Shown: piece after piece, positions 1 to 64,000 of the stretch
How the letters are laid out: each line of letters begins with the position of its first letter
Position numbering within the stretch: the stretch's first letter is position 1
Assembly: GCA_964500725.1 (NCBI GenBank)
Contig: CAZCNP010000001.1
Coordinates: 138,950-202,949 of the forward strand
Direction: 5' to 3'
Origin: an uncultured Gammaproteobacteria bacterium
GTDB lineage: Bacteria > Patescibacteriota > Microgenomatia > Daviesbacterales > UBA10151
DNA length: 64,000 nucleotides
Notes under the pieces: generated by a model
The model's database searches: none
What the model saw: the letters and a program-made list of their open reading frames with translations, nothing else
Told to the model about the DNA's origin: nothing
Position numbers and translations under genes: made by a program

Positions 1-190
1 GACCGAAAAGTTTGGCATATTGGTTAACCAAATTTCCCAAAACTTCTTTTTTATTGCCAGTGATTTTGACATCATCTACCCCACCCACTTCCAGTCCTGC
101 CACTTTTTTGGCCTGATCTAAGGCAACCGGTCCAATGATCGACTGCTGTTCCTTTATTATCCGGCTGATCGCCAAAATATATGGATCCAT
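1..190 (-). CDS. hypothetical protein, 5' end only (gene continues beyond window start)
   Basis: Minus-strand ATG at 190 opens a frame (MDPYILAISRIIKEQQSIIGPVALDQAKKVAGLEVGG...) that runs off the window edge; no recognisable family. Confidence 0.4.
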   Translation of the reverse strand, partial: MDPYILAISRIIKEQQSIIGPVALDQAKKVAGLEVGGVDDVKITGNKKEVLGNLVNQYAKLFG

Positions 191-193
191 AAC

Positions 194-997
194 TTAATCA
201 GTATTCAGAAACTTTAAATTAACCAAAGCTAAGCTATAGATGGCAAAGGAAGTCGTATACATCAAATCAACTATCCCTGCATTATAATAAAACTCACGAC
301 TAACACTGTATAAAAAGGTGTAATCAGTAAGGAACTGAATAGTAAATGCTAAAATGAAAAAAAGAATTTTCGGACGCATTATCCCACCAAGTAATTTTCT
401 AGAAAGCAAGTAAGTCAGGATAGCCAAAGAGATATAAAATGCTTCACCAGTAGGATAGGCAAAGTCTAAAAATACCCTAATAGGATCCGCAAAATCGATT
501 TCATAATCTTTTAATAATAAGGCATACGCAACTACCAATAAAATTAGTGGAATCAGTACTGCCTGAATCTTCCCACCCATTTTACTTAGCGATAACTTAA
601 TACCTGAAGCTTTAGCAAAAGACCACATTGCCAAAATATTAAATGGTATAACTGAAATATAGCCTATATCTGCAATAGATGGATAAGGTACTTCAACTTT
701 AGCAATTAGGTTAAAATAAGCCCAGATGAATTGACCAAAAACTTGACCTAAAAGTGCTAAAGATAAATATATAATCCCTCTTCCCATCACAGAGGACCAT
801 CCACCATATATCCGAGAAATAATCAGGCCATTAGCACCACCAACGAGAGCAAGTATTGGATAAACTGCACCGAATAGATTATTTTCAAAACCCTCTTTTT
901 GGCCAGAAATAAGAATCTTAACCCACCAGGCGAGGAGAATAAGGTAGAAAATAACTATAAACCAGGTTAGTTTAGAATTAGAAAGATTTTTAATCAC
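194..997 (-). CDS. polytopic integral membrane protein, unknown function
   Basis: 267-aa ORF with about 7 strongly hydrophobic segments; no catalytic motif recognised. Confidence 0.55.
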   Translation of the reverse strand: MIKNLSNSKLTWFIVIFYLILLAWWVKILISGQKEGFENNLFGAVYPILALVGGANGLIISRIYGGWSSVMGRGIIYLSLALLGQVFGQFIWAYFNLIAKVEVPYPSIADIGYISVIPFNILAMWSFAKASGIKLSLSKMGGKIQAVLIPLILLVVAYALLLKDYEIDFADPIRVFLDFAYPTGEAFYISLAILTYLLSRKLLGGIMRPKILFFILAFTIQFLTDYTFLYSVSREFYYNAGIVDLMYTTSFAIYSLALVNLKFLNTD

Positions 998-1030
998 TAA
1001 TTTGATTATGGAATTAAAAACAATAAAAAG

Positions 1031-1861
1031 TCAAGTAATCTGAACGCTTGTGGAAAATTTTCCAAATCCTTCACCCATTCGATACTTTATCTCTAAAATA
1101 ATCTCTTCCCCCTTTCTAACTCTTTGAGGATGTAAAGGAACAATAACTGGCATATTCATATCAGGGGTGCTCCAAATACTAACATCGGAACTCAAATAAG
1201 TTTTTGATGTTAACCTTATAGCATTAAGTAAACCATCTTGTTCAACTTTAATCACAATTTTTTCCAAAACATCCACCTCTATAAACTTATTAAAATCAAC
1301 CTGTTTAAAAACTACTACTGATGAAAGTTTTTGAACTACCTTTTGATTAGTTTCAAAGTTTCGAGCCTGTATTACAAAAGGCATTTGAAAACCATAAAAA
1401 TTAAAGTCATACTCAATCAGTTCTACTGCGCAATCTAGACGATAAGGAATTAATCTTGTTGCAGAATCTATTATTTTCTTCTCTCTTAAACTATTTAAAG
1501 CATGCGCTTGTTGCTCTGCGATTAAACAAGTATCTAAAAGCTCCGCTGTCACAACATCAATCCCATGCGGAAAATTAAAGTGTTTTATATCTGCAGAAAT
1601 GACCTCTATTTTGTCAGTTAGACCATTTGATTTAATATTCAACCTTGCAAACTCAGCCACATCCTTAGCAATTTCTACGGCAAATACCTTTTTAGCTCCA
1701 GCCTTAGCTGAAAGCAGAGCAAGTATTCCTGAACCTGTCCCGATATCCATAACAATATCGTCTCTTCTAACAACTTCTTTGATCGCTTTTTCAAAAACTT
1801 TCACTCTCTGCTTATCAAGTAAGCATTCCCCTATAACTTGTAAGTTACTAAAAATATCCAT
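1031..1861 (-). CDS. class I SAM-dependent methyltransferase, PRMT-like (protein arginine methyltransferase fold)
   Basis: Motif I VMDIGTGSGILALLSAKAGA; post-I AVEIA; an E-x8-E double-E loop (TAELLDTCLIAEQ) spaced as in PRMT1 (SEWMGYCLFYE); C-terminal beta-rich region as in the PRMT barrel. Confidence 0.6.
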   Translation of the reverse strand: MDIFSNLQVIGECLLDKQRVKVFEKAIKEVVRRDDIVMDIGTGSGILALLSAKAGAKKVFAVEIAKDVAEFARLNIKSNGLTDKIEVISADIKHFNFPHGIDVVTAELLDTCLIAEQQAHALNSLREKKIIDSATRLIPYRLDCAVELIEYDFNFYGFQMPFVIQARNFETNQKVVQKLSSVVVFKQVDFNKFIEVDVLEKIVIKVEQDGLLNAIRLTSKTYLSSDVSIWSTPDMNMPVIVPLHPQRVRKGEEIILEIKYRMGEGFGKFSTSVQIT

Positions 1862-1869
1862 GTTTTTAT

Positions 1870-2730
1870 TTAATTATTTAATGCCAGTAATACAATTCCT
1901 AACAAGGCTACCACTATACCTATAATCTGCTGCTTAGTAACAGGATCCCTAAAAAGTATAAAACTAAGCAATACAAATAATACAGGATAAGACCCTGCTA
2001 TAGGAGCAACCAAAGCTACCTGACCTTTGCTAATGGCAAAATTATAGCCAAACTCTGCGCTACCGGTTAGAATCAAAGAAGCAAGTAGTGGTTTAAGACT
2101 TACTTTTAATTGTGGTTTTTTTATCTTTATTTTGGCAATTTTTAAAAAGAATAGTAGTAAGGGGAAAGATAAATAGGTAATATATGTCGGCCAAAACCAA
2201 CCTAATTTTGAGACTGGAATTTTAATAAATGCAAAGTAAATACCCCACGACAACATAGCAATTAAAGCAAAAATAATTCCTGTGCTTAATATTATTCTCG
2301 CTTTCTTTAGTTTCTCAAACTCAAAAGAAGATAAAACTACCCCAATAAATATTACGACTATGAATATAGCTTGCCAAATTGAAATTGTTTCACCAAGGAA
2401 TATTAATGAAAGAATCACAGTAACTGCTGCAAATGAAGATGCTATTGTTCCAATCAAAGGAGAGCTTTCTATCTTCAACGCTTGGTAAAATGCCACTAAA
2501 GCAATAATAAAAAAGATACTAATTACAGCTGTCAAGAAAAACAATATTGGAGTTATGGCTTTAAAATCACTCATTGCAAAAGGAATTAGTAAAGTAAAAA
2601 GAAAAGCTCCAGCTATAAGCGTCCATAAAGTTGTTGAAAAACCGCCTAGCTTTCTTGTAGCAATTGTTCCAAAAATATCACCTACCCCCCACCCAAAGAA
2701 AGATATCAAAGCAAAAAATATTGATTCCAT
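1870..2730 (-). CDS. EamA/DMT-superfamily transporter
   Basis: 286 aa with about 10 TM helices arranged as two 5-TM halves, typical of EamA. Confidence 0.7.
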   Translation of the reverse strand: MESIFFALISFFGWGVGDIFGTIATRKLGGFSTTLWTLIAGAFLFTLLIPFAMSDFKAITPILFFLTAVISIFFIIALVAFYQALKIESSPLIGTIASSFAAVTVILSLIFLGETISIWQAIFIVVIFIGVVLSSFEFEKLKKARIILSTGIIFALIAMLSWGIYFAFIKIPVSKLGWFWPTYITYLSFPLLLFFLKIAKIKIKKPQLKVSLKPLLASLILTGSAEFGYNFAISKGQVALVAPIAGSYPVLFVLLSFILFRDPVTKQQIIGIVVALLGIVLLALNN

Positions 2731-2809
2731 ACAATTGAATTAAATATACTCTAACATGAATTAAACTGAAAATTAACTTGTAATATTATAACTAAAATAG
2801 GAGAAAAAT

Positions 2810-3202
2810 TTATTCCCAACAAACTTGCTGAAAGCGCATTGAAGAAGGAGAAGCTTTAAAATACTCTAAAACTGCTTCCTTGGCCTTTTCCTGATCAAAA
2901 GATTTACAGGAAAAAATATCAACCTGGGCTTCCCCATTTTTGGTAAAAGTATGAGCAGAAATATGGGAATAATCAATAATTACAAATCCTGATAAACCTG
3001 GGTTTTCAGGAATACCACTTACCACCACTGGACCATGCAGTACATGCATATCAATTTTTTCAGTTATATCAACTAAAAAATTCTTTAGCCCCTCTCCATC
3101 ATTTAATATTTGATTATCAACTTTTTCTAAATCTAAAATAATATGAAATCTTCCTGTCTGCATATTCGCTTTGTAAGAATATATTATGGGGGTAACAAAC
3201 AT
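2810..3202 (-). CDS. speH: S-adenosylmethionine decarboxylase proenzyme (small SpeH/SpeD-type, pyruvoyl enzyme)
   Basis: 130 aa; segment GFVIIDYSHISAHTFTKNGEAQVDIFSCKSF matches the self-cleavage and active-site region (ESHISIHTWPE...VDIFTCG) of archaeal/bacterial AdoMetDC. Confidence 0.6.
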   Translation of the reverse strand: MFVTPIIYSYKANMQTGRFHIILDLEKVDNQILNDGEGLKNFLVDITEKIDMHVLHGPVVVSGIPENPGLSGFVIIDYSHISAHTFTKNGEAQVDIFSCKSFDQEKAKEAVLEYFKASPSSMRFQQVCWE

Positions 3203-3217
3203 AGTTTGTCAAATTTT

Positions 3218-3290
3218 CCCCACAACAAAGTACTCTAATTTGCAGAGATGTGCTATAATTCAGTTATTATATTTTATTCTATAGGATAAC
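3218..3290 (+). promoter_or_regulatory. sigma70-type promoter with extended -10 (TGcTATAAT at 3251-3259); copy 1 of a duplicated promoter/5' segment
   Basis: gTGcTATAAT with a weak -35 (TACTCT); the same 150+ bp recurs at 9636-9840. Confidence 0.45.
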
Positions 3291-3292
3291 CT

Positions 3293-3613
3293 ATGAGTAC
3301 TAAAGAAGGTTTGGACGGATCCGTTTCAAACCAAGAAAAAAACAGCGCTCCTTCCACAGAGACACCGTTATATATTAACGGTACCTCAATATTGGCTTTC
3401 AGTCAAGGGGTTAATTTTAGAGAATTCCCTACCTCTGTAAAAGAGATTTTCTCAGGTGTCAGACAACCTCAGGATAAATGGTATCGCACAGCAGTTCTTG
3501 CTGCTTCCGCAGCAGTTGGCTTTGGATTGTCTATCGCATTTGTTTCCTTACTTGATCCTCAAACACCATCACTAATAAAAACAGTCATAGATTCAGTAGG
3601 GAGAATACCATAA
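3293..3613 (+). CDS. hypothetical membrane-associated protein (first gene of surface-protein operon)
   Basis: 106 aa with a C-terminal hydrophobic helix; its stop overlaps the next start (ATAATGG); its 5' 100 nt are duplicated at 9742. Confidence 0.55.
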   Translation: MSTKEGLDGSVSNQEKNSAPSTETPLYINGTSILAFSQGVNFREFPTSVKEIFSGVRQPQDKWYRTAVLAASAAVGFGLSIAFVSLLDPQTPSLIKTVIDSVGRIP

Positions 3614-4431
3614 TGGCTAACCCGGAAAGAAGACATGCAGGACTGCGTGTGGCTTTGGTTACTGCTTTAGGATTCTCAGGCGCAACCGGTGCAGTGCTTG
3701 CAGGGAAGGCATTTCTTGAAGGAGTTTCCAGACAACCGGTAGTCGCCAGTGAAAATCAAGAAGGAGGCATTATGCCTTCTTTAAAAACCTTTAACGAGCT
3801 AGTCGCTCAAACTCCTTTCCCGGCTATACCAACAATTACAGAAACTCCAACAGCTACTTCTACCAGCACTGCTACAAGTACAACTGAACCTACTGCTTCA
3901 AATACACCAACAGGAACAGCAACTAAACCAGCAAGTACTGCAACAGGCACTGCAACAGCAACAGAAGTTCCAACCCAAGAACCTACCAAAATACCAGCCA
4001 CAGCTATTATTAAACCCACAGAGGTTCCTACTGCTGAAACAGCTCCTACTCCTGATACTACTCCAGCACCTACAGCTCTAGCTCCTAAAATTGAGCCACC
4101 TGCTCCCCCAACCCAGCCTCCTCCTCCCCCAGAAAATGTCGATCCAAAGAAACGATTGCTGGATGCTACAAAGGCAGACTTAGTAGGAAGACTGGGAGTA
4201 AGCCCAAATAATATTGCCCCTATACTATATGACAATGCACTTATCTGGCAGAAAGATGGTACTATACTTTGTCCATATCCAATAGGCCCCAAGGACGGTA
4301 CTGGCTCCACCCGTTCTGATGGCAAAATGATCGCATTTTATTTAAAAGATAGTCCTAAAATAATACACATTTATTTCAGCGATCCTAACACAGGTAATTT
4401 TTCCTATTGTGGTACAGGCACCCGATCTTAA
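3613..4431 (+). CDS. hypothetical Thr/Pro-rich surface protein
   Basis: 272 aa; N-terminal hydrophobic segment, long (T/A/P)-rich low-complexity linker, Cys-containing C-terminal domain. Confidence 0.55.
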   Translation: MANPERRHAGLRVALVTALGFSGATGAVLAGKAFLEGVSRQPVVASENQEGGIMPSLKTFNELVAQTPFPAIPTITETPTATSTSTATSTTEPTASNTPTGTATKPASTATGTATATEVPTQEPTKIPATAIIKPTEVPTAETAPTPDTTPAPTALAPKIEPPAPPTQPPPPPENVDPKKRLLDATKADLVGRLGVSPNNIAPILYDNALIWQKDGTILCPYPIGPKDGTGSTRSDGKMIAFYLKDSPKIIHIYFSDPNTGNFSYCGTGTRS

Positions 4432-4494
4432 TAGCATCCGTTAAATTCTATCCTCTAATTGACCTTTGCATTCCTCATTTGTTACTCTTAAGCT

Positions 4495-4992
4495 ATGGAT
4501 AATCTAAATACTAAAGACAACTTATTATCTATTTCTCTTAAGAAGAAAAGAATATACATTATTTTTATAGTTTCCATTATTGTTTTATTATCAGCAATAA
4601 TTTTATTCATAAAATATCCCGCTTTTAAATCACTCTCTTCCAACCAAAGTCTGTATGGTGCAACTTTTGTCCCTCAAAAATACGACCAAAGCCCCACTTA
4701 TCCAACAGCAGTTTATCAAAAGGGTAAAGATTTTTTAGCTTACGGAACAATAAAAAACCTCGACAAAAAACTTTCTTGGGTTGAGCTGCAAGGCGCCAAT
4801 AATACTAGCTTTAAAACTCAATTAACTTGCAAAGGAAAGATTGTAGAGATGAGTATCCAGAACAATCAAAGGAGAATCGTCTCGTTAAAGGAGGGTTTAT
4901 CTGAAATGAACCTCGGAGACAAGTTCTTTGGAGTCTGTAGCAATCAAACTTGTCAGGAATTAAAAACTTGCACCCTTATCAAACGGTTTTAA
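4495..4992 (+). CDS. hypothetical membrane-anchored protein
   Basis: 165 aa with an N-terminal TM anchor and a small Cys-containing ectodomain; same operon. Confidence 0.5.
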   Translation: MDNLNTKDNLLSISLKKKRIYIIFIVSIIVLLSAIILFIKYPAFKSLSSNQSLYGATFVPQKYDQSPTYPTAVYQKGKDFLAYGTIKNLDKKLSWVELQGANNTSFKTQLTCKGKIVEMSIQNNQRRIVSLKEGLSEMNLGDKFFGVCSNQTCQELKTCTLIKRF

Positions 4993-4998
4993 TTTAAT

Positions 4999-7900
4999 AT
5001 GAAAAAAGGACCTAAATTATTAGTTCAACTATTATTCCTTTGTTTATTTTTGATAATTTTCTCAATTCTTACAAACCAAGAAGCACAAGCCTTAATAGAT
5101 GGTTGCGGAGGCTCAGAAGTCTGTTCTAGAAATGGCACCACAGGCTATTGCCCTGCTGCTCCTAATGATAGTTACACTGGTCAAGCATGCGCTGAAGAAG
5201 GATGCTGTTATGATAATGCTGGGATATGTGGCTCAGATTGGAGATATTGCGATGGTACTTTAGGGACCAATAGTACTGATACAAGAAGATATTGGGGTTG
5301 CCCTGGATGTGAAGGTGGTGGAAGCCCAACAGGTTCTATTTCTGCCAGCCCAAATCCTTGTTATTTAACAGCTAATAATAGTATTTGCACTTCTAATATA
5401 TCCTGGAATACCAGCAATACTTCTACTGTCAGGGTTTGTGTAAAAAATAGCAGCGTCAATACTTATGACCCGTTTAGCAGTGAACTTATTGGATCTTCAG
5501 AACCTGCTACCTGGATTGCTCCTGATAAAACTTATACTTTTACTATATTTAACTCCGGCAGCTGCAGTGGTGATTACCTTGCTACAACTACAGTTAGAGC
5601 TAAAGTACCTGCCCCAACTACCTCTACATCTTCTTGTATCAATGCAGATGGTTCTAATATAACTATTAGCTGGATCGATACACTTCCTGCCATAAGTTAT
5701 ATAGATATTAGTGCTTCTAGTACCTTCTCCCCCTATTATCATAAAAGTGTCTCAGGCACCCCTACCGATACTTATGGATTTACCGGTTATAGCAGTACGA
5801 TAAATGGACAACTTTTAACATTAGAGCCCAGTACCACGTATCATGTCCGGTCCTGGAATAATCAAGTCCAAAGTGATTCTTCTTCATTTACCACCCCCGT
5901 TGCCTGCAGTTGCACTGTTTCCTGGCATGATGTCCCTTCAGTTGTCTCTGCCAATACTGATTTTTCTCTTCATTTCACTGAAGGAACCAGTAATGTGGGA
6001 TGGAATTTTGGCTCGCTCTACTTAGATGATGTGTATGTAAACAATACCGTTGGAGGAAAATGCCTTACTGGTGCTGATATTAATGGAAACTGTGTTCTTG
6101 GTGATATTTATTTTGGAGCTTGGGAAGGCCTTAATTCAGGAGCACCTGGTACTCATACTTTAACTTGGAAAGTACCTGATACACGTACAGGAGTAACTTT
6201 TGGAAGCACTCCTGCCACTACCTGTACTCCATCTGCAGATTTTACTACCTGTGCAGTAGCATTTGACTGTTCTACCTTAGCCTGTCATACTAATACTACT
6301 TCTGCAATCTATGCAAATGGTATTTGTGGCTTAAAATCCTGTGCTCCAAATGCTCCAGCAGCCACAAGCTGTGGAGATGCCACCTGTCAAACTACTACCC
6401 CAACTTATTATACTGGCTCTAGTTGTAGTACTACTGCATGTTCTAACTACAATGCTTTTCCAGAAGCTACAATACCTGCTTGTCGGACAAGTGGTGGTTC
6501 TGGATATGATGGGAGTTCTTGTACCGAAACTACATACACAGCCAACTGTACTGATACTGATGCCTGTACTACTGATTCCTGTAGTGCTGCTGGGGTATGT
6601 ACTCATACTAATAATCCTGTTAATGGCGCCTGGTCTGATTGGAGCGGTGGCACTTGCGTATCCTGTGGAACTGGAACCTTAACTGGAGAAGTTAGAACGT
6701 GCACTAATCTTACTCCTTCTTGTGGTGGGACTGAATGTACTAGAAATGATGGAACCCTAACTACTCCTGCTGATAGAACAGAACAAAGATCAGGAGTAAC
6801 AGCCTGCACTGGCTCAACTACCTGTGACAGTACTCATTACTGTTCCTCTGGTACTTGTACAGCTTGTCCTGCTCTACCAGCTGCTCCGACTGGACTCAGT
6901 CCAATCACAGGATCTGTTCTTAGAACTGCTGGAAATACTACTTTTTCCTGGGATGCAGTTACAGGAGCTGCTGGGTATTATTTTAGGATTGCTCCTGACA
7001 TAAGAGTCCCGGGAGGTACTTGTGGTACAGATGTCTATTGCTCTGACATGATTACTTCTAATTCTATCTCCCGCACTCTTACAACTGGAACTGATTATAC
7101 CTGGTGGGTTCATAATGCTATAGCTGCAAATGGTTCATGCGGTACTGCTGGACCATATACTCCTGCCACTCTTCATGTCTGTTCTGCCATGACTACCCCA
7201 ACTCTCTTATCTCCTGCAGGAAACATAGATGCTGGTACCCGGAATATTACCTGGAACCGGGTTGCAAATGCTACAGCATATTCTGTGAGAGTAGCTGACC
7301 GAACTGATGGAAGCTCTGGTGACATAGAGAACTGTGATACCTGTACTGTAGATTTAACCCCTGCTGCTCTAAGTTGTGCTAATACAGCTGATACAACTTG
7401 CTCATATTCGTATAACTTTCTCTCAGGACACAACTACGATATCTGGGTTCACTCAAAGGTAGATAACAATTCTGAATGTTGGAGCAACGTGAACTACCTT
7501 ATTGCTAAAGTCCGTCCAGCTGTTTCTGCAGGTCCGAGCTGTATTCCCGCTGGATATAACGGAGCAGGATATACTATTACCTGGGCAGGCAGCGCTCCTG
7601 CCGGTTCCTACGTTGATATCAGCACCAGAGAAGACTTTGCTACTTACTATCATAAGGATGTCTCCAGTACCACCAGCACTAACGGAACCGATTTTAACCT
7701 TTCCACAGGAGGAGGAACCTCATTGACCTACAGTGGCAACACTCCATATTATGTCAGGCTTTACTGGAACTACTCCACACCTTACCACAGCGGCACCGCT
7801 TCCTTTACTACTCCTAACTATTGTACCCCTACTGGTTCCTGCAGTGTTTCTCCCACTACAATTACTACATATGCAACAGATACTACCACCTACACTGCCA

Positions 7901-8160
7901 CCCCATCAGGAGGAAATGGAACATATACATACTCCTGGACTTTTAATGGTAATACCGACCCATGTACTGCAAGTTCTTGTACTAAAAACTTTTCAACTGC
8001 TGGGACAGTAAGCTCCAGCTTGACTATCTCATCAGCTGGCTTAACATCATCAACTATCTCTTGTCCTGATGTAACTGTTCAACAAGCAGTAGGACCCTGG
8101 ATACAGGCTGTTGGTGATGTTCATTCAAATACTGGCATCAATGCTCCTGGAGGCCCATAA
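4999..8160 (+). CDS. large secreted Cys/Thr/Ser-rich multi-domain surface protein, putative adhesin (hevein-like ChtBD1 + TSP1 repeat + Cys-rich repeats + FN3-like units)
   Basis: 1053 aa with a signal peptide. It has QACAEEGCCYDNAGICGSDWRYCDG (hevein-like CC..G.CG...YC), WSDWSGGTCVSCGTGTLTGEVRTC (thrombospondin type-1 WSxWS...CSxTCG), multiple C-x-x-D-x-C-T-T-D-S-C repeats, and repeated ~90-aa units with W..V.GA.GY.FR / TDYTWWV (FN3-like). Confidence 0.75.
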   Translation: MKKGPKLLVQLLFLCLFLIIFSILTNQEAQALIDGCGGSEVCSRNGTTGYCPAAPNDSYTGQACAEEGCCYDNAGICGSDWRYCDGTLGTNSTDTRRYWGCPGCEGGGSPTGSISASPNPCYLTANNSICTSNISWNTSNTSTVRVCVKNSSVNTYDPFSSELIGSSEPATWIAPDKTYTFTIFNSGSCSGDYLATTTVRAKVPAPTTSTSSCINADGSNITISWIDTLPAISYIDISASSTFSPYYHKSVSGTPTDTYGFTGYSSTINGQLLTLEPSTTYHVRSWNNQVQSDSSSFTTPVACSCTVSWHDVPSVVSANTDFSLHFTEGTSNVGWNFGSLYLDDVYVNNTVGGKCLTGADINGNCVLGDIYFGAWEGLNSGAPGTHTLTWKVPDTRTGVTFGSTPATTCTPSADFTTCAVAFDCSTLACHTNTTSAIYANGICGLKSCAPNAPAATSCGDATCQTTTPTYYTGSSCSTTACSNYNAFPEATIPACRTSGGSGYDGSSCTETTYTANCTDTDACTTDSCSAAGVCTHTNNPVNGAWSDWSGGTCVSCGTGTLTGEVRTCTNLTPSCGGTECTRNDGTLTTPADRTEQRSGVTACTGSTTCDSTHYCSSGTCTACPALPAAPTGLSPITGSVLRTAGNTTFSWDAVTGAAGYYFRIAPDIRVPGGTCGTDVYCSDMITSNSISRTLTTGTDYTWWVHNAIAANGSCGTAGPYTPATLHVCSAMTTPTLLSPAGNIDAGTRNITWNRVANATAYSVRVADRTDGSSGDIENCDTCTVDLTPAALSCANTADTTCSYSYNFLSGHNYDIWVHSKVDNNSECWSNVNYLIAKVRPAVSAGPSCIPAGYNGAGYTITWAGSAPAGSYVDISTREDFATYYHKDVSSTTSTNGTDFNLSTGGGTSLTYSGNTPYYVRLYWNYSTPYHSGTASFTTPNYCTPTGSCSVSPTTITTYATDTTTYTATPSGGNGTYTYSWTFNGNTDPCTASSCTKNFSTAGTVSSSLTISSAGLTSSTISCPDVTVQQAVGPWIQAVGDVHSNTGINAPGGP

Positions 8161-8172
8161 CGAAAATTCTGC

Positions 8173-8604
8173 CTACTTAAGTTTTGACTTTACAAAATAA
8201 GCTATTTTCTCTACTAACTTCTTTGCTTCTTCCGCACTCGATTTATTAATTGATTCAATAAACTCCGGGTATCTTGTTTCTATATAGTAAGGATTAAGCT
8301 CACTTACTAGATCAGACAATTTGTTGAATTCTTTATCAAATTCAGCACAGATTCTTACTAATTCTTTTAAATCATGTGTTTTCTTAAAATCCAGTTCTTT
8401 GGCTACAATAAGAGCTTTTAAGTATTTTTCCGCAGCTTGATGGAAATGAAAACATATTGGAGAATAAAATTCTATCCCTTCTTCCAAAGAAATTTTGGCA
8501 TATTTGAAATCCTCATCAGCTTTTTTGATCCATCCTTCTGCCAATTTTGGATCAACCATATAATACTCTACCTTCTGAAAGTATTGACTTGATAAATGGA
8601 TCAC
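8173..8604 (-). CDS. HEPN domain protein (toxin partner of the upstream nucleotidyltransferase)
   Basis: 143 aa, alpha-helical, with ETRYP and R-x(4-6)-H-like HEPN signature; overlaps the NTase gene by about 50 nt. Confidence 0.65.
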   Translation of the reverse strand: MIHLSSQYFQKVEYYMVDPKLAEGWIKKADEDFKYAKISLEEGIEFYSPICFHFHQAAEKYLKALIVAKELDFKKTHDLKELVRICAEFDKEFNKLSDLVSELNPYYIETRYPEFIESINKSSAEEAKKLVEKIAYFVKSKLK

Positions 8605-8872
8605 CTATTCTAACCCTTTCTGAGACTTCTTTAGGAGTGTAAACAATAAAATCTGCAGCTATATTTTTTTCTACTAATTTATAAATCTCAACTACCCTAT
8701 CATGAAAGTTCCTACGATCATCCTTAATTATTAAAAAATCCAGATCAGAATCATCAGTCATATTTCCAGTAACAGATGAGCCAAACAGAAAAATCTTCTG
8801 AGGTTTGTACTTCTTTATCAGCTGGTCTGTAATAGAATCAATTTGGGACTGTATCTGTGATTTAGTCATCAA
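8552..8872 (-). CDS. minimal nucleotidyltransferase (MNT) domain protein, antitoxin-type
   Basis: LFGSSVTG...DSDLDFLII, the pol-beta-type NTase GS...D.D motif. Confidence 0.7.
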   Translation of the reverse strand: MMTKSQIQSQIDSITDQLIKKYKPQKIFLFGSSVTGNMTDDSDLDFLIIKDDRRNFHDRVVEIYKLVEKNIAADFIVYTPKEVSERVRIGDPFIKSILSEGRVLYG

Positions 8873-8966
8873 ACGTATTATATCATTTTCATCAATACCA
8901 GCCCAACTTGTAAAACCAGTAGTTTTGATTTATGTTTAGCAAAGAGGAAGTCTGAAGCTCAAGAAA

Positions 8967-9302
8967 TTACCCCTTAAGCATCTGCTGAATCTGTTTTTTA
9001 AATGTAGGCAGGTCTTTTTTGATTATCTCCCATACTAACCCCAAATCTACTCCAAAATAACCATGAATCAGTTTATCTCTTAGACCTGAAATCTTCTGCC
9101 AAGGAATAGCTGGATATTTCTTTTTAAAATCACCTGGTAAATTCTTAACTGCTTCTCCTATTATCTCAAGTCTTCTGATAGCTGCATCCTGAATGGGAAC
9201 TTCTCTGATAAATTTATCCTTAGATATGTCATTCGTTTCTTTTTCAATCCATTCAATACTTTCTGAAATATGAATTAAGAAAATAGTGGAATCTTTCCGC
9301 AT
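8967..9302 (-). CDS. hepT: HepT-like (DUF86) HEPN toxin
   Basis: RDKLIHGYF gives the R-x4-H-x-Y HEPN/DUF86 motif; paired with the upstream MntA-like gene. Confidence 0.7.
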   Translation of the reverse strand: MRKDSTIFLIHISESIEWIEKETNDISKDKFIREVPIQDAAIRRLEIIGEAVKNLPGDFKKKYPAIPWQKISGLRDKLIHGYFGVDLGLVWEIIKKDLPTFKKQIQQMLKG

Positions 9303-9315
9303 GTATCTTGCTAAT

Positions 9316-9642
9316 TTAAAGAATCCGAATCTGATCTTTTTGAATATAGTCTTTAAGTAATGGATTAATAGAGTTATATGTTAATAAATCCACCTTTTTA
9401 CCTACTGCTTTTTTCAAATCCATCTCCAGACCTATTAGATCAAGCAGACTACTGCCTCTGGGAAGCTCTACTAAAATATCAATATCACTACCCCTTGCTT
9501 GATCACCCCTGGCAAAAGAACCGAAAAGACTGCTTCTTTTTACCCTTGCTTGTTTAAGAATAGGCAGGATTTGATCTTTAAGCTTTTCTATACGCATCTG
9601 TAACTTAGTCATTAAATTTATTATACCATTTCCCCACAACAA
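9316..9642 (-). CDS. mntA: MntA-like nucleotidyltransferase antitoxin
   Basis: LFGSFARGDQARGSDIDILVE NTase motif; the true start is probably an internal Met (MTKLQ or MRIEKL). Confidence 0.7.
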   Translation of the reverse strand: MLWGNGIINLMTKLQMRIEKLKDQILPILKQARVKRSSLFGSFARGDQARGSDIDILVELPRGSSLLDLIGLEMDLKKAVGKKVDLLTYNSINPLLKDYIQKDQIRIL

Positions 9643-9840
9643 AGTACTCTAATTTGCAGAGATGTGCTATAATTCAGTTATTATATTTTATTCTATAAGC
9701 CTAGCTTGAAATTCTCGCTATACTCAAATTATAGGATAGCCTATGAGTACTAAAGAAGGTCTGTCACCCGGGTTACCAGACCAGAACCAAGAAAAAAACA
9801 GCGCTCCTTCCACAGAGACACCGTTACCAGATAACGTTAT
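9636..9840 (+). repeat. second copy of the promoter plus first ~100 nt of gene 3293, carrying a 36-bp insertion
   Basis: Near-identical to 3218-3375 (including TGcTATAAT at 9665-9673) but with an extra AGCCTAGCTTGAAATTCTCGCTATACTCAAAT inserted after TATA; the reading frame decays into a short junk ORF. Confidence 0.7.
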
Positions 9841-9846
9841 ATTAAA

Positions 9847-10059
9847 TTGCTTATTAAGTCAAGTAGGAAAAAAAAAGCAGCTATTTTTTTTGCAGCTGCT
9901 GGAACAGTAAACTCCAGTTTAACTGTCTCATCAGCTGGCTTAACATCATCAACTATCTCTTGTCCTGATGTAACTGTTCAACAAGCAGTAGGACCCTGGA
10001 TACAGGCTGTTGGTGATGTTCATTCAAACTCAGGGATAAATGCTGCTGGAGGACCATAA
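9847..10059 (+). pseudogene. 3'-terminal fragment of a paralogue of the 1053-aa surface protein
   Basis: About 150 nt are nearly identical to 8010-8160, encoding ...SSAGLTSSTISCPDVTVQQAVGPWIQAVGDVHSN.GINA.GGP*; only the last ~55 codons of a paralogue survive. Confidence 0.6.
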
Positions 10060-10100
10060 TAACAAATGAAAATGGAAAATGTAAAATTGATAATTTAATA

Positions 10101-10466
10101 TTATCTCTTCTTAATATTCTTTTGGGAACAGGACAGACAATATTGGGCTGAAGGTAAAGCTAAAAGTCTTTCTGTCTCAATCTGCTTACCACAATTATCA
10201 CATTTGCCATATGTGCCAATCTTGATCTTGGAAAGAGCAATTTTTATTATACTGTTCATTCTAATCAGTTGGGCTTTTATAACCTCAGATTTAGTATGTG
10301 TATCAGCAATGTATGAATCAGTCCCAGGCTCTGAAGATTCTGCCAAAGCAGGAGACTTGGCCGGATCATCTTCTTCTATATCTCTGATGCTTTGATCAAC
10401 CTCTTTTTTCTGCCTTTGCAGGTATTTATGAAGAAAATCCAGGGTTTGTTTAGGAAAATTTAACAT
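10101..10466 (-). CDS. DksA/TraR-family C4 zinc-finger protein
   Basis: C-terminal CDNCGKQIETERLLALPSAQYCLSC gives the C-x2-C...C-x2-C DksA/TraR finger. Confidence 0.6.
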   Translation of the reverse strand: MLNFPKQTLDFLHKYLQRQKKEVDQSIRDIEEDDPAKSPALAESSEPGTDSYIADTHTKSEVIKAQLIRMNSIIKIALSKIKIGTYGKCDNCGKQIETERLLALPSAQYCLSCSQKNIKKR

Positions 10467-11304
10467 TTGATTTTTTGAGTAATTTTTTTAGGTTTCTAAC
10501 TTTCCAGCTGATATTTGTTTTCTGATTATACCAGCTTTTACTTAAGTTTTGCATACTCAAAGATCTTAACACATTTTTTGCATGCGCCAGCGGATTTTGT
10601 CTGGTAACTTTATAAAAAATAGTCAGCCCTAACAGGACAAAAACAGCAGAAAAAAATGCCCCTGAATGATCTACCCTGAAAGGCTCAAGTATCAGCTTGA
10701 TAATACCTATATAAATAAATCCCAAACTGACAATCTTGCCTCTTTGATGAAAATGAATTGCCTGAGACCAGAGTAAACGCAAGGCTGCCAATAAAAATAA
10801 TGCCTCCACAATCTGGACAGGCCATCTCTTGCCTATGCTTCCCAGCATAGCAATTGAAAAAAATGCTTCTGAAGGAGCCCCAACGCCACACCCACCTAAA
10901 AAGCAACCAATGTTAGACAAAACTAATGCTCCTATTAAACCTACCGCGGCAATATCGGCAACTTGCCAAAAGTCCAAACGTTTATTTCTGGTAAGGAAAA
11001 ATAATGTCAGCCATCCCCCTAAAACTCCTCCCCAAAAAGAAAAACCCGGAAACTTATTAATTAAAATCAAATTCAAAGGTGAAGCCATAAATAATTGCAG
11101 ATGTGAAATTACAAAATATAATCTTGCTCCTGCAAGCCCTCCCAAAAAGGTTAGCAGAGTGAAATCTAAAATCTTTTCCTCATCCAGATCCCAAGCGCGG
11201 GCAAGTCTCCAAACCAAAAATATTCCCAGTAAAAACCCCAGCGCCAGAAAAACACCATATGATGAAACAGATAATTTGCCCACAGAGAAAAGCACTGGAA
11301 ACAT
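10450..11304 (-). CDS. lgt: prolipoprotein diacylglyceryl transferase
   Basis: Polytopic; GGLAGARLYFV (Lgt G..ARL signature) and FWGGVLGGW. Confidence 0.75.
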   Translation of the reverse strand: MFPVLFSVGKLSVSSYGVFLALGFLLGIFLVWRLARAWDLDEEKILDFTLLTFLGGLAGARLYFVISHLQLFMASPLNLILINKFPGFSFWGGVLGGWLTLFFLTRNKRLDFWQVADIAAVGLIGALVLSNIGCFLGGCGVGAPSEAFFSIAMLGSIGKRWPVQIVEALFLLAALRLLWSQAIHFHQRGKIVSLGFIYIGIIKLILEPFRVDHSGAFFSAVFVLLGLTIFYKVTRQNPLAHAKNVLRSLSMQNLSKSWYNQKTNISWKVRNLKKLLKKSNVKFS

Positions 11305-11370
11305 ATCGCTCTAGCCTACCACAAAGTCCACATTTGAATCAAATTGACAAAGGGGGTATACTGAATAGTT

Positions 11371-11814
11371 GTGACCGCTACCGCGCATGCATTAATAGGA
11401 GGAGCAATTGCTGCCTCTATTTCCAACCCTGCTGTTGGCATCCCGCTGGTTGCCATCTCCCATCCCCTGGTTGATATGATTCCCCACTGGGATTTTGGAC
11501 TGGGCTGGAAGAAAAAAAGTAAAACTTTACTTTTTTTACAATCTTTTGGAGATTTAGTCTTTGGAGTAGTTTTAACTTTTCTGCTTTTTGGCAATACAAC
11601 AGATAACCTTTATCTTCTGCTAGCTATCTTTATTTCTGAATCTTGGGATCTTTTACAAATGCCTTATTTACTGCTTAACTGGAAATTCTTTCCTTTTTCT
11701 GCCTTTTATAATTTTGGGCATTATACTAATGGTAAAGCCAAAATGCCTTGGGGAATCTTAACGCAGGCCGCCACAGTTGGCGGTTTAGTTTTAGTTTTGA
11801 GAATTTTCCACTAA
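11371..11814 (+). CDS. hypothetical small membrane protein
   Basis: 147-aa hydrophobic ORF; preferred over the antisense ORF 11316-11594, which is lysine-rich low complexity. Confidence 0.4.
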   Translation: MTATAHALIGGAIAASISNPAVGIPLVAISHPLVDMIPHWDFGLGWKKKSKTLLFLQSFGDLVFGVVLTFLLFGNTTDNLYLLLAIFISESWDLLQMPYLLLNWKFFPFSAFYNFGHYTNGKAKMPWGILTQAATVGGLVLVLRIFH

Positions 11815-12684
11815 ATCTTTTAAATACTTATCAAAATCTTCCCCAATTTCAGGGTGCTTTCTGGCTAAATCTACTACAGTTTTCATATATTCCAATTTAT
11901 TCCCAGTATCATAATATTTACCATTTTGCACCTCTACTGCATACAAAGGCACTCCTTCTTCTTTTAGCAAGTTTATAGCATCTACTAGCCAAATTTCTCC
12001 ACCTTTTCCTGGATCAAGCTTTTTTAAAGCGGCAAAAATTTCTGGAGGCAAAATATAGGCTCCATGGGTGGCTATATTTGAAGGGGCTTGATCTGGATCT
12101 GGTTTTTCTACAATTTTTTTAATTTTATAAACATTACCTTCTACCGGTTCTAAATCAGCTATGCCATATCTTTTTAAATCTTCCTTTTTTTCAATCTTTA
12201 CCCCAGAAATTACCATACCACCATATTTTTCATATACATCTATCATCTGTTTAAGCCTGGGGGGCTCTGCATAAATGAACTCATCACCCCAAATAACAGC
12301 AAATGGCTCATTACCTATAACTGGTTCTCCAGCCAAAACAGGGGTACCATTACCATAAGGGCCTTTTTGACGGATATAAATAAAGTTAGCCATATCAGCA
12401 ATACGATTTACTTGCTCAAGCATTTTTTCTTTTTGACCATTTACTAAATTCTGAACCAGATCCTGATTAGGAACATCAAAATGATCCTCAATTGCCCTTT
12501 TAGTAGAACCTGTCACAATAACAATATCTTCTATGCCTGAGGCTACTATCTCTTCTACTACATACTGAATAACAGGCTTATCAACAATAGGCAGCATTTC
12601 TTTGGGCATGGCCTTGGTTTGAGGAAGGAATCTGGTCCCAAATCCAGCTGCTGGTATCAAAGCTTTAGTGATTTTCTTTGCCAT
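11791..12684 (-). CDS. galU: UTP--glucose-1-phosphate uridylyltransferase
   Basis: KALIPAAGFGTRFLPQTKAMPKEMLPIVDKPVIQYVVEE N-terminus, length 297. Confidence 0.85.
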   Translation of the reverse strand: MAKKITKALIPAAGFGTRFLPQTKAMPKEMLPIVDKPVIQYVVEEIVASGIEDIVIVTGSTKRAIEDHFDVPNQDLVQNLVNGQKEKMLEQVNRIADMANFIYIRQKGPYGNGTPVLAGEPVIGNEPFAVIWGDEFIYAEPPRLKQMIDVYEKYGGMVISGVKIEKKEDLKRYGIADLEPVEGNVYKIKKIVEKPDPDQAPSNIATHGAYILPPEIFAALKKLDPGKGGEIWLVDAINLLKEEGVPLYAVEVQNGKYYDTGNKLEYMKTVVDLARKHPEIGEDFDKYLKDLVENSQN

Positions 12685-12702
12685 AACTTCAATTAGTATA
12701 TA

Positions 12703-13272
12703 CTATTTCACTCTTTCTATGTATTCTCCGCTTCTTGTATCTACTTTAACTTTCTCCCCAATATTCATAAACATAGGAACTTTGACTACCAAACCATTAT
12801 CTAAAACTGCTTCTTTAAAAACATTAGAAACAGTATTTCCCTTCTCCCCAGGTCCTGTCTCAGTAATAGAATAAACCAGGCTCATTGGCAGTTCCAAACC
12901 TAAAGCTTCTCCTTCTGACACAATTAGTATCAAATCTAACCCATCTCTTAAATATTTTGCTTGGTCCCCTATTACTTGAGAAGAGATAGTAAATTGTTCA
13001 AAAGATACAGGATCCATAAAATTAAATATATCTCCGTCTCGGTAAAGGAACTGGGCCTTTTTCTTTTCAACATTTGCCTCATCAACCCTGGCACCAGTAA
13101 TAAAGGTTCTTTCAATCACTGCTCCTGTTCTCACATTTTTGGTTTTCACCTTAATAGTCCCGCTTCCCCTGCCCATTTTGACATGTTCATAGGTTACAAC
13201 CAGCAAGATATTATTGCCCTCTTTAAAAAAGGTGCCATTTCTTAAATCTGTTACATTTAAAGCCATGCTCAA
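12703..13272 (-). CDS. efp: elongation factor P
   Basis: 189 aa; three-domain EF-P sequence with the KMGRGSG loop region. Confidence 0.9.
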   Translation of the reverse strand: MSMALNVTDLRNGTFFKEGNNILLVVTYEHVKMGRGSGTIKVKTKNVRTGAVIERTFITGARVDEANVEKKKAQFLYRDGDIFNFMDPVSFEQFTISSQVIGDQAKYLRDGLDLILIVSEGEALGLELPMSLVYSITETGPGEKGNTVSNVFKEAVLDNGLVVKVPMFMNIGEKVKVDTRSGEYIERVK

Positions 13273-13313
13273 GATTTTATCATAATTTCCCTTAACTTGT
13301 ATAATATTTATAA

Positions 13314-13676
13314 ATGCCGAGAGAAATTGATTTATTAAATTTAGGGAGCATTAACACAAGACAACATCATGCTATTACAAAACCCTGGTTTCGCAGTGTT
13401 GTAGTCGGAGGACCTTATGAAAACAGAACCGTAGCAGAGGCAGAAAAAGTGCTGATCTCATTAAATGAAGCAGACTTTAATATACCTCAAGCCAATGAAA
13501 CTGTTATTACTTCTTTAGAAATTGGTGATTCTTATGTACTAAAAGGCAGCGCTGATACTTTATTAATACACGGGGTAAACGATGGATTCCATGGATCTAA
13601 GTTGCTGGATCACCCTTTAAGAAATATAATTGCTGATAAGTTACTATCTCTTTTTAACCAAGCTGCATTTGAGTAG
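13314..13676 (+). CDS. hypothetical protein (uncertain)
   Basis: 120-aa ORF divergent from efp; its 3' end overlaps pepN by 66 nt on the opposite strand; no family recognised. Confidence 0.3.
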   Translation: MPREIDLLNLGSINTRQHHAITKPWFRSVVVGGPYENRTVAEAEKVLISLNEADFNIPQANETVITSLEIGDSYVLKGSADTLLIHGVNDGFHGSKLLDHPLRNIIADKLLSLFNQAAFE

Positions 13677-16126
13677 ATTTGCTCCAAAGCCTGGGCTATA
13701 GTTCTTTTTGCCTCAGGAACTGGATTTTTAGAAACAAACTTTTCTATATCTTTGGCATCTTCTAACTTGGTAAACTGGGCTGCTGGACCAAATACCCTGG
13801 TAAAGTAATGCCCCCCTGCATATCTTTCTTTTAATAATTGCCAATTCTCCTTCACAAATTCCCAGGCTAAATATCTTCCATGGGGATTTCCCCAAACTGA
13901 GGCTATAATTTGTAAGCTGTTTTGAAACCTTACATGTTTGGAAATAGAAAAATCGAGAGTTTTTTCCAACAAAGTTTTTGCAGGAAATAAACCTAAAGCC
14001 CTGCCTATTCTATCCTTTTCCTGCTGATTATCTTCTTTTTTATACATCTCAATTAAAGTATCAAATTCTCCTGTACCTCCATTTTCAGCAACCAGATTGT
14101 AAACAACCCCTCTTAAATCTGGATCAATATTTCCTTTTTTAAGTAGATCTTGGGCTTTTTTGATTGTTTCCCTATCCCCAAAAGAACCTAATTTATACAA
14201 AACCATCCCTCTTAACAGTCCATCAGTATGTCTTTCTTTTTCTTTTTTCTGCCAACCCATCTTACTTGCTATCAGTTGGTAAAGATCTCTGCCATAATCT
14301 TGGAACTGAGGATAAAAGGGCTCTAGAGCAAACAAACTATCCAACTGGCTTATATGCCCAGTCAGCTCTGCCCAAACTGTATAATCTTCTTCATTTTTAT
14401 AGTTTTGGGCAAATTCTAATGAAAGATCTGTCGCGACATTTCCAGACTGGGCTAAATCAAAAATATCTCTGATCAAACCTAGCCTATCAGGAGCAACTAA
14501 CTTCTTATTAGCTATAGAAGCTTTAAGCTTCTCTAAGTAATCTTTTTGATATTCAACTCTAACTAAAGAAGCCTCATCTGTATTTAATTTTTCCCCTTTA
14601 TTGGAAATCTCCAACCTCTTTTTGCTCATCAAAAATTGTTCTTTTCCAGCTTTTAGAGGAATACTCCAAATGGTCGTGTCATTAGTTTGTTTTTTAGATA
14701 TCGGAGAAGAAAAAAACCTAGACTGTGTCAATTGCAACCTGTTACCTGTGGCTTGTACTTTTATTAATGGGTGTCCTGGCTTACCAGTCCAGTTAGCCAT
14801 AATTTTTCCCACAGGCTTTTTGGAAACTTTTTCTAAAGCTGCCCACAAATCTTCTGTTTGGGCATTACTAAAGCTATGCTTTTTTAAGTAATGCTGCAAT
14901 CCCTTTTGAAAATCTTTCTCACCTAAATACTTCCACAGCATCCTTAAAACTGAGGCTCCTTTTGAATAACTAACCTTATCAAAAATTTCAGAAATCTCTG
15001 CTGGATGGCCAACTGGAACCTCAATTGGATGGGTATTTTTCAAGGCATCCAAAGAGAATGCTTCTCCCATCTCGTTTGCTATAAATTGAGTCCAGATATC
15101 CCATTGGGGGAAAATATTATCTATTGCCAAATATTCAATAAAAGAGGCAAAACCTTCATTTAACCAAAGGTGAGTCCACCACTCCATAGTTACTAAATTT
15201 CCAAACCACTGGTGGGCAAGCTCATGAGCAATAACCAAAGCCACCCATTGTTTATTAGCAGTTGAGGATCTTTCCTCATCAATTAGCAGGGTTGATTCTC
15301 TGTAAGTCACAGCTCCCCAATTTTCCATAGCCCCAGCAGCAAAATCCGGTATAGCTATCATGTCCAATACTGGTAAAGGATAATCTATACCAAAATAATC
15401 TTCATAAAAATCTAATACTTTTATTGCTACATCCAAAGCAAACTTGGCTTGGTTTTTCTTGCCAGGTGTAGTAAACACCCTTATCCCTTTCCGCTTTCCG
15501 CTTTCCCCTTGTATAAATTCAAATTCTCCGACAATAAATGCCAGAAGATAGGTAGACATTTTAGGAGTTGGGGCAAATTCAATTAATTTATATCCACTTT
15601 CATGTTCTGAAATATTTTCTTCAATGGTATTAGAAATAGCTGTAGTATGTTTTGGAACCAGCAAGCTTACATCAAATACAGCTTTATGAGCTGGTTCATC
15701 AAAACAAGGAAAAGCCCTTCTTGCATCTGTTGATTCAAACTGAGTTGTTGCCAAATGTTTTGCTTGTCCATTGTTATCATATTTACTCCTATAAAAACCT
15801 CTCATCTTATCATTTAGAACACCTTTAAAAATAAGTTTTAACTCACCCTTACCTATCTGGACTTGTTTAGGAAAAGTAAAAGTAGCAGTTTCGCTCTTCT
15901 TATCGTAAGAAATTTTCCCTGCCCAAGTTTCTTTTCCTTGGTGGATAAATTCTGCTGATTCTATTTCTAAATCAACTGAATGGAGAGTAATTTCTTGAGT
16001 GGGTTTATCTATCAAAAGGTAAATTGTTTCTTCACCAGTAAAAGTAAATTCATCTAAATTAGGCCTTAGTAAAATTTTATACCTTTCAGGCTTTATATAA
16101 GCTGGAAGTCTGTGTGGATTTCTCAT
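13610..16126 (-). CDS. pepN: M1-family aminopeptidase N
   Basis: GAMENWGAVTY exopeptidase motif and HELAHQWFGNLVT...E zinc-binding HEXXH-(18)-E; 838 aa. Confidence 0.9.
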   Translation of the reverse strand: MRNPHRLPAYIKPERYKILLRPNLDEFTFTGEETIYLLIDKPTQEITLHSVDLEIESAEFIHQGKETWAGKISYDKKSETATFTFPKQVQIGKGELKLIFKGVLNDKMRGFYRSKYDNNGQAKHLATTQFESTDARRAFPCFDEPAHKAVFDVSLLVPKHTTAISNTIEENISEHESGYKLIEFAPTPKMSTYLLAFIVGEFEFIQGESGKRKGIRVFTTPGKKNQAKFALDVAIKVLDFYEDYFGIDYPLPVLDMIAIPDFAAGAMENWGAVTYRESTLLIDEERSSTANKQWVALVIAHELAHQWFGNLVTMEWWTHLWLNEGFASFIEYLAIDNIFPQWDIWTQFIANEMGEAFSLDALKNTHPIEVPVGHPAEISEIFDKVSYSKGASVLRMLWKYLGEKDFQKGLQHYLKKHSFSNAQTEDLWAALEKVSKKPVGKIMANWTGKPGHPLIKVQATGNRLQLTQSRFFSSPISKKQTNDTTIWSIPLKAGKEQFLMSKKRLEISNKGEKLNTDEASLVRVEYQKDYLEKLKASIANKKLVAPDRLGLIRDIFDLAQSGNVATDLSLEFAQNYKNEEDYTVWAELTGHISQLDSLFALEPFYPQFQDYGRDLYQLIASKMGWQKKEKERHTDGLLRGMVLYKLGSFGDRETIKKAQDLLKKGNIDPDLRGVVYNLVAENGGTGEFDTLIEMYKKEDNQQEKDRIGRALGLFPAKTLLEKTLDFSISKHVRFQNSLQIIASVWGNPHGRYLAWEFVKENWQLLKERYAGGHYFTRVFGPAAQFTKLEDAKDIEKFVSKNPVPEAKRTIAQALEQIYSNAAWLKRDSNLSAIIFLKG

Positions 16127-16166
16127 TCTGTGAGTTTATCTCAAAAATTGGTATAATTCAATGTAC

Positions 16167-16250
16167 GCCGGGGTGGTGGAACAGCAGACACGTATCTCTC
16201 AAAAAGATATGAGCCAAAAGCTCGTGAGGGTGCAAATCCCTCTCCCGGTA
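16167..16250 (+). tRNA. tRNA-Leu (anticodon CAA), class II with long variable arm
   Basis: Hand-folded. Acceptor GCCGGGG pairs with TCCCGGT (2 GU). Anticodon stem TATCT/AGATA with loop CTCAAAA (U33, CAA, A37). Variable arm GAGC-CAAAA-GCTC. T-arm GAGGG-TGCAAAT-CCCTC. Discriminator A; CCA not encoded. The D-loop lacks the canonical GG. Confidence 0.55.
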
Positions 16251-16276
16251 CTCCAGGTATAATTATCTTAATTTAC

Positions 16277-16717
16277 CTAAAAATTAGCACATTTTTTATC
16301 AATACACTTGCATCCCTTTACCTCTATAAACCCACAAGTACTACTAACACCTAGTTCTTGACACCTTTTTTGAACCACATCAGGATGGGTTATTAGAGTA
16401 TTTTTATTGGCACAGCTTGGATTATAACCACAACAACTAGTAAAGTTTTTTACCTCACAATCATCATCTTTTTCGCAACTGTAATCTGGTTCAATAGATA
16501 CCATAGAATACTGCGTCCTTGTGGATCTAAAAGCGGAATTATCGTCTGTAATATTTATATTCTTAGAAGATTGAGATGCATTGGTCTGTTTGAGAATATT
16601 TACTTTCGTATCCTCTTTAACTTTTTTAAAATAGAAGGCACTCCCAACTATTAAAATAGATATAAGTAGAATCACTAAAATAAAAAATATCGATGAAGAC
16701 CCTCTTTGTTTATTCAC
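16277..16717 (-). CDS. small secreted/anchored Cys-rich protein
   Basis: N-terminal TM or signal anchor, then a domain with 10 Cys (CEKDDDCE...SCCGYNPSC...CGFIEVKGCKCIDKKC). Confidence 0.5.
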   Translation of the reverse strand: MNKQRGSSSIFFILVILLISILIVGSAFYFKKVKEDTKVNILKQTNASQSSKNINITDDNSAFRSTRTQYSMVSIEPDYSCEKDDDCEVKNFTSCCGYNPSCANKNTLITHPDVVQKRCQELGVSSTCGFIEVKGCKCIDKKCANF

Positions 16718-16801
16718 TTATTTAGTGTACTACATTTGAAGATAACGACGTATTTGAAAAATAGTTGACTCTTCCCCTTTATTTCTGTTACAAACATTAG
16801 G

Positions 16802-17359
16802 ATGAAAATAATAGGTTTAGTTGGAGAAAAGGGTTCTGGCAAACAGACCTTTGTTAACTTTTTAAAACAGATTGCCCCTAACTTAAATATCAGACAAGTC
16901 AGATTTTCAGATATTTTGGCTCAAACTTTGTTGATCTGGGATATTCCTATCACCAGACCTAACCTACAAAAACTCTCCTTAGTAATGAATGAGGCTTTTG
17001 GACAAGGGTCTTTGGCTAATGCTGCTAAATTTTCTATTGAAGGAGATACTGCTGATATAACTATCTTTGATGGAATAAGAAGAGAGGCAGAACTAAAACT
17101 TGTTAAATCTATGAAAAATAGCACCATAATCTATATAACAGCCCAGCAGGATTTAAGATATAAAAGATTAAAAGCAAGAAGTGAGAAAGTTGGAGAAACA
17201 GGTTTAACTTTTGAACAATTTTTAACAGAAGAAAATTCTAAAGCAGAGGGAAATATTGTTAATTTAGGCAAAAAAGCAGATATAAAAATTGAAAATAATG
17301 GTAGTTTAGAAGAGTTTAAAAAGAAAATTGAAGCCTTTGTAAAATCTAATAACTTTTAA
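16802..17359 (+). CDS. P-loop nucleotide/nucleoside kinase-like protein
   Basis: Walker A GLVGEKGSGKQT at the N-terminus; 185 aa, the size of dNMP or dephospho-CoA kinases. Confidence 0.5.
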   Translation: MKIIGLVGEKGSGKQTFVNFLKQIAPNLNIRQVRFSDILAQTLLIWDIPITRPNLQKLSLVMNEAFGQGSLANAAKFSIEGDTADITIFDGIRREAELKLVKSMKNSTIIYITAQQDLRYKRLKARSEKVGETGLTFEQFLTEENSKAEGNIVNLGKKADIKIENNGSLEEFKKKIEAFVKSNNF

Positions 17360-18714
17360 GCAGCTGCTTTGGGAGATTCTGTTTTTTCTGCTGGTTTACT
17401 TCTAGCTTTTTCCATTCCATAAAATCTAGTCCTATCCCCTCTAAACATCAAATCTATCTCCCCTGTTGAACCATTCCTGTGTTTTTGAATATCCAGTTTA
17501 ACCTGCTCTGGATGTTCAGCATCTTCCCTCCAGATAAACATAACTACATCCGCATCCTGCTCAATTGCCCCTGACTCCCTTAAATCAGCAAGCTGAGGCT
17601 TTCTTGTTCCTCTTTGCTCAACAGCCCTGGAAAGTTGGGAAATTGCCAGAACTGGAACTTTTAACTCCCTGGCTAAGTTTTTTAAATTCTGGGAAATTTC
17701 TGAAACTTCTTGAACCCTATTTTCTAGGTTTCTTCCCTTAACAAGCTGCAAATAATCCACTATCAAAAACCTTAACCCATGCTCTACCTGCAGCCTTCTG
17801 GCTTTTGTCCTCATCTCAGAAATAGTAATTCCTGGAGTATCATCAATATAAATAGGCGCCTCAGCCAACTCACCCATGGCCAAGGAAAGTTTGTCAAAAT
17901 CCTTCTCATCTAAGCGTCCTGTTTTTAATTTCCAAGCATCTATATCTGCCTGTCCCACCAGCAACCTGTCTACTAACTCCTCCTGGCTCATTTCCAAAGA
18001 AAAAATTCCCACTGGCAGCCCTGCATTAACTGCTACATATTGGGCTATGTTTAAGGCCATAGAAGTTTTTCCCTGACCTGGACGAGAGGCTAAAATTATT
18101 AAATTAGAATCCTGCATACCAGCCAGTTTAGAATCCAAATCTCTAAAACCAGTAGGTACCCCTCGAAGCTTTCCAGAGGATTTTTGCAGCTCATCTAACC
18201 TATCAAAGGATTCTGTTAAAGCATCTTTAATGGGCCTAAAATCTCTGCTGACATGATCTTGAGAAATAGCAAAGATGCCTGCTTCAGCATTCTCCAGTAA
18301 TTGTTCAACTGGCTCTGTTTCATCATAAGCTTTTTGGATTAAGGCTGTAGCTTGGGAAATCAAATTTCTTCTAACAGCATGGTCACGAATAATCTTGGCA
18401 TAATGTTCAATATGGGCTGAGGTAGGAACAACATTCACCAGTGAGGCAAGATAAGCAGATCCTCCAACTTTATCATATGCGCTTTTTCTTTTTAGTTCCT
18501 CTGTTACAGTCACCAAATCTATTGGCTCACGCCTGTCAAATAAATCTTGAATTGCCTCAAAGATAGAACCATGCTGTTCAGATCTATAAAAGTTGCCGGG
18601 GTGTAAAATTTCTGAGATTCTAACGATGGCATCTTTATCAATTAAAAGAGCCCCCAAAAGGGATTGCTCTGCTTCTATATTTTGTGGGGGCAGCTTTGTA
18701 ATAGGTTGCGGCAT
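17356..18714 (-). CDS. dnaB: replicative DNA helicase
   Basis: N-terminal NIEAEQSLLGALL; Walker A SRPGQGKTSMALNIA; RecA-like C-terminal domain. Confidence 0.9.
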   Translation of the reverse strand: MPQPITKLPPQNIEAEQSLLGALLIDKDAIVRISEILHPGNFYRSEQHGSIFEAIQDLFDRREPIDLVTVTEELKRKSAYDKVGGSAYLASLVNVVPTSAHIEHYAKIIRDHAVRRNLISQATALIQKAYDETEPVEQLLENAEAGIFAISQDHVSRDFRPIKDALTESFDRLDELQKSSGKLRGVPTGFRDLDSKLAGMQDSNLIILASRPGQGKTSMALNIAQYVAVNAGLPVGIFSLEMSQEELVDRLLVGQADIDAWKLKTGRLDEKDFDKLSLAMGELAEAPIYIDDTPGITISEMRTKARRLQVEHGLRFLIVDYLQLVKGRNLENRVQEVSEISQNLKNLARELKVPVLAISQLSRAVEQRGTRKPQLADLRESGAIEQDADVVMFIWREDAEHPEQVKLDIQKHRNGSTGEIDLMFRGDRTRFYGMEKARSKPAEKTESPKAAA

Positions 18715-18723
18715 TCTACACTC

Positions 18724-19380
18724 TTAACTCTTATTAAGTACCACTACTTGTGGTTCCTCAGGCAGCTTCTCTTTGGTGATTGAAAGCTTAGGTTGAGAAA
18801 CTACCCCTTCTGCGCCCGTTTCTTTCAAAAAGCTGTCTGCGCCTTCCAGTTCAAATTTTAATCCTTCAATTTTATAATGCATGGGAATAATAATTTTTGG
18901 CTCAAGTTGGGAAACAATTTCTGAGGCAACTTTAGCATCTGTAGTATAAATGGAACCTACAGGCACAAGTAAAATATCTGTCTGACCAATTTCTACAATT
19001 TGCTCCTCTGTTAACTTGCTTTGTCCTAGATCCCCTAGATGCACAATATCCAAATTATCAAAAAGCAAATGAAAAATAGTATTAGAACCTCTTTCAGACC
19101 CTTGAGAATCATCATGGAATGAGTTTATTCCAGTAATTACTACTCCTGAAACTTCATACTCTCCAGGTTTTTCAAAAACCATCGGTTTGCTTCCGTTTGC
19201 CGTACTGACTGCAGAAACAAAATTATGATCCTGGTGAGGATGGGTTGATAAAACTATATCTGCTTGCAAATCTTTAGGAGCTTTTAATCCAACATAATCT
19301 GGGTTATATGGATCTATGATTACAGTTGCATTTTTGCCTTTTATTTTAAAACATGCCTGACCATACCAATAGATGTCCAT
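18724..19380 (-). CDS. MBL-fold metallo-hydrolase
   Basis: HPHQDHNF, the H-x-H-x-D-H motif. Confidence 0.7.
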   Translation of the reverse strand: MDIYWYGQACFKIKGKNATVIIDPYNPDYVGLKAPKDLQADIVLSTHPHQDHNFVSAVSTANGSKPMVFEKPGEYEVSGVVITGINSFHDDSQGSERGSNTIFHLLFDNLDIVHLGDLGQSKLTEEQIVEIGQTDILLVPVGSIYTTDAKVASEIVSQLEPKIIIPMHYKIEGLKFELEGADSFLKETGAEGVVSQPKLSITKEKLPEEPQVVVLNKS

Positions 19381-19478
19381 TGTTTAAAAGATACTAGCAA
19401 AAAAACAAAACCTAAACAATCCCTCAATATTTTTTGAAGGTGCTTGCTAAATACTTTAGCAAAACGTAAAATATTCCC

Positions 19479-19913
19479 ATGAAGCTAGGGACAAAGCTTT
19501 CCACTAAGTCTTTTATTTTTTCCCATTTATTAATCTTGGTACTAGGCTTAATATTTTTAGGAAGCTTATATTATGTTTTAAATGTTGCCTACCAACCCCC
19601 TAAGAATGATTTTTTAAAAGGGCCTGTTACCTCCCCACCTAAAACTCTTCGGCTAGACCTGGACCAGCCGGAGCAAGATAGTCTATCTTATTCTTCTTCA
19701 ATAATTATTTCTGGAAAAACTAGTCCAAAAAAAGAAGTCTTAGTCTCTACTGATAATAATGATTTTGTCATTGAGTCAAAAATAGATGGCTCATTTTCCA
19801 CTATTTTAAATTTAGAAGAGGGAGTTAACAATATTACCGCTGTAGTATTTGATGCACTAGGAGATTCCAGATCAGCAAGCCGTACAGTCTACTATTCAAA
19901 GGAGAAACTATGA
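19479..19913 (+). CDS. hypothetical secreted/anchored protein
   Basis: N-terminal TM; 4-nt overlap with the next gene. Confidence 0.45.
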   Translation: MKLGTKLSTKSFIFSHLLILVLGLIFLGSLYYVLNVAYQPPKNDFLKGPVTSPPKTLRLDLDQPEQDSLSYSSSIIISGKTSPKKEVLVSTDNNDFVIESKIDGSFSTILNLEEGVNNITAVVFDALGDSRSASRTVYYSKEKL

Positions 19914-20635
19914 GAAAAAAATGTACAATGTATAATTTACAATTTACAATTAAGCTCATTTTGCTGCTCTTTACATTTTACATTTTACATTTTACATTTT
20001 ACATTTCGAGTGCTTCAGCACTCGACTCTACTCCTTCTGCTGATATTAGAGCCAAGCTGGAGGAGCTCAAAAAAGAAATTGCATCAAAAGCTGCTAAATT
20101 GAAACAGGAAGTCAACCGAAAATTAAGAGATAAAGCTTATACAGGAACAGTAAAATCTGCTTCAGAAACTACTTTAACTTTAGCAGCCTCATCTGGACCC
20201 AAAGTAATCAATATAAATCAAGATACCCTTTTTGAAAATGAAACAAAAAGCAAGAAGAAATTTACCAGCTGGGAAAGCATTTCCCAGGAAGATTATTTAG
20301 CAGCTTTAGGGGATATTGATGAAACAGGAGTATTAACAGCCAAAAAAATTATCCTGCTTCCACCTACTATAGAATCTAAAACTTTTCTGTGGGGCAAAAT
20401 TGTCTCTATCTCTGATGAGCTTGTAACTTTAAAAAGCAAAGATTCTAAAAATATTGCTGCATCTTTACCAGATTTATCAGAGGTTAAACTTAATGATTTT
20501 GTTATCCTCACCGGCGCTTTTAATAAAAACGAGCTTTTTGAGACAGAATTTGTATATGTTATCCCCCAAGGTGGAGTTATTAGACCTAAAAAAGTAGCCA
20601 CCCCTTCAGCTTCTCTTAAACCAGCTTCTCGTTAG
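19910..20635 (+). CDS. hypothetical secreted protein; heptanucleotide tandem repeat in the signal-peptide coding region
   Basis: Signal peptide, with (TTTACAT)x5 at 19971-20005 inside the coding region. Confidence 0.45.
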   Translation: MRKKCTMYNLQFTIKLILLLFTFYILHFTFYISSASALDSTPSADIRAKLEELKKEIASKAAKLKQEVNRKLRDKAYTGTVKSASETTLTLAASSGPKVININQDTLFENETKSKKKFTSWESISQEDYLAALGDIDETGVLTAKKIILLPPTIESKTFLWGKIVSISDELVTLKSKDSKNIAASLPDLSEVKLNDFVILTGAFNKNELFETEFVYVIPQGGVIRPKKVATPSASLKPASR

Positions 20636-21698
20636 GAGTTCCTGCTAAACCTTCAACGTACTTTTTAATCTTAGGCACAGAACTCTTTGGACAAACCAAA
20701 AGCACATCTCCCATATTTATAACAAGCATCCCTTCTAAATCTATACCCACTGTAAGCTGACCATTATAATTAAAAACTAAATTATCCTTTGAATCAACAA
20801 GCTCAACATTACCTTTAGTAACATTTTCATCCTCAGTTCCAGCTAAAGCTTCTTTCAAAGCCTCCCAGGCCCCAATATCACTCCAGCCTATATCAACTGA
20901 TAAAACCATTCCATCTGAGGGATCGATCTTTTCTAAAATTGCATTATCAAAGGATATTTTTGCTATTGTGGGATAAACCTCGTTTAATACTTTCTCATAG
21001 TCCTCAGTCTCAACAGCATCTGAAATTTGTTTTAGTTTCCCAAATAAATCAGGGGCAAATTTTTCATACATATTCCATAAGAATTTAGGAGTGGTGACAA
21101 AATAACCTAAATTCCAGGCATGTTTACCATCTTCTAAAAACTTGTTTGCTGTCTGCTCATCAGGCCTGTATTTAAAGGCTTTAAATTCATAAACAGAGGT
21201 TTCCTCTTCTTTTTTTATCTCATCACCAAATTCAATATATCCTAAATTCACACTGGCAAATCTAGGCTTTTGCCCTACAAAAACAATTTTTTGGGGATCC
21301 TGTTCAATTAACTTCCCTGCAGTTTTTAAAGCATTTCTAAACTCTTCTTCTTTTTTAATTAAGTGGTCCCCCCATAAAATAGCTATCTCTTCTTTAGGTA
21401 ACTTTTTTATAAAGTTGGCAATAGTAAGACCTACAGCTGGACCTACATCACGCATGCAAGGCTCAAAAATTAAGTTTTCCTCAGGAATTTGAGGAAATTG
21501 ATCTTTAAGTATGTCTTTATATTGAGCATTGGTGGAGATATAAATATCATTCCAGGAAAAATCTGGTAAAACTTTGGCAATAGAAATTTGAAGCATTGAT
21601 TTATTATCAACAATCTTTTCAAACTGTTTAGGGGTATTTTTTCTTGAGAGCGGCCAAAGCCTTGTTCCTACTCCCCCTGCAAAAACTACAATTTTCAT
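20616..21698 (-). CDS. sugar-phosphate nucleotidyltransferase (mannose-1-phosphate guanylyltransferase-like)
   Basis: MKIVVFAGGVGTRLWPLSR...KQF glycosyltransferase-A-fold NTase N-terminus; the ORF track extends to 21743, but the Met at 21698 fits the family N-terminus. Confidence 0.7.
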   Translation of the reverse strand: MKIVVFAGGVGTRLWPLSRKNTPKQFEKIVDNKSMLQISIAKVLPDFSWNDIYISTNAQYKDILKDQFPQIPEENLIFEPCMRDVGPAVGLTIANFIKKLPKEEIAILWGDHLIKKEEEFRNALKTAGKLIEQDPQKIVFVGQKPRFASVNLGYIEFGDEIKKEEETSVYEFKAFKYRPDEQTANKFLEDGKHAWNLGYFVTTPKFLWNMYEKFAPDLFGKLKQISDAVETEDYEKVLNEVYPTIAKISFDNAILEKIDPSDGMVLSVDIGWSDIGAWEALKEALAGTEDENVTKGNVELVDSKDNLVFNYNGQLTVGIDLEGMLVINMGDVLLVCPKSSVPKIKKYVEGLAGTPNEKLV

Positions 21699-21827
21699 AA
21701 TTACAAATAATTTTTCCTTAAACTCTAAAATGAAAATAGTCAACGTCTATTTTCATCCCCTTTAATATACCATAACTTTTATAGTTCTTCGAGCAATTAA
21801 GCAGGAATCTTTATAGGGAATTAGTGA

Positions 21828-22541
21828 CTATTTTCCTCTCTCTGCGATGTCTGCTATTGCAAAATTGCTGTCAAAATAAGACCTGAAGAAAATATCAACT
21901 TTATCCCCTAGTGGCTCATCCTGACCTTCTACTACCACCAGTGCATCTGCTTTTCTATAACCTACTAGCATACAAAACCTGGAAAGTCCTCTCAATGATT
22001 CATCCAAAATTCTGTTACTAGGCATGTTATCTGTGTAGGGATCCCATGATTCTGTTGCTGGTGGAGTAAATAGAGTTGGCACCATTAAACATTCTGGATT
22101 AATTCCCAAATACCCTCGGGGAACACCTTGCTTTTCTACACTCATGAATTTTAATGTTCCCACCAACCTATCCCGAGGGCTAATTTTTTGCAGCTCACCA
22201 GCCAGCTTAACAAGATCAATCCTATCGGAGTATTTCACTACTGCTACTACAGCATTGGGCATGCTTTGTCCGCTTAAAGGTGCATCAGCAGCAAACATAG
22301 ATTTTAGTTGTTCTTCGCGAGCTGTACTTGTTACCAGAGCGCAATAGTTAATGAAATCTTCTCCTGGTGAAACCTTAGCATGATCGGCATAAAGATCAGA
22401 ATAAGAAAAGACCCTTATTCCTAAACCAACTTTTTGAGCAGATTTTACCGCCTCTCTGGCAGGCTTAATAGAATATCCATCTAAAGCTACTTTAGCAATT
22501 CCTGGAGGCGTATTTCTAAAATATTCAAAGTCAACTTTCAT
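21828..22541 (-). CDS. hypothetical protein
   Basis: 237-aa ORF with good coding character; no family recognised. Confidence 0.5.
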   Translation of the reverse strand: MKVDFEYFRNTPPGIAKVALDGYSIKPAREAVKSAQKVGLGIRVFSYSDLYADHAKVSPGEDFINYCALVTSTAREEQLKSMFAADAPLSGQSMPNAVVAVVKYSDRIDLVKLAGELQKISPRDRLVGTLKFMSVEKQGVPRGYLGINPECLMVPTLFTPPATESWDPYTDNMPSNRILDESLRGLSRFCMLVGYRKADALVVVEGQDEPLGDKVDIFFRSYFDSNFAIADIAERGK

Positions 22542-22572
22542 TAGTAGCTAATTATATCCTATATACCCCATA

Positions 22573-22606
22573 GTTGACAAGCTTAAAAATTGTGATATAC
22601 TAATTA
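22573..22606 (+). promoter_or_regulatory. sigma70-like promoter (TTGACA-16-TATACT)
   Basis: TTGACAagcttaaaaattgtgaTATACT. Confidence 0.5.
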
Positions 22607-22607
22607 C

Positions 22608-22795
22608 ACAACTTAATATTTTAAAAGCGTTTGTATAGGAGTCACGATCCTAAAGCTGAGAGCCAAATACTCTACGGAAGTTTAACCGTTAAATAAAACA
22701 GACGATGTTGGAAAACCAAAGTCGCCACTAAGAGTTCTTAGAAAGTAATTTTTAAGAAAAACAGGATGGGACCGCGGGAGGTCCTTTTTTAATAC
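22608..22795 (+). promoter_or_regulatory. candidate T-box riboswitch leader ending in an intrinsic terminator, upstream of hisS
   Basis: F-box-like CCGTTA at 22686-22691. T-box-like AAAACAGGATGGGACCGCGG at 22757-22776 (compare AAUUAGGGUGGNACCGCG). Hairpin GGACC-gcggga-GGTCC followed by TTTTTT at 22769-22790. Confidence 0.4.
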
Positions 22796-22860
22796 AAAAA
22801 AAGATAACTCTCGTTCCTTGTTCATTACATTTGTAGTGGGCAAAGAATGGGAGTTTTTAA

Positions 22861-23058
22861 ATGGAAAAATTTAATGGTAGACCATCTATTTCAGAAATAT
22901 TTGACGCTCTTACAAGTGAGGAGACAACTCCTGATTGGGACACTCAAATATTGAGGGAAGCTGATGGCAGGTATGTAGAAAGAATAAGGGATGTTTTAAA
23001 CATAGGCTTACCTTTAGGTGAAGCAAGGATTGCATTAAGAGGCTTAGAAGAAAGATAG
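22861..23058 (+). CDS. small ORF (65 aa) between leader and hisS, doubtful
   Basis: Only an ORF-track call; acidic, with no SD sequence; could be non-coding leader sequence. Confidence 0.2.
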   Translation: MEKFNGRPSISEIFDALTSEETTPDWDTQILREADGRYVERIRDVLNIGLPLGEARIALRGLEER

Positions 23059-23113
23059 AAAGAAGGGAATAATTTTACAGTTGCAGCTAAAGTTGTTAAG
23101 ATGGGAGAATATT

Positions 23114-24355
23114 ATGATTAAAGCTCAGACATTAAAAGGATTTAGGGATTTTTTACCTGGTGAGGCCAGGAAAAGACAGTATGTTCAAAATATATTAAAA
23201 AGTGTTTTTGAATCATATGGTTTTGAACCTTTGGAAACCCCTGCTTTGGAGTATGAAGAAATACTTTTGGGCAAATATGGTGAGGAAGGTGATAAGCTAA
23301 TGTACCGTTTTACAGATAATGGAGACAGAAGAGTTGCTTTAAGATATGATCAAACAGTACCCTTGGCAAGAGTGATAGCAGAGTATGGGGATAAACTCCC
23401 TACTCCATTTAAAAGATACCAAATCCAACCTGTCTGGAGAGCTGAAAATACTCAAAAAGGAAGGTTTAGAGAATTTTTACAGTGTGATATAGACACAGTT
23501 GGCTCCAACTCCCCTCTTTCTGATGCAGAAATTATTGCCTGCACAATTCAATCATTAGAAAAATTAGGATTTGAAAATTGCAAAATCCTAGTAAATGACA
23601 GGGTAATCTTTTCCCAGCTTACCACCAAAACTGCTATTACTGAACAACAACTTCCAGCTGTAATAAGAATTTTAGATAAATTAAAAAAGATTGGCAGAGA
23701 AGGAGTAATAAATGAATTAGGAAAGATTGGATTTGGCAGTGAAAGAGCCACAAATATCTTACAAACAGTAGAAACTTATCCTCCTACTCAAAACTTACAA
23801 GCTGTTTTTCAACTTTTAGAACAAATGGGGATATCAAAAGAAAAATATGAATTCTCTCCTACTCTTGCAAGAGGATTAGACTACTACACAGGTTTAATTT
23901 TTGAAGCTGAAATTGAAGGTTACACTGCTGGATCAGTAGCAGGCGGCGGTAGATATGATAAGTTGGTAGGTATGTTCAGCGGTAAAGATATCCCGGCAGT
24001 AGGACTTGCTTATGGATTTGACCGCATAGTTGAGGCTATGACTGAATTAAATCTCTTCCCTGCCGAGCTTTCTACTACAAAAGTTTTAGTAACAGTATTT
24101 TCTCCTGACCTTTTAGATAAATCTTTAGAGGTAAGCTCTCTTTTGCGTTCAAATAATATAAATACTGAAATCTGGCTAAATACTGAGGCTAAACTAGAAA
24201 AGCAGTTAAAATATGCAGACCAAAAAGGGATACCCTTTGTAATTATCATTGGCTCCGAGGAAGCAAACTCTGGAAAAGTAATGTTAAAAAACCTTAGCAC
24301 CAAAGAGCAGCAAGCTCTAACCCTTGACGAAGTGATAGCAGAACTGTCATCCTAA
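23114..24355 (+). CDS. hisS: histidine--tRNA ligase
   Basis: Class II aaRS motifs (GFRDFLPGE..., RYDQTVPLAR, GGGRYD); GGGAGA SD 5 nt before the ATG at 23114. The ORF-track start at 23081 is probably too long. Confidence 0.9.
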   Translation: MIKAQTLKGFRDFLPGEARKRQYVQNILKSVFESYGFEPLETPALEYEEILLGKYGEEGDKLMYRFTDNGDRRVALRYDQTVPLARVIAEYGDKLPTPFKRYQIQPVWRAENTQKGRFREFLQCDIDTVGSNSPLSDAEIIACTIQSLEKLGFENCKILVNDRVIFSQLTTKTAITEQQLPAVIRILDKLKKIGREGVINELGKIGFGSERATNILQTVETYPPTQNLQAVFQLLEQMGISKEKYEFSPTLARGLDYYTGLIFEAEIEGYTAGSVAGGGRYDKLVGMFSGKDIPAVGLAYGFDRIVEAMTELNLFPAELSTTKVLVTVFSPDLLDKSLEVSSLLRSNNINTEIWLNTEAKLEKQLKYADQKGIPFVIIIGSEEANSGKVMLKNLSTKEQQALTLDEVIAELSS

Positions 24356-24371
24356 AAAAGAACCCATTTAA

Positions 24372-25310
24372 ATGAGCTCTCAAATTCTCACAAAACCTAT
24401 ACCTTACCTGGCTTTAATCCTTGCTCATCTAATCTGGGGTATTAATTTTATTGTTGCTAAAGTTACTCTGCAGGAGTTTCCCCCAATGAGCCTGGCTTTT
24501 TTAAGATTTGCCCTAGCTTCCCTGCTTTTGGCTCCTTTTTTCCTGGCCCAAACCAAAAAAGTAAAAATTGATAAAGCAGATTTGCCTAAACTTATCACCA
24601 TAGGCCTTTTTGTTATTACTTTAAACATCACCTTTTTCTTTGAAGGCATCAAAAGGACCAGTGTAGTAGATGCTTCAGTTCTAACTCTAATTATCCCAAT
24701 GTTATCTGTGCTTCTAGGCTGGTGGTTTTTAAAAGAAAAGGTATTTCTTGTTAATCTTTTAGGCATAGCTTTAGGTCTTATAGGAGCCCTGGTAATAGTA
24801 GGTCTTCCTCAAGTATTTACTGGTAGTATTTCCTCTCAAACTTTGACAGGTAATTTATTTATTGTATTAGCAGCCACATCCTGGGTAATTGGGGCAACTA
24901 TTTCTAAAAAAGTCTTAAAAAAATACCCTTCTTTGATAGTAACAGCCATAGCTTTTTTAGTTGGGATGATCAGTATGTTCATCCCTGCTGTTATAGAATA
25001 CCTGCAAAATCCCACCTGGGTTTATCAAGTAACAATCTTGGGAATATTAGGTCTAACTTTTATGACCTTACTTTCTTCTATTTCTGCCTATTTCCTTTTT
25101 GAATGGGGTTTGTCCAATACATCAATAATTGTGGCTGACTTGTTCCAGTATATAGAACCATTTATTGCTTCAACCCTGGCAGTTTTGGTCTTGGGAGAGG
25201 TAATTTCCAGCCAATTTATAGCAGGAGGAGCCCTGATTGCAATAGGAGCATATTTAGGCACTCTGGCCAAAGAAGCTCATCATAGGCATCATAAGGCTCA
25301 TAGAGTCTAG
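24372..25310 (+). CDS. EamA/DMT-superfamily transporter
   Basis: 312 aa, 10 TM, two-repeat architecture. Confidence 0.7.
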
Positions 25311-25345
25311 ACTCTAGCCATTATTTTTGTTATACTATCCTGCAT

Positions 25346-25672
25346 ATGAAAGCTAATATACATCCAACTTGGTATTCAGAGGCAAAAGTAACCTGCGCTT
25401 GTAGTAATACATTTACCACAGGGTCAACATTGCCTGCTATTCGCGTGGAAATCTGCAGCAATTGCCATCCACTTTTTACTGGTCAGCAAAAATTTATTGA
25501 TACTTTAGGCCAAGTAGACAGATTTATCAAAAAAACTGAAACTTCTAAAGTAAAACAGGAAGAAAGAAAGAAAATATTGGAAAATAGAAAATCTAGAGTA
25601 GAAGAAAAGAAAAAAGACAGACCAACCCTAAAAGACCTACTTATGCAGGCCCGCAAACAAGTCTCTTCTTAA
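25346..25672 (+). CDS. rpmE: 50S ribosomal protein L31 (Zn-ribbon type) with Lys-rich C-terminal extension
   Basis: MKANIHP...CACSN...[12 protein letters not shown]. Confidence 0.85.
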
Positions 25673-25675
25673 ATC

Positions 25676-26656
25676 GTGGATACTAATTACCTAAAAGAAC
25701 AAATTGATCAAATCAGCAAAAGAATCGAAGAAGTCAAACCTCTTTTGCAGGATCCAGAAATGGCTGAACTGGCAGCAGCAGAAATTAAAGAGCTTGAGCA
25801 ACAAAAACGAGCATTAATGTCTACTGACTACAGTCTACCGTCTACTGCAACTGCGGAAGTCGGCAGTCGGAAGTCGGAAGACGGTATTAACCCTAATGTG
25901 GCTATCATGGAAATTAGAAGTGCTGCTGGTGGTGATGAAGCAGGACTATTTGCACAAGACTTAGTTAGAATGTATAGCAGATTTGCCCAAAACTCCGGCT
26001 GGAAAACTGAAGAGTTAGACAGGTCCGAAGGTAAGCTGGGACAAATCAAAGAGTTAGTTTTAAAAATAACAGGCAAAGGCTCGTACACTAACTTAAAGTA
26101 TGAGTCTGGAGTCCATAGGGTCCAAAGAGTGCCTGTAACTGAATCTTCTGGAAGAATTCATACATCAACTGCAACTGTGGCTGTACTACCTCAAGTTACA
26201 GAAGCTCAAGTCTTTATCAATCCTGCAGATATTGAATTTGAAGCTTTTAGATCAGGAGGGGCAGGAGGACAAAATGTTAATAAAGTTTCAACAGCTGTCA
26301 GACTTACTCATAAACCCACTGGCATAATAGTTACCTGCCAAACTGAAAGATCACAATTGCAAAATAGGGAAAATGCTCTGTCTCTTCTTCGTTCAAGAAT
26401 ATGGGAAATTGAACAGCAAAAAGTAGTTGGAGATATTACCCAACAAAGAGCCATCCAAGTTGGGAGCGGTGATAGATCAGAGAAAATCAGAACTTATAAT
26501 TTCCCTCAAAATAGAGTCACAGACCACAGGATTGGTAAATCCTGGCATAACTTGGATAGAATCTTAGAGGGAGATATAACTGCTATATTTGAAGCTCTAC
26601 AGCAGGCAGAACAAGAACTTAAGGATGACAAAGCAACAGCCGACAACCAACCTTGA
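25676..26656 (+). CDS. prfA: peptide chain release factor 1
   Basis: [21 protein letters not shown]; PVT-type region; GTG start; carries a short insertion encoded by a GTCGGAA-type mini-repeat at 25848-25885. Confidence 0.9.
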
Positions 26657-27344
26657 GTCTAATACCCCAATCCAATATCAAAAATGTTGGGTTGAATTTT
26701 ACAAACTTAAATTTAAAGTTACCCCTGATGTTTTAATCCCCCGTCCTGAAACAGAACTTTTGGTAGATGAGGTATTAAAAGCAGTTAAGAATACAGAGTT
26801 AAAAGTTAAGAAAAAAATCGTTATCATTGATGTAGGAACAGGAGCTGGAAATATTGCTATTTCTATTGCTAAAAATACTCCCTCTAGTATTAAAATTTTA
26901 GCAAGTGATAAATCTGCTGCTGCTTTAAAAATAGCCCAAAGTAATTCCAAACTAAATGGAGTTGAAAAACAGATAGACTTTATTAATAGTAATTTACTGT
27001 CTAATATCAACTGTAAACTGCCAACTGTAAACTGCCAACTCATTATAGTTACCAACCTCCCGTACATTCCTGCAGCCAGAATTCCCTACTTGGACTCATC
27101 AGTTAAAGATTATGAGCCCCATATTGCTTTAGATGGCGGAGAAGATGGCTTTGAGCTTTATAGAGAACTATTTGCCCAAATTAAACAAAAAAGTCTTAAG
27201 CCTAATTTAATTATTGGAGAAATTGACTATACCCATGGAGAATTAGCTGTCAATGAAGCCCAAAAATATTTTCCTGAAGCTTCAGTTGAAGTTAAAAAAG
27301 ATCTAGCCCATCTGCAAAGGATCTTAACTATTAAAAACTATTGA
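26589..27344 (+). CDS. prmC: release-factor glutamine N5-methyltransferase (short form)
   Basis: [16 protein letters not shown] motif I and VTNLPYIP (NPPY-type); the start is uncertain because the ORF-track start overlaps the prfA 3' end. Confidence 0.65.
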
Positions 27345-28465
27345 TTCGGAAGTTCTTGCAAAGTAGCTATTACTGCTCTTTCTTTACCATCATTCCAAAC
27401 TGTCATATTTAGCTTATCTCCTATTTTTTTACTTGTTATAGTTTGGGAAATTTTATTCTCCTCAGTTACTGATTGCCCATCAATTTTGGTAATAATATCT
27501 CCCTCTTGTAAACCAGCCTGATCTGCTGAGGAATCTGGGACTACTTCCTGAATATATGCCCCTTGGGGCACCTCATTCATAATAGCCACATCCCTGGAGA
27601 TAAATCTATATCTAATCCCTAAAACTGGCCTGGAAACAGAACCAGTTTTAATAAACTCATCTGTTATTTTTTTAACCGAATTTATAGGCACTGCAAACCC
27701 AATATTTTGAGCTCCTTCAGTGGTAGCCACATTTACCCCAATTACTTGACCTGCAGAATTTAACAGTGGCCCCCCTGAATTACCAGGATTAATAGCAGCA
27801 TCTGTTTGAATTAAATCATCCAAAGCTTCAGATGAACCTGAAAAAGGATCTCCAGCTACCACTCTTCTGCCAACCCCAGAAACTACTCCTGTTGTCACAG
27901 TATTAGTAAACTTTCCTAAAGCATTTCCTATTGCTATAACTGTTTGGCCTATTTTTAATTTAGAAGAATCTCCTAGTTCTAAAGATTTTAAATCACTGCC
28001 GTCTACCTGCACTACCGCCAAATCTAAAACTGGATCCCTATAAATTTTCCTAATCTCATACTTTTTACCATCCCTGGTAACAACTGAATATTTAACATCT
28101 GTATCTGAAACAACATGTTTATTAGTTACAATAATCCCTTTATCAGAAACTACAAAGCCTGTACCAATGGTGGTATTTTGGCTTCTTGGAACTGAAAAAG
28201 GATCAAAAGGATTAAAAACACGTTGTGTTGCCCCAATTGCTACTACAGATGGTGAAACTTTTTCAGCTACATCAATTACAGCATTCTCTTCTGAAACTAT
28301 TTTTCTTGTTTCTAAGATACCTGGCTGTGGCAACTTATCACTAATTGTCCCAGGAAGCAAACCTCTAACTTGAGCCTGGTATAGCCCAACAGCCACTACC
28401 ACTCCTAAAGCTATGCTAATAACTATTCCAGATAAACTTGGTCTTGGTAATTTTGAATAATCCAT
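27338..28465 (-). CDS. htrA: HtrA/DegP-family serine protease with PDZ domain
   Basis: TNKHVV, catalytic D, and GNSGGPL; C-terminal PDZ; N-terminal TM. Confidence 0.85.
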   Translation of the reverse strand: MDYSKLPRPSLSGIVISIALGVVVAVGLYQAQVRGLLPGTISDKLPQPGILETRKIVSEENAVIDVAEKVSPSVVAIGATQRVFNPFDPFSVPRSQNTTIGTGFVVSDKGIIVTNKHVVSDTDVKYSVVTRDGKKYEIRKIYRDPVLDLAVVQVDGSDLKSLELGDSSKLKIGQTVIAIGNALGKFTNTVTTGVVSGVGRRVVAGDPFSGSSEALDDLIQTDAAINPGNSGGPLLNSAGQVIGVNVATTEGAQNIGFAVPINSVKKITDEFIKTGSVSRPVLGIRYRFISRDVAIMNEVPQGAYIQEVVPDSSADQAGLQEGDIITKIDGQSVTEENKISQTITSKKIGDKLNMTVWNDGKERAVIATLQELPNQ

Positions 28466-29703
28466 TATTCCAGCAACTCTACAGCTTTATCCAACTGCGG
28501 GTCTTTGGTTGCATCTTCTTTGTCAGATTCTGTCACCGCAGGTGACTCTATTTTAACATCTGGTTCAAGACCTTGTATATCATTAACCCACCTGCCGTTA
28601 GGTGTTAACCACTTAGCTACAGTAATATGGATGCCTGTTCCTCCTGCTAAATCCTGGGCTTCTTGAATAGTCCCTTTTCCAAATGATTTTTCTCCTACAA
28701 GCTGTGCCCTGTCTCTATCCTGCAAAGCCCCTGCCACAATTTCTGAGGCTGATGCCGAACCTTTATTTATCAAACCAACCATTGGTATATTAATTAATTT
28801 TCCTACCCTGCTAGCTTTAAACGAGGCTTGTACACCCTCATTGTTTTCCTGTAAAACCACATTCCCTCCATTCAAAAATTCTGAGGCAATAAATACTGCG
28901 CCTTCCAAAAACCCGCCCGGGTTGTTTCTTAAATCCAGCACTACAGCATCAGAGTTTGCTGCAAGTAAACTCGAAACAGCCTCTTGCCATTCATCTTCTG
29001 TTCTCTCTCCAAAGCGGGATAATTTAATCACCGCGACTTTTTTACCAGAGGTTGTATCTTTGAAAAACACCTCTACACTTTTTACAATAATTGTATCCCG
29101 GGTAAGTGTAAATGATTTGGTATCTGCATCCCCTTCTCTAAAAATTGTTAGAGTAATATCAGTTCCTTTTGGCCCTCTGATTAAATTGACTGCCTCAGGC
29201 AAAGTAATATTAGCAGTTTCTTTATCATTGATTTTAACAATTTGATCACCAGGGGCAATACCAGCTTTTTGAGCAGGAGTGCCAGAGAGAGGCGCAATCA
29301 CTACTAATCTTTTTTCTTTATTAAATCCGAGCTGAATACCAACTCCTTCAAAGCTGCCATTTAACTCATCTTTAGTAAACTTTTGTTGCTCAGGTGGCAA
29401 AAAAACTGTATACGGATCTCCTAAAGCAGAAACCATCCCAGAGATAGCGCCATAATATAGCTTACTAGGATCTATTGCTTTTTTATCAACATACGAACGG
29501 TATAAAAGATCCCAGGTATCCCAAAATAGCTTAAAATCCAAATTAACCTGCTTAGGAGGCTGTTTATTAACAACAGAAATGGATGGTTTATAGGTAGCCC
29601 ACTTTATTTGGACATCTTTATGACCTAACTGCCACCCTAAAAGAAAAGCAAGTATTACTATTAAAACTGCTCTTGTATTTATTTCTCGGAGGGCTTGCTT
29701 CAT
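28465..29703 (-). CDS. ctp: S41 C-terminal processing peptidase
   Basis: PDZ plus S41 core (GLINKGSASASEIVAGALQD...GEKSFGKGTIQ). Confidence 0.85.
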   Translation of the reverse strand: MKQALREINTRAVLIVILAFLLGWQLGHKDVQIKWATYKPSISVVNKQPPKQVNLDFKLFWDTWDLLYRSYVDKKAIDPSKLYYGAISGMVSALGDPYTVFLPPEQQKFTKDELNGSFEGVGIQLGFNKEKRLVVIAPLSGTPAQKAGIAPGDQIVKINDKETANITLPEAVNLIRGPKGTDITLTIFREGDADTKSFTLTRDTIIVKSVEVFFKDTTSGKKVAVIKLSRFGERTEDEWQEAVSSLLAANSDAVVLDLRNNPGGFLEGAVFIASEFLNGGNVVLQENNEGVQASFKASRVGKLINIPMVGLINKGSASASEIVAGALQDRDRAQLVGEKSFGKGTIQEAQDLAGGTGIHITVAKWLTPNGRWVNDIQGLEPDVKIESPAVTESDKEDATKDPQLDKAVELLE

Positions 29704-29734
29704 AGAGTCCGCTTAGGAAATTACTGTGTAGACT

Positions 29735-30883
29735 TTACACTATTACCTCTAAGTTAGCAACTGGTACCTGGATCTTTTTAAAGCTTGTTTCAACCGTAGC
29801 AAGGTAAGTCTTAATTCCGGATGGCAATAACGTCACCGAGTCATCAATTGCCGCCAATTTACCCTGTCCTCCAAGGTAGTAATTTCCTATAATACGGACT
29901 CTCATCCCTATTGCTAGTTCTGCAACCTGCGCTGCATGATCCATTTCCAAAGTTGATCCGCTACTTTGCAGTGGAGGCAACCTGGTGCTTCTTATTTTTG
30001 TAAGACAGGCTGATAAAGAAGCAGGTAAATTAATTGAGGCTTTATTCCCGTCTAGAAAAACAAACTTACCTTCAAACTCTCTTAACACTTCAAAAATATC
30101 ACTGCCAATAGGTATTGTTCCAAAACCCTCACAAACTACGATGGAAATACCAATATCATTATCCAACTTTTTTGGGAAAACCAAACGTCCACTGGCCATT
30201 GCCTTGTACTCTTTAGCATTTAGACCACCAGAGATTATTCCGCTTACCCCAGATGAAATAGCTGCAGAAATAGTATCTTTAAAAAATAAACTTCCGCCAA
30301 CCAGTATTTGACCATCAAAATTAGTTTGAATAGTAGACTTAGCTATTAAATCATCCCTTTTGCCTAAAATATGTAAAATACCATCTCTCGGCCTGCCAGA
30401 ACCAAACAGTCCATAAATCCTACTAACCTGGGTGCGGATAACAACCAAGCCTTTCTGTTGATCAACTATCTCTACTATCCCATAAACTCCTGCAGGTAAA
30501 TCAAATCTTTTAGGAGAAAGAGAAATTTTGACTTCCCCTGTTTTATTGTTAAAAAAATCTAGGATTCCATCAGTAGGAGAAATTACTGCTTTTTTGCCTC
30601 CAAAGATTCCCCCTTTTTTTAATGCTAATAATTCCCCCTGATAAATCCTTTGGCCAACTGTTTTAATCATCAGCTTTTCTACTTCGTTAGGAGATACAGA
30701 AAGCAAGGTAGACAAATTTAGAGTCCTAAATCCGGAAGTTACTTCGGAACTACCGATAATTTCATCAGGAGTAACTTCTTGTCCAATAGAAACTCTCAAT
30801 ACTCCTTTGCCTTTTAAAGTACGGGTAACATAAGTTACTACATCTTTTTCTATTCTTACTCTGACAGGTACAAAATGTTTCAC
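29735..30883 (-). CDS. hypothetical protein co-transcribed with ctp/htrA
   Basis: 382 aa, Gly-rich beta-type sequence, no family recognised; 4-nt overlap with the upstream gene. Confidence 0.5.
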   Translation of the reverse strand: MKHFVPVRVRIEKDVVTYVTRTLKGKGVLRVSIGQEVTPDEIIGSSEVTSGFRTLNLSTLLSVSPNEVEKLMIKTVGQRIYQGELLALKKGGIFGGKKAVISPTDGILDFFNNKTGEVKISLSPKRFDLPAGVYGIVEIVDQQKGLVVIRTQVSRIYGLFGSGRPRDGILHILGKRDDLIAKSTIQTNFDGQILVGGSLFFKDTISAAISSGVSGIISGGLNAKEYKAMASGRLVFPKKLDNDIGISIVVCEGFGTIPIGSDIFEVLREFEGKFVFLDGNKASINLPASLSACLTKIRSTRLPPLQSSGSTLEMDHAAQVAELAIGMRVRIIGNYYLGGQGKLAAIDDSVTLLPSGIKTYLATVETSFKKIQVPVANLEVIV

Positions 30884-31557
30884 AGACTCCTCCCATCAAT
30901 TACGATTCCTAAATTTCCTCCATATACTTCAACAGCATTCTCATTCTTGCCTAAAACATGCCCATTTTGCAGCTTATATGCTATTTCACACCTATTGGCA
31001 GAACATGGCACTACTATAATATTTCCTTTGGTAATGCGATAGTTTTTTCCCAATAGCTTTAAATCCATTACTCCATCATTATTATTAAATTGTGCCATCA
31101 TAATCGATCCTACGATTTCATCTGTATCGTTTATTAAGACAACTGTCCATAAATCTTCAAAGGTATCTTCTTTCCTTCTATCGAGTAAAAGCGCATCTAT
31201 GAAAACTTGGGTAAGTACTGCTAGGTTTGGAGTAAAGTTTAAAAACTTCGCTGGAATCAAAACTTTCCTTAATACTATATTTAAAAAAGGATTATCCCCA
31301 AGCAAAGAGTTTTCTGGAGAATTTTCTCCCAGCCCAGGTTTCGGACCGTTTATTTTTAGAGCCTCCCTAAGAATTGCTAAATCCATCTGCATATCAAATT
31401 CTGTCTGGGGGAGTGTCTGAGGATATAAAATTTTATTAGCTAAATAATTTTCAACTTGGGGTATAGCAGGTACTGGCTTAAGCCAAGAAGCAACAGCTTC
31501 AGGCAGGATTTGATCTAAATTATCAAAGCTGTCAAAAAGACTGGATAACTTGGGCAT
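30880..31557 (-). CDS. hypothetical protein (first gene of the ctp/htrA operon)
   Basis: 225-aa ORF. Confidence 0.45.
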   Translation of the reverse strand: MPKLSSLFDSFDNLDQILPEAVASWLKPVPAIPQVENYLANKILYPQTLPQTEFDMQMDLAILREALKINGPKPGLGENSPENSLLGDNPFLNIVLRKVLIPAKFLNFTPNLAVLTQVFIDALLLDRRKEDTFEDLWTVVLINDTDEIVGSIMMAQFNNNDGVMDLKLLGKNYRITKGNIIVVPCSANRCEIAYKLQNGHVLGKNENAVEVYGGNLGIVIDGRSL

Positions 31558-31577
31558 AAATCTAGTGTACCACTAGA

Positions 31578-31650
31578 TAGTTCATAGTTGGTAGTAATTA
31601 GTTGGTAGTAATTAGTTGGTAGTAAATTTAATACTCTGAACTATGAACTA
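31578..31650. repeat. 11-bp inverted repeat (AGTTCATAGTT / AACTATGAACT) enclosing 3 tandem copies of GGTAGTAATTAGTT
   Basis: Read directly from the sequence, in the gap between the rpsR 3' end and the downstream operon. Confidence 0.6.
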
Positions 31651-31652
31651 AT

Positions 31653-31946
31653 TTACACCTTGGGGACAAAAGGAAGAAGAGCCAAGTGTCTGGCGTATTT
31701 GATATGTTTTGTTACTGCCCTTTGATGCCTGCTGCAAAGATTGCTTTTTAGCTTAGGCATAATTTTAGCTCTATCAGACAGAAAGCGTCGCAAGACCACT
31801 ACATCAGTATAGGATGGGCTAGTTTCACCCTGGCAAAAAACACAAGCCTTCCTAGACCTGCTTGTTGTAGGTTCTTCCACTTTTGTTACTTTTTCTTCTG
31901 TAACAGCTTTAGAAATTACTTTTCTAGTTATCTTTTTCTCAGCCAT
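31653..31946 (-). CDS. rpsR: 30S ribosomal protein S18 (with N-terminal extension)
   Basis: CVFCQ...VVLRRFLSDRAKI. Confidence 0.85.
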   Translation of the reverse strand: MAEKKITRKVISKAVTEEKVTKVEEPTTSRSRKACVFCQGETSPSYTDVVVLRRFLSDRAKIMPKLKSNLCSRHQRAVTKHIKYARHLALLPFVPKV

Positions 31947-31972
31947 AAGGAAGGATTATATCTTAAATTCAG

Positions 31973-32467
31973 TTAAAAAGGAAGATCATCTTTAACCTCT
32001 TCTTGAGGAGCTTTTTCTGGAGCTACTTCTTCAGCTTCTGCTTTTGTATCTTCTGCCTTTTTTTCTGCTGGCTTTGATTCCGCTTTTGCAGGCTCTGCAC
32101 TGATATCTTCAGGAGCTGGTTCCCCATTACCCTTTGGAGAAAGAATGATCATATCCTCTATAGTAATTTCTGCATCTCTTCTTTTTTGGCCATCTTGGCC
32201 TTCCCATTCACGATATTGCAAACGTCCAGAGATAAATACCTTCATCCCTTTTTTAAGGAATTGATTACAAATCTCTGCTAACTTATTCCAGGATACTAAT
32301 CTATGAAAATCAGTTTCTTCTTTTTTCTCACCATCAGAAGTAGTGTAATAACGATTTGTGGCAATGCCAAAAGTACAAACTGCGCTACCAGAAGGGGTAT
32401 ACCTAAGCTCTGGATCCCTTGTTAAATTACCTATCAACTCAATCCTATTCCATGATCTACTAGCCAT
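31973..32467 (-). CDS. ssb: single-stranded DNA-binding protein
   Basis: OB-fold N-terminus (RIELIGNLTRDPELRYTPSG) and an acidic C-terminal tail ending DDLPF. Confidence 0.9.
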   Translation of the reverse strand: MASRSWNRIELIGNLTRDPELRYTPSGSAVCTFGIATNRYYTTSDGEKKEETDFHRLVSWNKLAEICNQFLKKGMKVFISGRLQYREWEGQDGQKRRDAEITIEDMIILSPKGNGEPAPEDISAEPAKAESKPAEKKAEDTKAEAEEVAPEKAPQEEVKDDLPF

Positions 32468-32480
32468 ATTTACTCTTGTC

Positions 32481-32750
32481 CTATTTTCTGATCAACAAGT
32501 AACGAAGTATATCTTCTTCCAATCTCAAATTTTTGTCAAGAGCCTTGATAGTCTGAGGCTCAGCTTGTACCTCAAAGTGGGCATAGTAACCAGATGTCTG
32601 CCTCTTAATTGGGTAAGATAAAGGTTTTTGTCCCCAAAGATCCTCTTTCTCTACCTTATCAAAACTTTTTTTCATAGACTCTACAAGCTCCTTGCGAGCC
32701 TTTTCTTCTAAATCAGGTTTTAAAACCAAAGTTAAATAATAATTATTCAC
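32481..32750 (-). CDS. rpsF: 30S ribosomal protein S6
   Basis: MNNYYLTLVLKPDLEE...; classic rpsF-ssb-rpsR order. Confidence 0.85.
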   Translation of the reverse strand: MNNYYLTLVLKPDLEEKARKELVESMKKSFDKVEKEDLWGQKPLSYPIKRQTSGYYAHFEVQAEPQTIKALDKNLRLEEDILRYLLIRK

Positions 32751-32790
32751 AAAGGGAATTGTACAAGTAATAAGCTAAAAATACAACTCT

Positions 32791-32834
32791 CGGATATACT
32801 TGGCAATATTAGGCAATATCTGGTAATATTAGGT
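32791..32834. repeat. 2 x ~21-bp direct repeat (GGYAATATTAGGYAATATCTG) immediately upstream of the fic start
   Basis: GGCAATATTAGGCAATATCTG GTAATATTAGGTAATATCTGG, ending 10 nt before the ATG at 32848. Confidence 0.6.
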
Positions 32835-32847
32835 AATATCTGGAAAA

Positions 32848-33846
32848 ATGATGTTAATCCCTCCTAAATACATTTTAACTCCTAAAATTTCCCAATTATT
32901 ACAATCTATCGAAGGAAGCAAAGAGGTTATCGATTCAATCGCTATCCCAAAAGAGGTAGAACAAAATATTAGAAGACAATCTACTTTAAAAAGTTCTCTT
33001 TTTTCTGCCCGCATTGAGGGTAATACCTTAACACTGGATGAACTGCCCCACAGACCTTCCAAAGACCAAAAAAAACAAGAGGTTTTCAATATACTAAAAG
33101 CTTTAAACTGGATTTACCAAAGAAGGGCTAAGGATTTACAAGTTAAAGACATCCTAACTCTTCATTCGATGGTCATGGCAGGATTAATAGAAAAAAGTGA
33201 TTTAGCTCAATTCAGAACAGACCTGGGAGCAATCTTTAACTCTGCAGGGATTGCTGTCTATCTTCCACCGCGGCCTTCCCAAATCCTAAAACTCATAAAT
33301 CAATTAACCAATTTTTCCAATAGCTCAAAGGAGACTTTTGTGCCAATTAAAGCTTGCTTGTCTCATTATATATTTGAAAAAATACATCCATTCTTGGACG
33401 GCAATGGACGAGTTGGACGCTTGCTTTTACAACTTATTCTTGCCAAAGGGGGTTACGGAATGAAGGGTCTGCTTACTTTAGAAGAGTTCCTGGATAACCA
33501 CCGAAGCAACTATTACAAAACCTTGGAAGATTCACAAAAAGATGTATCAGATTATCTGGAATTTATGCTAGAGGCTATAGCAACATCTGCTCAGCAAATA
33601 AAACAGACAATTTTGCAGCAAGAAAAAGCAGAACCTGAAAGCTACCTTCTCCCCAGAAGAGCAGAGATTTTAAACATCATCCAAGATCATAAGCTTATTA
33701 ACTTTGATACTCTAAAAAGAAGATTTTTAGCTGTTAATGAAAGAACCTTAAGATACGACCTAAAAAAACTAGCCGACCAAGGCTTAATCAGAAAAAGAGG
33801 TACTACAAAAGGGGTCTACTATGAGGTTGAAGGTGAGAGTGATTAA
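32848..33846 (+). CDS. fic: Fic-family protein (AMPylator) with C-terminal winged-helix domain
   Basis: HPFLDGNGRVGR (HPFx[DE]GNGR); N-terminal SARIEGN matching the [ST]xxxE[GN] auto-inhibitory motif. Confidence 0.85.
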   Translation: MMLIPPKYILTPKISQLLQSIEGSKEVIDSIAIPKEVEQNIRRQSTLKSSLFSARIEGNTLTLDELPHRPSKDQKKQEVFNILKALNWIYQRRAKDLQVKDILTLHSMVMAGLIEKSDLAQFRTDLGAIFNSAGIAVYLPPRPSQILKLINQLTNFSNSSKETFVPIKACLSHYIFEKIHPFLDGNGRVGRLLLQLILAKGGYGMKGLLTLEEFLDNHRSNYYKTLEDSQKDVSDYLEFMLEAIATSAQQIKQTILQQEKAEPESYLLPRRAEILNIIQDHKLINFDTLKRRFLAVNERTLRYDLKKLADQGLIRKRGTTKGVYYEVEGESD

Positions 33847-33952
33847 CACAAGCTGTGCCAGAAACAACTGAGCAGAAAAAATCAGTACCCATATCTTATT
33901 TAACCCGTATATTTGATTTCTACTTCTCTAACTGCTAAAATTAGGCACGTTT

Positions 33953-34318
33953 ATGGAAAGAGATCATAAAGCACCCCAGGAAACGTTAGCGGATCACCTT
34001 AGAGCATTATCCAAACCACGATTTCTCCGCAGGTCCCTGAGGATGCCATCAGAAACTTTGGCAGATGCAGCAAGAAGAAGGGCTAATGGAGGTGAAATAT
34101 CAGCTACCGCCACTTTATTACAACATGCTGTTGAGCTAAGCGATCCGCAAAAACTGGCAATTCTTATTCAAGCCTATGATAAACTAGCCGATCGATACCT
34201 GGAACAAGCTCTTCTATACGAAGAACAAGGCTTGCTATATGTTGCAAGAGGGTGGCAGTATGAGGCAATAAGAATCCGCAATCAACGAACACGATTAGGA
34301 GATCTCTCTATTGCTTAG
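33953..34318 (+). CDS. hypothetical protein (higher-GC block)
   Basis: 121-aa ORF; Arg/Ala-rich, with composition like the adjacent 776-aa gene. Confidence 0.35.
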   Translation: MERDHKAPQETLADHLRALSKPRFLRRSLRMPSETLADAARRRANGGEISATATLLQHAVELSDPQKLAILIQAYDKLADRYLEQALLYEEQGLLYVARGWQYEAIRIRNQRTRLGDLSIA

Positions 34319-34348
34319 GCACTCATCAAAAACCCGACTATATCTCCA

Positions 34349-36679
34349 TCAGTGACACAACTGAGTACCGGAATCAGTAAAGGTTTTTCCTGCCTCGGGG
34401 ATAAACTGCCAGTTGAAACTATCCGGATGAAGAGTAAGTTTAAGCACACCGAACGTATCATCATTTCCTATATCGCTATTTTGTATAAAGGCTCCTGGGA
34501 AAGGATAATGATTTTTCCCGCCAGTACCCACAACAAATTCACGAATGCCTTTAAGAGGATCATAACCTCCGCTTGGATTTTGAGGAGCAAACCGTTCGTA
34601 ATTATGGTCGTGACCATTTAAAACCACATCAACTCCATTATCATATAAGGCTTGCCAAATCGGCTGCATAGATGTATAACTGCCGTGTTGTCCGGAACTA
34701 AATCTGGGATGATGCCAATATGCAGCCTGGCAAAGACCAGGGTGAGCAGCCAGGTCAGCCCTGACCCAACTCTCTTGCGGCGAGCCCGCGCCACAACCCC
34801 CTACTTTGGAACAGTTACTATTGATAACCAAAATATGCCAAGATCCAAGGTTATAGCTATAATACCCTTTTGCAGGATCACCCGCAGCAGCGCCAAAATA
34901 ATTAAAATATCCTGAAGCGCCGGTGGTCAAATATTCATGATTGCCAACAGCCGGTTTAGTTTTATCTTTGAACTGACCCCATGATGGATTGTAACAATTT
35001 GCAAATTCAAGCGCAGTTCCGGAATCATATACACTATCACCTGCAGTAAATACTAAACCAGAAGCTCCTCCTGCAAAAATAGAATTTAAAAGTTTAGCTG
35101 TTTGCTCATCGCCGGAGCTAGAACAGGAAGCAATATCACCGGCTCCAACTAATATAGGATCAACCCCTCCCACAGGTGTTGAACTTGGGGCAGGCGTAAC
35201 AGTAGAAGTTGGTGTAGCAAGCACTACCCCATCATTATGCAAAGCATCAAGAAATGAACCATACGAAGCAGTGCTCCACTCACGAGCACTCTCTACTATT
35301 GATCCCTCTCCCCATTCATTAAAAGTTGTAATAAGTTGCCAGGGTGCATTAGAGGCTAACATATTTTGAATGTTTTGTGCCCATCGCGCCAAATCACGTG
35401 TAAGTCTTGCTGACTCACCAACTTTCCAAAAACCAGGGCTGATGGAAAAACTGTATCCTGTCTGGGAATCTTCAGCTACTGCCGGCCCATATTGATGCCA
35501 CCCATCAGGCTGGCTTGCACAAGTTTTATAACCGCTGAATACTTTTAAAACTATATGTGCATTTACTGTATTTGCCTGGGCCCAGCGGTCTGCCATTGCG
35601 CAATTATCAGCCGGGTCAGCATAGGCAAAAACTACAAACCGCCCCCCAATCTTAAGATAACTAGGATCACTGCTATAATGATCACGGATATAAATAAGAT
35701 CATTTTGTATTTGAGTTGCTGTGGGATTTCCCTGTCCTTCTGGCTCATAATAAATGCTCCATAAAAATCCTGTACCAGCACTTGCCTGTAGAATTGTAGG
35801 CATCCGGTTATCAGTATTTGTTCCCCGACCCCACCAAGATGCTATCCCAGCTTGAATCTTCCCATACTTCATAGCAGCGATTTGCTGTTTTAGTATAACC
35901 TGGTCACCTAGATCATAAAAACCTAAACTGGGATTAAAGTTGGTATAAGGATAAATTTCTTGTTGAGTCCAGGCTTGCGGAAACCAAGGATAATAGAATG
36001 CAGCCCTAATTGGGAATACTAACTCTCCTGCTGGAGCCAGTGTTACCGTTGGTGTTGGCGTCGGTGTAGGGGTCGGACCTGAGTAAGTTGGAACTGGTGT
36101 TGGAGTAGAAACAGTCGTTGAGTCAACGGAAGTTTCAATAACCAGTTGTGGAGTATTTATACCTGATTCACGGCTTGCTAAATTGATCTGGGTAGGCCCA
36201 TCAGTTGAAAGTCCTAAACTTAATAAACCATTACCTTCTACAAGTGGTGTTACATCAATACTGGTCCAAGCACCTTTAGCAAAAGCGCCTGATGCGCCCG
36301 TCATCACCCCAGATATCTTTGGAGCATTTGAGTAAGTGATAGTTGATTCTTTCCAGCTATTATCTGCAACTCCCCAAACTTTATAGCCAAAATATCCATT
36401 GCTTCCAGCATAAATTCTTAAAGTAGCGCGCAAGACAGTACCAGTCAGATTTTGAATGTTAAAACGTATGTAACTATGCAGAACCGGCGAACCATCAACT
36501 CTAATTGCTGTTCTATTACCGAAGTTATTGTTTGGATATGACTCATTTACATAAGCATCAGCAACTGAAGTAAACGTTGTTGTTTGAGCTGCAGCCATTG
36601 TCACAATTGGTTTACGCGGGATAATCAGTAAGAATAAACCTAAAAATACTAAAAGAAGATTTCTTTTTGAGTAAATCAT
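34349..36679 (-). CDS. secreted multi-domain protein: DNRLRE-like beta-sandwich + putative glycoside-hydrolase-like domain + calcineurin-like metallophosphoesterase
   Basis: Signal peptide. N-terminal DAYVNESYPNNNFGN...LRATLRIYA (DNRLRE-type). Central AAFYYPWF...FNEWGEGS (GH99-like, tentative). C-terminal GDIASCS...GDSVYDSGT...GNHEY...GHDHNYER metallophosphatase motifs. GC visibly higher than its neighbours. Confidence 0.7.
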   Translation of the reverse strand: MIYSKRNLLLVFLGLFLLIIPRKPIVTMAAAQTTTFTSVADAYVNESYPNNNFGNRTAIRVDGSPVLHSYIRFNIQNLTGTVLRATLRIYAGSNGYFGYKVWGVADNSWKESTITYSNAPKISGVMTGASGAFAKGAWTSIDVTPLVEGNGLLSLGLSTDGPTQINLASRESGINTPQLVIETSVDSTTVSTPTPVPTYSGPTPTPTPTPTVTLAPAGELVFPIRAAFYYPWFPQAWTQQEIYPYTNFNPSLGFYDLGDQVILKQQIAAMKYGKIQAGIASWWGRGTNTDNRMPTILQASAGTGFLWSIYYEPEGQGNPTATQIQNDLIYIRDHYSSDPSYLKIGGRFVVFAYADPADNCAMADRWAQANTVNAHIVLKVFSGYKTCASQPDGWHQYGPAVAEDSQTGYSFSISPGFWKVGESARLTRDLARWAQNIQNMLASNAPWQLITTFNEWGEGSIVESAREWSTASYGSFLDALHNDGVVLATPTSTVTPAPSSTPVGGVDPILVGAGDIASCSSSGDEQTAKLLNSIFAGGASGLVFTAGDSVYDSGTALEFANCYNPSWGQFKDKTKPAVGNHEYLTTGASGYFNYFGAAAGDPAKGYYSYNLGSWHILVINSNCSKVGGCGAGSPQESWVRADLAAHPGLCQAAYWHHPRFSSGQHGSYTSMQPIWQALYDNGVDVVLNGHDHNYERFAPQNPSGGYDPLKGIREFVVGTGGKNHYPFPGAFIQNSDIGNDDTFGVLKLTLHPDSFNWQFIPEAGKTFTDSGTQLCH

Positions 36680-36792
36680 CAGTTAAGTGAAAATTACTTA
36701 GCCTGGTCTAAAATTTTGGAACAGGCAGTTGTAGGAGTGGCAGTCTAACAAAACATTAACTAATATGTCAAGATGTCAAGCAGCTTAAACTT

Positions 36793-37890
36793 TCAATTTC
36801 CAATCAAAAATTCTACAACATCACCATCCTGCATAATATAATCTTTACCTTCAGTTCTAACCCAACCTTTTTGTTTAGCCATAGTATGTGATCCTGCTTC
36901 TATTAATTTTCCATACTCTATTACCTCAGCTCTAATAAACTTCTTTTCAAAATCAGTATGGATTACTCCAGCTGCTTGCGGGGCTTTAGCTCCTTTTTGA
37001 GTTGTCCAAGCCCTCACTTCTTTCTTGCCAGCAGTTAAGAAGGAAATTAAACCAAGTAATCCATAAGCTTTAGCAATCAATCTTTCCAGACCTGTTTGTT
37101 CAATGCCAGCATCTTTAAGATATTCCAACCTTTCATCTTCAGATAAATCAGCTAGCTCTTCTTCAAGTCTTGCACAAATCACCATTTTGTTCTGCTCTGC
37201 TTCTGAATTTAATCTTTGAGCATATTCTTCTTCTCCAACATTATATGTATACAAAACAGGTTTAATAGAAAGTAAGGGTAAAGTTTTAAACCATTTTTTT
37301 AGTCTTTCATCCCCCACTTCATATTTTCCTGGAACCCTACCAGCATCCAACTCTTCTTTAATTTTATTTAAAATTTCTAATTTTTCCTGCTCTAAAATAT
37401 CTTTGGAAGCTTTAACTAAATTTTGTTGAGCTGGAATTAACTTTTCTAAAGTCTGTATATCTGCCAAACCTAATTCTGTTTCAATAGTTAATCTATCAGA
37501 ATCAGGATTTTCTGAACCCTCCCTAACAATATTAGGATCAGCGAAGTCTCGCAGAACATGAACGATTGCATCAACTTCCCTAATATGAGAAAGAAACTGG
37601 TTACCCAGTCCTGCTCCAGTTGCAGCACCCTTTACTAGCCCTGCAATATCTACAAATTCCACTACAGCTGGCACTATCGGTGGAAATCCGCCCATTTTTT
37701 CCTCTTCTTTTACTATCTGTGCTAATCCTTCCAGACGATAGTCTGGCACAGCTACTACTCCCACATTTGATTCAACTGTAGCAAAAGGATAATTGGCACT
37801 CAAAGCCACCCTCTTTTTTAAGAGAGCATTAAAAAGAGTGCTTTTCCCCACATTTGGTAATCCAACTATTCCACATTTTAAAGATGACAT
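36793..37890 (-). CDS. ychF: ribosome-binding ATPase YchF (Obg-family GTPase)
   Basis: GIVGLPNVGKSTLFNALL G1 motif; TGS-like C-terminus; 365 aa. Confidence 0.9.
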   Translation of the reverse strand: MSSLKCGIVGLPNVGKSTLFNALLKKRVALSANYPFATVESNVGVVAVPDYRLEGLAQIVKEEEKMGGFPPIVPAVVEFVDIAGLVKGAATGAGLGNQFLSHIREVDAIVHVLRDFADPNIVREGSENPDSDRLTIETELGLADIQTLEKLIPAQQNLVKASKDILEQEKLEILNKIKEELDAGRVPGKYEVGDERLKKWFKTLPLLSIKPVLYTYNVGEEEYAQRLNSEAEQNKMVICARLEEELADLSEDERLEYLKDAGIEQTGLERLIAKAYGLLGLISFLTAGKKEVRAWTTQKGAKAPQAAGVIHTDFEKKFIRAEVIEYGKLIEAGSHTMAKQKGWVRTEGKDYIMQDGDVVEFLIGN

Positions 37891-37919
37891 GAAGAAATTA
37901 TATCAAAGAAGAAACAATT

Positions 37920-39029
37920 CTACTCGACTTTAAAGCTATCTAAAACCTGAATTACTGCTTCCTTATAATCCCTGCCTCCATCCAACAAGTAACCTGACTG
38001 CTCCAATAGCACTTTTCCATAAATATCCACCAACCCTCTTTCCATTACAGCCCACTGTTTACCATCAATAGTTTTCTCTCCCACCATCATCCAGCCTCCT
38101 TTTTTATCCTCTGTCTGAGACTTAAAATCACCCATTTTAAAACCAGATTCTGTCTGTTTAAACTCTTTCCTGGCACTTATTGCTTTTTCCATACTGGCTT
38201 TATCCTTTAAACTATCATCCTTCGTGGAAGCAATTAAAGCGTTTGCCAAATTCCCAGGAGCGGCAATCAACACTTCCCGTTTATCTGATCCGCTGTTATC
38301 TTTCACTACCCACCCTTTTGGATATTGCAGGCTGTATCCATATTGGTCATTTTTGTAAGTTTGCCAGGAGATTTTTGGAGTTTCAAATTTTAATGACTGG
38401 AGGATATTGGTCATACCAGAAAGGTATTTATCAAAAGATTTTGTCTCTGCAATATAGTGGACAATATAAGCCTTATGACCAAACAGAATAATTACCACTC
38501 GTCCCTTCAATGAAGTATTATCTTGTGAAGCAGTATAAGTAACCTGTTCCCCATCCTGGCCTCCGTAAGTAACTACTATCCTTTCAATTACTTTAAAGTC
38601 AGACGCGTCTTTTGTACTGTTGCTTATCCAAAGCTCCATTATCTCGCGCCTTGTGGTATCCGGCTTTGATGATAAATCAACTACATCCAGTGTTATATTC
38701 TCTATAAATTTGTCTGCAGAATTTTCTTTAGGAGCTAAAAACGAAGTTAAAGTATTGCCTGAACCATCTTTTCTGGTCCATTCGCTGCCGGGCAAATTTG
38801 CGCTTATCCCTTCCTCTTTATTTTTATAATCTGTTTGTGAATACCCAGAAGGCGCAGGCTTCGGCTTTGCGCTTTTATTTAACCCTACATTAATTACTCC
38901 TGTTGAAACCGCTACCCCACCCAAAACAAGCGCTGCAACAATAATTATGATGGGTATCGGGAAAAAACCTTTTTGTTCTGATAGTCTGGGCATTAATTTA
39001 ACTGTAATAAATAAAATTTGACAAGTCAA
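37920..39029 (-). CDS. hypothetical membrane-anchored secreted protein
   Basis: TM anchor then two repeated modules containing Y.LQYPKGW...; the likely true start is the internal Met (MPRLS, about 38993). Confidence 0.5.
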   Translation of the reverse strand: MTCQILFITVKLMPRLSEQKGFFPIPIIIIVAALVLGGVAVSTGVINVGLNKSAKPKPAPSGYSQTDYKNKEEGISANLPGSEWTRKDGSGNTLTSFLAPKENSADKFIENITLDVVDLSSKPDTTRREIMELWISNSTKDASDFKVIERIVVTYGGQDGEQVTYTASQDNTSLKGRVVIILFGHKAYIVHYIAETKSFDKYLSGMTNILQSLKFETPKISWQTYKNDQYGYSLQYPKGWVVKDNSGSDKREVLIAAPGNLANALIASTKDDSLKDKASMEKAISARKEFKQTESGFKMGDFKSQTEDKKGGWMMVGEKTIDGKQWAVMERGLVDIYGKVLLEQSGYLLDGGRDYKEAVIQVLDSFKVE

Positions 39030-39060
39030 GTCTTATATGTCTATGCTTTAATTTAAGGAG

Positions 39061-39330
39061 GTGATTTTTATGCTAAAAACCATAGGTATTTGGTTTCTAA
39101 ATTTCCTAATTGGGATAGTGGGAACAGCAATTTTGGTTACAAAATTGACCGACCGAGGTGAGGGTATTGCCGCAACAGGCAGCTCTGCTTCAGTCAAAGT
39201 CAATATGGATTTGGCAGGCATTATTATTTGGGTTGTAATCGTGACAATTTACTTTGTCGCAGCAAAAAAACTTTGGGGTAAAACAGTCGGCTCACTAATA
39301 ATTGATACGCTGATGGGTAAAAAGAAGTAA
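39061..39330 (+). CDS. small membrane protein
   Basis: 89 aa, 2 TM; GGAGG SD at 39055. Confidence 0.45.
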   Translation: MIFMLKTIGIWFLNFLIGIVGTAILVTKLTDRGEGIAATGSSASVKVNMDLAGIIIWVVIVTIYFVAAKKLWGKTVGSLIIDTLMGKKK

Positions 39331-39809
39331 TGTTTACCTATATCATTATTCTGGCTGCTGTACTAGTTATCTCCCCTTTTGTTTTGAAGCTTGCTTCAAA
39401 CCAAGGAAAGGAAACCAAACAACAGCTAAAATTTATTTTATTATCTATTCTTTCTGCTCAAATTCTTTTGGGTTTTTTGAATTGGGAAAATTTCAACTCT
39501 GGCAGAAGCGGCTTTGAGCTTGCATTTACCTATTTAAATTCATTTCTGGGCTTTTTCTTCATTATTTCTACAATCCAAACTATCTTCTTAATAATTAGCA
39601 AATCTTTTAATACTCTGGTTGTGATTTTAAATTTTGCCAACACTGTTTTACTCTTTACCGGAATGATCAGGTTAAGTAATATCTTAGGTTTTCAGGCTGC
39701 GAGCTTTGCAGCAGTAGGAGCAGTTTTTTTAGTACTCATTGGTAATATTATTGCTCTTGCCTTTGTCAACAAAGACAAAAATATCTTGAAAAAATATCTT
39801 GGGACTTGA
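39330..39809 (+). CDS. membrane protein
   Basis: 159 aa, about 4 TM; stop/start overlap with the upstream gene. Confidence 0.45.
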   Translation: MFTYIIILAAVLVISPFVLKLASNQGKETKQQLKFILLSILSAQILLGFLNWENFNSGRSGFELAFTYLNSFLGFFFIISTIQTIFLIISKSFNTLVVILNFANTVLLFTGMIRLSNILGFQAASFAAVGAVFLVLIGNIIALAFVNKDKNILKKYLGT

Positions 39810-40489
39810 CAAATATTTTTTCACATATAATGATAAATTTAATGAGTAAAATTGCCCAAAAGGGAATTGTTGACCCAAAGATAATTATTGGTGGTATTAT
39901 AGTTTTAGTAGTTATATTCTTTTTAGCCACTGGTAATTTTAAATTCTCAGCCTCTCGCAGCAATCAGGCATCTCCTCAAAAAGCAGAACAAAAAGATGAA
40001 CAATCAGAGCAAGCCCAAACGGCATCAGTGCCTAAAAGCTATCAAAGCAGTCAGTATAAATTCAGCCTTCAATATCCGGAAAACTGGAGTGTTAAGGAAG
40101 CACAAGGACAATATGTTGCAGCTTTTTTCTCTCCAGAAGAATCATCATCTGATAAATACCGCGAATTTTTAGGCGTTAAAGCTATTAGCACCTCGGCTAA
40201 ACCTAATATTACTCTGCAAGAAGCAACTGATCTATGGGAAGAACAAACCAAAAAAGAATCAACAGCTAATAATTTTAAAATAATTGATAGAAAATCATCA
40301 ACAGTCTCAGCTATAGAGGCCAAGGATCTAGTCTACACTGTTGATATTGAAGGAATCCCTGCAAAAGGATTTGTTAGAATAGTATTAACAGATAGCAATA
40401 TTTATATCTTTCAATATTTCGCAGAAACTGATAAATACGAAAAATATCTATCAGATATTGAAGGCATAATCTCTTCAGTCACCCTTTGA
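39806..40489 (+). CDS. secreted protein with module related to the 37920 gene
   Basis: TM anchor; YKFSLQYPENWSVKE... shares the Y..LQYP..W motif with 37920-39029. Confidence 0.5.
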   Translation: MTNIFSHIMINLMSKIAQKGIVDPKIIIGGIIVLVVIFFLATGNFKFSASRSNQASPQKAEQKDEQSEQAQTASVPKSYQSSQYKFSLQYPENWSVKEAQGQYVAAFFSPEESSSDKYREFLGVKAISTSAKPNITLQEATDLWEEQTKKESTANNFKIIDRKSSTVSAIEAKDLVYTVDIEGIPAKGFVRIVLTDSNIYIFQYFAETDKYEKYLSDIEGIISSVTL

Positions 40490-41175
40490 AAATCCTAATA
40501 TTTATTATTTTAATAATTTTTGCAGCTACAGGTTATTATGTGCTTCAAAATGGGATTCCAGATAATATTCCTGTTGAAATAGTGTCAACTAAAATAAGTC
40601 GTGATCTGGCTGTAGAAAAGGTTAAGAATTTACCTGAAGTGCAAGAATACCTCAAAAATGTTCCAAACGGAAAGATTGAGGTAGATAATGAACTAGAGGG
40701 TGAGCACAACGTCCATGTTTATGAAGTCAGGAACGGCCACACAGCTACTTTTAACTGGTACAGGGTGAGTATCAAAAGCGGTGAAGTCAAGCCAGAATTT
40801 GAAGTTACACCTTCAACTACAGGGACTATTTTAGGTAAACTTTGTTACCCCTCCGAAATGTTACCTCCCGGCAAAATTGAAGCAAAAAGGTTATCTGATG
40901 GCAATATTTTTACCCAGGATTATCCCGGCAACCAGAATGGCGGTAAATCCAGTTATGCCTTTGAACTGGAAGAAGGAGATTATTATATAAGATATAATGT
41001 TGATAACAAATTATTTGGTTATTCAACCACTGTTTGCCCAACTGGCAATGAAAAAACATGTGCCGACACCAAACAACGGATTCCGGTGATGGCAGCAGTA
41101 AAAGACGGCCAGGAACTAAAAAACTACGACCTATGTGATTATTTCTATAAAGACTCCAATGCCCCAAAATTTTAA
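40486..41175 (+). CDS. hypothetical secreted protein
   Basis: 229 aa with a signal anchor; same operon. Confidence 0.5.
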   Translation: MKILIFIILIIFAATGYYVLQNGIPDNIPVEIVSTKISRDLAVEKVKNLPEVQEYLKNVPNGKIEVDNELEGEHNVHVYEVRNGHTATFNWYRVSIKSGEVKPEFEVTPSTTGTILGKLCYPSEMLPPGKIEAKRLSDGNIFTQDYPGNQNGGKSSYAFELEEGDYYIRYNVDNKLFGYSTTVCPTGNEKTCADTKQRIPVMAAVKDGQELKNYDLCDYFYKDSNAPKF

Positions 41176-42919
41176 AAACCTGATCTTTATCTTTATTACC
41201 GTCTTACTGTTGCCGTCACTCACATCGGCGCAGGAGAAGGCCTACGATGTATCTTTTACGGAAAAAGAATGTACTGCTATCAGCAGTGCGACAGGCCAGA
41301 ATTTAAAATACTATCCTCCTGGTTGCGATCTCCGTGACAATAATAATGCAGATGTTGAATATATAGATAAAATTGAAGATATATCAATTCTTAGATCTGG
41401 ATTAGATACAGAACGCAACACCCTTCTTCGGTTTTCGGACCCTACAACAGCAAAAACACACATGGATGAAGTAGTGGCCCTCCTCCTAGAGACAGATTAT
41501 GTATCTACAGATGATAAATATAAGGCATTACCCTACATCAAAGAAACCGTCATGATTGGTGACGGAGGCATACTCCTTATCGGTGAGACTTCTTCTCATG
41601 TAAATCGCATTGGAGTTATAAAAGATAGTAATTTGCGTGATTACGAAAACGGCTGGATAAGTGAATTTCGAACGCATTTAATCGCTCAAAAAGGGTCATG
41701 CGTTATCGCAATTGCCGGACAAACATCGTTAAATTCTAAACAGGATGAATTTCACTCGATCCGTTACGACAGTTCAAATACCCACAAGAACGTAACTAAC
41801 GTCACCGGTTATGTCGTTAATGAGCATCCGGGTTTTGATCATGGAAAGGCAAAGCTTCTTGAATGGGCAAAAGGAGAAGCAATCAAACTTGAGAAAGCGA
41901 TCGGGCCCTATTGTAGCGGTAGTAACGCAACAGCAAAAGCGCCGGCTCCACCTGTAAATAAGTCAAACTATACCCAGGCTCTGGTAATTGAACCACCCAA
42001 AAAAAGCGATTTTCAAAAAATTTCCAAATCCGATTTTAAATTAGTTTATCCGGTGGGTACCAGTTCTGCTACCCTCAAACTCGCCACTGAATCGGCAAAT
42101 TTAACAGGCACAACATTTATCGGAAAAGTTGGCGGAGAGGGTGAACTGATACTGCAACTTCCCGATGGGAAAGAAGTAAAACTTGAAGATGATAAATCAG
42201 CTTATGAAGGAGAAAAGCCATACGCAAGGTGGCACGACATAAGTGGACGCAATAATTATATTGCACCCAAAAGGAGCGTTTACATTGAAGAAGTTGATTG
42301 TCATATCCTGTTAGAACAGGAGGGACAAAAGGCTGAGGCTTTAAAGAGATCCGAAGGTATAAGATATGCAAGCGATTGGAGTGTGGACGATACAATTATC
42401 ATCAAACCAACAGGCGACTGCAGTTATATGAGTGAGGGTGAACCTGTCAGGGTGTTGGCCATAAAAGGACAAGTCACTTTTAAAACACTCGGCAATATCT
42501 CGGTATCGGCAAATAATGCTGATTTTGGAATTGGATACAATGCTAAACCCTCTATCTCCATAATAGAAATCTATAACGGGTCAATAATCGTAACAAATAA
42601 TGCAGGTAATTCAAAAACAATCTCAACAACCTATGGAGAAGAGATTAAACAAATTGAACTTGATAAAGACGGGGTGATGAATGAAAAAATCGCCATTCCT
42701 CTTTCACAATGGGAAGCATTTTTGGCAAGCAGGCAGGAGAAAAAAGAAGAGCCCAAAGGAAATACTCTGCCCATTGCCGGAGCAGTTGCGGTTTTAGTCT
42801 TAGGAGGAATTGTTTTCTTTTTATACCGGACCGGTAAACTCCTACCGCTCTATAAAGTATACAGCCAAAAAATTGTCCAAATGCTTCAAAAAATTCGTAA
42901 GGAAAAGAAAATTGATTGA
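41135..42919 (+). CDS. large secreted protein with C-terminal TM anchor
   Basis: 594 aa; signal peptide; C-terminal LPIAGAVAVLVLGGIVFFLY helix followed by basic residues. Confidence 0.55.
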   Translation: MIISIKTPMPQNFKNLIFIFITVLLLPSLTSAQEKAYDVSFTEKECTAISSATGQNLKYYPPGCDLRDNNNADVEYIDKIEDISILRSGLDTERNTLLRFSDPTTAKTHMDEVVALLLETDYVSTDDKYKALPYIKETVMIGDGGILLIGETSSHVNRIGVIKDSNLRDYENGWISEFRTHLIAQKGSCVIAIAGQTSLNSKQDEFHSIRYDSSNTHKNVTNVTGYVVNEHPGFDHGKAKLLEWAKGEAIKLEKAIGPYCSGSNATAKAPAPPVNKSNYTQALVIEPPKKSDFQKISKSDFKLVYPVGTSSATLKLATESANLTGTTFIGKVGGEGELILQLPDGKEVKLEDDKSAYEGEKPYARWHDISGRNNYIAPKRSVYIEEVDCHILLEQEGQKAEALKRSEGIRYASDWSVDDTIIIKPTGDCSYMSEGEPVRVLAIKGQVTFKTLGNISVSANNADFGIGYNAKPSISIIEIYNGSIIVTNNAGNSKTISTTYGEEIKQIELDKDGVMNEKIAIPLSQWEAFLASRQEKKEEPKGNTLPIAGAVAVLVLGGIVFFLYRTGKLLPLYKVYSQKIVQMLQKIRKEKKID

Positions 42920-43271
42920 TATTTACAAAAAAGTTATTGAGCCAAAACTTAAAGATTGGGTGGTTTTTGAACATGGAACTTGTGTGATTCTCTACCACAC
43001 TCCAAAAGATTTACAGGCTGAAGCAAAAGAAGTTTTACAAAAATACGGCCAAGTCCAACCAGGATCTTCATCCGCAGATTTTACGATTACAAAAGTTGAC
43101 AATGGCTGGATTGTTACAGGAGACCAACCAGGTATCTTAAATTATGTGTCAGAAGATGAAGGAAAAGGTATGGAAAACTACGAACTCGGCCTTCTTGGCA
43201 GAAACCAAAAGCAATTGGATAGTAAAGAGCTAAAGGTTACTTATGTTAATACAGCAATAGGTACAATATAA
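42912..43271 (+). CDS. hypothetical protein (TTG start coupled to the upstream stop)
   Basis: The ORF-track frame 42810-43271 overlaps the upstream gene; a TTG at 42912 overlapping the TGA of the upstream gene gives a 119-aa product. Confidence 0.3.
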   Translation: MIDIYKKVIEPKLKDWVVFEHGTCVILYHTPKDLQAEAKEVLQKYGQVQPGSSSADFTITKVDNGWIVTGDQPGILNYVSEDEGKGMENYELGLLGRNQKQLDSKELKVTYVNTAIGTI

Positions 43272-43737
43272 CAGGCAAAGTAAAAAGGTAGTAAACAACC
43301 CCAATTTTGAATAAAGCAGAAACCTGCTGCCTTATATCATATCCCCAGCCTGATTTAATTTGCCGTAGTATTACATAATCCCGAAAATTATTGGGTGATA
43401 TTTGCCAAAATAAAAAATCAAGTATTGCCCCAAAAATAAACCACACTCCTATCATATTAATAAGTCCCAAAAAAACCGGAATTGCATAACTTTTATCGGG
43501 AAAAAGAACTGGGCCGGAAATCATAAACCAAATAAGTGCTATAAATCCCGTGCTAAGCAAAGTCATAATCCAAAGGCCATACAGAACATTAAAATAAGCA
43601 GGATATTGTTTAGCAGTTACCCTTATCCTTATTTGGCTGTCAACCTCATCAAGTTTAAAAAATCTCTTCAGACGGGGCTGTATCCATTTAATAAACGGCG
43701 GAACTATTGCACCTACCCAAAATTGAGTTGAGCTCAT
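43246..43737 (-). CDS. membrane protein
   Basis: 163 aa, 4 TM. Confidence 0.5.
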   Translation of the reverse strand: MSSTQFWVGAIVPPFIKWIQPRLKRFFKLDEVDSQIRIRVTAKQYPAYFNVLYGLWIMTLLSTGFIALIWFMISGPVLFPDKSYAIPVFLGLINMIGVWFIFGAILDFLFWQISPNNFRDYVILRQIKSGWGYDIRQQVSALFKIGVVYYLFTLPVILYLLLY

Positions 43738-43740
43738 ATT

Positions 43741-45489
43741 TTATTCTTGCTTGCCTGCATTTTTACAAGCCTGATAATTTGCCCAAGCTTGGTCACGACA
43801 AACCTGAGTTTTTCCATGACAGTCGCTTGCTTTCATACATGCATCATATTTATCAGCTGGAGAAACCTCGTCTAAATACGAACCTTTAGCATTGTCTGAA
43901 CATACTTTCTGACAGCTATTAAAAACTTCAAAGCATCTATAACTTTCCCACTCGTAATTTTTATAGGAGCAATCCGTACCAGTTTGTTGCTGAGGCTTGT
44001 CTTTTGGCTCAGTATCAACTCCAGTTTCTTTATCAAGTTTTAGCTCAGGTTTTGCAGGAGATACAATCTCACGCCCAATATCTTTCTCAATCTGACTGAT
44101 TGCACTGTTAAGCATCTCATCAATAGATTTGAAATTACCTATTTCAGAAACACGCCCACGTTCAATGACCCCGGTTTCTATGTTGATGAGTTCAGCAAAG
44201 ACATGACCAGAATTTTGATTATCCCAATAAAACAAGTCTCCTGCGGATATATCTAACATATATCTGACGCTCTTCCCCTTCTTCCTTTGATCTAAAGTAA
44301 GCATTTGGTAATCCTTATCCAAAGGAATAATCATACCGATACTCTGGCCTTCGCTAAAAGTAGAGTCAGATGTTTCTTGTTTATCCCCCTCAGCATCTGA
44401 TCTTTTCCTTAGTGAAACATCATTAGAAGTAAGTTGTTGTTGACCTCCCCTAGCTGAAACAAACTGCTGGGCAGCTTTGAATATATCAGCCTGCTCTAAG
44501 GTTCTACCACCGGAGGTTCTTCCGGTAAGCCACTGGTCATAGCGGTATTGACGAACTTTTCTTAAGGCTTCATCTCGAGTTTTACTGCTGTCAACAATTT
44601 CAGTTGCTGCCTTATATCCAATTCCGCTCCCTTCAGCAAAATTTTTTATGGCCGAATCTCTTACTCTGACCCATTCTTCCCGCTCTTGTGTTTCTTTCCT
44701 GATTCGCTGTGAATCCATTAAATTACTTATCTTTTGTCTGCTGATTGCTTCATCAAATTTTGATGTATATTTCTCTTGTCCAAATGGCACAGTAGCTAAA
44801 GATCGATACGCGATTTCTGCCGCTTCACCTTTTGTTAAATTGGACACATTGGTATTAAGGATGTTTTTATCTTTGGCCAAGGTTTGTGCTTCCTCATCTG
44901 TTAATATTTTTCCCGGCTCCCAATCCATCAGGCGGGATAAAGACCCTGCAGATTCTGCACCTTTAACCTGAGCATCCGGATTGAAATTAGTTTTTACTTG
45001 CTGGGCATTAACCTGCTTTATAAATCTGAAAGGCAGGTTTGATTGCTTTTCCGAACCTTCTTTAAACCAGCCTTGCTCCTTTGCATAACAAACTTCTGTT
45101 TCATGCTGGTAACCACTGATATCTGCAAAACAGTCTTTGTAAGTCCCTTTATCAGGAGTCACCCCTGAAAGCTTAGTCAGCGTCACTGCCCATTCACCCC
45201 GTGTCATAGTTTGTTCTGGATCGAAGTTCCCATCCTTATCCCCTTCCAAAATCTTTTCTCTGGCAAGATAGCTAATTGCAGTGTAGTTTTTATGATCTGC
45301 AGACACATCTTTAAATGGTTTGGGTTTGAATGAGGCAATATTACCTTCTGTAGTGGTTGTGTCTGCTTTTAAACCCCCCCTGGAGGATAATAACCAAATT
45401 GCTGCAGCAACAATCAAAACTACAACAACAATAAGCGGGATAATATGTACAATGCCCGCTTCGCAGCGAGGCGAGCCTTTTTGGTTCAT
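43741..45489 (-). CDS. membrane-anchored surface protein with SLH-like domain and Cys-rich C-terminus
   Basis: TM; FKDVSADHKNYTAISYLAREKILEGDKDGNFDPEQTMTRGEWAVTL follows the SLH pattern F.DV...H...I..L...GI..G..DG.F.P...TR.E.A..L. Confidence 0.6.
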   Translation of the reverse strand: MNQKGSPRCEAGIVHIIPLIVVVVLIVAAAIWLLSSRGGLKADTTTTEGNIASFKPKPFKDVSADHKNYTAISYLAREKILEGDKDGNFDPEQTMTRGEWAVTLTKLSGVTPDKGTYKDCFADISGYQHETEVCYAKEQGWFKEGSEKQSNLPFRFIKQVNAQQVKTNFNPDAQVKGAESAGSLSRLMDWEPGKILTDEEAQTLAKDKNILNTNVSNLTKGEAAEIAYRSLATVPFGQEKYTSKFDEAISRQKISNLMDSQRIRKETQEREEWVRVRDSAIKNFAEGSGIGYKAATEIVDSSKTRDEALRKVRQYRYDQWLTGRTSGGRTLEQADIFKAAQQFVSARGGQQQLTSNDVSLRKRSDAEGDKQETSDSTFSEGQSIGMIIPLDKDYQMLTLDQRKKGKSVRYMLDISAGDLFYWDNQNSGHVFAELINIETGVIERGRVSEIGNFKSIDEMLNSAISQIEKDIGREIVSPAKPELKLDKETGVDTEPKDKPQQQTGTDCSYKNYEWESYRCFEVFNSCQKVCSDNAKGSYLDEVSPADKYDACMKASDCHGKTQVCRDQAWANYQACKNAGKQE

Positions 45490-46736
45490 TTTTTCTTCCT
45501 TTTTTTAATATACCATGCTATTCCAATTGCAACGGTTATTATCACTACAGATGCAACAGCAAGTTTGGTCACTGAAAGTTGTCGGGAAACTACAACCACC
45601 CCCTGTTTACCTCCGTCCGGTTTAACTTTAACTGTTTGTCCATCTTTGGTTTTAACCTCCACTTCTCCTTCATAGACACCTATAACTGCCAACTTTTTAT
45701 CCTTGCTCTGGCTGATCCAAAAATGAGTTCTGCTGACTGTCACACCCAACCAACCTGCATCTACACCAAACTGGTTTTCAGCAGGCTTGTTATTTCTTAC
45801 TCTTACCTCTATTTCCCCCTGCCCCAACTCTACTGTATGTGAGGTAAATCCTTCAACCTCCACCGGTTTGCGGAACTTAATCTCTGACCATTCGGGGGCA
45901 CTAATTACCGATCCGGAATCAGCAGACCAGGTGTACCCAAGCTGGACCATGTCTGAAGTAGATCTCATAGTCGAGTCAAGATATGTAGCCTGTAGAGTAT
46001 CACCGCCTTTAGGGAGTATCTGAATAAAATCGCTTGAAGTTGGCGTTTTTATCTCACCTTGCCCCTTAATAAGGGTGACATTCTCCTCACCCGGAATATA
46101 GTTTGGTAAAAACGACCAAGCTCTTTGTTCTTCTTCGGTTGTTAAAGTGGGCGGCCTGTATGAATCTTCTTCATCTTTGTCAGGATACCAATGCCCCTGG
46201 AACATTTCCTCCAAGGTGAGCTCTGTGATATCCGGTATATCCGGGGCAATGTAAAATTTATTATCCAAGACGGCCTCAAAAGCCCCCGGCAAAGATATTA
46301 AACCATCAATAGCTTCAGAAAATCGGGAAAACCATTCGCCTATAAAAATAGGGAGGGTCTGATTTGGAGCTTCCTTTTTGGCCTCTTTAGGCTTTTTGTC
46401 GGACTTCCTGCAAGCCCAAAAATCCTCCAGGGCTTTGGCATTACAGGCAGAGCTTTTTTCTGTGCACTGCTCTCTTTTTGTACATCTTGAATAAATTTCT
46501 CCGGAATTAAAATAAACGGTCCCGTCCGGTTTTTTTGTTTCCTCACCGCATGAATAGATACAAGCATTAAAATTTTCCGTGCATTTTTTCATATCCTGAT
46601 CAAAAACAGGCCTGCACTCGGCATCTGTCTTGGCATGAGCATAAGAATTAAAGAGAAAAATCGAGGCTATGAAAAGTATCAGTATGGGCAGGATGCCTGC
46701 CCGCCGAAGCTTTAGCGTAAGCGGGAACTTTTTCAC
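45486..46736 (-). CDS. secreted Cys-rich protein with C-terminal TM anchor
   Basis: Signal peptide; 14-Cys N-terminal domain; C-terminal VVIITVAIGIAWYIKKRKKK. Confidence 0.55.
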   Translation of the reverse strand: MKKFPLTLKLRRAGILPILILFIASIFLFNSYAHAKTDAECRPVFDQDMKKCTENFNACIYSCGEETKKPDGTVYFNSGEIYSRCTKREQCTEKSSACNAKALEDFWACRKSDKKPKEAKKEAPNQTLPIFIGEWFSRFSEAIDGLISLPGAFEAVLDNKFYIAPDIPDITELTLEEMFQGHWYPDKDEEDSYRPPTLTTEEEQRAWSFLPNYIPGEENVTLIKGQGEIKTPTSSDFIQILPKGGDTLQATYLDSTMRSTSDMVQLGYTWSADSGSVISAPEWSEIKFRKPVEVEGFTSHTVELGQGEIEVRVRNNKPAENQFGVDAGWLGVTVSRTHFWISQSKDKKLAVIGVYEGEVEVKTKDGQTVKVKPDGGKQGVVVVSRQLSVTKLAVASVVIITVAIGIAWYIKKRKKK

Positions 46737-47005
46737 TCTGATATCAGAGTAGCACCAATTAAATTATCAAGTCAAACACTAGATATTTCTGGTGGTTTGG
46801 AATGAATAATCTTTCCTAGAGAGTTTCTTTCTACAATTATTCTGGCTTTTCTTGGATTAGGTAATTTGAAGCTGAACTGGAATGGGAAATCTATCGAATT
46901 ATAAGCGGAGCTTGAAATTCTCGCTACGCTCAAATTATTAGTTGTAATAGCGGGATACAAATACCTACGGAAAGACTCATGAGGCTAATTATAACAGAGG
47001 ATTCA

Positions 47006-48838
47006 TTAACGTGGATCGTAAGTCTCGCCAAAAGTTGCCACTACCCTATTGTTTTTATCATAAGCTATAATTTCTATCTTCTTCCAGTCAAGTTCTATGC
47101 CTGATGGACCGTTTGTACTACAACCTGTTGGGCCCCGGCAGACTTGTGAAGGGTCTCCCTCGATTTTACCACTCCAGAAATTATTTCCATCTTTTTTAAT
47201 CTCTATTCTTATAGGTAGCCAAACCCTGACATCCTTTCCAGGATCTGTTGCAACAATAATATGGGGCTTTTGGGCTGAGGAGAAAGCGATTGATGGCTGA
47301 CCAGTTGCCACATCCAAAAATTCGAAGTATCCATCTGAATATTCATTTGCTTCTGGAGCACCAGTAGAACGCTTCGTAGGTAACGAAACTGGCGATGGAC
47401 TTGCTAAAGTAGATGGGGTAATCATTTGGCCAATGTTTGCTTCCAAATCAGCCAGCCCTTCCTTAAAAATGGCCTCCAGCTTATTCAAATTGCGCCACCC
47501 CAATGAACTGCCTGCTTTCTCACCCACCCCACTCTCCCAATTCCTTAGAATCAAATTGAGACGCCCGACACTTCGACCTTCTAGATAAAATGTACTTATA
47601 CCAATCTTCATCAAATATTTAACCTTAGCAAGATTATTCCTTGGAAGAACGCCATAGTTTTTATCTAACAGCAGCAGGATCTCTACTGATTCCCGGGTAT
47701 TCATGGCCGGATTGTCATTAATTTTTACTATATCTTCATAATGTGGTGGGGTACTTTTGGATATCAAAAGGTCATCTTTTGAGATAACTATTCCTTTTTC
47801 GGCAAACACTTTTTGTAATGCTTCAAGGACATTAAAGGAAGGGGGTTCTCCCCAACGCACTTTGTCCTCTGCCAACAATTTCTCGTAATTCTTTTCGCGC
47901 GCTTTCCTGATGTATGCTGAAGATTCCTCTTCACTACCATCCTTAGTGGTTGCCATAATTTCTGCCGCTGCCTCATCGCCAATTATTTTTGCCATATTCT
48001 TCTGGCGAGCTTTTCTGATTCGCTCATTCTCCGCCTGGCGCTGGCTCCCAAGCTTGTCATCAAGATCTATTAAGTTTTCAACCCTATACCTCTCCACCTG
48101 ATGTTCCAGTTCCGGCGAAAATTTTTCCTTTCCCAAAGGGATTGTAGCTACAGAACGATAAATTATTCCAGCAGCTTCCCCCTTCGTCAGATTACCCGCA
48201 ATATCATTGCCTTGCGATATCTCGCGTTCTTTGGCAACACCCACAGCAGTCTCATTTGAACTTTTTGCCCCCTCTGTCCCCTCCCACTTCATAAGCCGGG
48301 ATAGAGAACCAACTGCCTCTGTAATTTTCACCGGAACGTCGGGATTAAAATTCTCTTTAGACTCTTGAGCATAAACTGCCACGATCAGTTGTTGGAAGTT
48401 AAATGTTTGCGGGTCCACAGCAGTTAGTCCTTCAAGCCAACCCTGCTCTTTGGCTAAGCAAATAGAGGCCGCATCCTTCCCCAGCCCCACATCGGAAAAA
48501 CAATTCTTATATGTTCCCTCATCAGGGGTAATACCCGTTAGCCTCACCAAGATTACAGTCCATCCCGCCCTAGTCAACACATCTTTAGAGTTAAATTTCC
48601 CGTCCTTATCCCCTTCCAATACTCCCTCCCTGGCTAAATAAGAAATTGCGGTGTAATTTTTGTCATTAACTGAAACATCCTCAAATGGCTTTTGCTTAAG
48701 AGAAGCTATTTCTTCAAAGGATGGTGGAGTATTTCGTCCTTTGATAAAAAACCAAATTATTGCACCGAAAACTGCAAGCACAACTAAAATTGCAACAATA
48801 TGAACAGCACCCTTTTGGGCCAAAAAATGGCGAGTCAT
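47006..48838 (-). CDS. paralogous SLH-like membrane-anchored surface protein
   Basis: N-terminal ~130 aa alignable with 43741-45489 (FEDVSVNDKNYTAISYLAREGVLEGDKDGKFNS...TRAGW). Confidence 0.6.
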   Translation of the reverse strand: MTRHFLAQKGAVHIVAILVVLAVFGAIIWFFIKGRNTPPSFEEIASLKQKPFEDVSVNDKNYTAISYLAREGVLEGDKDGKFNSKDVLTRAGWTVILVRLTGITPDEGTYKNCFSDVGLGKDAASICLAKEQGWLEGLTAVDPQTFNFQQLIVAVYAQESKENFNPDVPVKITEAVGSLSRLMKWEGTEGAKSSNETAVGVAKEREISQGNDIAGNLTKGEAAGIIYRSVATIPLGKEKFSPELEHQVERYRVENLIDLDDKLGSQRQAENERIRKARQKNMAKIIGDEAAAEIMATTKDGSEEESSAYIRKAREKNYEKLLAEDKVRWGEPPSFNVLEALQKVFAEKGIVISKDDLLISKSTPPHYEDIVKINDNPAMNTRESVEILLLLDKNYGVLPRNNLAKVKYLMKIGISTFYLEGRSVGRLNLILRNWESGVGEKAGSSLGWRNLNKLEAIFKEGLADLEANIGQMITPSTLASPSPVSLPTKRSTGAPEANEYSDGYFEFLDVATGQPSIAFSSAQKPHIIVATDPGKDVRVWLPIRIEIKKDGNNFWSGKIEGDPSQVCRGPTGCSTNGPSGIELDWKKIEIIAYDKNNRVVATFGETYDPR

Positions 48839-49300
48839 TAATACCAGATTAACACTACCAAAAAGATTAAGTCAAATTTGACCCTTTCTAATACTATCAT
48901 TATCGTTCTATCCATAATTCAAAAATGGGAAGTATCTACTGTCCTTTGGGTTTATTGGATACAAAGACCCAAAAATCAGAAAAGCCATTTGAAGGTATTC
49001 AACACTACCATCCCAACAGTTTAATACCCGTAAAAAAGACCAGGAAATCAACACATAATCCTGACCCTCCTCCTTTAACAGGACAACAGAAGAAGTCTAA
49101 TAGGCCCATTTCTTCCTTTAGGGTAATCACAGAACATGCACAATTTCAGGAGTAAAAAGATATAACTGTTTGCAGCAACCATTCAGGGACAGAATCAAAC
49201 AACTGGATGATACCTTTATCCTGCTTTCAGCGGGGCCCGCGCAATGACGTAGTTACTGGGAAACTCTGAATAGTTACATACTTAGCTTTGTAAAGATAAA

Positions 49301-50344
49301 TTATTTTTTAAACAGCAGCTCTTGCTCTATTTGGGAAGTAACGACCTTACCTAAATGTATATAACCTGATTCAGTGACAACCCTTCCTCTGGAAGTTCTT
49401 TTTAAAAAACCAACCTGCATAAGATATGGCTCTATAACCTCCTCAATAGTACCAATATCTTCAGAAATAGTGGCAGCCAAAGTTTCTACCCCCACCGGTC
49501 CGCCGTTAAATTTATCAACAATAGTTAGCAGCAATCTTCTGTCTGAATCATCCAACCCTAGCGAATCAACTTCAAGTAAATCCAGAGTTTGAGCGAGAAG
49601 CTCTTTGGTAACCTTTCCTTCCCCATGTACTTCTGTAACATCTCTGACTCTTTTGAGAAGTTTTAAGGCAATTCTGGGTGTGCCACGGGCTCTTTTAGAG
49701 AGTTGAATAACCTCTTCCTGATCTATCGGCACTTTCAGTTTTTTGGCAGCCCGTTTGATAATTTGAGAAAGTTCCCACGGGGTATAAAAAGATAATCTAT
49801 GGATTACTCCAAAACGGTCCCTTAAAGGCGAGGAAACCATACCAATTCTGGTAGTGGCTCCAATGATAGTAATCTGGGGTAATTCCAACCGTAAAGTTCT
49901 GGCAGATGGACCTTTACCGATCACCATATCTAAAGTAAAATCTTCCATAGCAGGATAAAGGGTTTCTTCTACTACCTTAGACAATCTGTGGATTTCATCA
50001 ATAAATAATATATCATGAGGTTCCAGGCTGGTTAAAATAGCAGCCAGATCTCCAGCTCTTTCAATTGCCGGACCAGAGGTAATTCTGATATTACTACCCA
50101 TTCCTTTAGCTATCAAATGAGCCAATGTTGTTTTACCAAGTCCAGGAGGACCATAAAGCAGGGTGTGTTCCATAGCCTCAGCTCTTTTTTTGGCAGCAGT
50201 GATAGCAATATGAAGTGATTTTTTAATCTTCTCCTGACCAATAAACTCCTCCCAGTCGCTTGCCCTTAAGGAACTAAAAAGTTTTTCTTCCTCAATTGTT
50301 TCTGTCATTTCTGGTACTTTTAATTTAGGTTTAGTGTTGCTCAT
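49301..50344 (-). CDS. ruvB: Holliday junction ATP-dependent DNA helicase RuvB
   Basis: [14 protein letters not shown] Walker A, sensor, winged helix; the ORF track extends to 50377, but the internal Met at 50344 or 50308 is more likely. Confidence 0.9.
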
Positions 50345-50921
50345 ACTTTTTAGTCTTACCCAAATTGCGTAAGGCATAACTTATCTTTTGTTCAAGAGTT
50401 TTTTCAGATAATGGTACAGCCTGAATGGCTTTCATTGCTTCTTGTCTGGTATATCCCAAATTACGTAAGGCTTCGATAGCCTCTATGCTTTCTACACTAT
50501 CTGAAGTTAAATCCAACTCTTTTAATCCTCCCAGTTTGTTCTTAAGCTCAATGATAATCTTTTGAGCATTCTTATGACCTAACCTTGGAACAGTTGTAAA
50601 AAAGTTGGTATCAGCATCTTTAATAGCTTGCTGCACCTTTCCGACTCCTTTATCAATCACTAAAAGAGCAGTTTTAGGACCAATTCCTGAAACAGTTAGA
50701 GTTAATTTAAAAAGTTCCAGTTCACCAGGAGTAAGAAAACCGTATAAATCAAGGATATCCTCCCTGACATGGGTATATATAAATAGCTGCACCTGCGCAG
50801 ATGCTTTAAGAAGACTCAGATAATTTGGTAGAACTGTTACTAAATAACCTACTCCGCAAGTAAGTAGAATAATCTGGTTTGCAGACTTTGAATGTATTGT
50901 GCCGGATAGAAAACCAATCAT
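50331..50921 (-). CDS. ruvA: Holliday junction DNA helicase RuvA
   Basis: MIGFLSGTI... plus HhH motifs (GIGPKTA). Confidence 0.85.
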
Positions 50922-50925
50922 TTCA

Positions 50926-51426
50926 TTATTTTAATTTATACTGCGATACTTTACGCATTTTATACGAACAGGCGTGAGTTATAGCAATAGCTAAAGCATC
51001 TGCTGCATCATCTTGGGTTATCTTCTTAAACAAATGTAGAATTGATCCTACCATACTCTGGATCTGATTCTTATCAGCCCTGCCATAACCTGTTAGAGCT
51101 TGCTTTACCTGAAGAGGAGTATATGAAGCAGTAGGAATATTAGACTTTGAAGCCGCCAGAAGTATGACCCCTCTGGCCTCCCCAACTATTAAGGCTGTTT
51201 TAGAATTAGCAGCAAAATATAACTGTTCAACAGCCAGTACTTCTGGAGTTAGCTTCTCAATAAGGTCGATGATAAAGTCATAAATACTGGTCAACCTATC
51301 TTCTAAGTTAATCCTTGGTGAAGTCTCAAAACAACCATAATCTAAGGCTTTCTGTTTACCGTATTCATCCTTAATTACTCCCCATCCTACTCTAGCAATT
51401 CCTGGATCAATACCTAAAATGACCAT
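50926..51426 (-). CDS. ruvC: crossover junction endodeoxyribonuclease RuvC
   Basis: MVILGIDPGIARVGWGVI RNase-H-fold N-terminus. Confidence 0.85.
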   Translation of the reverse strand: MVILGIDPGIARVGWGVIKDEYGKQKALDYGCFETSPRINLEDRLTSIYDFIIDLIEKLTPEVLAVEQLYFAANSKTALIVGEARGVILLAASKSNIPTASYTPLQVKQALTGYGRADKNQIQSMVGSILHLFKKITQDDAADALAIAITHACSYKMRKVSQYKLK

Positions 51427-51488
51427 AATGCGGATAGTATACCAGAGAAAATAATTTTAAAACGGGACTTTTATGCTAATATGGGAAT

Positions 51489-52313
51489 ATGCAGCATCAG
51501 CAACTTGAAAACTGGCAAAAAATCCCTGAACTTAAAAGTCTTTTTGATCTCACAACAGCGCCTAAACAACTCTATTATTGCGGTGCTTTAAACCCTAAAA
51601 TTTTTAAACACTGCGTATCTGTTGTAGGCAGCCGCAAAATGACTGACTACGGCAGCCGTGTTATTGAAAAAATTATCCCTTCACTCGTTGCGGAAGGCAA
51701 AACTGTTGTTTCAGGTTTCATGTATGGAGTTGACCAATATGCCCACAGGATCTGCGCGGAAAGCGGAGGCAAAACTATCGCAGTTTTGGGATGGGGCATA
51801 AACACACCCCTTGCCGGAGAAGATCTTAAACTGGCCAAAAAAATTATTGACCAGGGAGGAATCTTACTTTCTGAATGGGAGACACAAAGAGCCGCTCACT
51901 GGACTTTTCCTGCAAGAAACAGGGTTGTGGCAGCTCTCTCTTCCGAAATTATTATTGTTGAGGCAGCCGAAAAAAGCGGTTCCCTTATTACAGCCGCTCT
52001 TGCCTCAAAACTTAAAAGGAAACTCTGGGCTGTCCCCGGACCTATTACCAGCCGCACCTCAAAAGGAACAAACCAACTAATCTCATCAGGTAAAGCACAG
52101 ATGTGGTTAGGTAAACCTGCTCAAATCACTTTTCTAAATACCGATAACGACCCAATCATCGATATTCTTCTTTCCGAGGCCTTATCTGCTGATGAAATCG
52201 CCCATAAGCTTAAATCCCCTGTTTCTGAAACAGGAGCAAAGCTATCAATCTTACTGCTCTCTGGTCAAGTCCTTGAAAAAGGAGGAAAATATTACATAGC
52301 CGATGCTAATTAA
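51489..52313 (+). CDS. dprA: DNA processing protein DprA (Smf)
   Basis: [21 protein letters not shown]...[10 protein letters not shown] Rossmann core. Confidence 0.8.
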
Positions 52314-53376
52314 AATCCGTTCAATTGCCAATATTGGTTTAGAGACAATTCCTGTAGATATAGAAGTCGACGTGGCCTCAAGCGGCTTTCCGGGTTTTAC
52401 CATTGTTGGTCTGGCCAGCAAAGCTATTGAAGAAGCAAGGGAAAGAGTAAAAACAGCCATCATCAATTCCAAGCTGAATTTTCCTCCAAAGAAAATCACA
52501 GTTAACTTGGCTCCCGCTGATTTACCAAAAGACGGAGCAGCTTATGATTTACCAATCGCGCTTGGAATTCTTTTGGCAAGCGGACAGCTCAATATTCCGG
52601 ATAATCTTGACTTAAAAAAATCCTTCTTTTATGGAGAGTTATCGCTTGATGGAATGCTGCGGCCAACCAGAGGCATATTGCTTCTGGGTCTTTTTGCACA
52701 AAAAAACGGCTCCGTCACAAAGATTTTCGTGCCGGAAGCAAGCGCTTCTGAAGCAAGTATAGTAACCGGAATAAGGATTTTCCCGGTAAACACTTTATCA
52801 CAATTGGCCGAACATCTACTCGGCAAAGAAATGCACCCGTTAAAGATAAGAGCGATTGCAAAAGACGATGATCTTATTTTAGGAGAATATAACCTTTCGG
52901 AAATTGCCGGGCAGGAACAAGCAAAAAGAGCCTTGATTATAGCAGCTGCCGGCGGGCACAACCTTCTTATGTGGGGTCCTCCGGGAACCGGGAAGACAAT
53001 GCTCTCCCGCGCTTTACCGGGAATCCTTCCGCCACTCAATACATCAGAAGCTCTGGAAGTAACAAGAATTTACTCTGTTTCAGGTCTTTTAGATACCGGA
53101 CAACCTCTGATTTCTAGGCGGCCGTTCCGGGCGCCTCATCATGGCATTTCAAATGCAGGTATGATTGGCGGCGGCAGTAACCCCCTGCCCGGTGAAGTCA
53201 GTTTAGCCCATTTGGGTGTTTTATTCTTAGATGAAATGCCTGAATTTCCAAGAACAGTTTTGGAAAGCCTAAGACAACCTATGGAAGACGGAACTGTTGA
53301 GATTGTCCGCGTGGCAGGACACGTCAAATATCCAGCCTCCTTCACTTTGATTGCCGCAATTAATCCCTGCCCATAG
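52303..53376 (+). pseudogene. comM: comM/yifB (Mg-chelatase-like AAA+ ATPase) 5' portion, truncated by an integrated element
   Basis: Lon-like N-domain plus AAA+ ([23 protein letters not shown]) ending ...[11 protein letters not shown]-stop at 53376, exactly where homologues continue CGY...; the missing C-terminus is at 62445-62957. Confidence 0.8.
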
Positions 53377-53417
53377 GGGTATACATTGTTTGTTAATTGA
53401 AGCTAAAATTATTATAA

Positions 53418-53693
53418 TTGCAAAACAAATATATTAGGAGTATCATTCAATCAATGAAGAAGAAACTATTTTCTTTTATTATCGGTCTTGCTCTCGTCTT
53501 TACCTTTGTTTTGTCTTCTGCGTCTCCTGTCGATGCTTACTCATATAGGGTCAGAGGCTATACAAGATCAAATGGTACTTATGTAAACAGTTATTATAGA
53601 ACTAGCCCAAACTATACAAGATTTGATAATTATTCCACCCGAGGTAACTATAATCCTTATACTGGTAGATTTGGTACAAGAAGCCCTTGGTAA
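53418..53693 (+). CDS. small secreted Tyr/Arg/Asn-rich protein (element cargo)
   Basis: Signal peptide (true start probably MKKKLFSF) then an RGY/YxR-rich low-complexity sequence. Confidence 0.4.
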   Translation: MQNKYIRSIIQSMKKKLFSFIIGLALVFTFVLSSASPVDAYSYRVRGYTRSNGTYVNSYYRTSPNYTRFDNYSTRGNYNPYTGRFGTRSPW

Positions 53694-53740
53694 CATCTTT
53701 TTCCTCCTAGATTATCCCTAGAGTAATACTGATAATATGA

Positions 53741-54301
53741 GTGGATATGACTAAACGTGATGTAGGTTTAATCTTTGCCGGGGCATTATTAGCTTCAGGC
53801 ATTATTTTTATCATTGTGGGCTTTATGTATAAAGATAGCCTGGGTGATTATATTCAAGCAAAATATATCCCACCTGCTTTTAATATTCCTAAGGAGGTTA
53901 ATAGAGATTTTGCTATAGATATAATTGACCGAGTAAATATTGTGCGCAAGAACGCTAATTTACAGCCTCTTAAGGAAAGCTCAGCCCTATCTTATGCAGC
54001 ATTTCTAAGAGCAAAAGAGATTTTAGCTAATCAGGAATTTAACCATTATGCTTCTGGTAGCGGAGATATAAAAGCCCAGAAAGCGGTTGAAGTAGTTGGA
54101 TACAGGTATAGCGAAGTGGGTGAGAACCTAGCCAGAGGATATGATGATCCTAATCTGGTAATTGAAGGGTGGTTGAATTCACCTGAACATAAACAGAATA
54201 TGCTTAAAATTAATTATAAAGAAGTGGGCGTAACGGTATTAGAAGGATTATTTCAAGGTAATAATGAAAACATTATTGTACTGTTACTAGGAAATCCGTA
54301 A
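53741..54301 (+). CDS. CAP/SCP/PR-1-like domain protein, membrane anchored
   Basis: N-terminal TM; EFNHYASGSG...GENLA...GWLNSPEHKQNM resembles the CAP-domain HY / GEN / W..S..H motifs. Confidence 0.5.
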   Translation: MDMTKRDVGLIFAGALLASGIIFIIVGFMYKDSLGDYIQAKYIPPAFNIPKEVNRDFAIDIIDRVNIVRKNANLQPLKESSALSYAAFLRAKEILANQEFNHYASGSGDIKAQKAVEVVGYRYSEVGENLARGYDDPNLVIEGWLNSPEHKQNMLKINYKEVGVTVLEGLFQGNNENIIVLLLGNP

Positions 54302-54309
54302 GAATATAC

Positions 54310-54516
54310 TTAATCAAAGAGTTCTTTTACAGGTATTTTCAGTGCTTTTGCAATCGCATTTATTCTTTTTATTGACGGATTTCTCTTTCCGGCCTCGATC
54401 TCGTTTAAATAGCTGTAATCAATCTTTGATTCATAAGCTAGATCTTCCTGGGTCATCTTTTTGGCTCTTCTCACAGCCCTAATCCTTTTACCTAGTGCTT
54501 CATTAATATTGGCCAT
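54310..54516 (-). CDS. XRE-family HTH transcriptional regulator (repressor-like)
   Basis: 68 aa; KKMTQEDLAYESKIDYSYLNEIEAGKRNPSIKRINAIAKAL cro/cI-type HTH; divergent from a TTGACT-17-TATACT promoter at 54552-54580. Confidence 0.7.
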   Translation of the reverse strand: MANINEALGKRIRAVRRAKKMTQEDLAYESKIDYSYLNEIEAGKRNPSIKRINAIAKALKIPVKELFD

Positions 54517-54592
54517 AAACGAATTATGGCTTTGATATTAAGAAAGTTGTATTGACTATAGTCCAAGATTAGGCATATACTCACCTTAAGAA

Positions 54593-55375
54593 ATGAAAAG
54601 AATAAAAATAGCACTATTTGCTTTATTGTTAAGCATTGCTGTTTTTGTATTTAATCCTGGTTTAACTCTAGCTCAACAAGGATGTTGCTCCTGGCATGGA
54701 GGGATCTCTTATTGCGATTCAAGTGTTGGTACATATGTCTGCAATGATGGTACATATAGTCCCAGTTGTGGTTGTTATAAAGCACTTCCCCCAACTCCTA
54801 CATTTCCTCAAATGAATGCTACTTGGAATTTTTCCGCAAATACTAATGGTACGTATGACGTAAAAGTAGATCTAGATGACAGTAATCCCTCAAGATATAG
54901 CGTAGTCTTAAGTAAGATATTAGGTGGAGACCCGGGGCCATTGGTAGACTATACGAGTCCTGCATTTACTTTTAAAAATATTTATCCTGGCACTTGGTAC
55001 ATGAACACTAAAAAAGATATAAACAATACTTGGTCTACGGTTGCATATTGGAAGATAATTGTTCCCGAGTGGATTGCTCCTACACCAATGCCCATACCTA
55101 TAACTACACCTCCACCAATCGCAGTTACGCCTAACAGTAATGAGTCCTTGCTTAGTTCCTTTTTCCAATGGTTGTTTAACAGAAACAAAAGTGAGAACAT
55201 CGCTGCACCTACTTCAACCCCTACTCCAAAACAGGCTCCTTATAAATGTAACTGTGCAAAGACTTGTACGCAGATTTCTACATGTGCTGAAGCTTATTAT
55301 CAACTAAATACTTGTGGGTGCTCCGTCAGAGATGGTGACGATGATGGTATCCCTTGCGAAAGTTTGTGCAATTAG
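54593..55375 (+). CDS. secreted Cys-rich protein with C-terminal Excalibur (Ca-binding) domain
   Basis: Signal peptide; C-terminal CAEAYYQLNTCGCSVRDGDDDGIPCESLC (D-x-D-x-DG-x-x-CE Excalibur motif). Confidence 0.6.
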   Translation: MKRIKIALFALLLSIAVFVFNPGLTLAQQGCCSWHGGISYCDSSVGTYVCNDGTYSPSCGCYKALPPTPTFPQMNATWNFSANTNGTYDVKVDLDDSNPSRYSVVLSKILGGDPGPLVDYTSPAFTFKNIYPGTWYMNTKKDINNTWSTVAYWKIIVPEWIAPTPMPIPITTPPPIAVTPNSNESLLSSFFQWLFNRNKSENIAAPTSTPTPKQAPYKCNCAKTCTQISTCAEAYYQLNTCGCSVRDGDDDGIPCESLCN

Positions 55376-55387
55376 ATTTATAAGACT

Positions 55388-55726
55388 ATGAAATGGATTA
55401 TTGGAATAACCGCTTTTTTTCTTCTAATTTCCTTAATTTTTAATACTTCGTCCAATTCCAGTAGTACAAAAAATGATACTTCAGTAACAACTACCGTTGA
55501 TTATCCTGATGAAAATATTGAGTCAGATCAAACAGAAGAAGATGTTAATATAGATTCTGGTCCAACAGAATTTAATGGGTATCCTTGTACAGGTGATTGT
55601 AGCGGACATGAAGCAGGATATGAATGGGCTGAAGAACACGGTATAACACAAGACGATGTTGACAATTATTCAGGTAATTCCAATTCTTTTATGGAAGGAA
55701 TGCAATCATATGTTGATGAGAACTAA
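55388..55726 (+). CDS. hypothetical secreted protein
   Basis: Signal peptide; acidic; CTGDCSGHEAGYEWAEEHGI. Confidence 0.4.
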   Translation: MKWIIGITAFFLLISLIFNTSSNSSSTKNDTSVTTTVDYPDENIESDQTEEDVNIDSGPTEFNGYPCTGDCSGHEAGYEWAEEHGITQDDVDNYSGNSNSFMEGMQSYVDEN

Positions 55727-55794
55727 TAGAAAAGATGCTGCCTATGAAAACCGTTAGAATACTATATATGGCATATATAGTATAAACTTGGATT

Positions 55795-56130
55795 ATGAGT
55801 AGAATATTTTTAAGCCTTATTATCTATGCCACATTAATTTTGGCTACATTTACTCTTGGATTAAAAGTAAACAATTTTAGCAATAAAATCAATTTATTTT
55901 GTTTAGCGTTTTTTGCCCTTGTTGCAATGTTTGCTTTTGATAGAATTTCAGACCCTAATATAAAAATCCTTTACTCGTTATGTTTGGTCATTGCTAGTGG
56001 GGTAGGAAGATATGGGACGCAAATGATCGAAAAGAAAAGCAACCGTTTGCATGGTGATGAATATGCGAATATTAGACAATTGATTTACGTAGTTGTATTT
56101 ATCTTTGGTTTATTGGGACTGATTGCCTAG
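55795..56130 (+). CDS. small membrane protein
   Basis: 111 aa, 3-4 TM. Confidence 0.4.
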   Translation: MSRIFLSLIIYATLILATFTLGLKVNNFSNKINLFCLAFFALVAMFAFDRISDPNIKILYSLCLVIASGVGRYGTQMIEKKSNRLHGDEYANIRQLIYVVVFIFGLLGLIA

Positions 56131-56148
56131 ACGGTTAATATTGGTAAT

Positions 56149-56490
56149 TTGGATTTATTGAAATTAGTTATGAACAAAGCAAAAACAGAAATAGAAAATT
56201 TAAAGACTGAGCTTTCGGGACTTAAAATAAGAGTTCAAAGAATTGAGGACTTTTTACTTGAACTGCCTAACGCTGAAGGATATATTCACCAATCACAAGT
56301 TGATGATTTATTCGAAGAGGCTAAAAAAACAGCACTTAAATACAATTTGGTAAGTGCATCCTTACTACAAAGAAGGTTAAAGGTTGGTTATGCCAGAGCT
56401 GCCAGAATCCTTGATGAGTTGGAGGAGGCAGAAATAGTAGGTCCAGGCGAAGGTGGCAAGCCAAGAAAAGTTCTAAGCTCAAAGGTTTAA
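56149..56490 (+). CDS. stand-alone FtsK-gamma winged-helix domain protein
   Basis: Coiled-coil N-terminus then SASLLQRRLKVGYARAARILDELEEAEIVGPGEGGKPRKVL, the FtsK/SpoIIIE gamma (KOPS-binding) domain consensus. Confidence 0.6.
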   Translation: MDLLKLVMNKAKTEIENLKTELSGLKIRVQRIEDFLLELPNAEGYIHQSQVDDLFEEAKKTALKYNLVSASLLQRRLKVGYARAARILDELEEAEIVGPGEGGKPRKVLSSKV

Positions 56491-56499
56491 ATAAAAAAT

Positions 56500-56796
56500 A
56501 TGAAGAAGCATACAAAGCTTTTTTATCGTGCTATCGCCAGGATTAGAGCAGTAGGAGAAAAAAATGGAATGGTTTATCTAAGTCGCATTAAGACTGCGAT
56601 GGGTACGGGTTATACCAGAGCATATAATCTTCATGTTGAATTAATTGAAGCAGGAATAATAGAAAAGCCTAATTTTGCTGATATAGATAAAAAAAGGACT
56701 AAGGGAAATATTATTTGGAAAAATCTAAGTAAGTTTAGGGTTCCGAGGGGGATTACAGAAAAAGAAAAAGCTAGAGTTGAAGAAGAAAGAAGTTAA
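56500..56796 (+). CDS. divergent FtsK-gamma-like winged-helix protein
   Basis: VYLSRIKTAMGTGYTRAYNLHVELIEAGII resembles the same winged-helix core. Confidence 0.4.
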   Translation: MKKHTKLFYRAIARIRAVGEKNGMVYLSRIKTAMGTGYTRAYNLHVELIEAGIIEKPNFADIDKKRTKGNIIWKNLSKFRVPRGITEKEKARVEEERS

Positions 56797-57155
56797 AAAG
56801 TTGAATTACTTAGTTTATTTTCTATTTCATCCAACCTTTTAACAATATCCGAAGCCTCATAAGCATCTAACCAGCATCTTGTTAGAAAGCCCATTGAGCT
56901 ACCAACTGGAACAGGCACACCTTCAGCCCAAACTCCATTAATAACTTTACCTAAGAATCTTTTAACATCCTCCGGTGTTTCCAGCCTCACAGTCTTGCCA
57001 TAGAAGCCCTGTAAAGCCCTATTACGACCACCTTTACTGCTTGCTACCAATTTAGCCTCATTGCTTGTAGGATCGTGCCTGAAACAAAATTCCTTATCTT
57101 TTTGTGCAAAGGCTTGGCACTGTTGGTTATTATTTAATATCTTTTTGCATTTCAT
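56793..57155 (-). CDS. hypothetical protein (N-terminal C-x5-C...C-x-RH)
   Basis: 120-aa ORF, 4-nt overlaps on both sides. Confidence 0.4.
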   Translation of the reverse strand: MKCKKILNNNQQCQAFAQKDKEFCFRHDPTSNEAKLVASSKGGRNRALQGFYGKTVRLETPEDVKRFLGKVINGVWAEGVPVPVGSSMGFLTRCWLDAYEASDIVKRLDEIENKLSNSTF

Positions 57156-57460
57156 TGTGCTATTAATTTACCCAAAATTGGAATAGGTATAGGAACACCA
57201 CCTGTTCTAGCTAATTCCAGTAATTCCGGTAATTCCTCTTTATCTACAATAGGTGAACCAATACACTCTTTCCCTCTGAAAAATACCCATATATCAGATG
57301 ATTTACATCCTGCACATTCAGTACCTAAGCTATGTTGTTTATGTTCTTGTGAGCAGACGCAAGGCTTCTCACCACAAATACAAACCCAAATAGGCTCATT
57401 CGGGCTACTTATAATGCTAACTTTCTTCTCCAAATTGTTCACTCTTGTTATAGTATTCAT
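57152..57460 (-). CDS. small Cys-rich (zinc-binding) protein
   Basis: CICGEKPCVCS...CAGC. Confidence 0.4.
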   Translation of the reverse strand: MNTITRVNNLEKKVSIISSPNEPIWVCICGEKPCVCSQEHKQHSLGTECAGCKSSDIWVFFRGKECIGSPIVDKEELPELLELARTGGVPIPIPILGKLIAQ

Positions 57461-57795
57461 AGTTCTGTTAAAGCAAGACTATCAAAAGTGTCTTGGCTAG
57501 TTAAAATAATCTCCATAAAGCCTTCGCCTTTTCTTATAATATTCTCTAATTCCTCTATTTCTTTTTGAACCTCTTGTTCGTTCTCGTTTCTTTCTTTTGC
57601 TAGTTTTAGAATGTGGTTTTGATAATTATTCCATTCCTGAAGGGTTACAAGATCTTTACCATCATTTTGATTAACATGATTAGCAAAACCATACTTCCAA
57701 CGATCCATTTTAACAATTAATTCATAAGTAGTATTTTTTGGCTGTACCTTATTCAACTGTTTCTTTATCTGTCTAATCCTACTCATTACCTTCAT
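57457..57795 (-). CDS. hypothetical protein
   Basis: 112-aa helical ORF in a co-directional, overlapping array. Confidence 0.4.
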   Translation of the reverse strand: MKVMSRIRQIKKQLNKVQPKNTTYELIVKMDRWKYGFANHVNQNDGKDLVTLQEWNNYQNHILKLAKERNENEQEVQKEIEELENIIRKGEGFMEIILTSQDTFDSLALTEL

Positions 57796-57984
57796 TTATT
57801 GTCCCCCTTCAATTATTCGGTCTAGATCTTGATCACTTAGGTCTTTTAGCTTGTCGCAGTAACTGATCCCGTATTTTATTTTAAGCTCAATAGGAATGTC
57901 CAATTCTTCTGGAGTTGGTAATTTTTTCCGACTAAGAATCTGGTCAATTTTTTTATTTAGCTGTTTAATCTGTTGTCTATTCAT
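57796..57984 (-). CDS. hypothetical small protein
   Basis: 62-aa ORF. Confidence 0.35.
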   Translation of the reverse strand: MNRQQIKQLNKKIDQILSRKKLPTPEELDIPIELKIKYGISYCDKLKDLSDQDLDRIIEGGQ

Positions 57985-57986
57985 AA

Positions 57987-60191
57987 CTAAGTTATAGGGG
58001 GTACCCCCTCGCCTGTTTCTCCAGTTTTATCGTTAGAGCTTATTCCGCTATTTCCGCTTTTTCCGCCATCCTCATTTGAATCGTTTGTGCTTAGGGTGTT
58101 TGATTGTTCGATATATTGGTTTAATTTATCTAAATACTTTATTCTTGAATGCGGATGCTGATTAAGGGGATTAAGCTGAAAAAGCTCCTTAGGTCTACCG
58201 CTTGTGATTTCCTTAGTAACCTTAATCCTGTTTATCTTTAATAGAGATGCAATCGAGCTTGAGATTTGTTCTGAGCTCTTATGACCCCCGAAATAATCAT
58301 TAAGTGCAGTTTTAGTCAAACCTTGAGGGTTCTTTTTCAACGCAGTTAAGATTTCATTACCCAAAAGGTCACCAACACTGTTTTGAAAAATATACTCTAG
58401 GGATTCAACCGCATAATCAATTATTGCGACAGCTGCTTTTAAGTGCTCAACTCTAATCTCCTTAGACAGATCTAAAAGGCAATAGAGACAGGCAAGTCTA
58501 ATGGTATAAGGCTCAATCCTTGCTGACATCGCACCAACAAGACCGGGTATATCAGTAGTCAAGTCATGGTATATTTTTGTCCATAGGGGGTTAGCCTCTT
58601 TTGACCACCTAATTTCGTCATTCTTCCACATATCGCCCCACTGGTTTGTTTTGTCTATTTCGTCTGCTGTCCACCCATCCCTATTTTGACCCTGCGCAAA
58701 GAGGACCGCTTTTTTAAGCTGTTCCCTTACTGGTGCCACGTCTTCGTCTATGAGATTTCCTCCATGAGGAAGCTCCTTTGAACGCCTTTGGCAAAACCAT
58801 AGGAATCGGTTGCAGAATCCATTAGCCATCTCTGTCCCTGTGAGATACCGGAGCAACTCATCCCGGGTAATGTGACCAATAATGGCAATATGGGTGTTTG
58901 TAGCTTTAAGCGGCGCATTTCTGGTAAGGGTTCTTAGGTCCCCTCGATCCCAAGCACTCCTAATAATGGGGCTCAGCGTATTACCTTCCCTGGACATAAC
59001 CTTTAAAGTTGATGCAAACTCTTCTTCAACTAAAAGTAGTCGCTTATCTTTTATACCTTCCTCAACCACAATCTCTTCCCCGTCCTTTATTTTTGCTGTA
59101 GCATCTCTAACTGCATTAATTAACCCTTCGCCACTAGAGGACCCGGATACGATATTATTGTTCTCCCATTCTTCGTCAACCTCTCCAAAAAATCTCCGCA
59201 CCCGGTTTAACGCAGTTCCTTTGCGTGCCTTTGAAGTATCACCAACATAAACGGAAAACAGTTTTAGTTTATGCTTTGTTGCCTCAATCTGGAAAAACGG
59301 GCCGTTCCCAATGATAGAACCAAAGACGGTTAAGAAGTTAATAAGTAGCGCAACAGGATCTGACTCTGTATGAGGTTCAACTAACTTTACAAAATCACCT
59401 GCCAGCCCATGATATGCAGCTGGATCAAGAGGAGAGGGCCATTCTATTTCTAGGTTTTCAATATTATTTTCTCTAGATTCTCTTGAGCCTTTTTCTTTAC
59501 TAGCTATAGATTGAAAGGTAGCCCACAATTCCGTCTCAGCTAAGGGCGGCTGATTTTTGAGGTTCCAACCCCTTACTAAATCCCAACAAGAGGTAAGCCA
59601 GTCGCTCTCTGGAAATTTGCTTAGGAGTTTTCCTATAATGGATGCTGCAGATTCGTTTCTTTTGCCCTCGGGTACACCCTTAAGTACTTCGGGATTAAAT
59701 TTTGAAGCTCTTGAATTATTTAAGAACCTTTCTGGAAGCTTGGCAAAATTATTTAAAAAAGGTGTAGTAAGCCATTTGTATTTGTTTCCTGAAGCATGAA
59801 CAGATGGAGCTATTATAATATAACCACCTTCGGCTTTTAGATCGATTCCTGGTTCAATACCATTTTGAGAATGACAATTCCCATTATATTCATAGAGGTA
59901 GTGCCAACCTCCACCGCCGGTCTGAGCCTTAACAGTATCAGTTAAACCTTCGGTTGAGCCTCCATGGCGGGGATCAATATCAACTACAGTAATGCCGGCA
60001 AGTTTACCTGTTACAACACCTATATTCGCCCAAGGCCATAGCGTCCACCAATTTTCTACCTCCTCTATTGTCGGTAGTCTGCCCTGGTAATCTTTCCAAG
60101 ACTCAACGCAGGGTTTTTTGCTGCTTGGGTTTATGGGGATTACCGGCCAGTTTTTTGCGAGGTATTTTACTGCTGCTTCTTTGAGTGTCAT
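57987..60191 (-). CDS. bifunctional primase-polymerase (PrimPol) domain replication protein with DUF3987-like C-terminal region
   Basis: NWPVIPINPSSKKPCVESWKDYQ...WTLWPWANIGVVTGKLAGITVVDIDPRHGG matches the Prim-Pol N-terminal domain; 734 aa. Confidence 0.75.
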   Translation of the reverse strand: MTLKEAAVKYLAKNWPVIPINPSSKKPCVESWKDYQGRLPTIEEVENWWTLWPWANIGVVTGKLAGITVVDIDPRHGGSTEGLTDTVKAQTGGGGWHYLYEYNGNCHSQNGIEPGIDLKAEGGYIIIAPSVHASGNKYKWLTTPFLNNFAKLPERFLNNSRASKFNPEVLKGVPEGKRNESAASIIGKLLSKFPESDWLTSCWDLVRGWNLKNQPPLAETELWATFQSIASKEKGSRESRENNIENLEIEWPSPLDPAAYHGLAGDFVKLVEPHTESDPVALLINFLTVFGSIIGNGPFFQIEATKHKLKLFSVYVGDTSKARKGTALNRVRRFFGEVDEEWENNNIVSGSSSGEGLINAVRDATAKIKDGEEIVVEEGIKDKRLLLVEEEFASTLKVMSREGNTLSPIIRSAWDRGDLRTLTRNAPLKATNTHIAIIGHITRDELLRYLTGTEMANGFCNRFLWFCQRRSKELPHGGNLIDEDVAPVREQLKKAVLFAQGQNRDGWTADEIDKTNQWGDMWKNDEIRWSKEANPLWTKIYHDLTTDIPGLVGAMSARIEPYTIRLACLYCLLDLSKEIRVEHLKAAVAIIDYAVESLEYIFQNSVGDLLGNEILTALKKNPQGLTKTALNDYFGGHKSSEQISSSIASLLKINRIKVTKEITSGRPKELFQLNPLNQHPHSRIKYLDKLNQYIEQSNTLSTNDSNEDGGKSGNSGISSNDKTGETGEGVPPIT

Positions 60192-60415
60192 GGAAGTTTA
60201 ATCTCCTCTAACAGCCTGTTAAACTTGTCCATTAATTCTGAAGTTTGGGGGGCAAAGCGGATGTATCTTTTGCAGCTACCACAGGATTCTTTAATTTGAG
60301 GAATATACTTTATGTACCCTTGGTTATAGGAAATTAATTTGAGAGTAAAAATTCTATCTTCCTCAGCACAATTGGGGCAAGGTTTGGTAGACTCAATTAA
60401 TATAAGATCAGTCAT
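60188..60415 (-). CDS. small zinc-ribbon protein
   Basis: CPNC...CGSC pairs. Confidence 0.4.
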   Translation of the reverse strand: MTDLILIESTKPCPNCAEEDRIFTLKLISYNQGYIKYIPQIKESCGSCKRYIRFAPQTSELMDKFNRLLEEIKLP

Positions 60416-60566
60416 GGCTAATCTCCTTAAATAAACCTACAAGATTGTCGGTAATGATCTTTTGGGTGAGGATAGAAATATTTTTATCCAAATTAGAAGT
60501 TACCCGGAAGCTTTGGGTTCTGTCTTTATTAATTCTTTTAAGCGTTAGGTTATGTTTATTTTGCAT
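60408..60566 (-). CDS. small basic protein (52 aa), candidate recombination directionality factor
   Basis: MQNKHNLTLKRINKDRTQSFRV...; its TGA overlaps the ATG of the downstream gene (ATGACTGA); below the ORF-track size cut-off; call based on position only. Confidence 0.25.
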   Translation of the reverse strand: MQNKHNLTLKRINKDRTQSFRVTSNLDKNISILTQKIITDNLVGLFKEISHD

Positions 60567-60591
60567 ATTATGCTTTTAACTTAAGGTGGTT

Positions 60592-60765
60592 TTATCCTCT
60601 AATCTCCTCTGCTGGAACTAAAATGTATCCCTTGCCATCACAGCCATGACAAATCTGCTTCTGCCAATTCACCCTGCCGAATCCCGCACATACGGGGCAC
60701 TTTTGTGCAATTGATTTTGCTTTTATTTTTTCAATCTTTACTTCGAATTGTTTTTGAAAATCCAT
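60592..60765 (-). CDS. small zinc-finger protein (57 aa)
   Basis: MDFQKQFEVKIEKIKAKSIAQKCPVCAGFGRVNWQKQICHGCDGKGY...; two C-x2-C pairs; below the ORF-track cut-off. Confidence 0.3.
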   Translation of the reverse strand: MDFQKQFEVKIEKIKAKSIAQKCPVCAGFGRVNWQKQICHGCDGKGYILVPAEEIRG

Positions 60766-60787
60766 CTCCTACCTCCTATTTCAGCCC

Positions 60788-60818
60788 ATAAAAAAACCAC
60801 AGGTTTTACCCTGTGGTT
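60788..60818 (-). terminator. rho-independent terminator downstream of the integrase gene
   Basis: On the minus strand, a 9-bp stem AACCACAGG / CCTGTGGTT with a 6-nt loop, followed by TTTTTTTAT. Confidence 0.55.
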
Positions 60819-60890
60819 GCCGGCTGTTTTGCCGGATGACCAGACTAAAAGGACATTAACTTAAAAGTAACTATATGTCAAGAAAGCAAA

Positions 60891-62441
60891 TCAAGCAATG
60901 AAATTAATCTTTACTCTATCTTTCTTGACAATTATACTGCCAATTAAACCTTGCAGAATTCTTCTTTTTATTTCCAGCTGTGCCTTATCAAATTTAGTAG
61001 AAAAGTCTTTTAAAAAAGCTTTCTTCTGCTTTGTCAGAGCTTCTTTGTCTAAGGATTTTGATAGCTTTTCTTCTAATATTGCAAGTTTATTTTTTGCTTC
61101 TTCAATCTGTGCCAAGTTTTCCTCTTTAGCTACGGCATAATCTTGCAGGGTGATAACACTCGCTTCATAGGCTTGCCAGTGTCTTTTCGCAGCCTCTGTA
61201 AGTGTTTCTAGTGTGGCTACAAGGTGTGCTTTTTCCTGTTCCTCCTCCTTCTTGCCATCGTCTGTAGCTCGTTGCATAAATTCCTTATAAATTGCCGGAT
61301 TGTTTACGATTTGTTGAATCTTGGTTATTACAGCACCTTCTAATTTAGTAGCACCCATAATATGACCCTTACATTCAGTTATTCCATTTCCATAACTATA
61401 TGAACTGGCACAATAGTAACTAAAATATGGTTTAGTATTTGGGTATTTTTCTCTTTGCATAAGACTTCTACGGTTTGTTTTATAATAAATATTTCTGCCA
61501 CAATAACCACATTTAGCTAAACCTACCAATAAACCTTTGCTTCCCACTACCCGGCCTCGTAGTGACGTTTTTTGCTTAATTCTTTCCTGTACTTTATTGA
61601 ATAAATCCTCGGCGACAATTACCGGGTGTGTACCTTTAACAAGTATCCATTCTTCTTTAGGAGTGATTAATCTTTTCCCTCGTTTTGTTGGCCTATGGTT
61701 ATGTCTAACATACCCGATAAATACTGGATTTTTGAGTATTCTTTGAATATAAGCACAAGACCATAACTTACCAGTAGGGGAAGGAATTTTGGACTCATTT
61801 AATTCTGTTGCTATCCTTCTGTAGCTATAGTCCCTATTCCCGTACCAATTGAACATATTTCTTATAACTTCTGCTTCTTTTTCATTTTCTGTTACCTTTA
61901 GAATAACTGAGGGATGGATTGATACATATTCTTTGTCGTAGCCATAGGGCACATCATGTAACATTCCCTTTAATGCCCTGTTTTTAGCCCCCTGGCGGAC
62001 TTTGCGTCTTAAGCTTTTAATATCCAAGTCAGCTTTTATGTCTGATATACCCTCATAGATAACACCGGAATCATCTTCGTCTGGATCGTACTTATCAGGT
62101 GGAATCGGTTCTCTCGGTTGATCAATGGAGTAAACCTGTACCAGGCAGTCTTTTAATTGCTCCCTTATAATTGTTGCTGTTGCTCTATCCCTGGCCAATC
62201 TATCAGCATCCCTTACAATTACTAAATCGAATTTACGAAACTTGGCATCTTCAAGAAGTTTCAGGAGTTCTAATCTGTTGGCTATTTCATGCCCTTTTTG
62301 TGTATCCTGGTAGATATTTACTAATTCCCAGCTATGTTCTTGGATAGTCCTCTTAGCTCTTTCTATCTGGTCTTCGTGGCTTCCTTTATCTGATCCGGCT
62401 TGTTCTTCTGTACTAACTCGGGTATAAATTGCAGTTCTCAT
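60891..62441 (-). CDS. large serine recombinase (integrase)
   Basis: MRTAIYTRVSTEEQ catalytic-Ser N-terminus, resolvase domain, recombinase and zinc-ribbon region (CGYCGR...YYCAS), and C-terminal coiled coil. The ORF-track N-terminal extension to 62546 is actually the comM frame on the other strand. Confidence 0.85.
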   Translation of the reverse strand: MRTAIYTRVSTEEQAGSDKGSHEDQIERAKRTIQEHSWELVNIYQDTQKGHEIANRLELLKLLEDAKFRKFDLVIVRDADRLARDRATATIIREQLKDCLVQVYSIDQPREPIPPDKYDPDEDDSGVIYEGISDIKADLDIKSLRRKVRQGAKNRALKGMLHDVPYGYDKEYVSIHPSVILKVTENEKEAEVIRNMFNWYGNRDYSYRRIATELNESKIPSPTGKLWSCAYIQRILKNPVFIGYVRHNHRPTKRGKRLITPKEEWILVKGTHPVIVAEDLFNKVQERIKQKTSLRGRVVGSKGLLVGLAKCGYCGRNIYYKTNRRSLMQREKYPNTKPYFSYYCASSYSYGNGITECKGHIMGATKLEGAVITKIQQIVNNPAIYKEFMQRATDDGKKEEEQEKAHLVATLETLTEAAKRHWQAYEASVITLQDYAVAKEENLAQIEEAKNKLAILEEKLSKSLDKEALTKQKKAFLKDFSTKFDKAQLEIKRRILQGLIGSIIVKKDRVKINFIA

Positions 62442-62444
62442 TAG

Positions 62445-62957
62445 GAGTATTATACCAACAATGTCAACCCCTGTCCCTGCGGCTATCTTGGACATCCAAA
62501 ACGGGAATGTAAATGTTCCGATAAACAAATCGCCAAATACAGACACCGTATTTCCGGACCAATCCTGGACCGTGTTGATCTTTTTGTTCCGGTTTCGGCT
62601 ATTGAATCTGAAAAACTTTCTCTAACCTCCAACAATCAACCCAACCGGATTTCTTCCGAAGAGGCAAAAAAGCAAGTCATAAAGGCGAGAAAAATTCAAA
62701 ATAAGCGTTTTAAAGATGAAGAGAAAAGAAGTCTCTATACAAATTCCCAGATGCGGAATGCCGATGTCAAAAAATACTGTTTTCTGACATCTGAGGCGGA
62801 AAATTTATTAAAACTGGCCGCTGATAAGTTTGATTTTTCAGCCCGGAGCTATTTCCGTCTGATTAAAGTAGCACGCACAATTGCCGATCTTAAAGCCATA
62901 AAAAATATCCTACCCCTACATATGGCTGAAGCCCTCCAATACAAACAGATTATATGA
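62445..62957 (+). pseudogene. comM: comM/yifB 3' portion (Mg-chelatase C-terminal domain) separated from its 5' part by the element
   Basis: The frame reads ...NPCPCGYLGHPKRECKCSDKQIAKYRHRISGPILDRVDLFVPV...SARSYFRLIKVARTIADLKA...HMAEALQYKQII*, the exact continuation of the protein ending NPCP at 53376. Confidence 0.8.
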
Positions 62958-63313
62958 AGCAGGATAACCGAAAGGTCGGATTTTTAGGGGAAAATCTGGC
63001 AGAACAGGCTTTAAAGAACAAGGGTTTTAAGATTTTGGAAAGAAATTTCAGTAATAAGTTTGGAGAAATTGATATTATAGCGCAGGATCATGATACTTTG
63101 GTTTTTATCGAAGTAAAAACCAAAAAGGGCACGAGATTAGGCTTACCTGAGGAAATGATTAATACTTATAAATTAAAAAAAGTTCAAAAAATGGCGGAAG
63201 TGTATTTAAATGGCAAAACCCTGCCCTGCCGCATTGATGTAGTAGCAATCATCCTGTCAGAAGACAATAAGCTTCTGAACCTAAATCACTATCAGGCAGT
63301 TTATCTGAAATAA
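62954..63313 (+). CDS. yraN: YraN-family (UPF0102) endonuclease
   Basis: GENLAEQALKNKGFKILERNF...GEIDIIAQD...FIEVKTKK. Confidence 0.7.
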   Translation: MKQDNRKVGFLGENLAEQALKNKGFKILERNFSNKFGEIDIIAQDHDTLVFIEVKTKKGTRLGLPEEMINTYKLKKVQKMAEVYLNGKTLPCRIDVVAIILSEDNKLLNLNHYQAVYLK

Positions 63314-63318
63314 CAGAT

Positions 63319-63519
63319 TCATTTCTTTGCATGGGTAAATGCAACACTTGCCAAAAGCGCATCTGCCACTACTGCCACAACCACTAACCAGCTAGGAAGG
63401 ACCCATCCTGAAATAGCTGCTTGCCAACCTAAGAGTAAGTAAAATACTCCAAACACAGCTTTGGCACTATATAAAAATCCAACTAATTTTAAAAAGGTAT
63501 TAAGTTTCAAAATTATCAC
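63319..63519 (-). CDS. small hydrophobic protein (uncertain)
   Basis: 66-aa ORF, 2 TM. Confidence 0.3.
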   Translation of the reverse strand: MIILKLNTFLKLVGFLYSAKAVFGVFYLLLGWQAAISGWVLPSWLVVVAVVADALLASVAFTHAKK

Positions 63520-63627
63520 CCCCTTAACATTAAATATATACCTTCACTTAGTTGTAAGTCAATAATAATTACTCACTTATTACTTATCTTTAATGCCCTT
63601 GTAACAGTTTAAGTTTATCTTTGTTTT

Positions 63628-64000
63628 ATGCCTGCTAATAAATTGAAGGCAGCGGATTTTTATAGCAAAATTTTAAATATAATTGTTAAAAGTAAGGTGC
63701 CATTTTTAATTGGCGGAGGGTTTGCAGTTTATAAATATACAAATTTAAGAATGCCTACTAAAGATTTGGATATTTTTTGCAAAGCTGGAGATTTTCCTAA
63801 AATTGTCTCAATTCTAAAAGCAGCTGGTATTAATATAAAAGTATTAGATGAAAGATGGTTAGCCCAAGTCAAAGAGTTCCGCTGCCGTTTTGATTTACTT
63901 TTTTCTTCTCCTAATTATTTAATTTCTGTTGATGATAATTGGTTCAAACATGCCAAAGACAGCAGGCTTTTTGGATTTAAAGTAAAAGTGATGCCTCCGG
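63628..64000 (+). CDS. hypothetical protein, 5' portion (runs off window end)
   Basis: ATG at 63628 opens a frame with no stop to 64000 (MPANKLKAADFYSKILNIIVKSKVPFLIGGGFAVYKYT...); possibly nucleotidyltransferase-like. Confidence 0.4.
   Translation, partial: MPANKLKAADFYSKILNIIVKSKVPFLIGGGFAVYKYTNLRMPTKDLDIFCKAGDFPKIVSILKAAGINIKVLDERWLAQVKEFRCRFDLLFSSPNYLISVDDNWFKHAKDSRLFGFKVKVMPP

Follow-up and report, generated by a model that had tools for sequence, protein, structure and literature searches.

The comM locus and the inserted element

Within the 64,000-nucleotide stretch of DNA analyzed here (the window), the comM gene of a Candidatus Daviesbacteria (CPR) chromosome is split by an integrative element of 9.1 kb, extending from about 53370 to 62473 (Table 1). 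On the left it is flanked by the host ruvB/A/C and dprA genes and the 5' part of comM, and on the right by the 3' part of comM followed by a UPF0102/YraN-family gene. The Mg_chelatase match in the 5' part stops at profile position 160 of 207, and in the integrated state this ORF reads on into the element up to a stop at 53376. When 52303–53369 and 62474–62957 are joined, they give a 516-aa ORF matching TIGR00368 over positions 3–499 of 499 (559 bits), which bears out the insertion into comM proposed in the first-pass annotation. The insertion point falls in the NPCPCGY codons of the gene; the CCCTG core is common to both junctions, the P arm at attR recurs, inverted and imperfectly, as the P' arm at attL, and the octamer CCCTGCCC (minus strand GGGCAGGG) is located on the attL junction. 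Recombination at the core would restore an intact, in-frame 516-aa ComM. The G+C content of the element (37.4%) is the same as that of the host (38.1%). comM is a known hotspot of mobile-element insertion, and its loss reduces transformation with heterologous DNA (PMC11472951).

The enzyme that inserted the element into comM is the large serine recombinase, whose gene falls beyond the range of the first-pass annotation, which covered the cargo alone. It bears the catalytic-serine motif YTRVS at its N-terminus, matches the phrog_95 integrase (8e-90), resembles CcrB/CcrC/XisF at scores under the cut-offs of those families, and is 82% identical to the recombinase of a related locus, L001. Its start was taken as the ATG at 62441 (MRTAIYTRVS...); a GTG at 62546 was rejected, as the ORF would then cross attR into comM. 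A promoter scan found a promoter-like GGGACA-17-(TG)TATAAT that straddles the attR junction, with 7 nt between its end and the integrase ATG. No gene could be recognized as encoding a recombination directionality factor.

Table 1. Features of the element and of the interrupted comM gene, in window coordinates
Position	Strand	Feature	Basis
52303–53369	+	Host comM 5' part (YifB/Mg-chelatase-like AAA+)	Pfam ChlI + Mg_chelatase
53340–53415	.	attL: host arm ...ATTAAT, core CCCTG 53365–53369, element P' arm CCCATAGGGGTATACATTGTTTGTTAAT	Read from sequence
53454–53693	+	Tyr/Arg/Asn-rich small secreted protein	phrog_29674 E 1.5e-16; signal peptide ends VDA before YS
53747–54301	+	CAP/SCP (YkwD-like) membrane-anchored protein	Pfam CAP PF00188 E 2.7e-15; phrog_16914
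54310–54516	-	XRE-family HTH regulator, 68 aa	HTH_3 E 1.3e-14
54593–55375	+	Cys-rich secreted protein, Pro-rich linker, C-terminal Excalibur-like calcium loop	Excalibur borderline; phrog_5854, phrog_6000
55388–55726	+	o55388, small secreted acidic protein with C..DCSGHEAGYEWAE motif	Homologues in relatives
55795–56130	+	Small polytopic membrane protein, ~4 hydrophobic segments	Read from sequence
56170–56490	+	Stand-alone FtsK-gamma protein, 106 aa	PF09397 E 1.4e-23
56500–56796	+	wH2, diverged gamma-like winged-helix protein with C-terminal helix	hhalign 94.9%; AF2 model
56793–57155	-	Family hallmark, 120 aa, CCCH zinc knuckle + three helices	114 homologues
57152–57984	-	Three small ORFs (102, 112, 62 aa)	Two conserved in relatives
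57987–60191	-	Replicase, 734 aa, Prim-Pol + PriCT_1 + DUF3987 helicase-like domain	Pfam
60188–60765	-	Three small ORFs upstream of replicase	Homologues upstream of PrimPol in L001, L002, L003, L022
60766–60890	-	Intergenic leader before replication operon	Read from sequence
60891–62441	-	Large serine recombinase (integrase), 516 aa	Resolvase + Recombinase + Zn_ribbon_recom (Pfam)
62445–62500	.	attR: element P arm TATACCAACAATGTCAAC, core CCCTG 62469–62473, host arm TCCCTGCGGCTATCTTGG	Read from sequence
62474–62957	+	Host comM 3' part, reading frame ...CPCGYLGHPKRECKC...	Mg_chelatase_C 6.8e-19

Gene content and relatives in Microgenomates

All ORFs named in the first-pass annotation were found where it had placed them, and the Prim-Pol/DUF3987, CAP and XRE identities it had assigned are upheld by significant profile matches. 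The replicase combines Prim-Pol (1.6e-28), PriCT_1 (7e-8) and DUF3987 (4e-7) in one protein, which also matches PHROG primase/polymerase and helicase families and has 3182 homologues, the L001 version being 85% identical; in isolated phages and plasmids its matches are partial only, at 36% identity or less. On one side of it lie the 102-, 112- and 62-aa ORFs, without family matches in Pfam/PHROG, the first and last of which have tblastn matches in L001, L003, L020, L022, L025 and L027. On the other side lie ORFs with weak family matches, among them one at 60592–60765 (minus strand) encoding a DnaJ-type CxxCxGxG zinc-ribbon protein. The leader of this operon carries a promoter-like TTGACA-17-TAATGT and then two hairpins, the second terminator-like (60818–60795).

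The two-module layout described earlier stands, but the placement of the whole rightward module under a divergent XRE regulator does not: the operon divergent from XRE runs from the Excalibur gene to wH2 only, and XRE separates it from the Tyr/Arg-rich and CAP genes. A promoter-like TTGACT-18-TATACT (54552–54581) diverges from XRE, the start codon of which is overlapped by the palindrome GCCATAA-ACGA-ATTATGGC, and a further promoter-like TTGTTA-17-TATAAT (53390–53418) lies upstream of the Tyr/Arg-rich gene. Following gene calls and homologues, the likely true starts are ATG 53454 for the Tyr/Arg-rich protein (79 aa), ATG 53747 for CAP (184 aa; ORF as listed 53741–54301) and ATG 56170 for the FtsK-gamma protein (ORF as listed 56149–56490).

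In total, the element encodes five secreted or membrane proteins. The CAP protein has an N-terminal hydrophobic anchor seen in its sequence and matches the TIGR02909 YkwD family at 1.9e-20 (73 bits, below the 171-bit cut-off). The Excalibur assignment is borderline: the calcium-loop motif D-G-D-D-D-G-I-P-C-E is present, but the Pfam score of 21.6 bits is just under the cut-off of 22.0; at the equivalent position L027 has an Excalibur gene with a canonical DRDSDGIACE. Neither o55388 nor the small membrane protein has a family match (Pfam and PHROG for the latter). Homologues of o55388 occur in L001 (86% over 73 residues) and L027 (66%), of the Tyr/Arg-rich protein in L027 (48% identical), and of XRE, at 33–46% identity, in L002, L021, L022, L024, L025, L027 and L030. 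The arrangement of XRE facing Excalibur, o55388 and Tyr/Arg-rich genes recurs in L027. The secreted proteins thus cannot be taken as freely exchanged cargo: the Excalibur, o55388 and Tyr/Arg-rich genes turn up again next to XRE in relatives. Judged from these comparisons, the truly variable part of the element is CAP together with the two gamma-type genes.

The 120-aa zinc-knuckle protein, in which C24, F25 and H27 are invariant and C3 and C13 nearly so, marks the relatives of the element. All six of its 114 homologues that carry a name belong to a Microgenomates-group bacterium; one of seven genome-collection loci bears the title Gammaproteobacteria, which is probably due to misbinning. Its AF2 model (pLDDT 85.8) has no match in PDB or BFVD. 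Of eight distinct loci examined for this protein family beyond the window, six encode a large serine recombinase (L001, L020–L022, L024, L027), L003 has a small Resolvase-only gene and a weak recombinase-like match, and no large serine recombinase was seen in L023. The recombinases of L020, L021, L022, L024 and L027 are less than 30% identical to that of the present element or without detectable match, and hence the insertion sites probably differ. L001, in contrast, is a close relative at the same comM codon, where the same P arm abuts the comM reading frame PCPCGFLGD; it is the kind of comM-inserted CPR element that the first-pass annotation had suggested seeking, and its membrane/secreted cargo differs. 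On this comparative sequence evidence, the element falls in a family of small recombinase elements of Microgenomates that had no name before; its members have in common the zinc-knuckle protein, XRE, small ORFs and a secreted-protein module that is conserved in part.

The two gamma-type winged-helix proteins

Two adjacent genes had been read as stand-alone FtsK-gamma proteins. This is well supported for the first (82.8 bits against a PF09397 cut-off of 30.6), which consists of an N-terminal three-heptad amphipathic helix followed by the gamma winged helix. It belongs to a coherent stand-alone set of about 100–120 aa in which the N-terminal helix is conserved, with I-L-I-L-L-I-L at the heptad a/d positions. 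Counted by eye, its gamma part is about 75% identical to genuine CPR FtsK C-termini. By-eye alignment to E. coli FtsK indicates equivalents of R1289, G-Y, R1297 and R1300 (PMC5052618), and in the nine-residue XerD-activating stretch RRLKVGYAR matches E. coli RQFRIGYNR at five of nine positions, the key arginine included. The E. coli peptide, which contains R1289, suffices for XerD activation (PMC5052618). The protein probably retains the surface through which FtsK engages both XerD and its polar chromosomal guide motif, although this is the least certain part of our account. Neither of the closest relatives, L001 and L027, has the gene, which is hence not needed for the basic cycle of the element; to judge from this gene content, it is accessory. 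The XerCD/dif role suggested in the first-pass annotation has indirect support from the XerD-activating stretch; against it speak the element's own recombinase and the lack of a canonical dif in the 64,000 nt. No Xer/FtsK gene was found among the ten candidate-sized ORFs scanned, and the host FtsK guide motif is hinted at, no more.

For the second protein, wH2, the FtsK-gamma reading fails in Pfam (E 0.066) and BLASTP finds no significant match to its neighbor, whereas comparison of the two family profiles by hhalign gives 94.9% probability (E 4e-8). The structure prediction that had been proposed for these small proteins yielded for wH2 an AlphaFold model (pLDDT 90.7) with a winged-helix fold, which can be superposed on that of FtsK gamma (2VE8) at 2.2–3.5 A; the Foldseek E-values (~0.2) fall short of significance, and winged-helix families of other kinds score as high. 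Only 20 homologues occur among 1.8 billion representatives. Remote homology and predicted fold together suggest that wH2 is a gamma-like winged helix. Fused two-winged-helix versions exist (P0185, P0229).

Nature of the element and its possible mode of action

As the first-pass annotation had observed, there are no virion genes: capsid, portal, terminase and tail proteins are without Pfam or PHROG match. Likewise, no relaxase or T4SS match (Pfam/PHROG) and no oriT were found, nor any match to known defense systems, PADLOC having covered four of the ORFs. The lack of virus-particle and conjugation genes points to a compact integrative element rather than a prophage, and with nothing but host genes where structural genes were sought beyond its ends, a larger prophage enclosing it is excluded too. 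With no relaxase, oriT or helper found, the satellite or integrative mobilizable element of the first-pass annotation is not supported. Together, these features make it probable that this is an integrative, self-replicating, non-viral element of the Daviesbacteria chromosome. Neither an excised circle nor an empty site nor an intact ComM allele came to light, and the integrated form is present in each of the nine places listed; the attP junction is absent from the JGI metagenomes and IMG/VR, the P arm from the JGI metagenomes, and the joined ComM from 15 billion proteins. Its mobility is thus deduced from its intact parts rather than observed.

Several alternatives might account for this gene content. 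The size of the element, its integrase, XRE, primase-helicase, many small ORFs and lack of capsid genes also follow the general plan of PICI/P4-type satellites, which raises the possibility of a self-replicating phage satellite held by XRE, induced by a Daviesbacteria helper phage and packaged in its capsids. The oligomeric gamma protein, perhaps with wH2, would then be a small-terminase-like factor directing packaging; indeed, among the identifiable partners to which the gamma domain is fused in viral contigs, the small terminase is the most frequent (Terminase_2 in 6 and Phage_terminase in 5 of 36 representatives), and such a fusion has been described in the Bacillus phages Sam46 and Sam112 (PMC8190038). 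However, Pfam/PHROG reveal no terS-like or capsid-size-redirecting gene and no head-tail adaptor homologue, a helper phage is not known, IMG/VR contains neither the zinc-knuckle hallmark nor a match to the replicase (the latter in a single-sequence query, which reaches close relatives only), and the order of helix and winged helix is the reverse of that in small terminases. Moreover, the gamma gene, being absent from the closest relatives, cannot be the packaging device of the family, and we consider a satellite unlikely. A very unlikely reading is that of a host-tamed reversible switch akin to "active lysogeny", in which regulated excision restores ComM, reintegration turns it off, and the other genes are leftovers. 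Core excision would give a perfect full-length ComM, the element lies inside a ruvABC-dprA-comM recombination/competence cluster, the recombinase is similar (though under the family cut-off) to XisF, which excises the fdxN element in Anabaena, and the promoter-like site across attR would make integrase expression depend on the junction state. Yet no empty-site allele was seen, relatives carry other recombinases at probably other sites, and the replication and accessory genes are all intact and conserved, at 48–85% identity, in a relative whose cargo is different, so that an autonomous element fits better.

The chances are slimmer still for decay from a larger prophage or conjugative element, with loss of structural or transfer genes: the want of transfer and virion genes and of evidence for excision would suit this, but the two att sites are undamaged and symmetric, all ORFs are open, at least six further Microgenomates loci share the compact layout, neither pseudogene fragments nor structural-gene scraps were seen, and host genes flank the element. 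Least credible of all is a very small non-tailed virus that would build its particle, on the model of plasmaviruses or pleolipoviruses, from the secreted and membrane proteins of the element. The five envelope-directed proteins do form a partly conserved module, and genome size and replicase type are like those of small membrane-vesicle viruses. Against this, CPR cells are walled, no virion protein family or morphogenesis ATPase is matched, the zinc-knuckle and replicase queries found no trace of the family in IMG/VR, and the module genes differ between close relatives.

For the favored non-viral integrative element, the excised circle would be copied by its own primase-helicase, and XRE would govern the Excalibur-to-wH2 operon through the start-codon palindrome and the overlapping divergent promoters. 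By keeping comM broken, the integrated element would be expected to lower the recombination of heterologous incoming DNA and with it the chance of its own deletion by transformation. The envelope proteins may alter the cell surface, in exclusion or in interaction with the partner of the CPR cell. As it lacks transfer machinery of its own, the element would spread vertically or with the aid of something else, be it a helper phage, a second element or the uptake of DNA. The gamma gene was presumably taken from a cellular FtsK, and its product, probably oligomerized by the three-heptad helix, most likely binds host FtsK guide sequences and/or a XerD-type recombinase, which is again the least certain part; wH2 may be its partner with a different specificity. 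Such binding, if true, would mean that the element taps or perturbs host chromosome processing in its episomal phase. Elsewhere in CPR genomes, homologues of the stand-alone gamma protein are found in settings that resemble mobile elements: next to a cluster of T4SS genes, in restriction-modification/CBASS-type (SMODS) islands and in an element with a different serine recombinase.

Ends, target and recombinase of the element

The first-pass annotation had assigned the range 53418-60765 to the element, and the ORFs that it listed there are present; that range, however, takes in the cargo only, for the element itself extends over ~53370-62473 (9.1 kb), an extent drawn from its att junctions and from a recombinase whose start is taken as the ATG at 62441. 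Its proposed insertion in comM is borne out by the flanks: when the host arms are joined at CCCTG, the core common to both junctions, they yield a 1551-nt ORF with a 516-aa product that matches TIGR00368 (YifB/ComM) end to end at 559 bits, i.e., a full-length ComM. The outer flanks carry ruvB, ruvA, ruvC and dprA, and a UPF0102/YraN-family gene, so that the element does not form part of any larger prophage. Together with comM these make up a cluster of host recombination and competence genes, plus one nuclease-like gene, in the middle of which the element lies. The G+C content of the element is the same as that of the host.

The element-side arms, ACAATGTCAACCCCT and AGGGGTATACATTGT, are imperfect inverted repeats, and such paired arms are as would be expected for the attP of a serine integrase. 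The recombinase combines Resolvase (PF00239, 2.7e-19), Recombinase (PF07508, 2.5e-25) and Zn_ribbon_recom (PF13408, 2.5e-8) domains in Pfam, matches phrog_95 in PHROGs (8e-90) and bears the catalytic-serine motif MRTAIYTRVSTEEQ (YTRVS) at its N-terminus. Judged from these domains, the att junctions and the restoration of the target, all read from the sequence, this is a large-serine-recombinase integrative element. A promoter-like site on the minus strand spans the attR crossover, stops 7 nt short of the integrase ATG, and suggests that the integrase mRNA is leaderless and that its -35 region is altered by the integration state.

The integrated arrangement recurs in all nine of the places shown (9/9; among eleven contigs read, several sequencing runs). 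The attP junction was found neither in JGI metagenomes nor in IMG/VR, the conserved P arm was not found in JGI metagenomes, the joined ComM has no match in a 15-billion-protein collection, and contigs L001-L003 (three of the other loci compared) have no terminal overlap of the kind seen in circular contigs. IMG/VR lacks the element. As the JGI metagenomes, IMG/VR, the 15-billion-protein collection and the eleven contigs show neither an excised circle nor an empty site nor an uninterrupted comM, mobility is inferred from the intact parts of the element and from a relative that occupies this site with other cargo. Among the element ORFs no candidate recombination directionality factor was recognised.

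From its junctions, the insertion by the serine recombinase is precisely reversible, which would restore the target gene; the element codes for its own primase-helicase, and its regulator faces an operon of envelope and DNA-binding proteins. Under the mechanism proposed here, the element would alternate between integrated and episomal states and would replicate by the primase-helicase. ComM function would be lost during integration; in other bacteria such a loss lowers heterologous recombination, which may guard elements from deletion (PMC11472951). The secreted module would modify the cell surface, and horizontal spread would rely on outside help.

Features of the element and its surroundings (window positions)
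Feature	Position	Content
Left comM part	52303-53376	first 356 residues of ComM/YifB, ends ...AAINPCP, then stop
Right comM frame		resumes in the listed 5' end of the integrase ORF: ...NPCPCGYLGHPKRECKC...
attL		ATTAAT-CCCTG-CCCATAGGGGTATACATTGTTTGTTAAT (read from sequence)
attR		TATACCAACAATGTCAAC-CCCTG-TCCCTGCGGCTAT (read from sequence)
Predicted attP junction		…CAATGTCAACCCCTGCCCATAGGGGTATACATTG…
Predicted attB junction		…GCAATTAATCCCTGTCCCTGCGGCTATCTTGG…
Host gene cluster around the element	49301-53376, 62474-63313	
Copies of octamer GGGCAGGG	13167, 15917, 45817, 53183, 53365, 63219	all minus strand
Palindrome	55759-55783	ATACTATATATG-C-CATATATAGTAT
Gamma gene	56170-56490	within ORF 56149-56490
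Second winged-helix gene (wH2)	56500-56796	
Zinc-knuckle protein gene	56793-57155 (-)	120 aa
Leader of replication operon	60766-60890 (-)	promoter-like TTGACA-17-TAATGT, two hairpins
Recombinase gene	60891-62441 (-)	
Promoter-like site at attR	62449-62477 (-)	GGGACA-17-(TG)TATAAT
Fic/DOC-family gene (host)	32848-33846	
Long host ORFs	4999-8160, 47006-48838	1053 aa, 610 aa

An element family in Microgenomates and its known counterparts

The search for relatives at comM, which the first-pass annotation had put forward as a check, was answered by L001, the closest relative, with 82% identity in the recombinase and 85% in the replicase; on the recombinase side, its junction falls at the comM codons (PCPCGFLGD) that this element also adjoins. 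Its cargo differs. At 6974-11346 of that locus are genes for a polytopic protein of 660 aa with a HEYLH (HExxH) metalloprotease-like motif, a 394-aa protein with a signal anchor, and a 135-aa protein resembling a response-regulator receiver domain; L001 also encodes a homologue of o55388, a small secreted protein. The 394-aa, 660-aa and 135-aa proteins have no match in Pfam, PHROGs or PADLOC, and neither a CAP nor a gamma gene is present in L001.

The best family marker is the zinc-knuckle protein, which has 114 homologues at 44-87% identity, with six of the six named ones coming from the Microgenomates group; C..F.H is invariant and the CCCH set nearly so. A large serine recombinase accompanies it in 6/8 distinct loci beyond the window (L001, L020, L021, L022, L024 and L027; L020/L026 are one contig, and L025 and L028-L031 were covered by tblastn only), while L003 has a small Resolvase-only gene with a weak recombinase-like match and L023 no recombinase. 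The recombinases and replicases of the zinc-knuckle loci differ from those of this element. AlphaFold gives a confident model of the zinc-knuckle protein (pLDDT 85.8); no structure in the PDB matches it, the one match in BFVD is marginal (E 7e-3), and the protein is absent from IMG/VR. Its lack of co-variation with the recombinase (75-87% identity where the recombinases share <30%) argues against a role as directionality factor. It was also considered as a small terminase and discarded: neither Pfam, NCBIfam nor the PDB gives a match, and the single PHROG match, to the function-unknown family phrog_9747, is weak.

In another zinc-knuckle locus, L027, an XRE gene faces an operon whose products are an Excalibur protein, a secreted protein rich in Cys, and homologues of o55388 and of the Tyr/Arg-rich protein, and heads an operon of its own with an excisionase-like HTH, a 513-aa protein taken by its position as the replicase, and the recombinase. 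Because the XRE-facing operon recurs there, the secreted-protein module is semi-conserved within the family, with CAP, the small polytopic membrane protein gene o55795 and the two winged-helix genes as the variable additions.

Elements that split genes by means of large serine recombinases include A118/phi10403S in Listeria comK, SPbeta and skin in Bacillus, and the fdxN element with XisF in Anabaena. The present element resembles them in its three-domain recombinase, its in-gene insertion, its short-core att sites with inverted arms and an excision that would restore the gene; however, most of those are either prophages of 40-130 kb, complete or defective, or developmental elements that have become domesticated, whereas this one measures 9 kb, encodes a PrimPol replicase of its own and lacks virion genes. 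In its target it parallels AbaR/AbGRI and other Acinetobacter islands and Pasteurellaceae elements, which also enter comM; AbaR-type islands do so by Tn7-like transposition, in contrast to the serine recombinase seen here in a CPR host with putative competence. The proposed pay-off of comM inactivation is that less recombination of heterologous transforming DNA means less curing of the element (PMC11472951). In terms of replication, it is comparable to the archaeal integrative PrimPol plasmids and cryptic integrated elements and to the actinomycete AICEs of the pSAM2 type, which are small, combine an integrase with a Prim-Pol-type replicase, and alternate between integrated and episomal states. 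The AICEs use an FtsK-like TraB motor for transfer, whereas a gamma winged helix with no motor is found here, and the lineage and hallmark genes differ.

Overall, the first-pass observation is confirmed, and its interpretation holds in part. The claim that it holds no virion genes stands: with the E threshold set at 0.1, none of the 17 ORFs matches a capsid, portal, terminase or tail family in Pfam or PHROGs. A reading as a phage satellite draws on the small size of the island and its combination of an integrase, a repressor and a replicase of the primase-helicase type, much as in the PICI, P4-like and PICMI satellites, which are likewise integrated at 6-15 kb with an XRE-type regulator and no capsid genes; yet terS, capsid-size redirection and head-tail adaptor functions find no match in Pfam or PHROGs, no helper-sensing or capsid-remodelling gene is recognised, the integrase is a serine rather than the usual tyrosine enzyme, and no helper phage is known to us. 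For a mobilisable element, relaxase, TraG/VirD4, VirB4 and T4SS families have no Pfam match among the element ORFs. Satellite, mobilisable element and domesticated switch cannot be separated by sequence alone. Other identities have been set aside: an inovirus, microvirus or plasmavirus, since no morphogenesis ATPase, rolling-circle Rep or capsid gene is seen in Pfam or PHROGs; a Xer-exploiting element (IMEX), since it has its own serine recombinase and the window holds no dif-consensus match with up to 3 mismatches; and a defence function, with PADLOC negative for four element ORFs (the membrane protein, both gamma-type proteins and one small ORF). PADLOC likewise returned nothing for six L001 proteins, and neither Xer nor FtsK is encoded by any of ten candidate-sized ORFs scanned in the window.

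Small integrative elements that pair a serine recombinase with a PrimPol replicase are a known kind, of which this is a new family-level variant in an under-studied phylum; no known principle is overturned, and the mechanisms proposed here are inferences. CPR bacteria have tiny genomes and depend on other cells, and their mobile elements are, to our knowledge, almost uncharacterised. The locus provides the exact ends of a compact integrative-element family in Microgenomates, supplies the gene of the zinc-knuckle protein as its marker, and yields an attP/attB pair on which a new serine integrase can be tested. It also extends the theme of mobile elements breaking comM to a distant phylum and a different mechanism of insertion.

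Gamma-type winged helices and the octamer at the crossover

The first of the two small genes had been described as coding for FtsK-gamma, and does so: PF09397 is matched at 1.4e-23 (82.8 bits vs 30.6) over profile positions 3-62 of 63. About 45 residues precede the domain, with a conserved core, IExLKTEIxGLKIRLRRIExFL, in which I-L-I-L-L-I-L occupy the heptad a/d positions and so point to a short coiled coil. Stand-alone gamma homologues number >100, each of 100-120 aa; those examined adjoin T4SS genes and a PD-(D/E)XK nuclease in L015, lie in a restriction-modification/CBASS-type (SMODS)/XRE-M78 island in L017, and are directly upstream of another serine recombinase in L018/L019. The gene is missing from the close relatives of the element.

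The gamma part is closely similar to real CPR FtsK C-termini, with about 75% identity as counted by eye, and Q74, R75, G80, Y81, R83, A84 and A85 are invariant across the family. A 12-residue stretch aligned by eye with RQFRIGYNRAAR keeps the equivalents of E. coli R1289, G1294-Y1295, R1297 and R1300; the equivalents of N1296 and E1303, which presumably also have contact roles, are Ala and Asp. The kept residues contact KOPS/XerD in E. coli FtsK, where RQFRIGYNR, the equivalent of RRLKVGYAR here, suffices for XerD activation and overlaps the KOPS-binding surface (PMC5052618). The favoured reading, which is also the weakest link, is that the gamma protein would be an oligomeric copy of a host domain that binds host FtsK guide motifs and/or a XerD-type recombinase. 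Against it stand the missing canonical dif, the ten scanned window ORFs free of Xer and FtsK, and a gene that close relatives can do without.

Parallels to this protein are the TerS-gamma proteins of the Bacillus phages Sam46/Sam112 and single phage gamma genes; the present protein, too, has a true PF09397 domain, and in it the XerD/KOPS-contact stretch is largely kept. The domain is joined to TerS in those phages and to a short coiled-coil helix here; the comparison with the fusions is an analogy only. What single gamma genes do in phages is stated to be unknown (PMC8190038). Gamma domains are common in phages (213 records); most form the C-terminal end of proteins of 250-350 aa whose function is unknown, and some of these belong to recombination modules. 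Where a fusion partner could be recognised, it was most often a small terminase of one of two families (6/36 and 5/36 representatives), followed by FtsK-type motors and nucleases. XafT of TLC-phi is not homologous to gamma and serves a Xer-integrating element, in contrast to the present one with its own recombinase and no dif. Being close copies of a host domain in mobile-like contexts of several CPR genomes, the stand-alone proteins offer a tractable handle on the question of loose gamma genes in phages and other elements. As separate observations, gamma homologues lie beside or near a PDDEXK_1 nuclease gene in two unrelated CPR loci (L015, 7341-8339; L018/L019, 6313-8357), and viral contigs sometimes fuse gamma to Mrr_cat or T5orf172 nucleases; gamma may be a targeting module for nucleases.

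The second small gene, also called FtsK-gamma in the first-pass annotation, retains that label as a remote homologue with a winged-helix fold but not as a family member, with 13.4 bits vs 30.6 and E 0.066 in Pfam. It has no BLASTP match to its neighbour, yet its profile aligns to the gamma helices (hhalign 94.9%, E 4e-8). The structure prediction that had been proposed gives a winged helix (AF2 pLDDT 90.7), which superposes on the 2VE8 chains of FtsK gamma with rmsd 2.2-3.5 A and target-normalised TM 0.59-0.67, a likeness equalled by Rrf2/MarR winged helices. Its equivalents of R1289 and R1300 are Thr and Asn, and it has 20 relatives among 1.8 billion representatives. The idea of a conserved gamma/wH2 pair fails, as none of the gamma homologues in L015-L019 has a wH2 homologue beside it; gamma-type domains occur in tandem within one protein in P0185 and P0229. 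A weak wH2 relative, the 476-aa metagenomic protein P0367, has eight near-identical ~55-residue repeats, and its match is probably a low-complexity or repeat artefact.

The octamer GGGCAGGG, known as KOPS from Pseudomonas and E. coli, is present in six copies across the window, all on the minus strand, against ~1.2 expected (0/100 shuffles reached six); its polarity would fit a KOPS-like guide motif of this Daviesbacteria genome and is the one hint that the gamma protein may bind polar octamers; the counts of GGGNAGGG in other CPR loci are too few to inform on KOPS. Its single copy in the element is exactly on the attL crossover, and it is therefore expected in attP, with no copy in attB or attR. 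The Pro-Cys-Pro codons may be all that puts the octamer there; L001, which has no gamma gene, would lack it in its partial attP. That the coiled-coil gamma protein serves CPR mobile elements as a means of reading the host FtsK guide code, here including this octamer, and acts, perhaps with wH2, as an accessory or directionality factor of the recombinase or in coupling excision and integration to segregation of the host chromosome, is a long shot, and the octamer at the crossover is a lead in that direction, not evidence.

Cargo domains, replication leader and other features

Most cargo assignments hold up in Pfam: CAP (PF00188, 2.7e-15, 57.7 bits vs a cut-off of 21.1), the XRE-type HTH_3 (1.3e-14), and Prim-Pol, PriCT_1 and DUF3987, all within one 734-aa replicase. 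The Excalibur assignment is kept in part: the loop RDGDDDGIPCE (DxDxDGxxCE) is present, but PF05901 scores 21.6 bits, 0.4 short of its cut-off of 22.0. PHROGs places relatives of the Tyr/Arg-rich and CAP proteins, and of the Excalibur protein at both of its ends, in phage and prophage genomes. Single-protein scans found no close relatives of the replicase in GTDB genomes or IMG/VR; it is 100% identical to a Candidatus Daviesbacteria protein (GCA_016198315.1).

Outside the element, the window encodes a Fic/DOC-family protein (PF02661, 5e-18), and two long ORFs lack a Pfam match at E up to 1e-5. Within the element, the leader between the integrase stop and the replication operon contains two hairpins, of which the second is terminator-like (AACCACAGG...CCTGTGGTT, then a T run) and just precedes the Shine-Dalgarno site of an ORF for a zinc-ribbon protein, which has a weak PHROG match of the Q-antiterminator type; the arrangement may be an attenuator. 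Between o55388 and the membrane-protein gene lies a perfect 12+12 AT-rich palindrome, with a possible role as operator, origin or hairpin.
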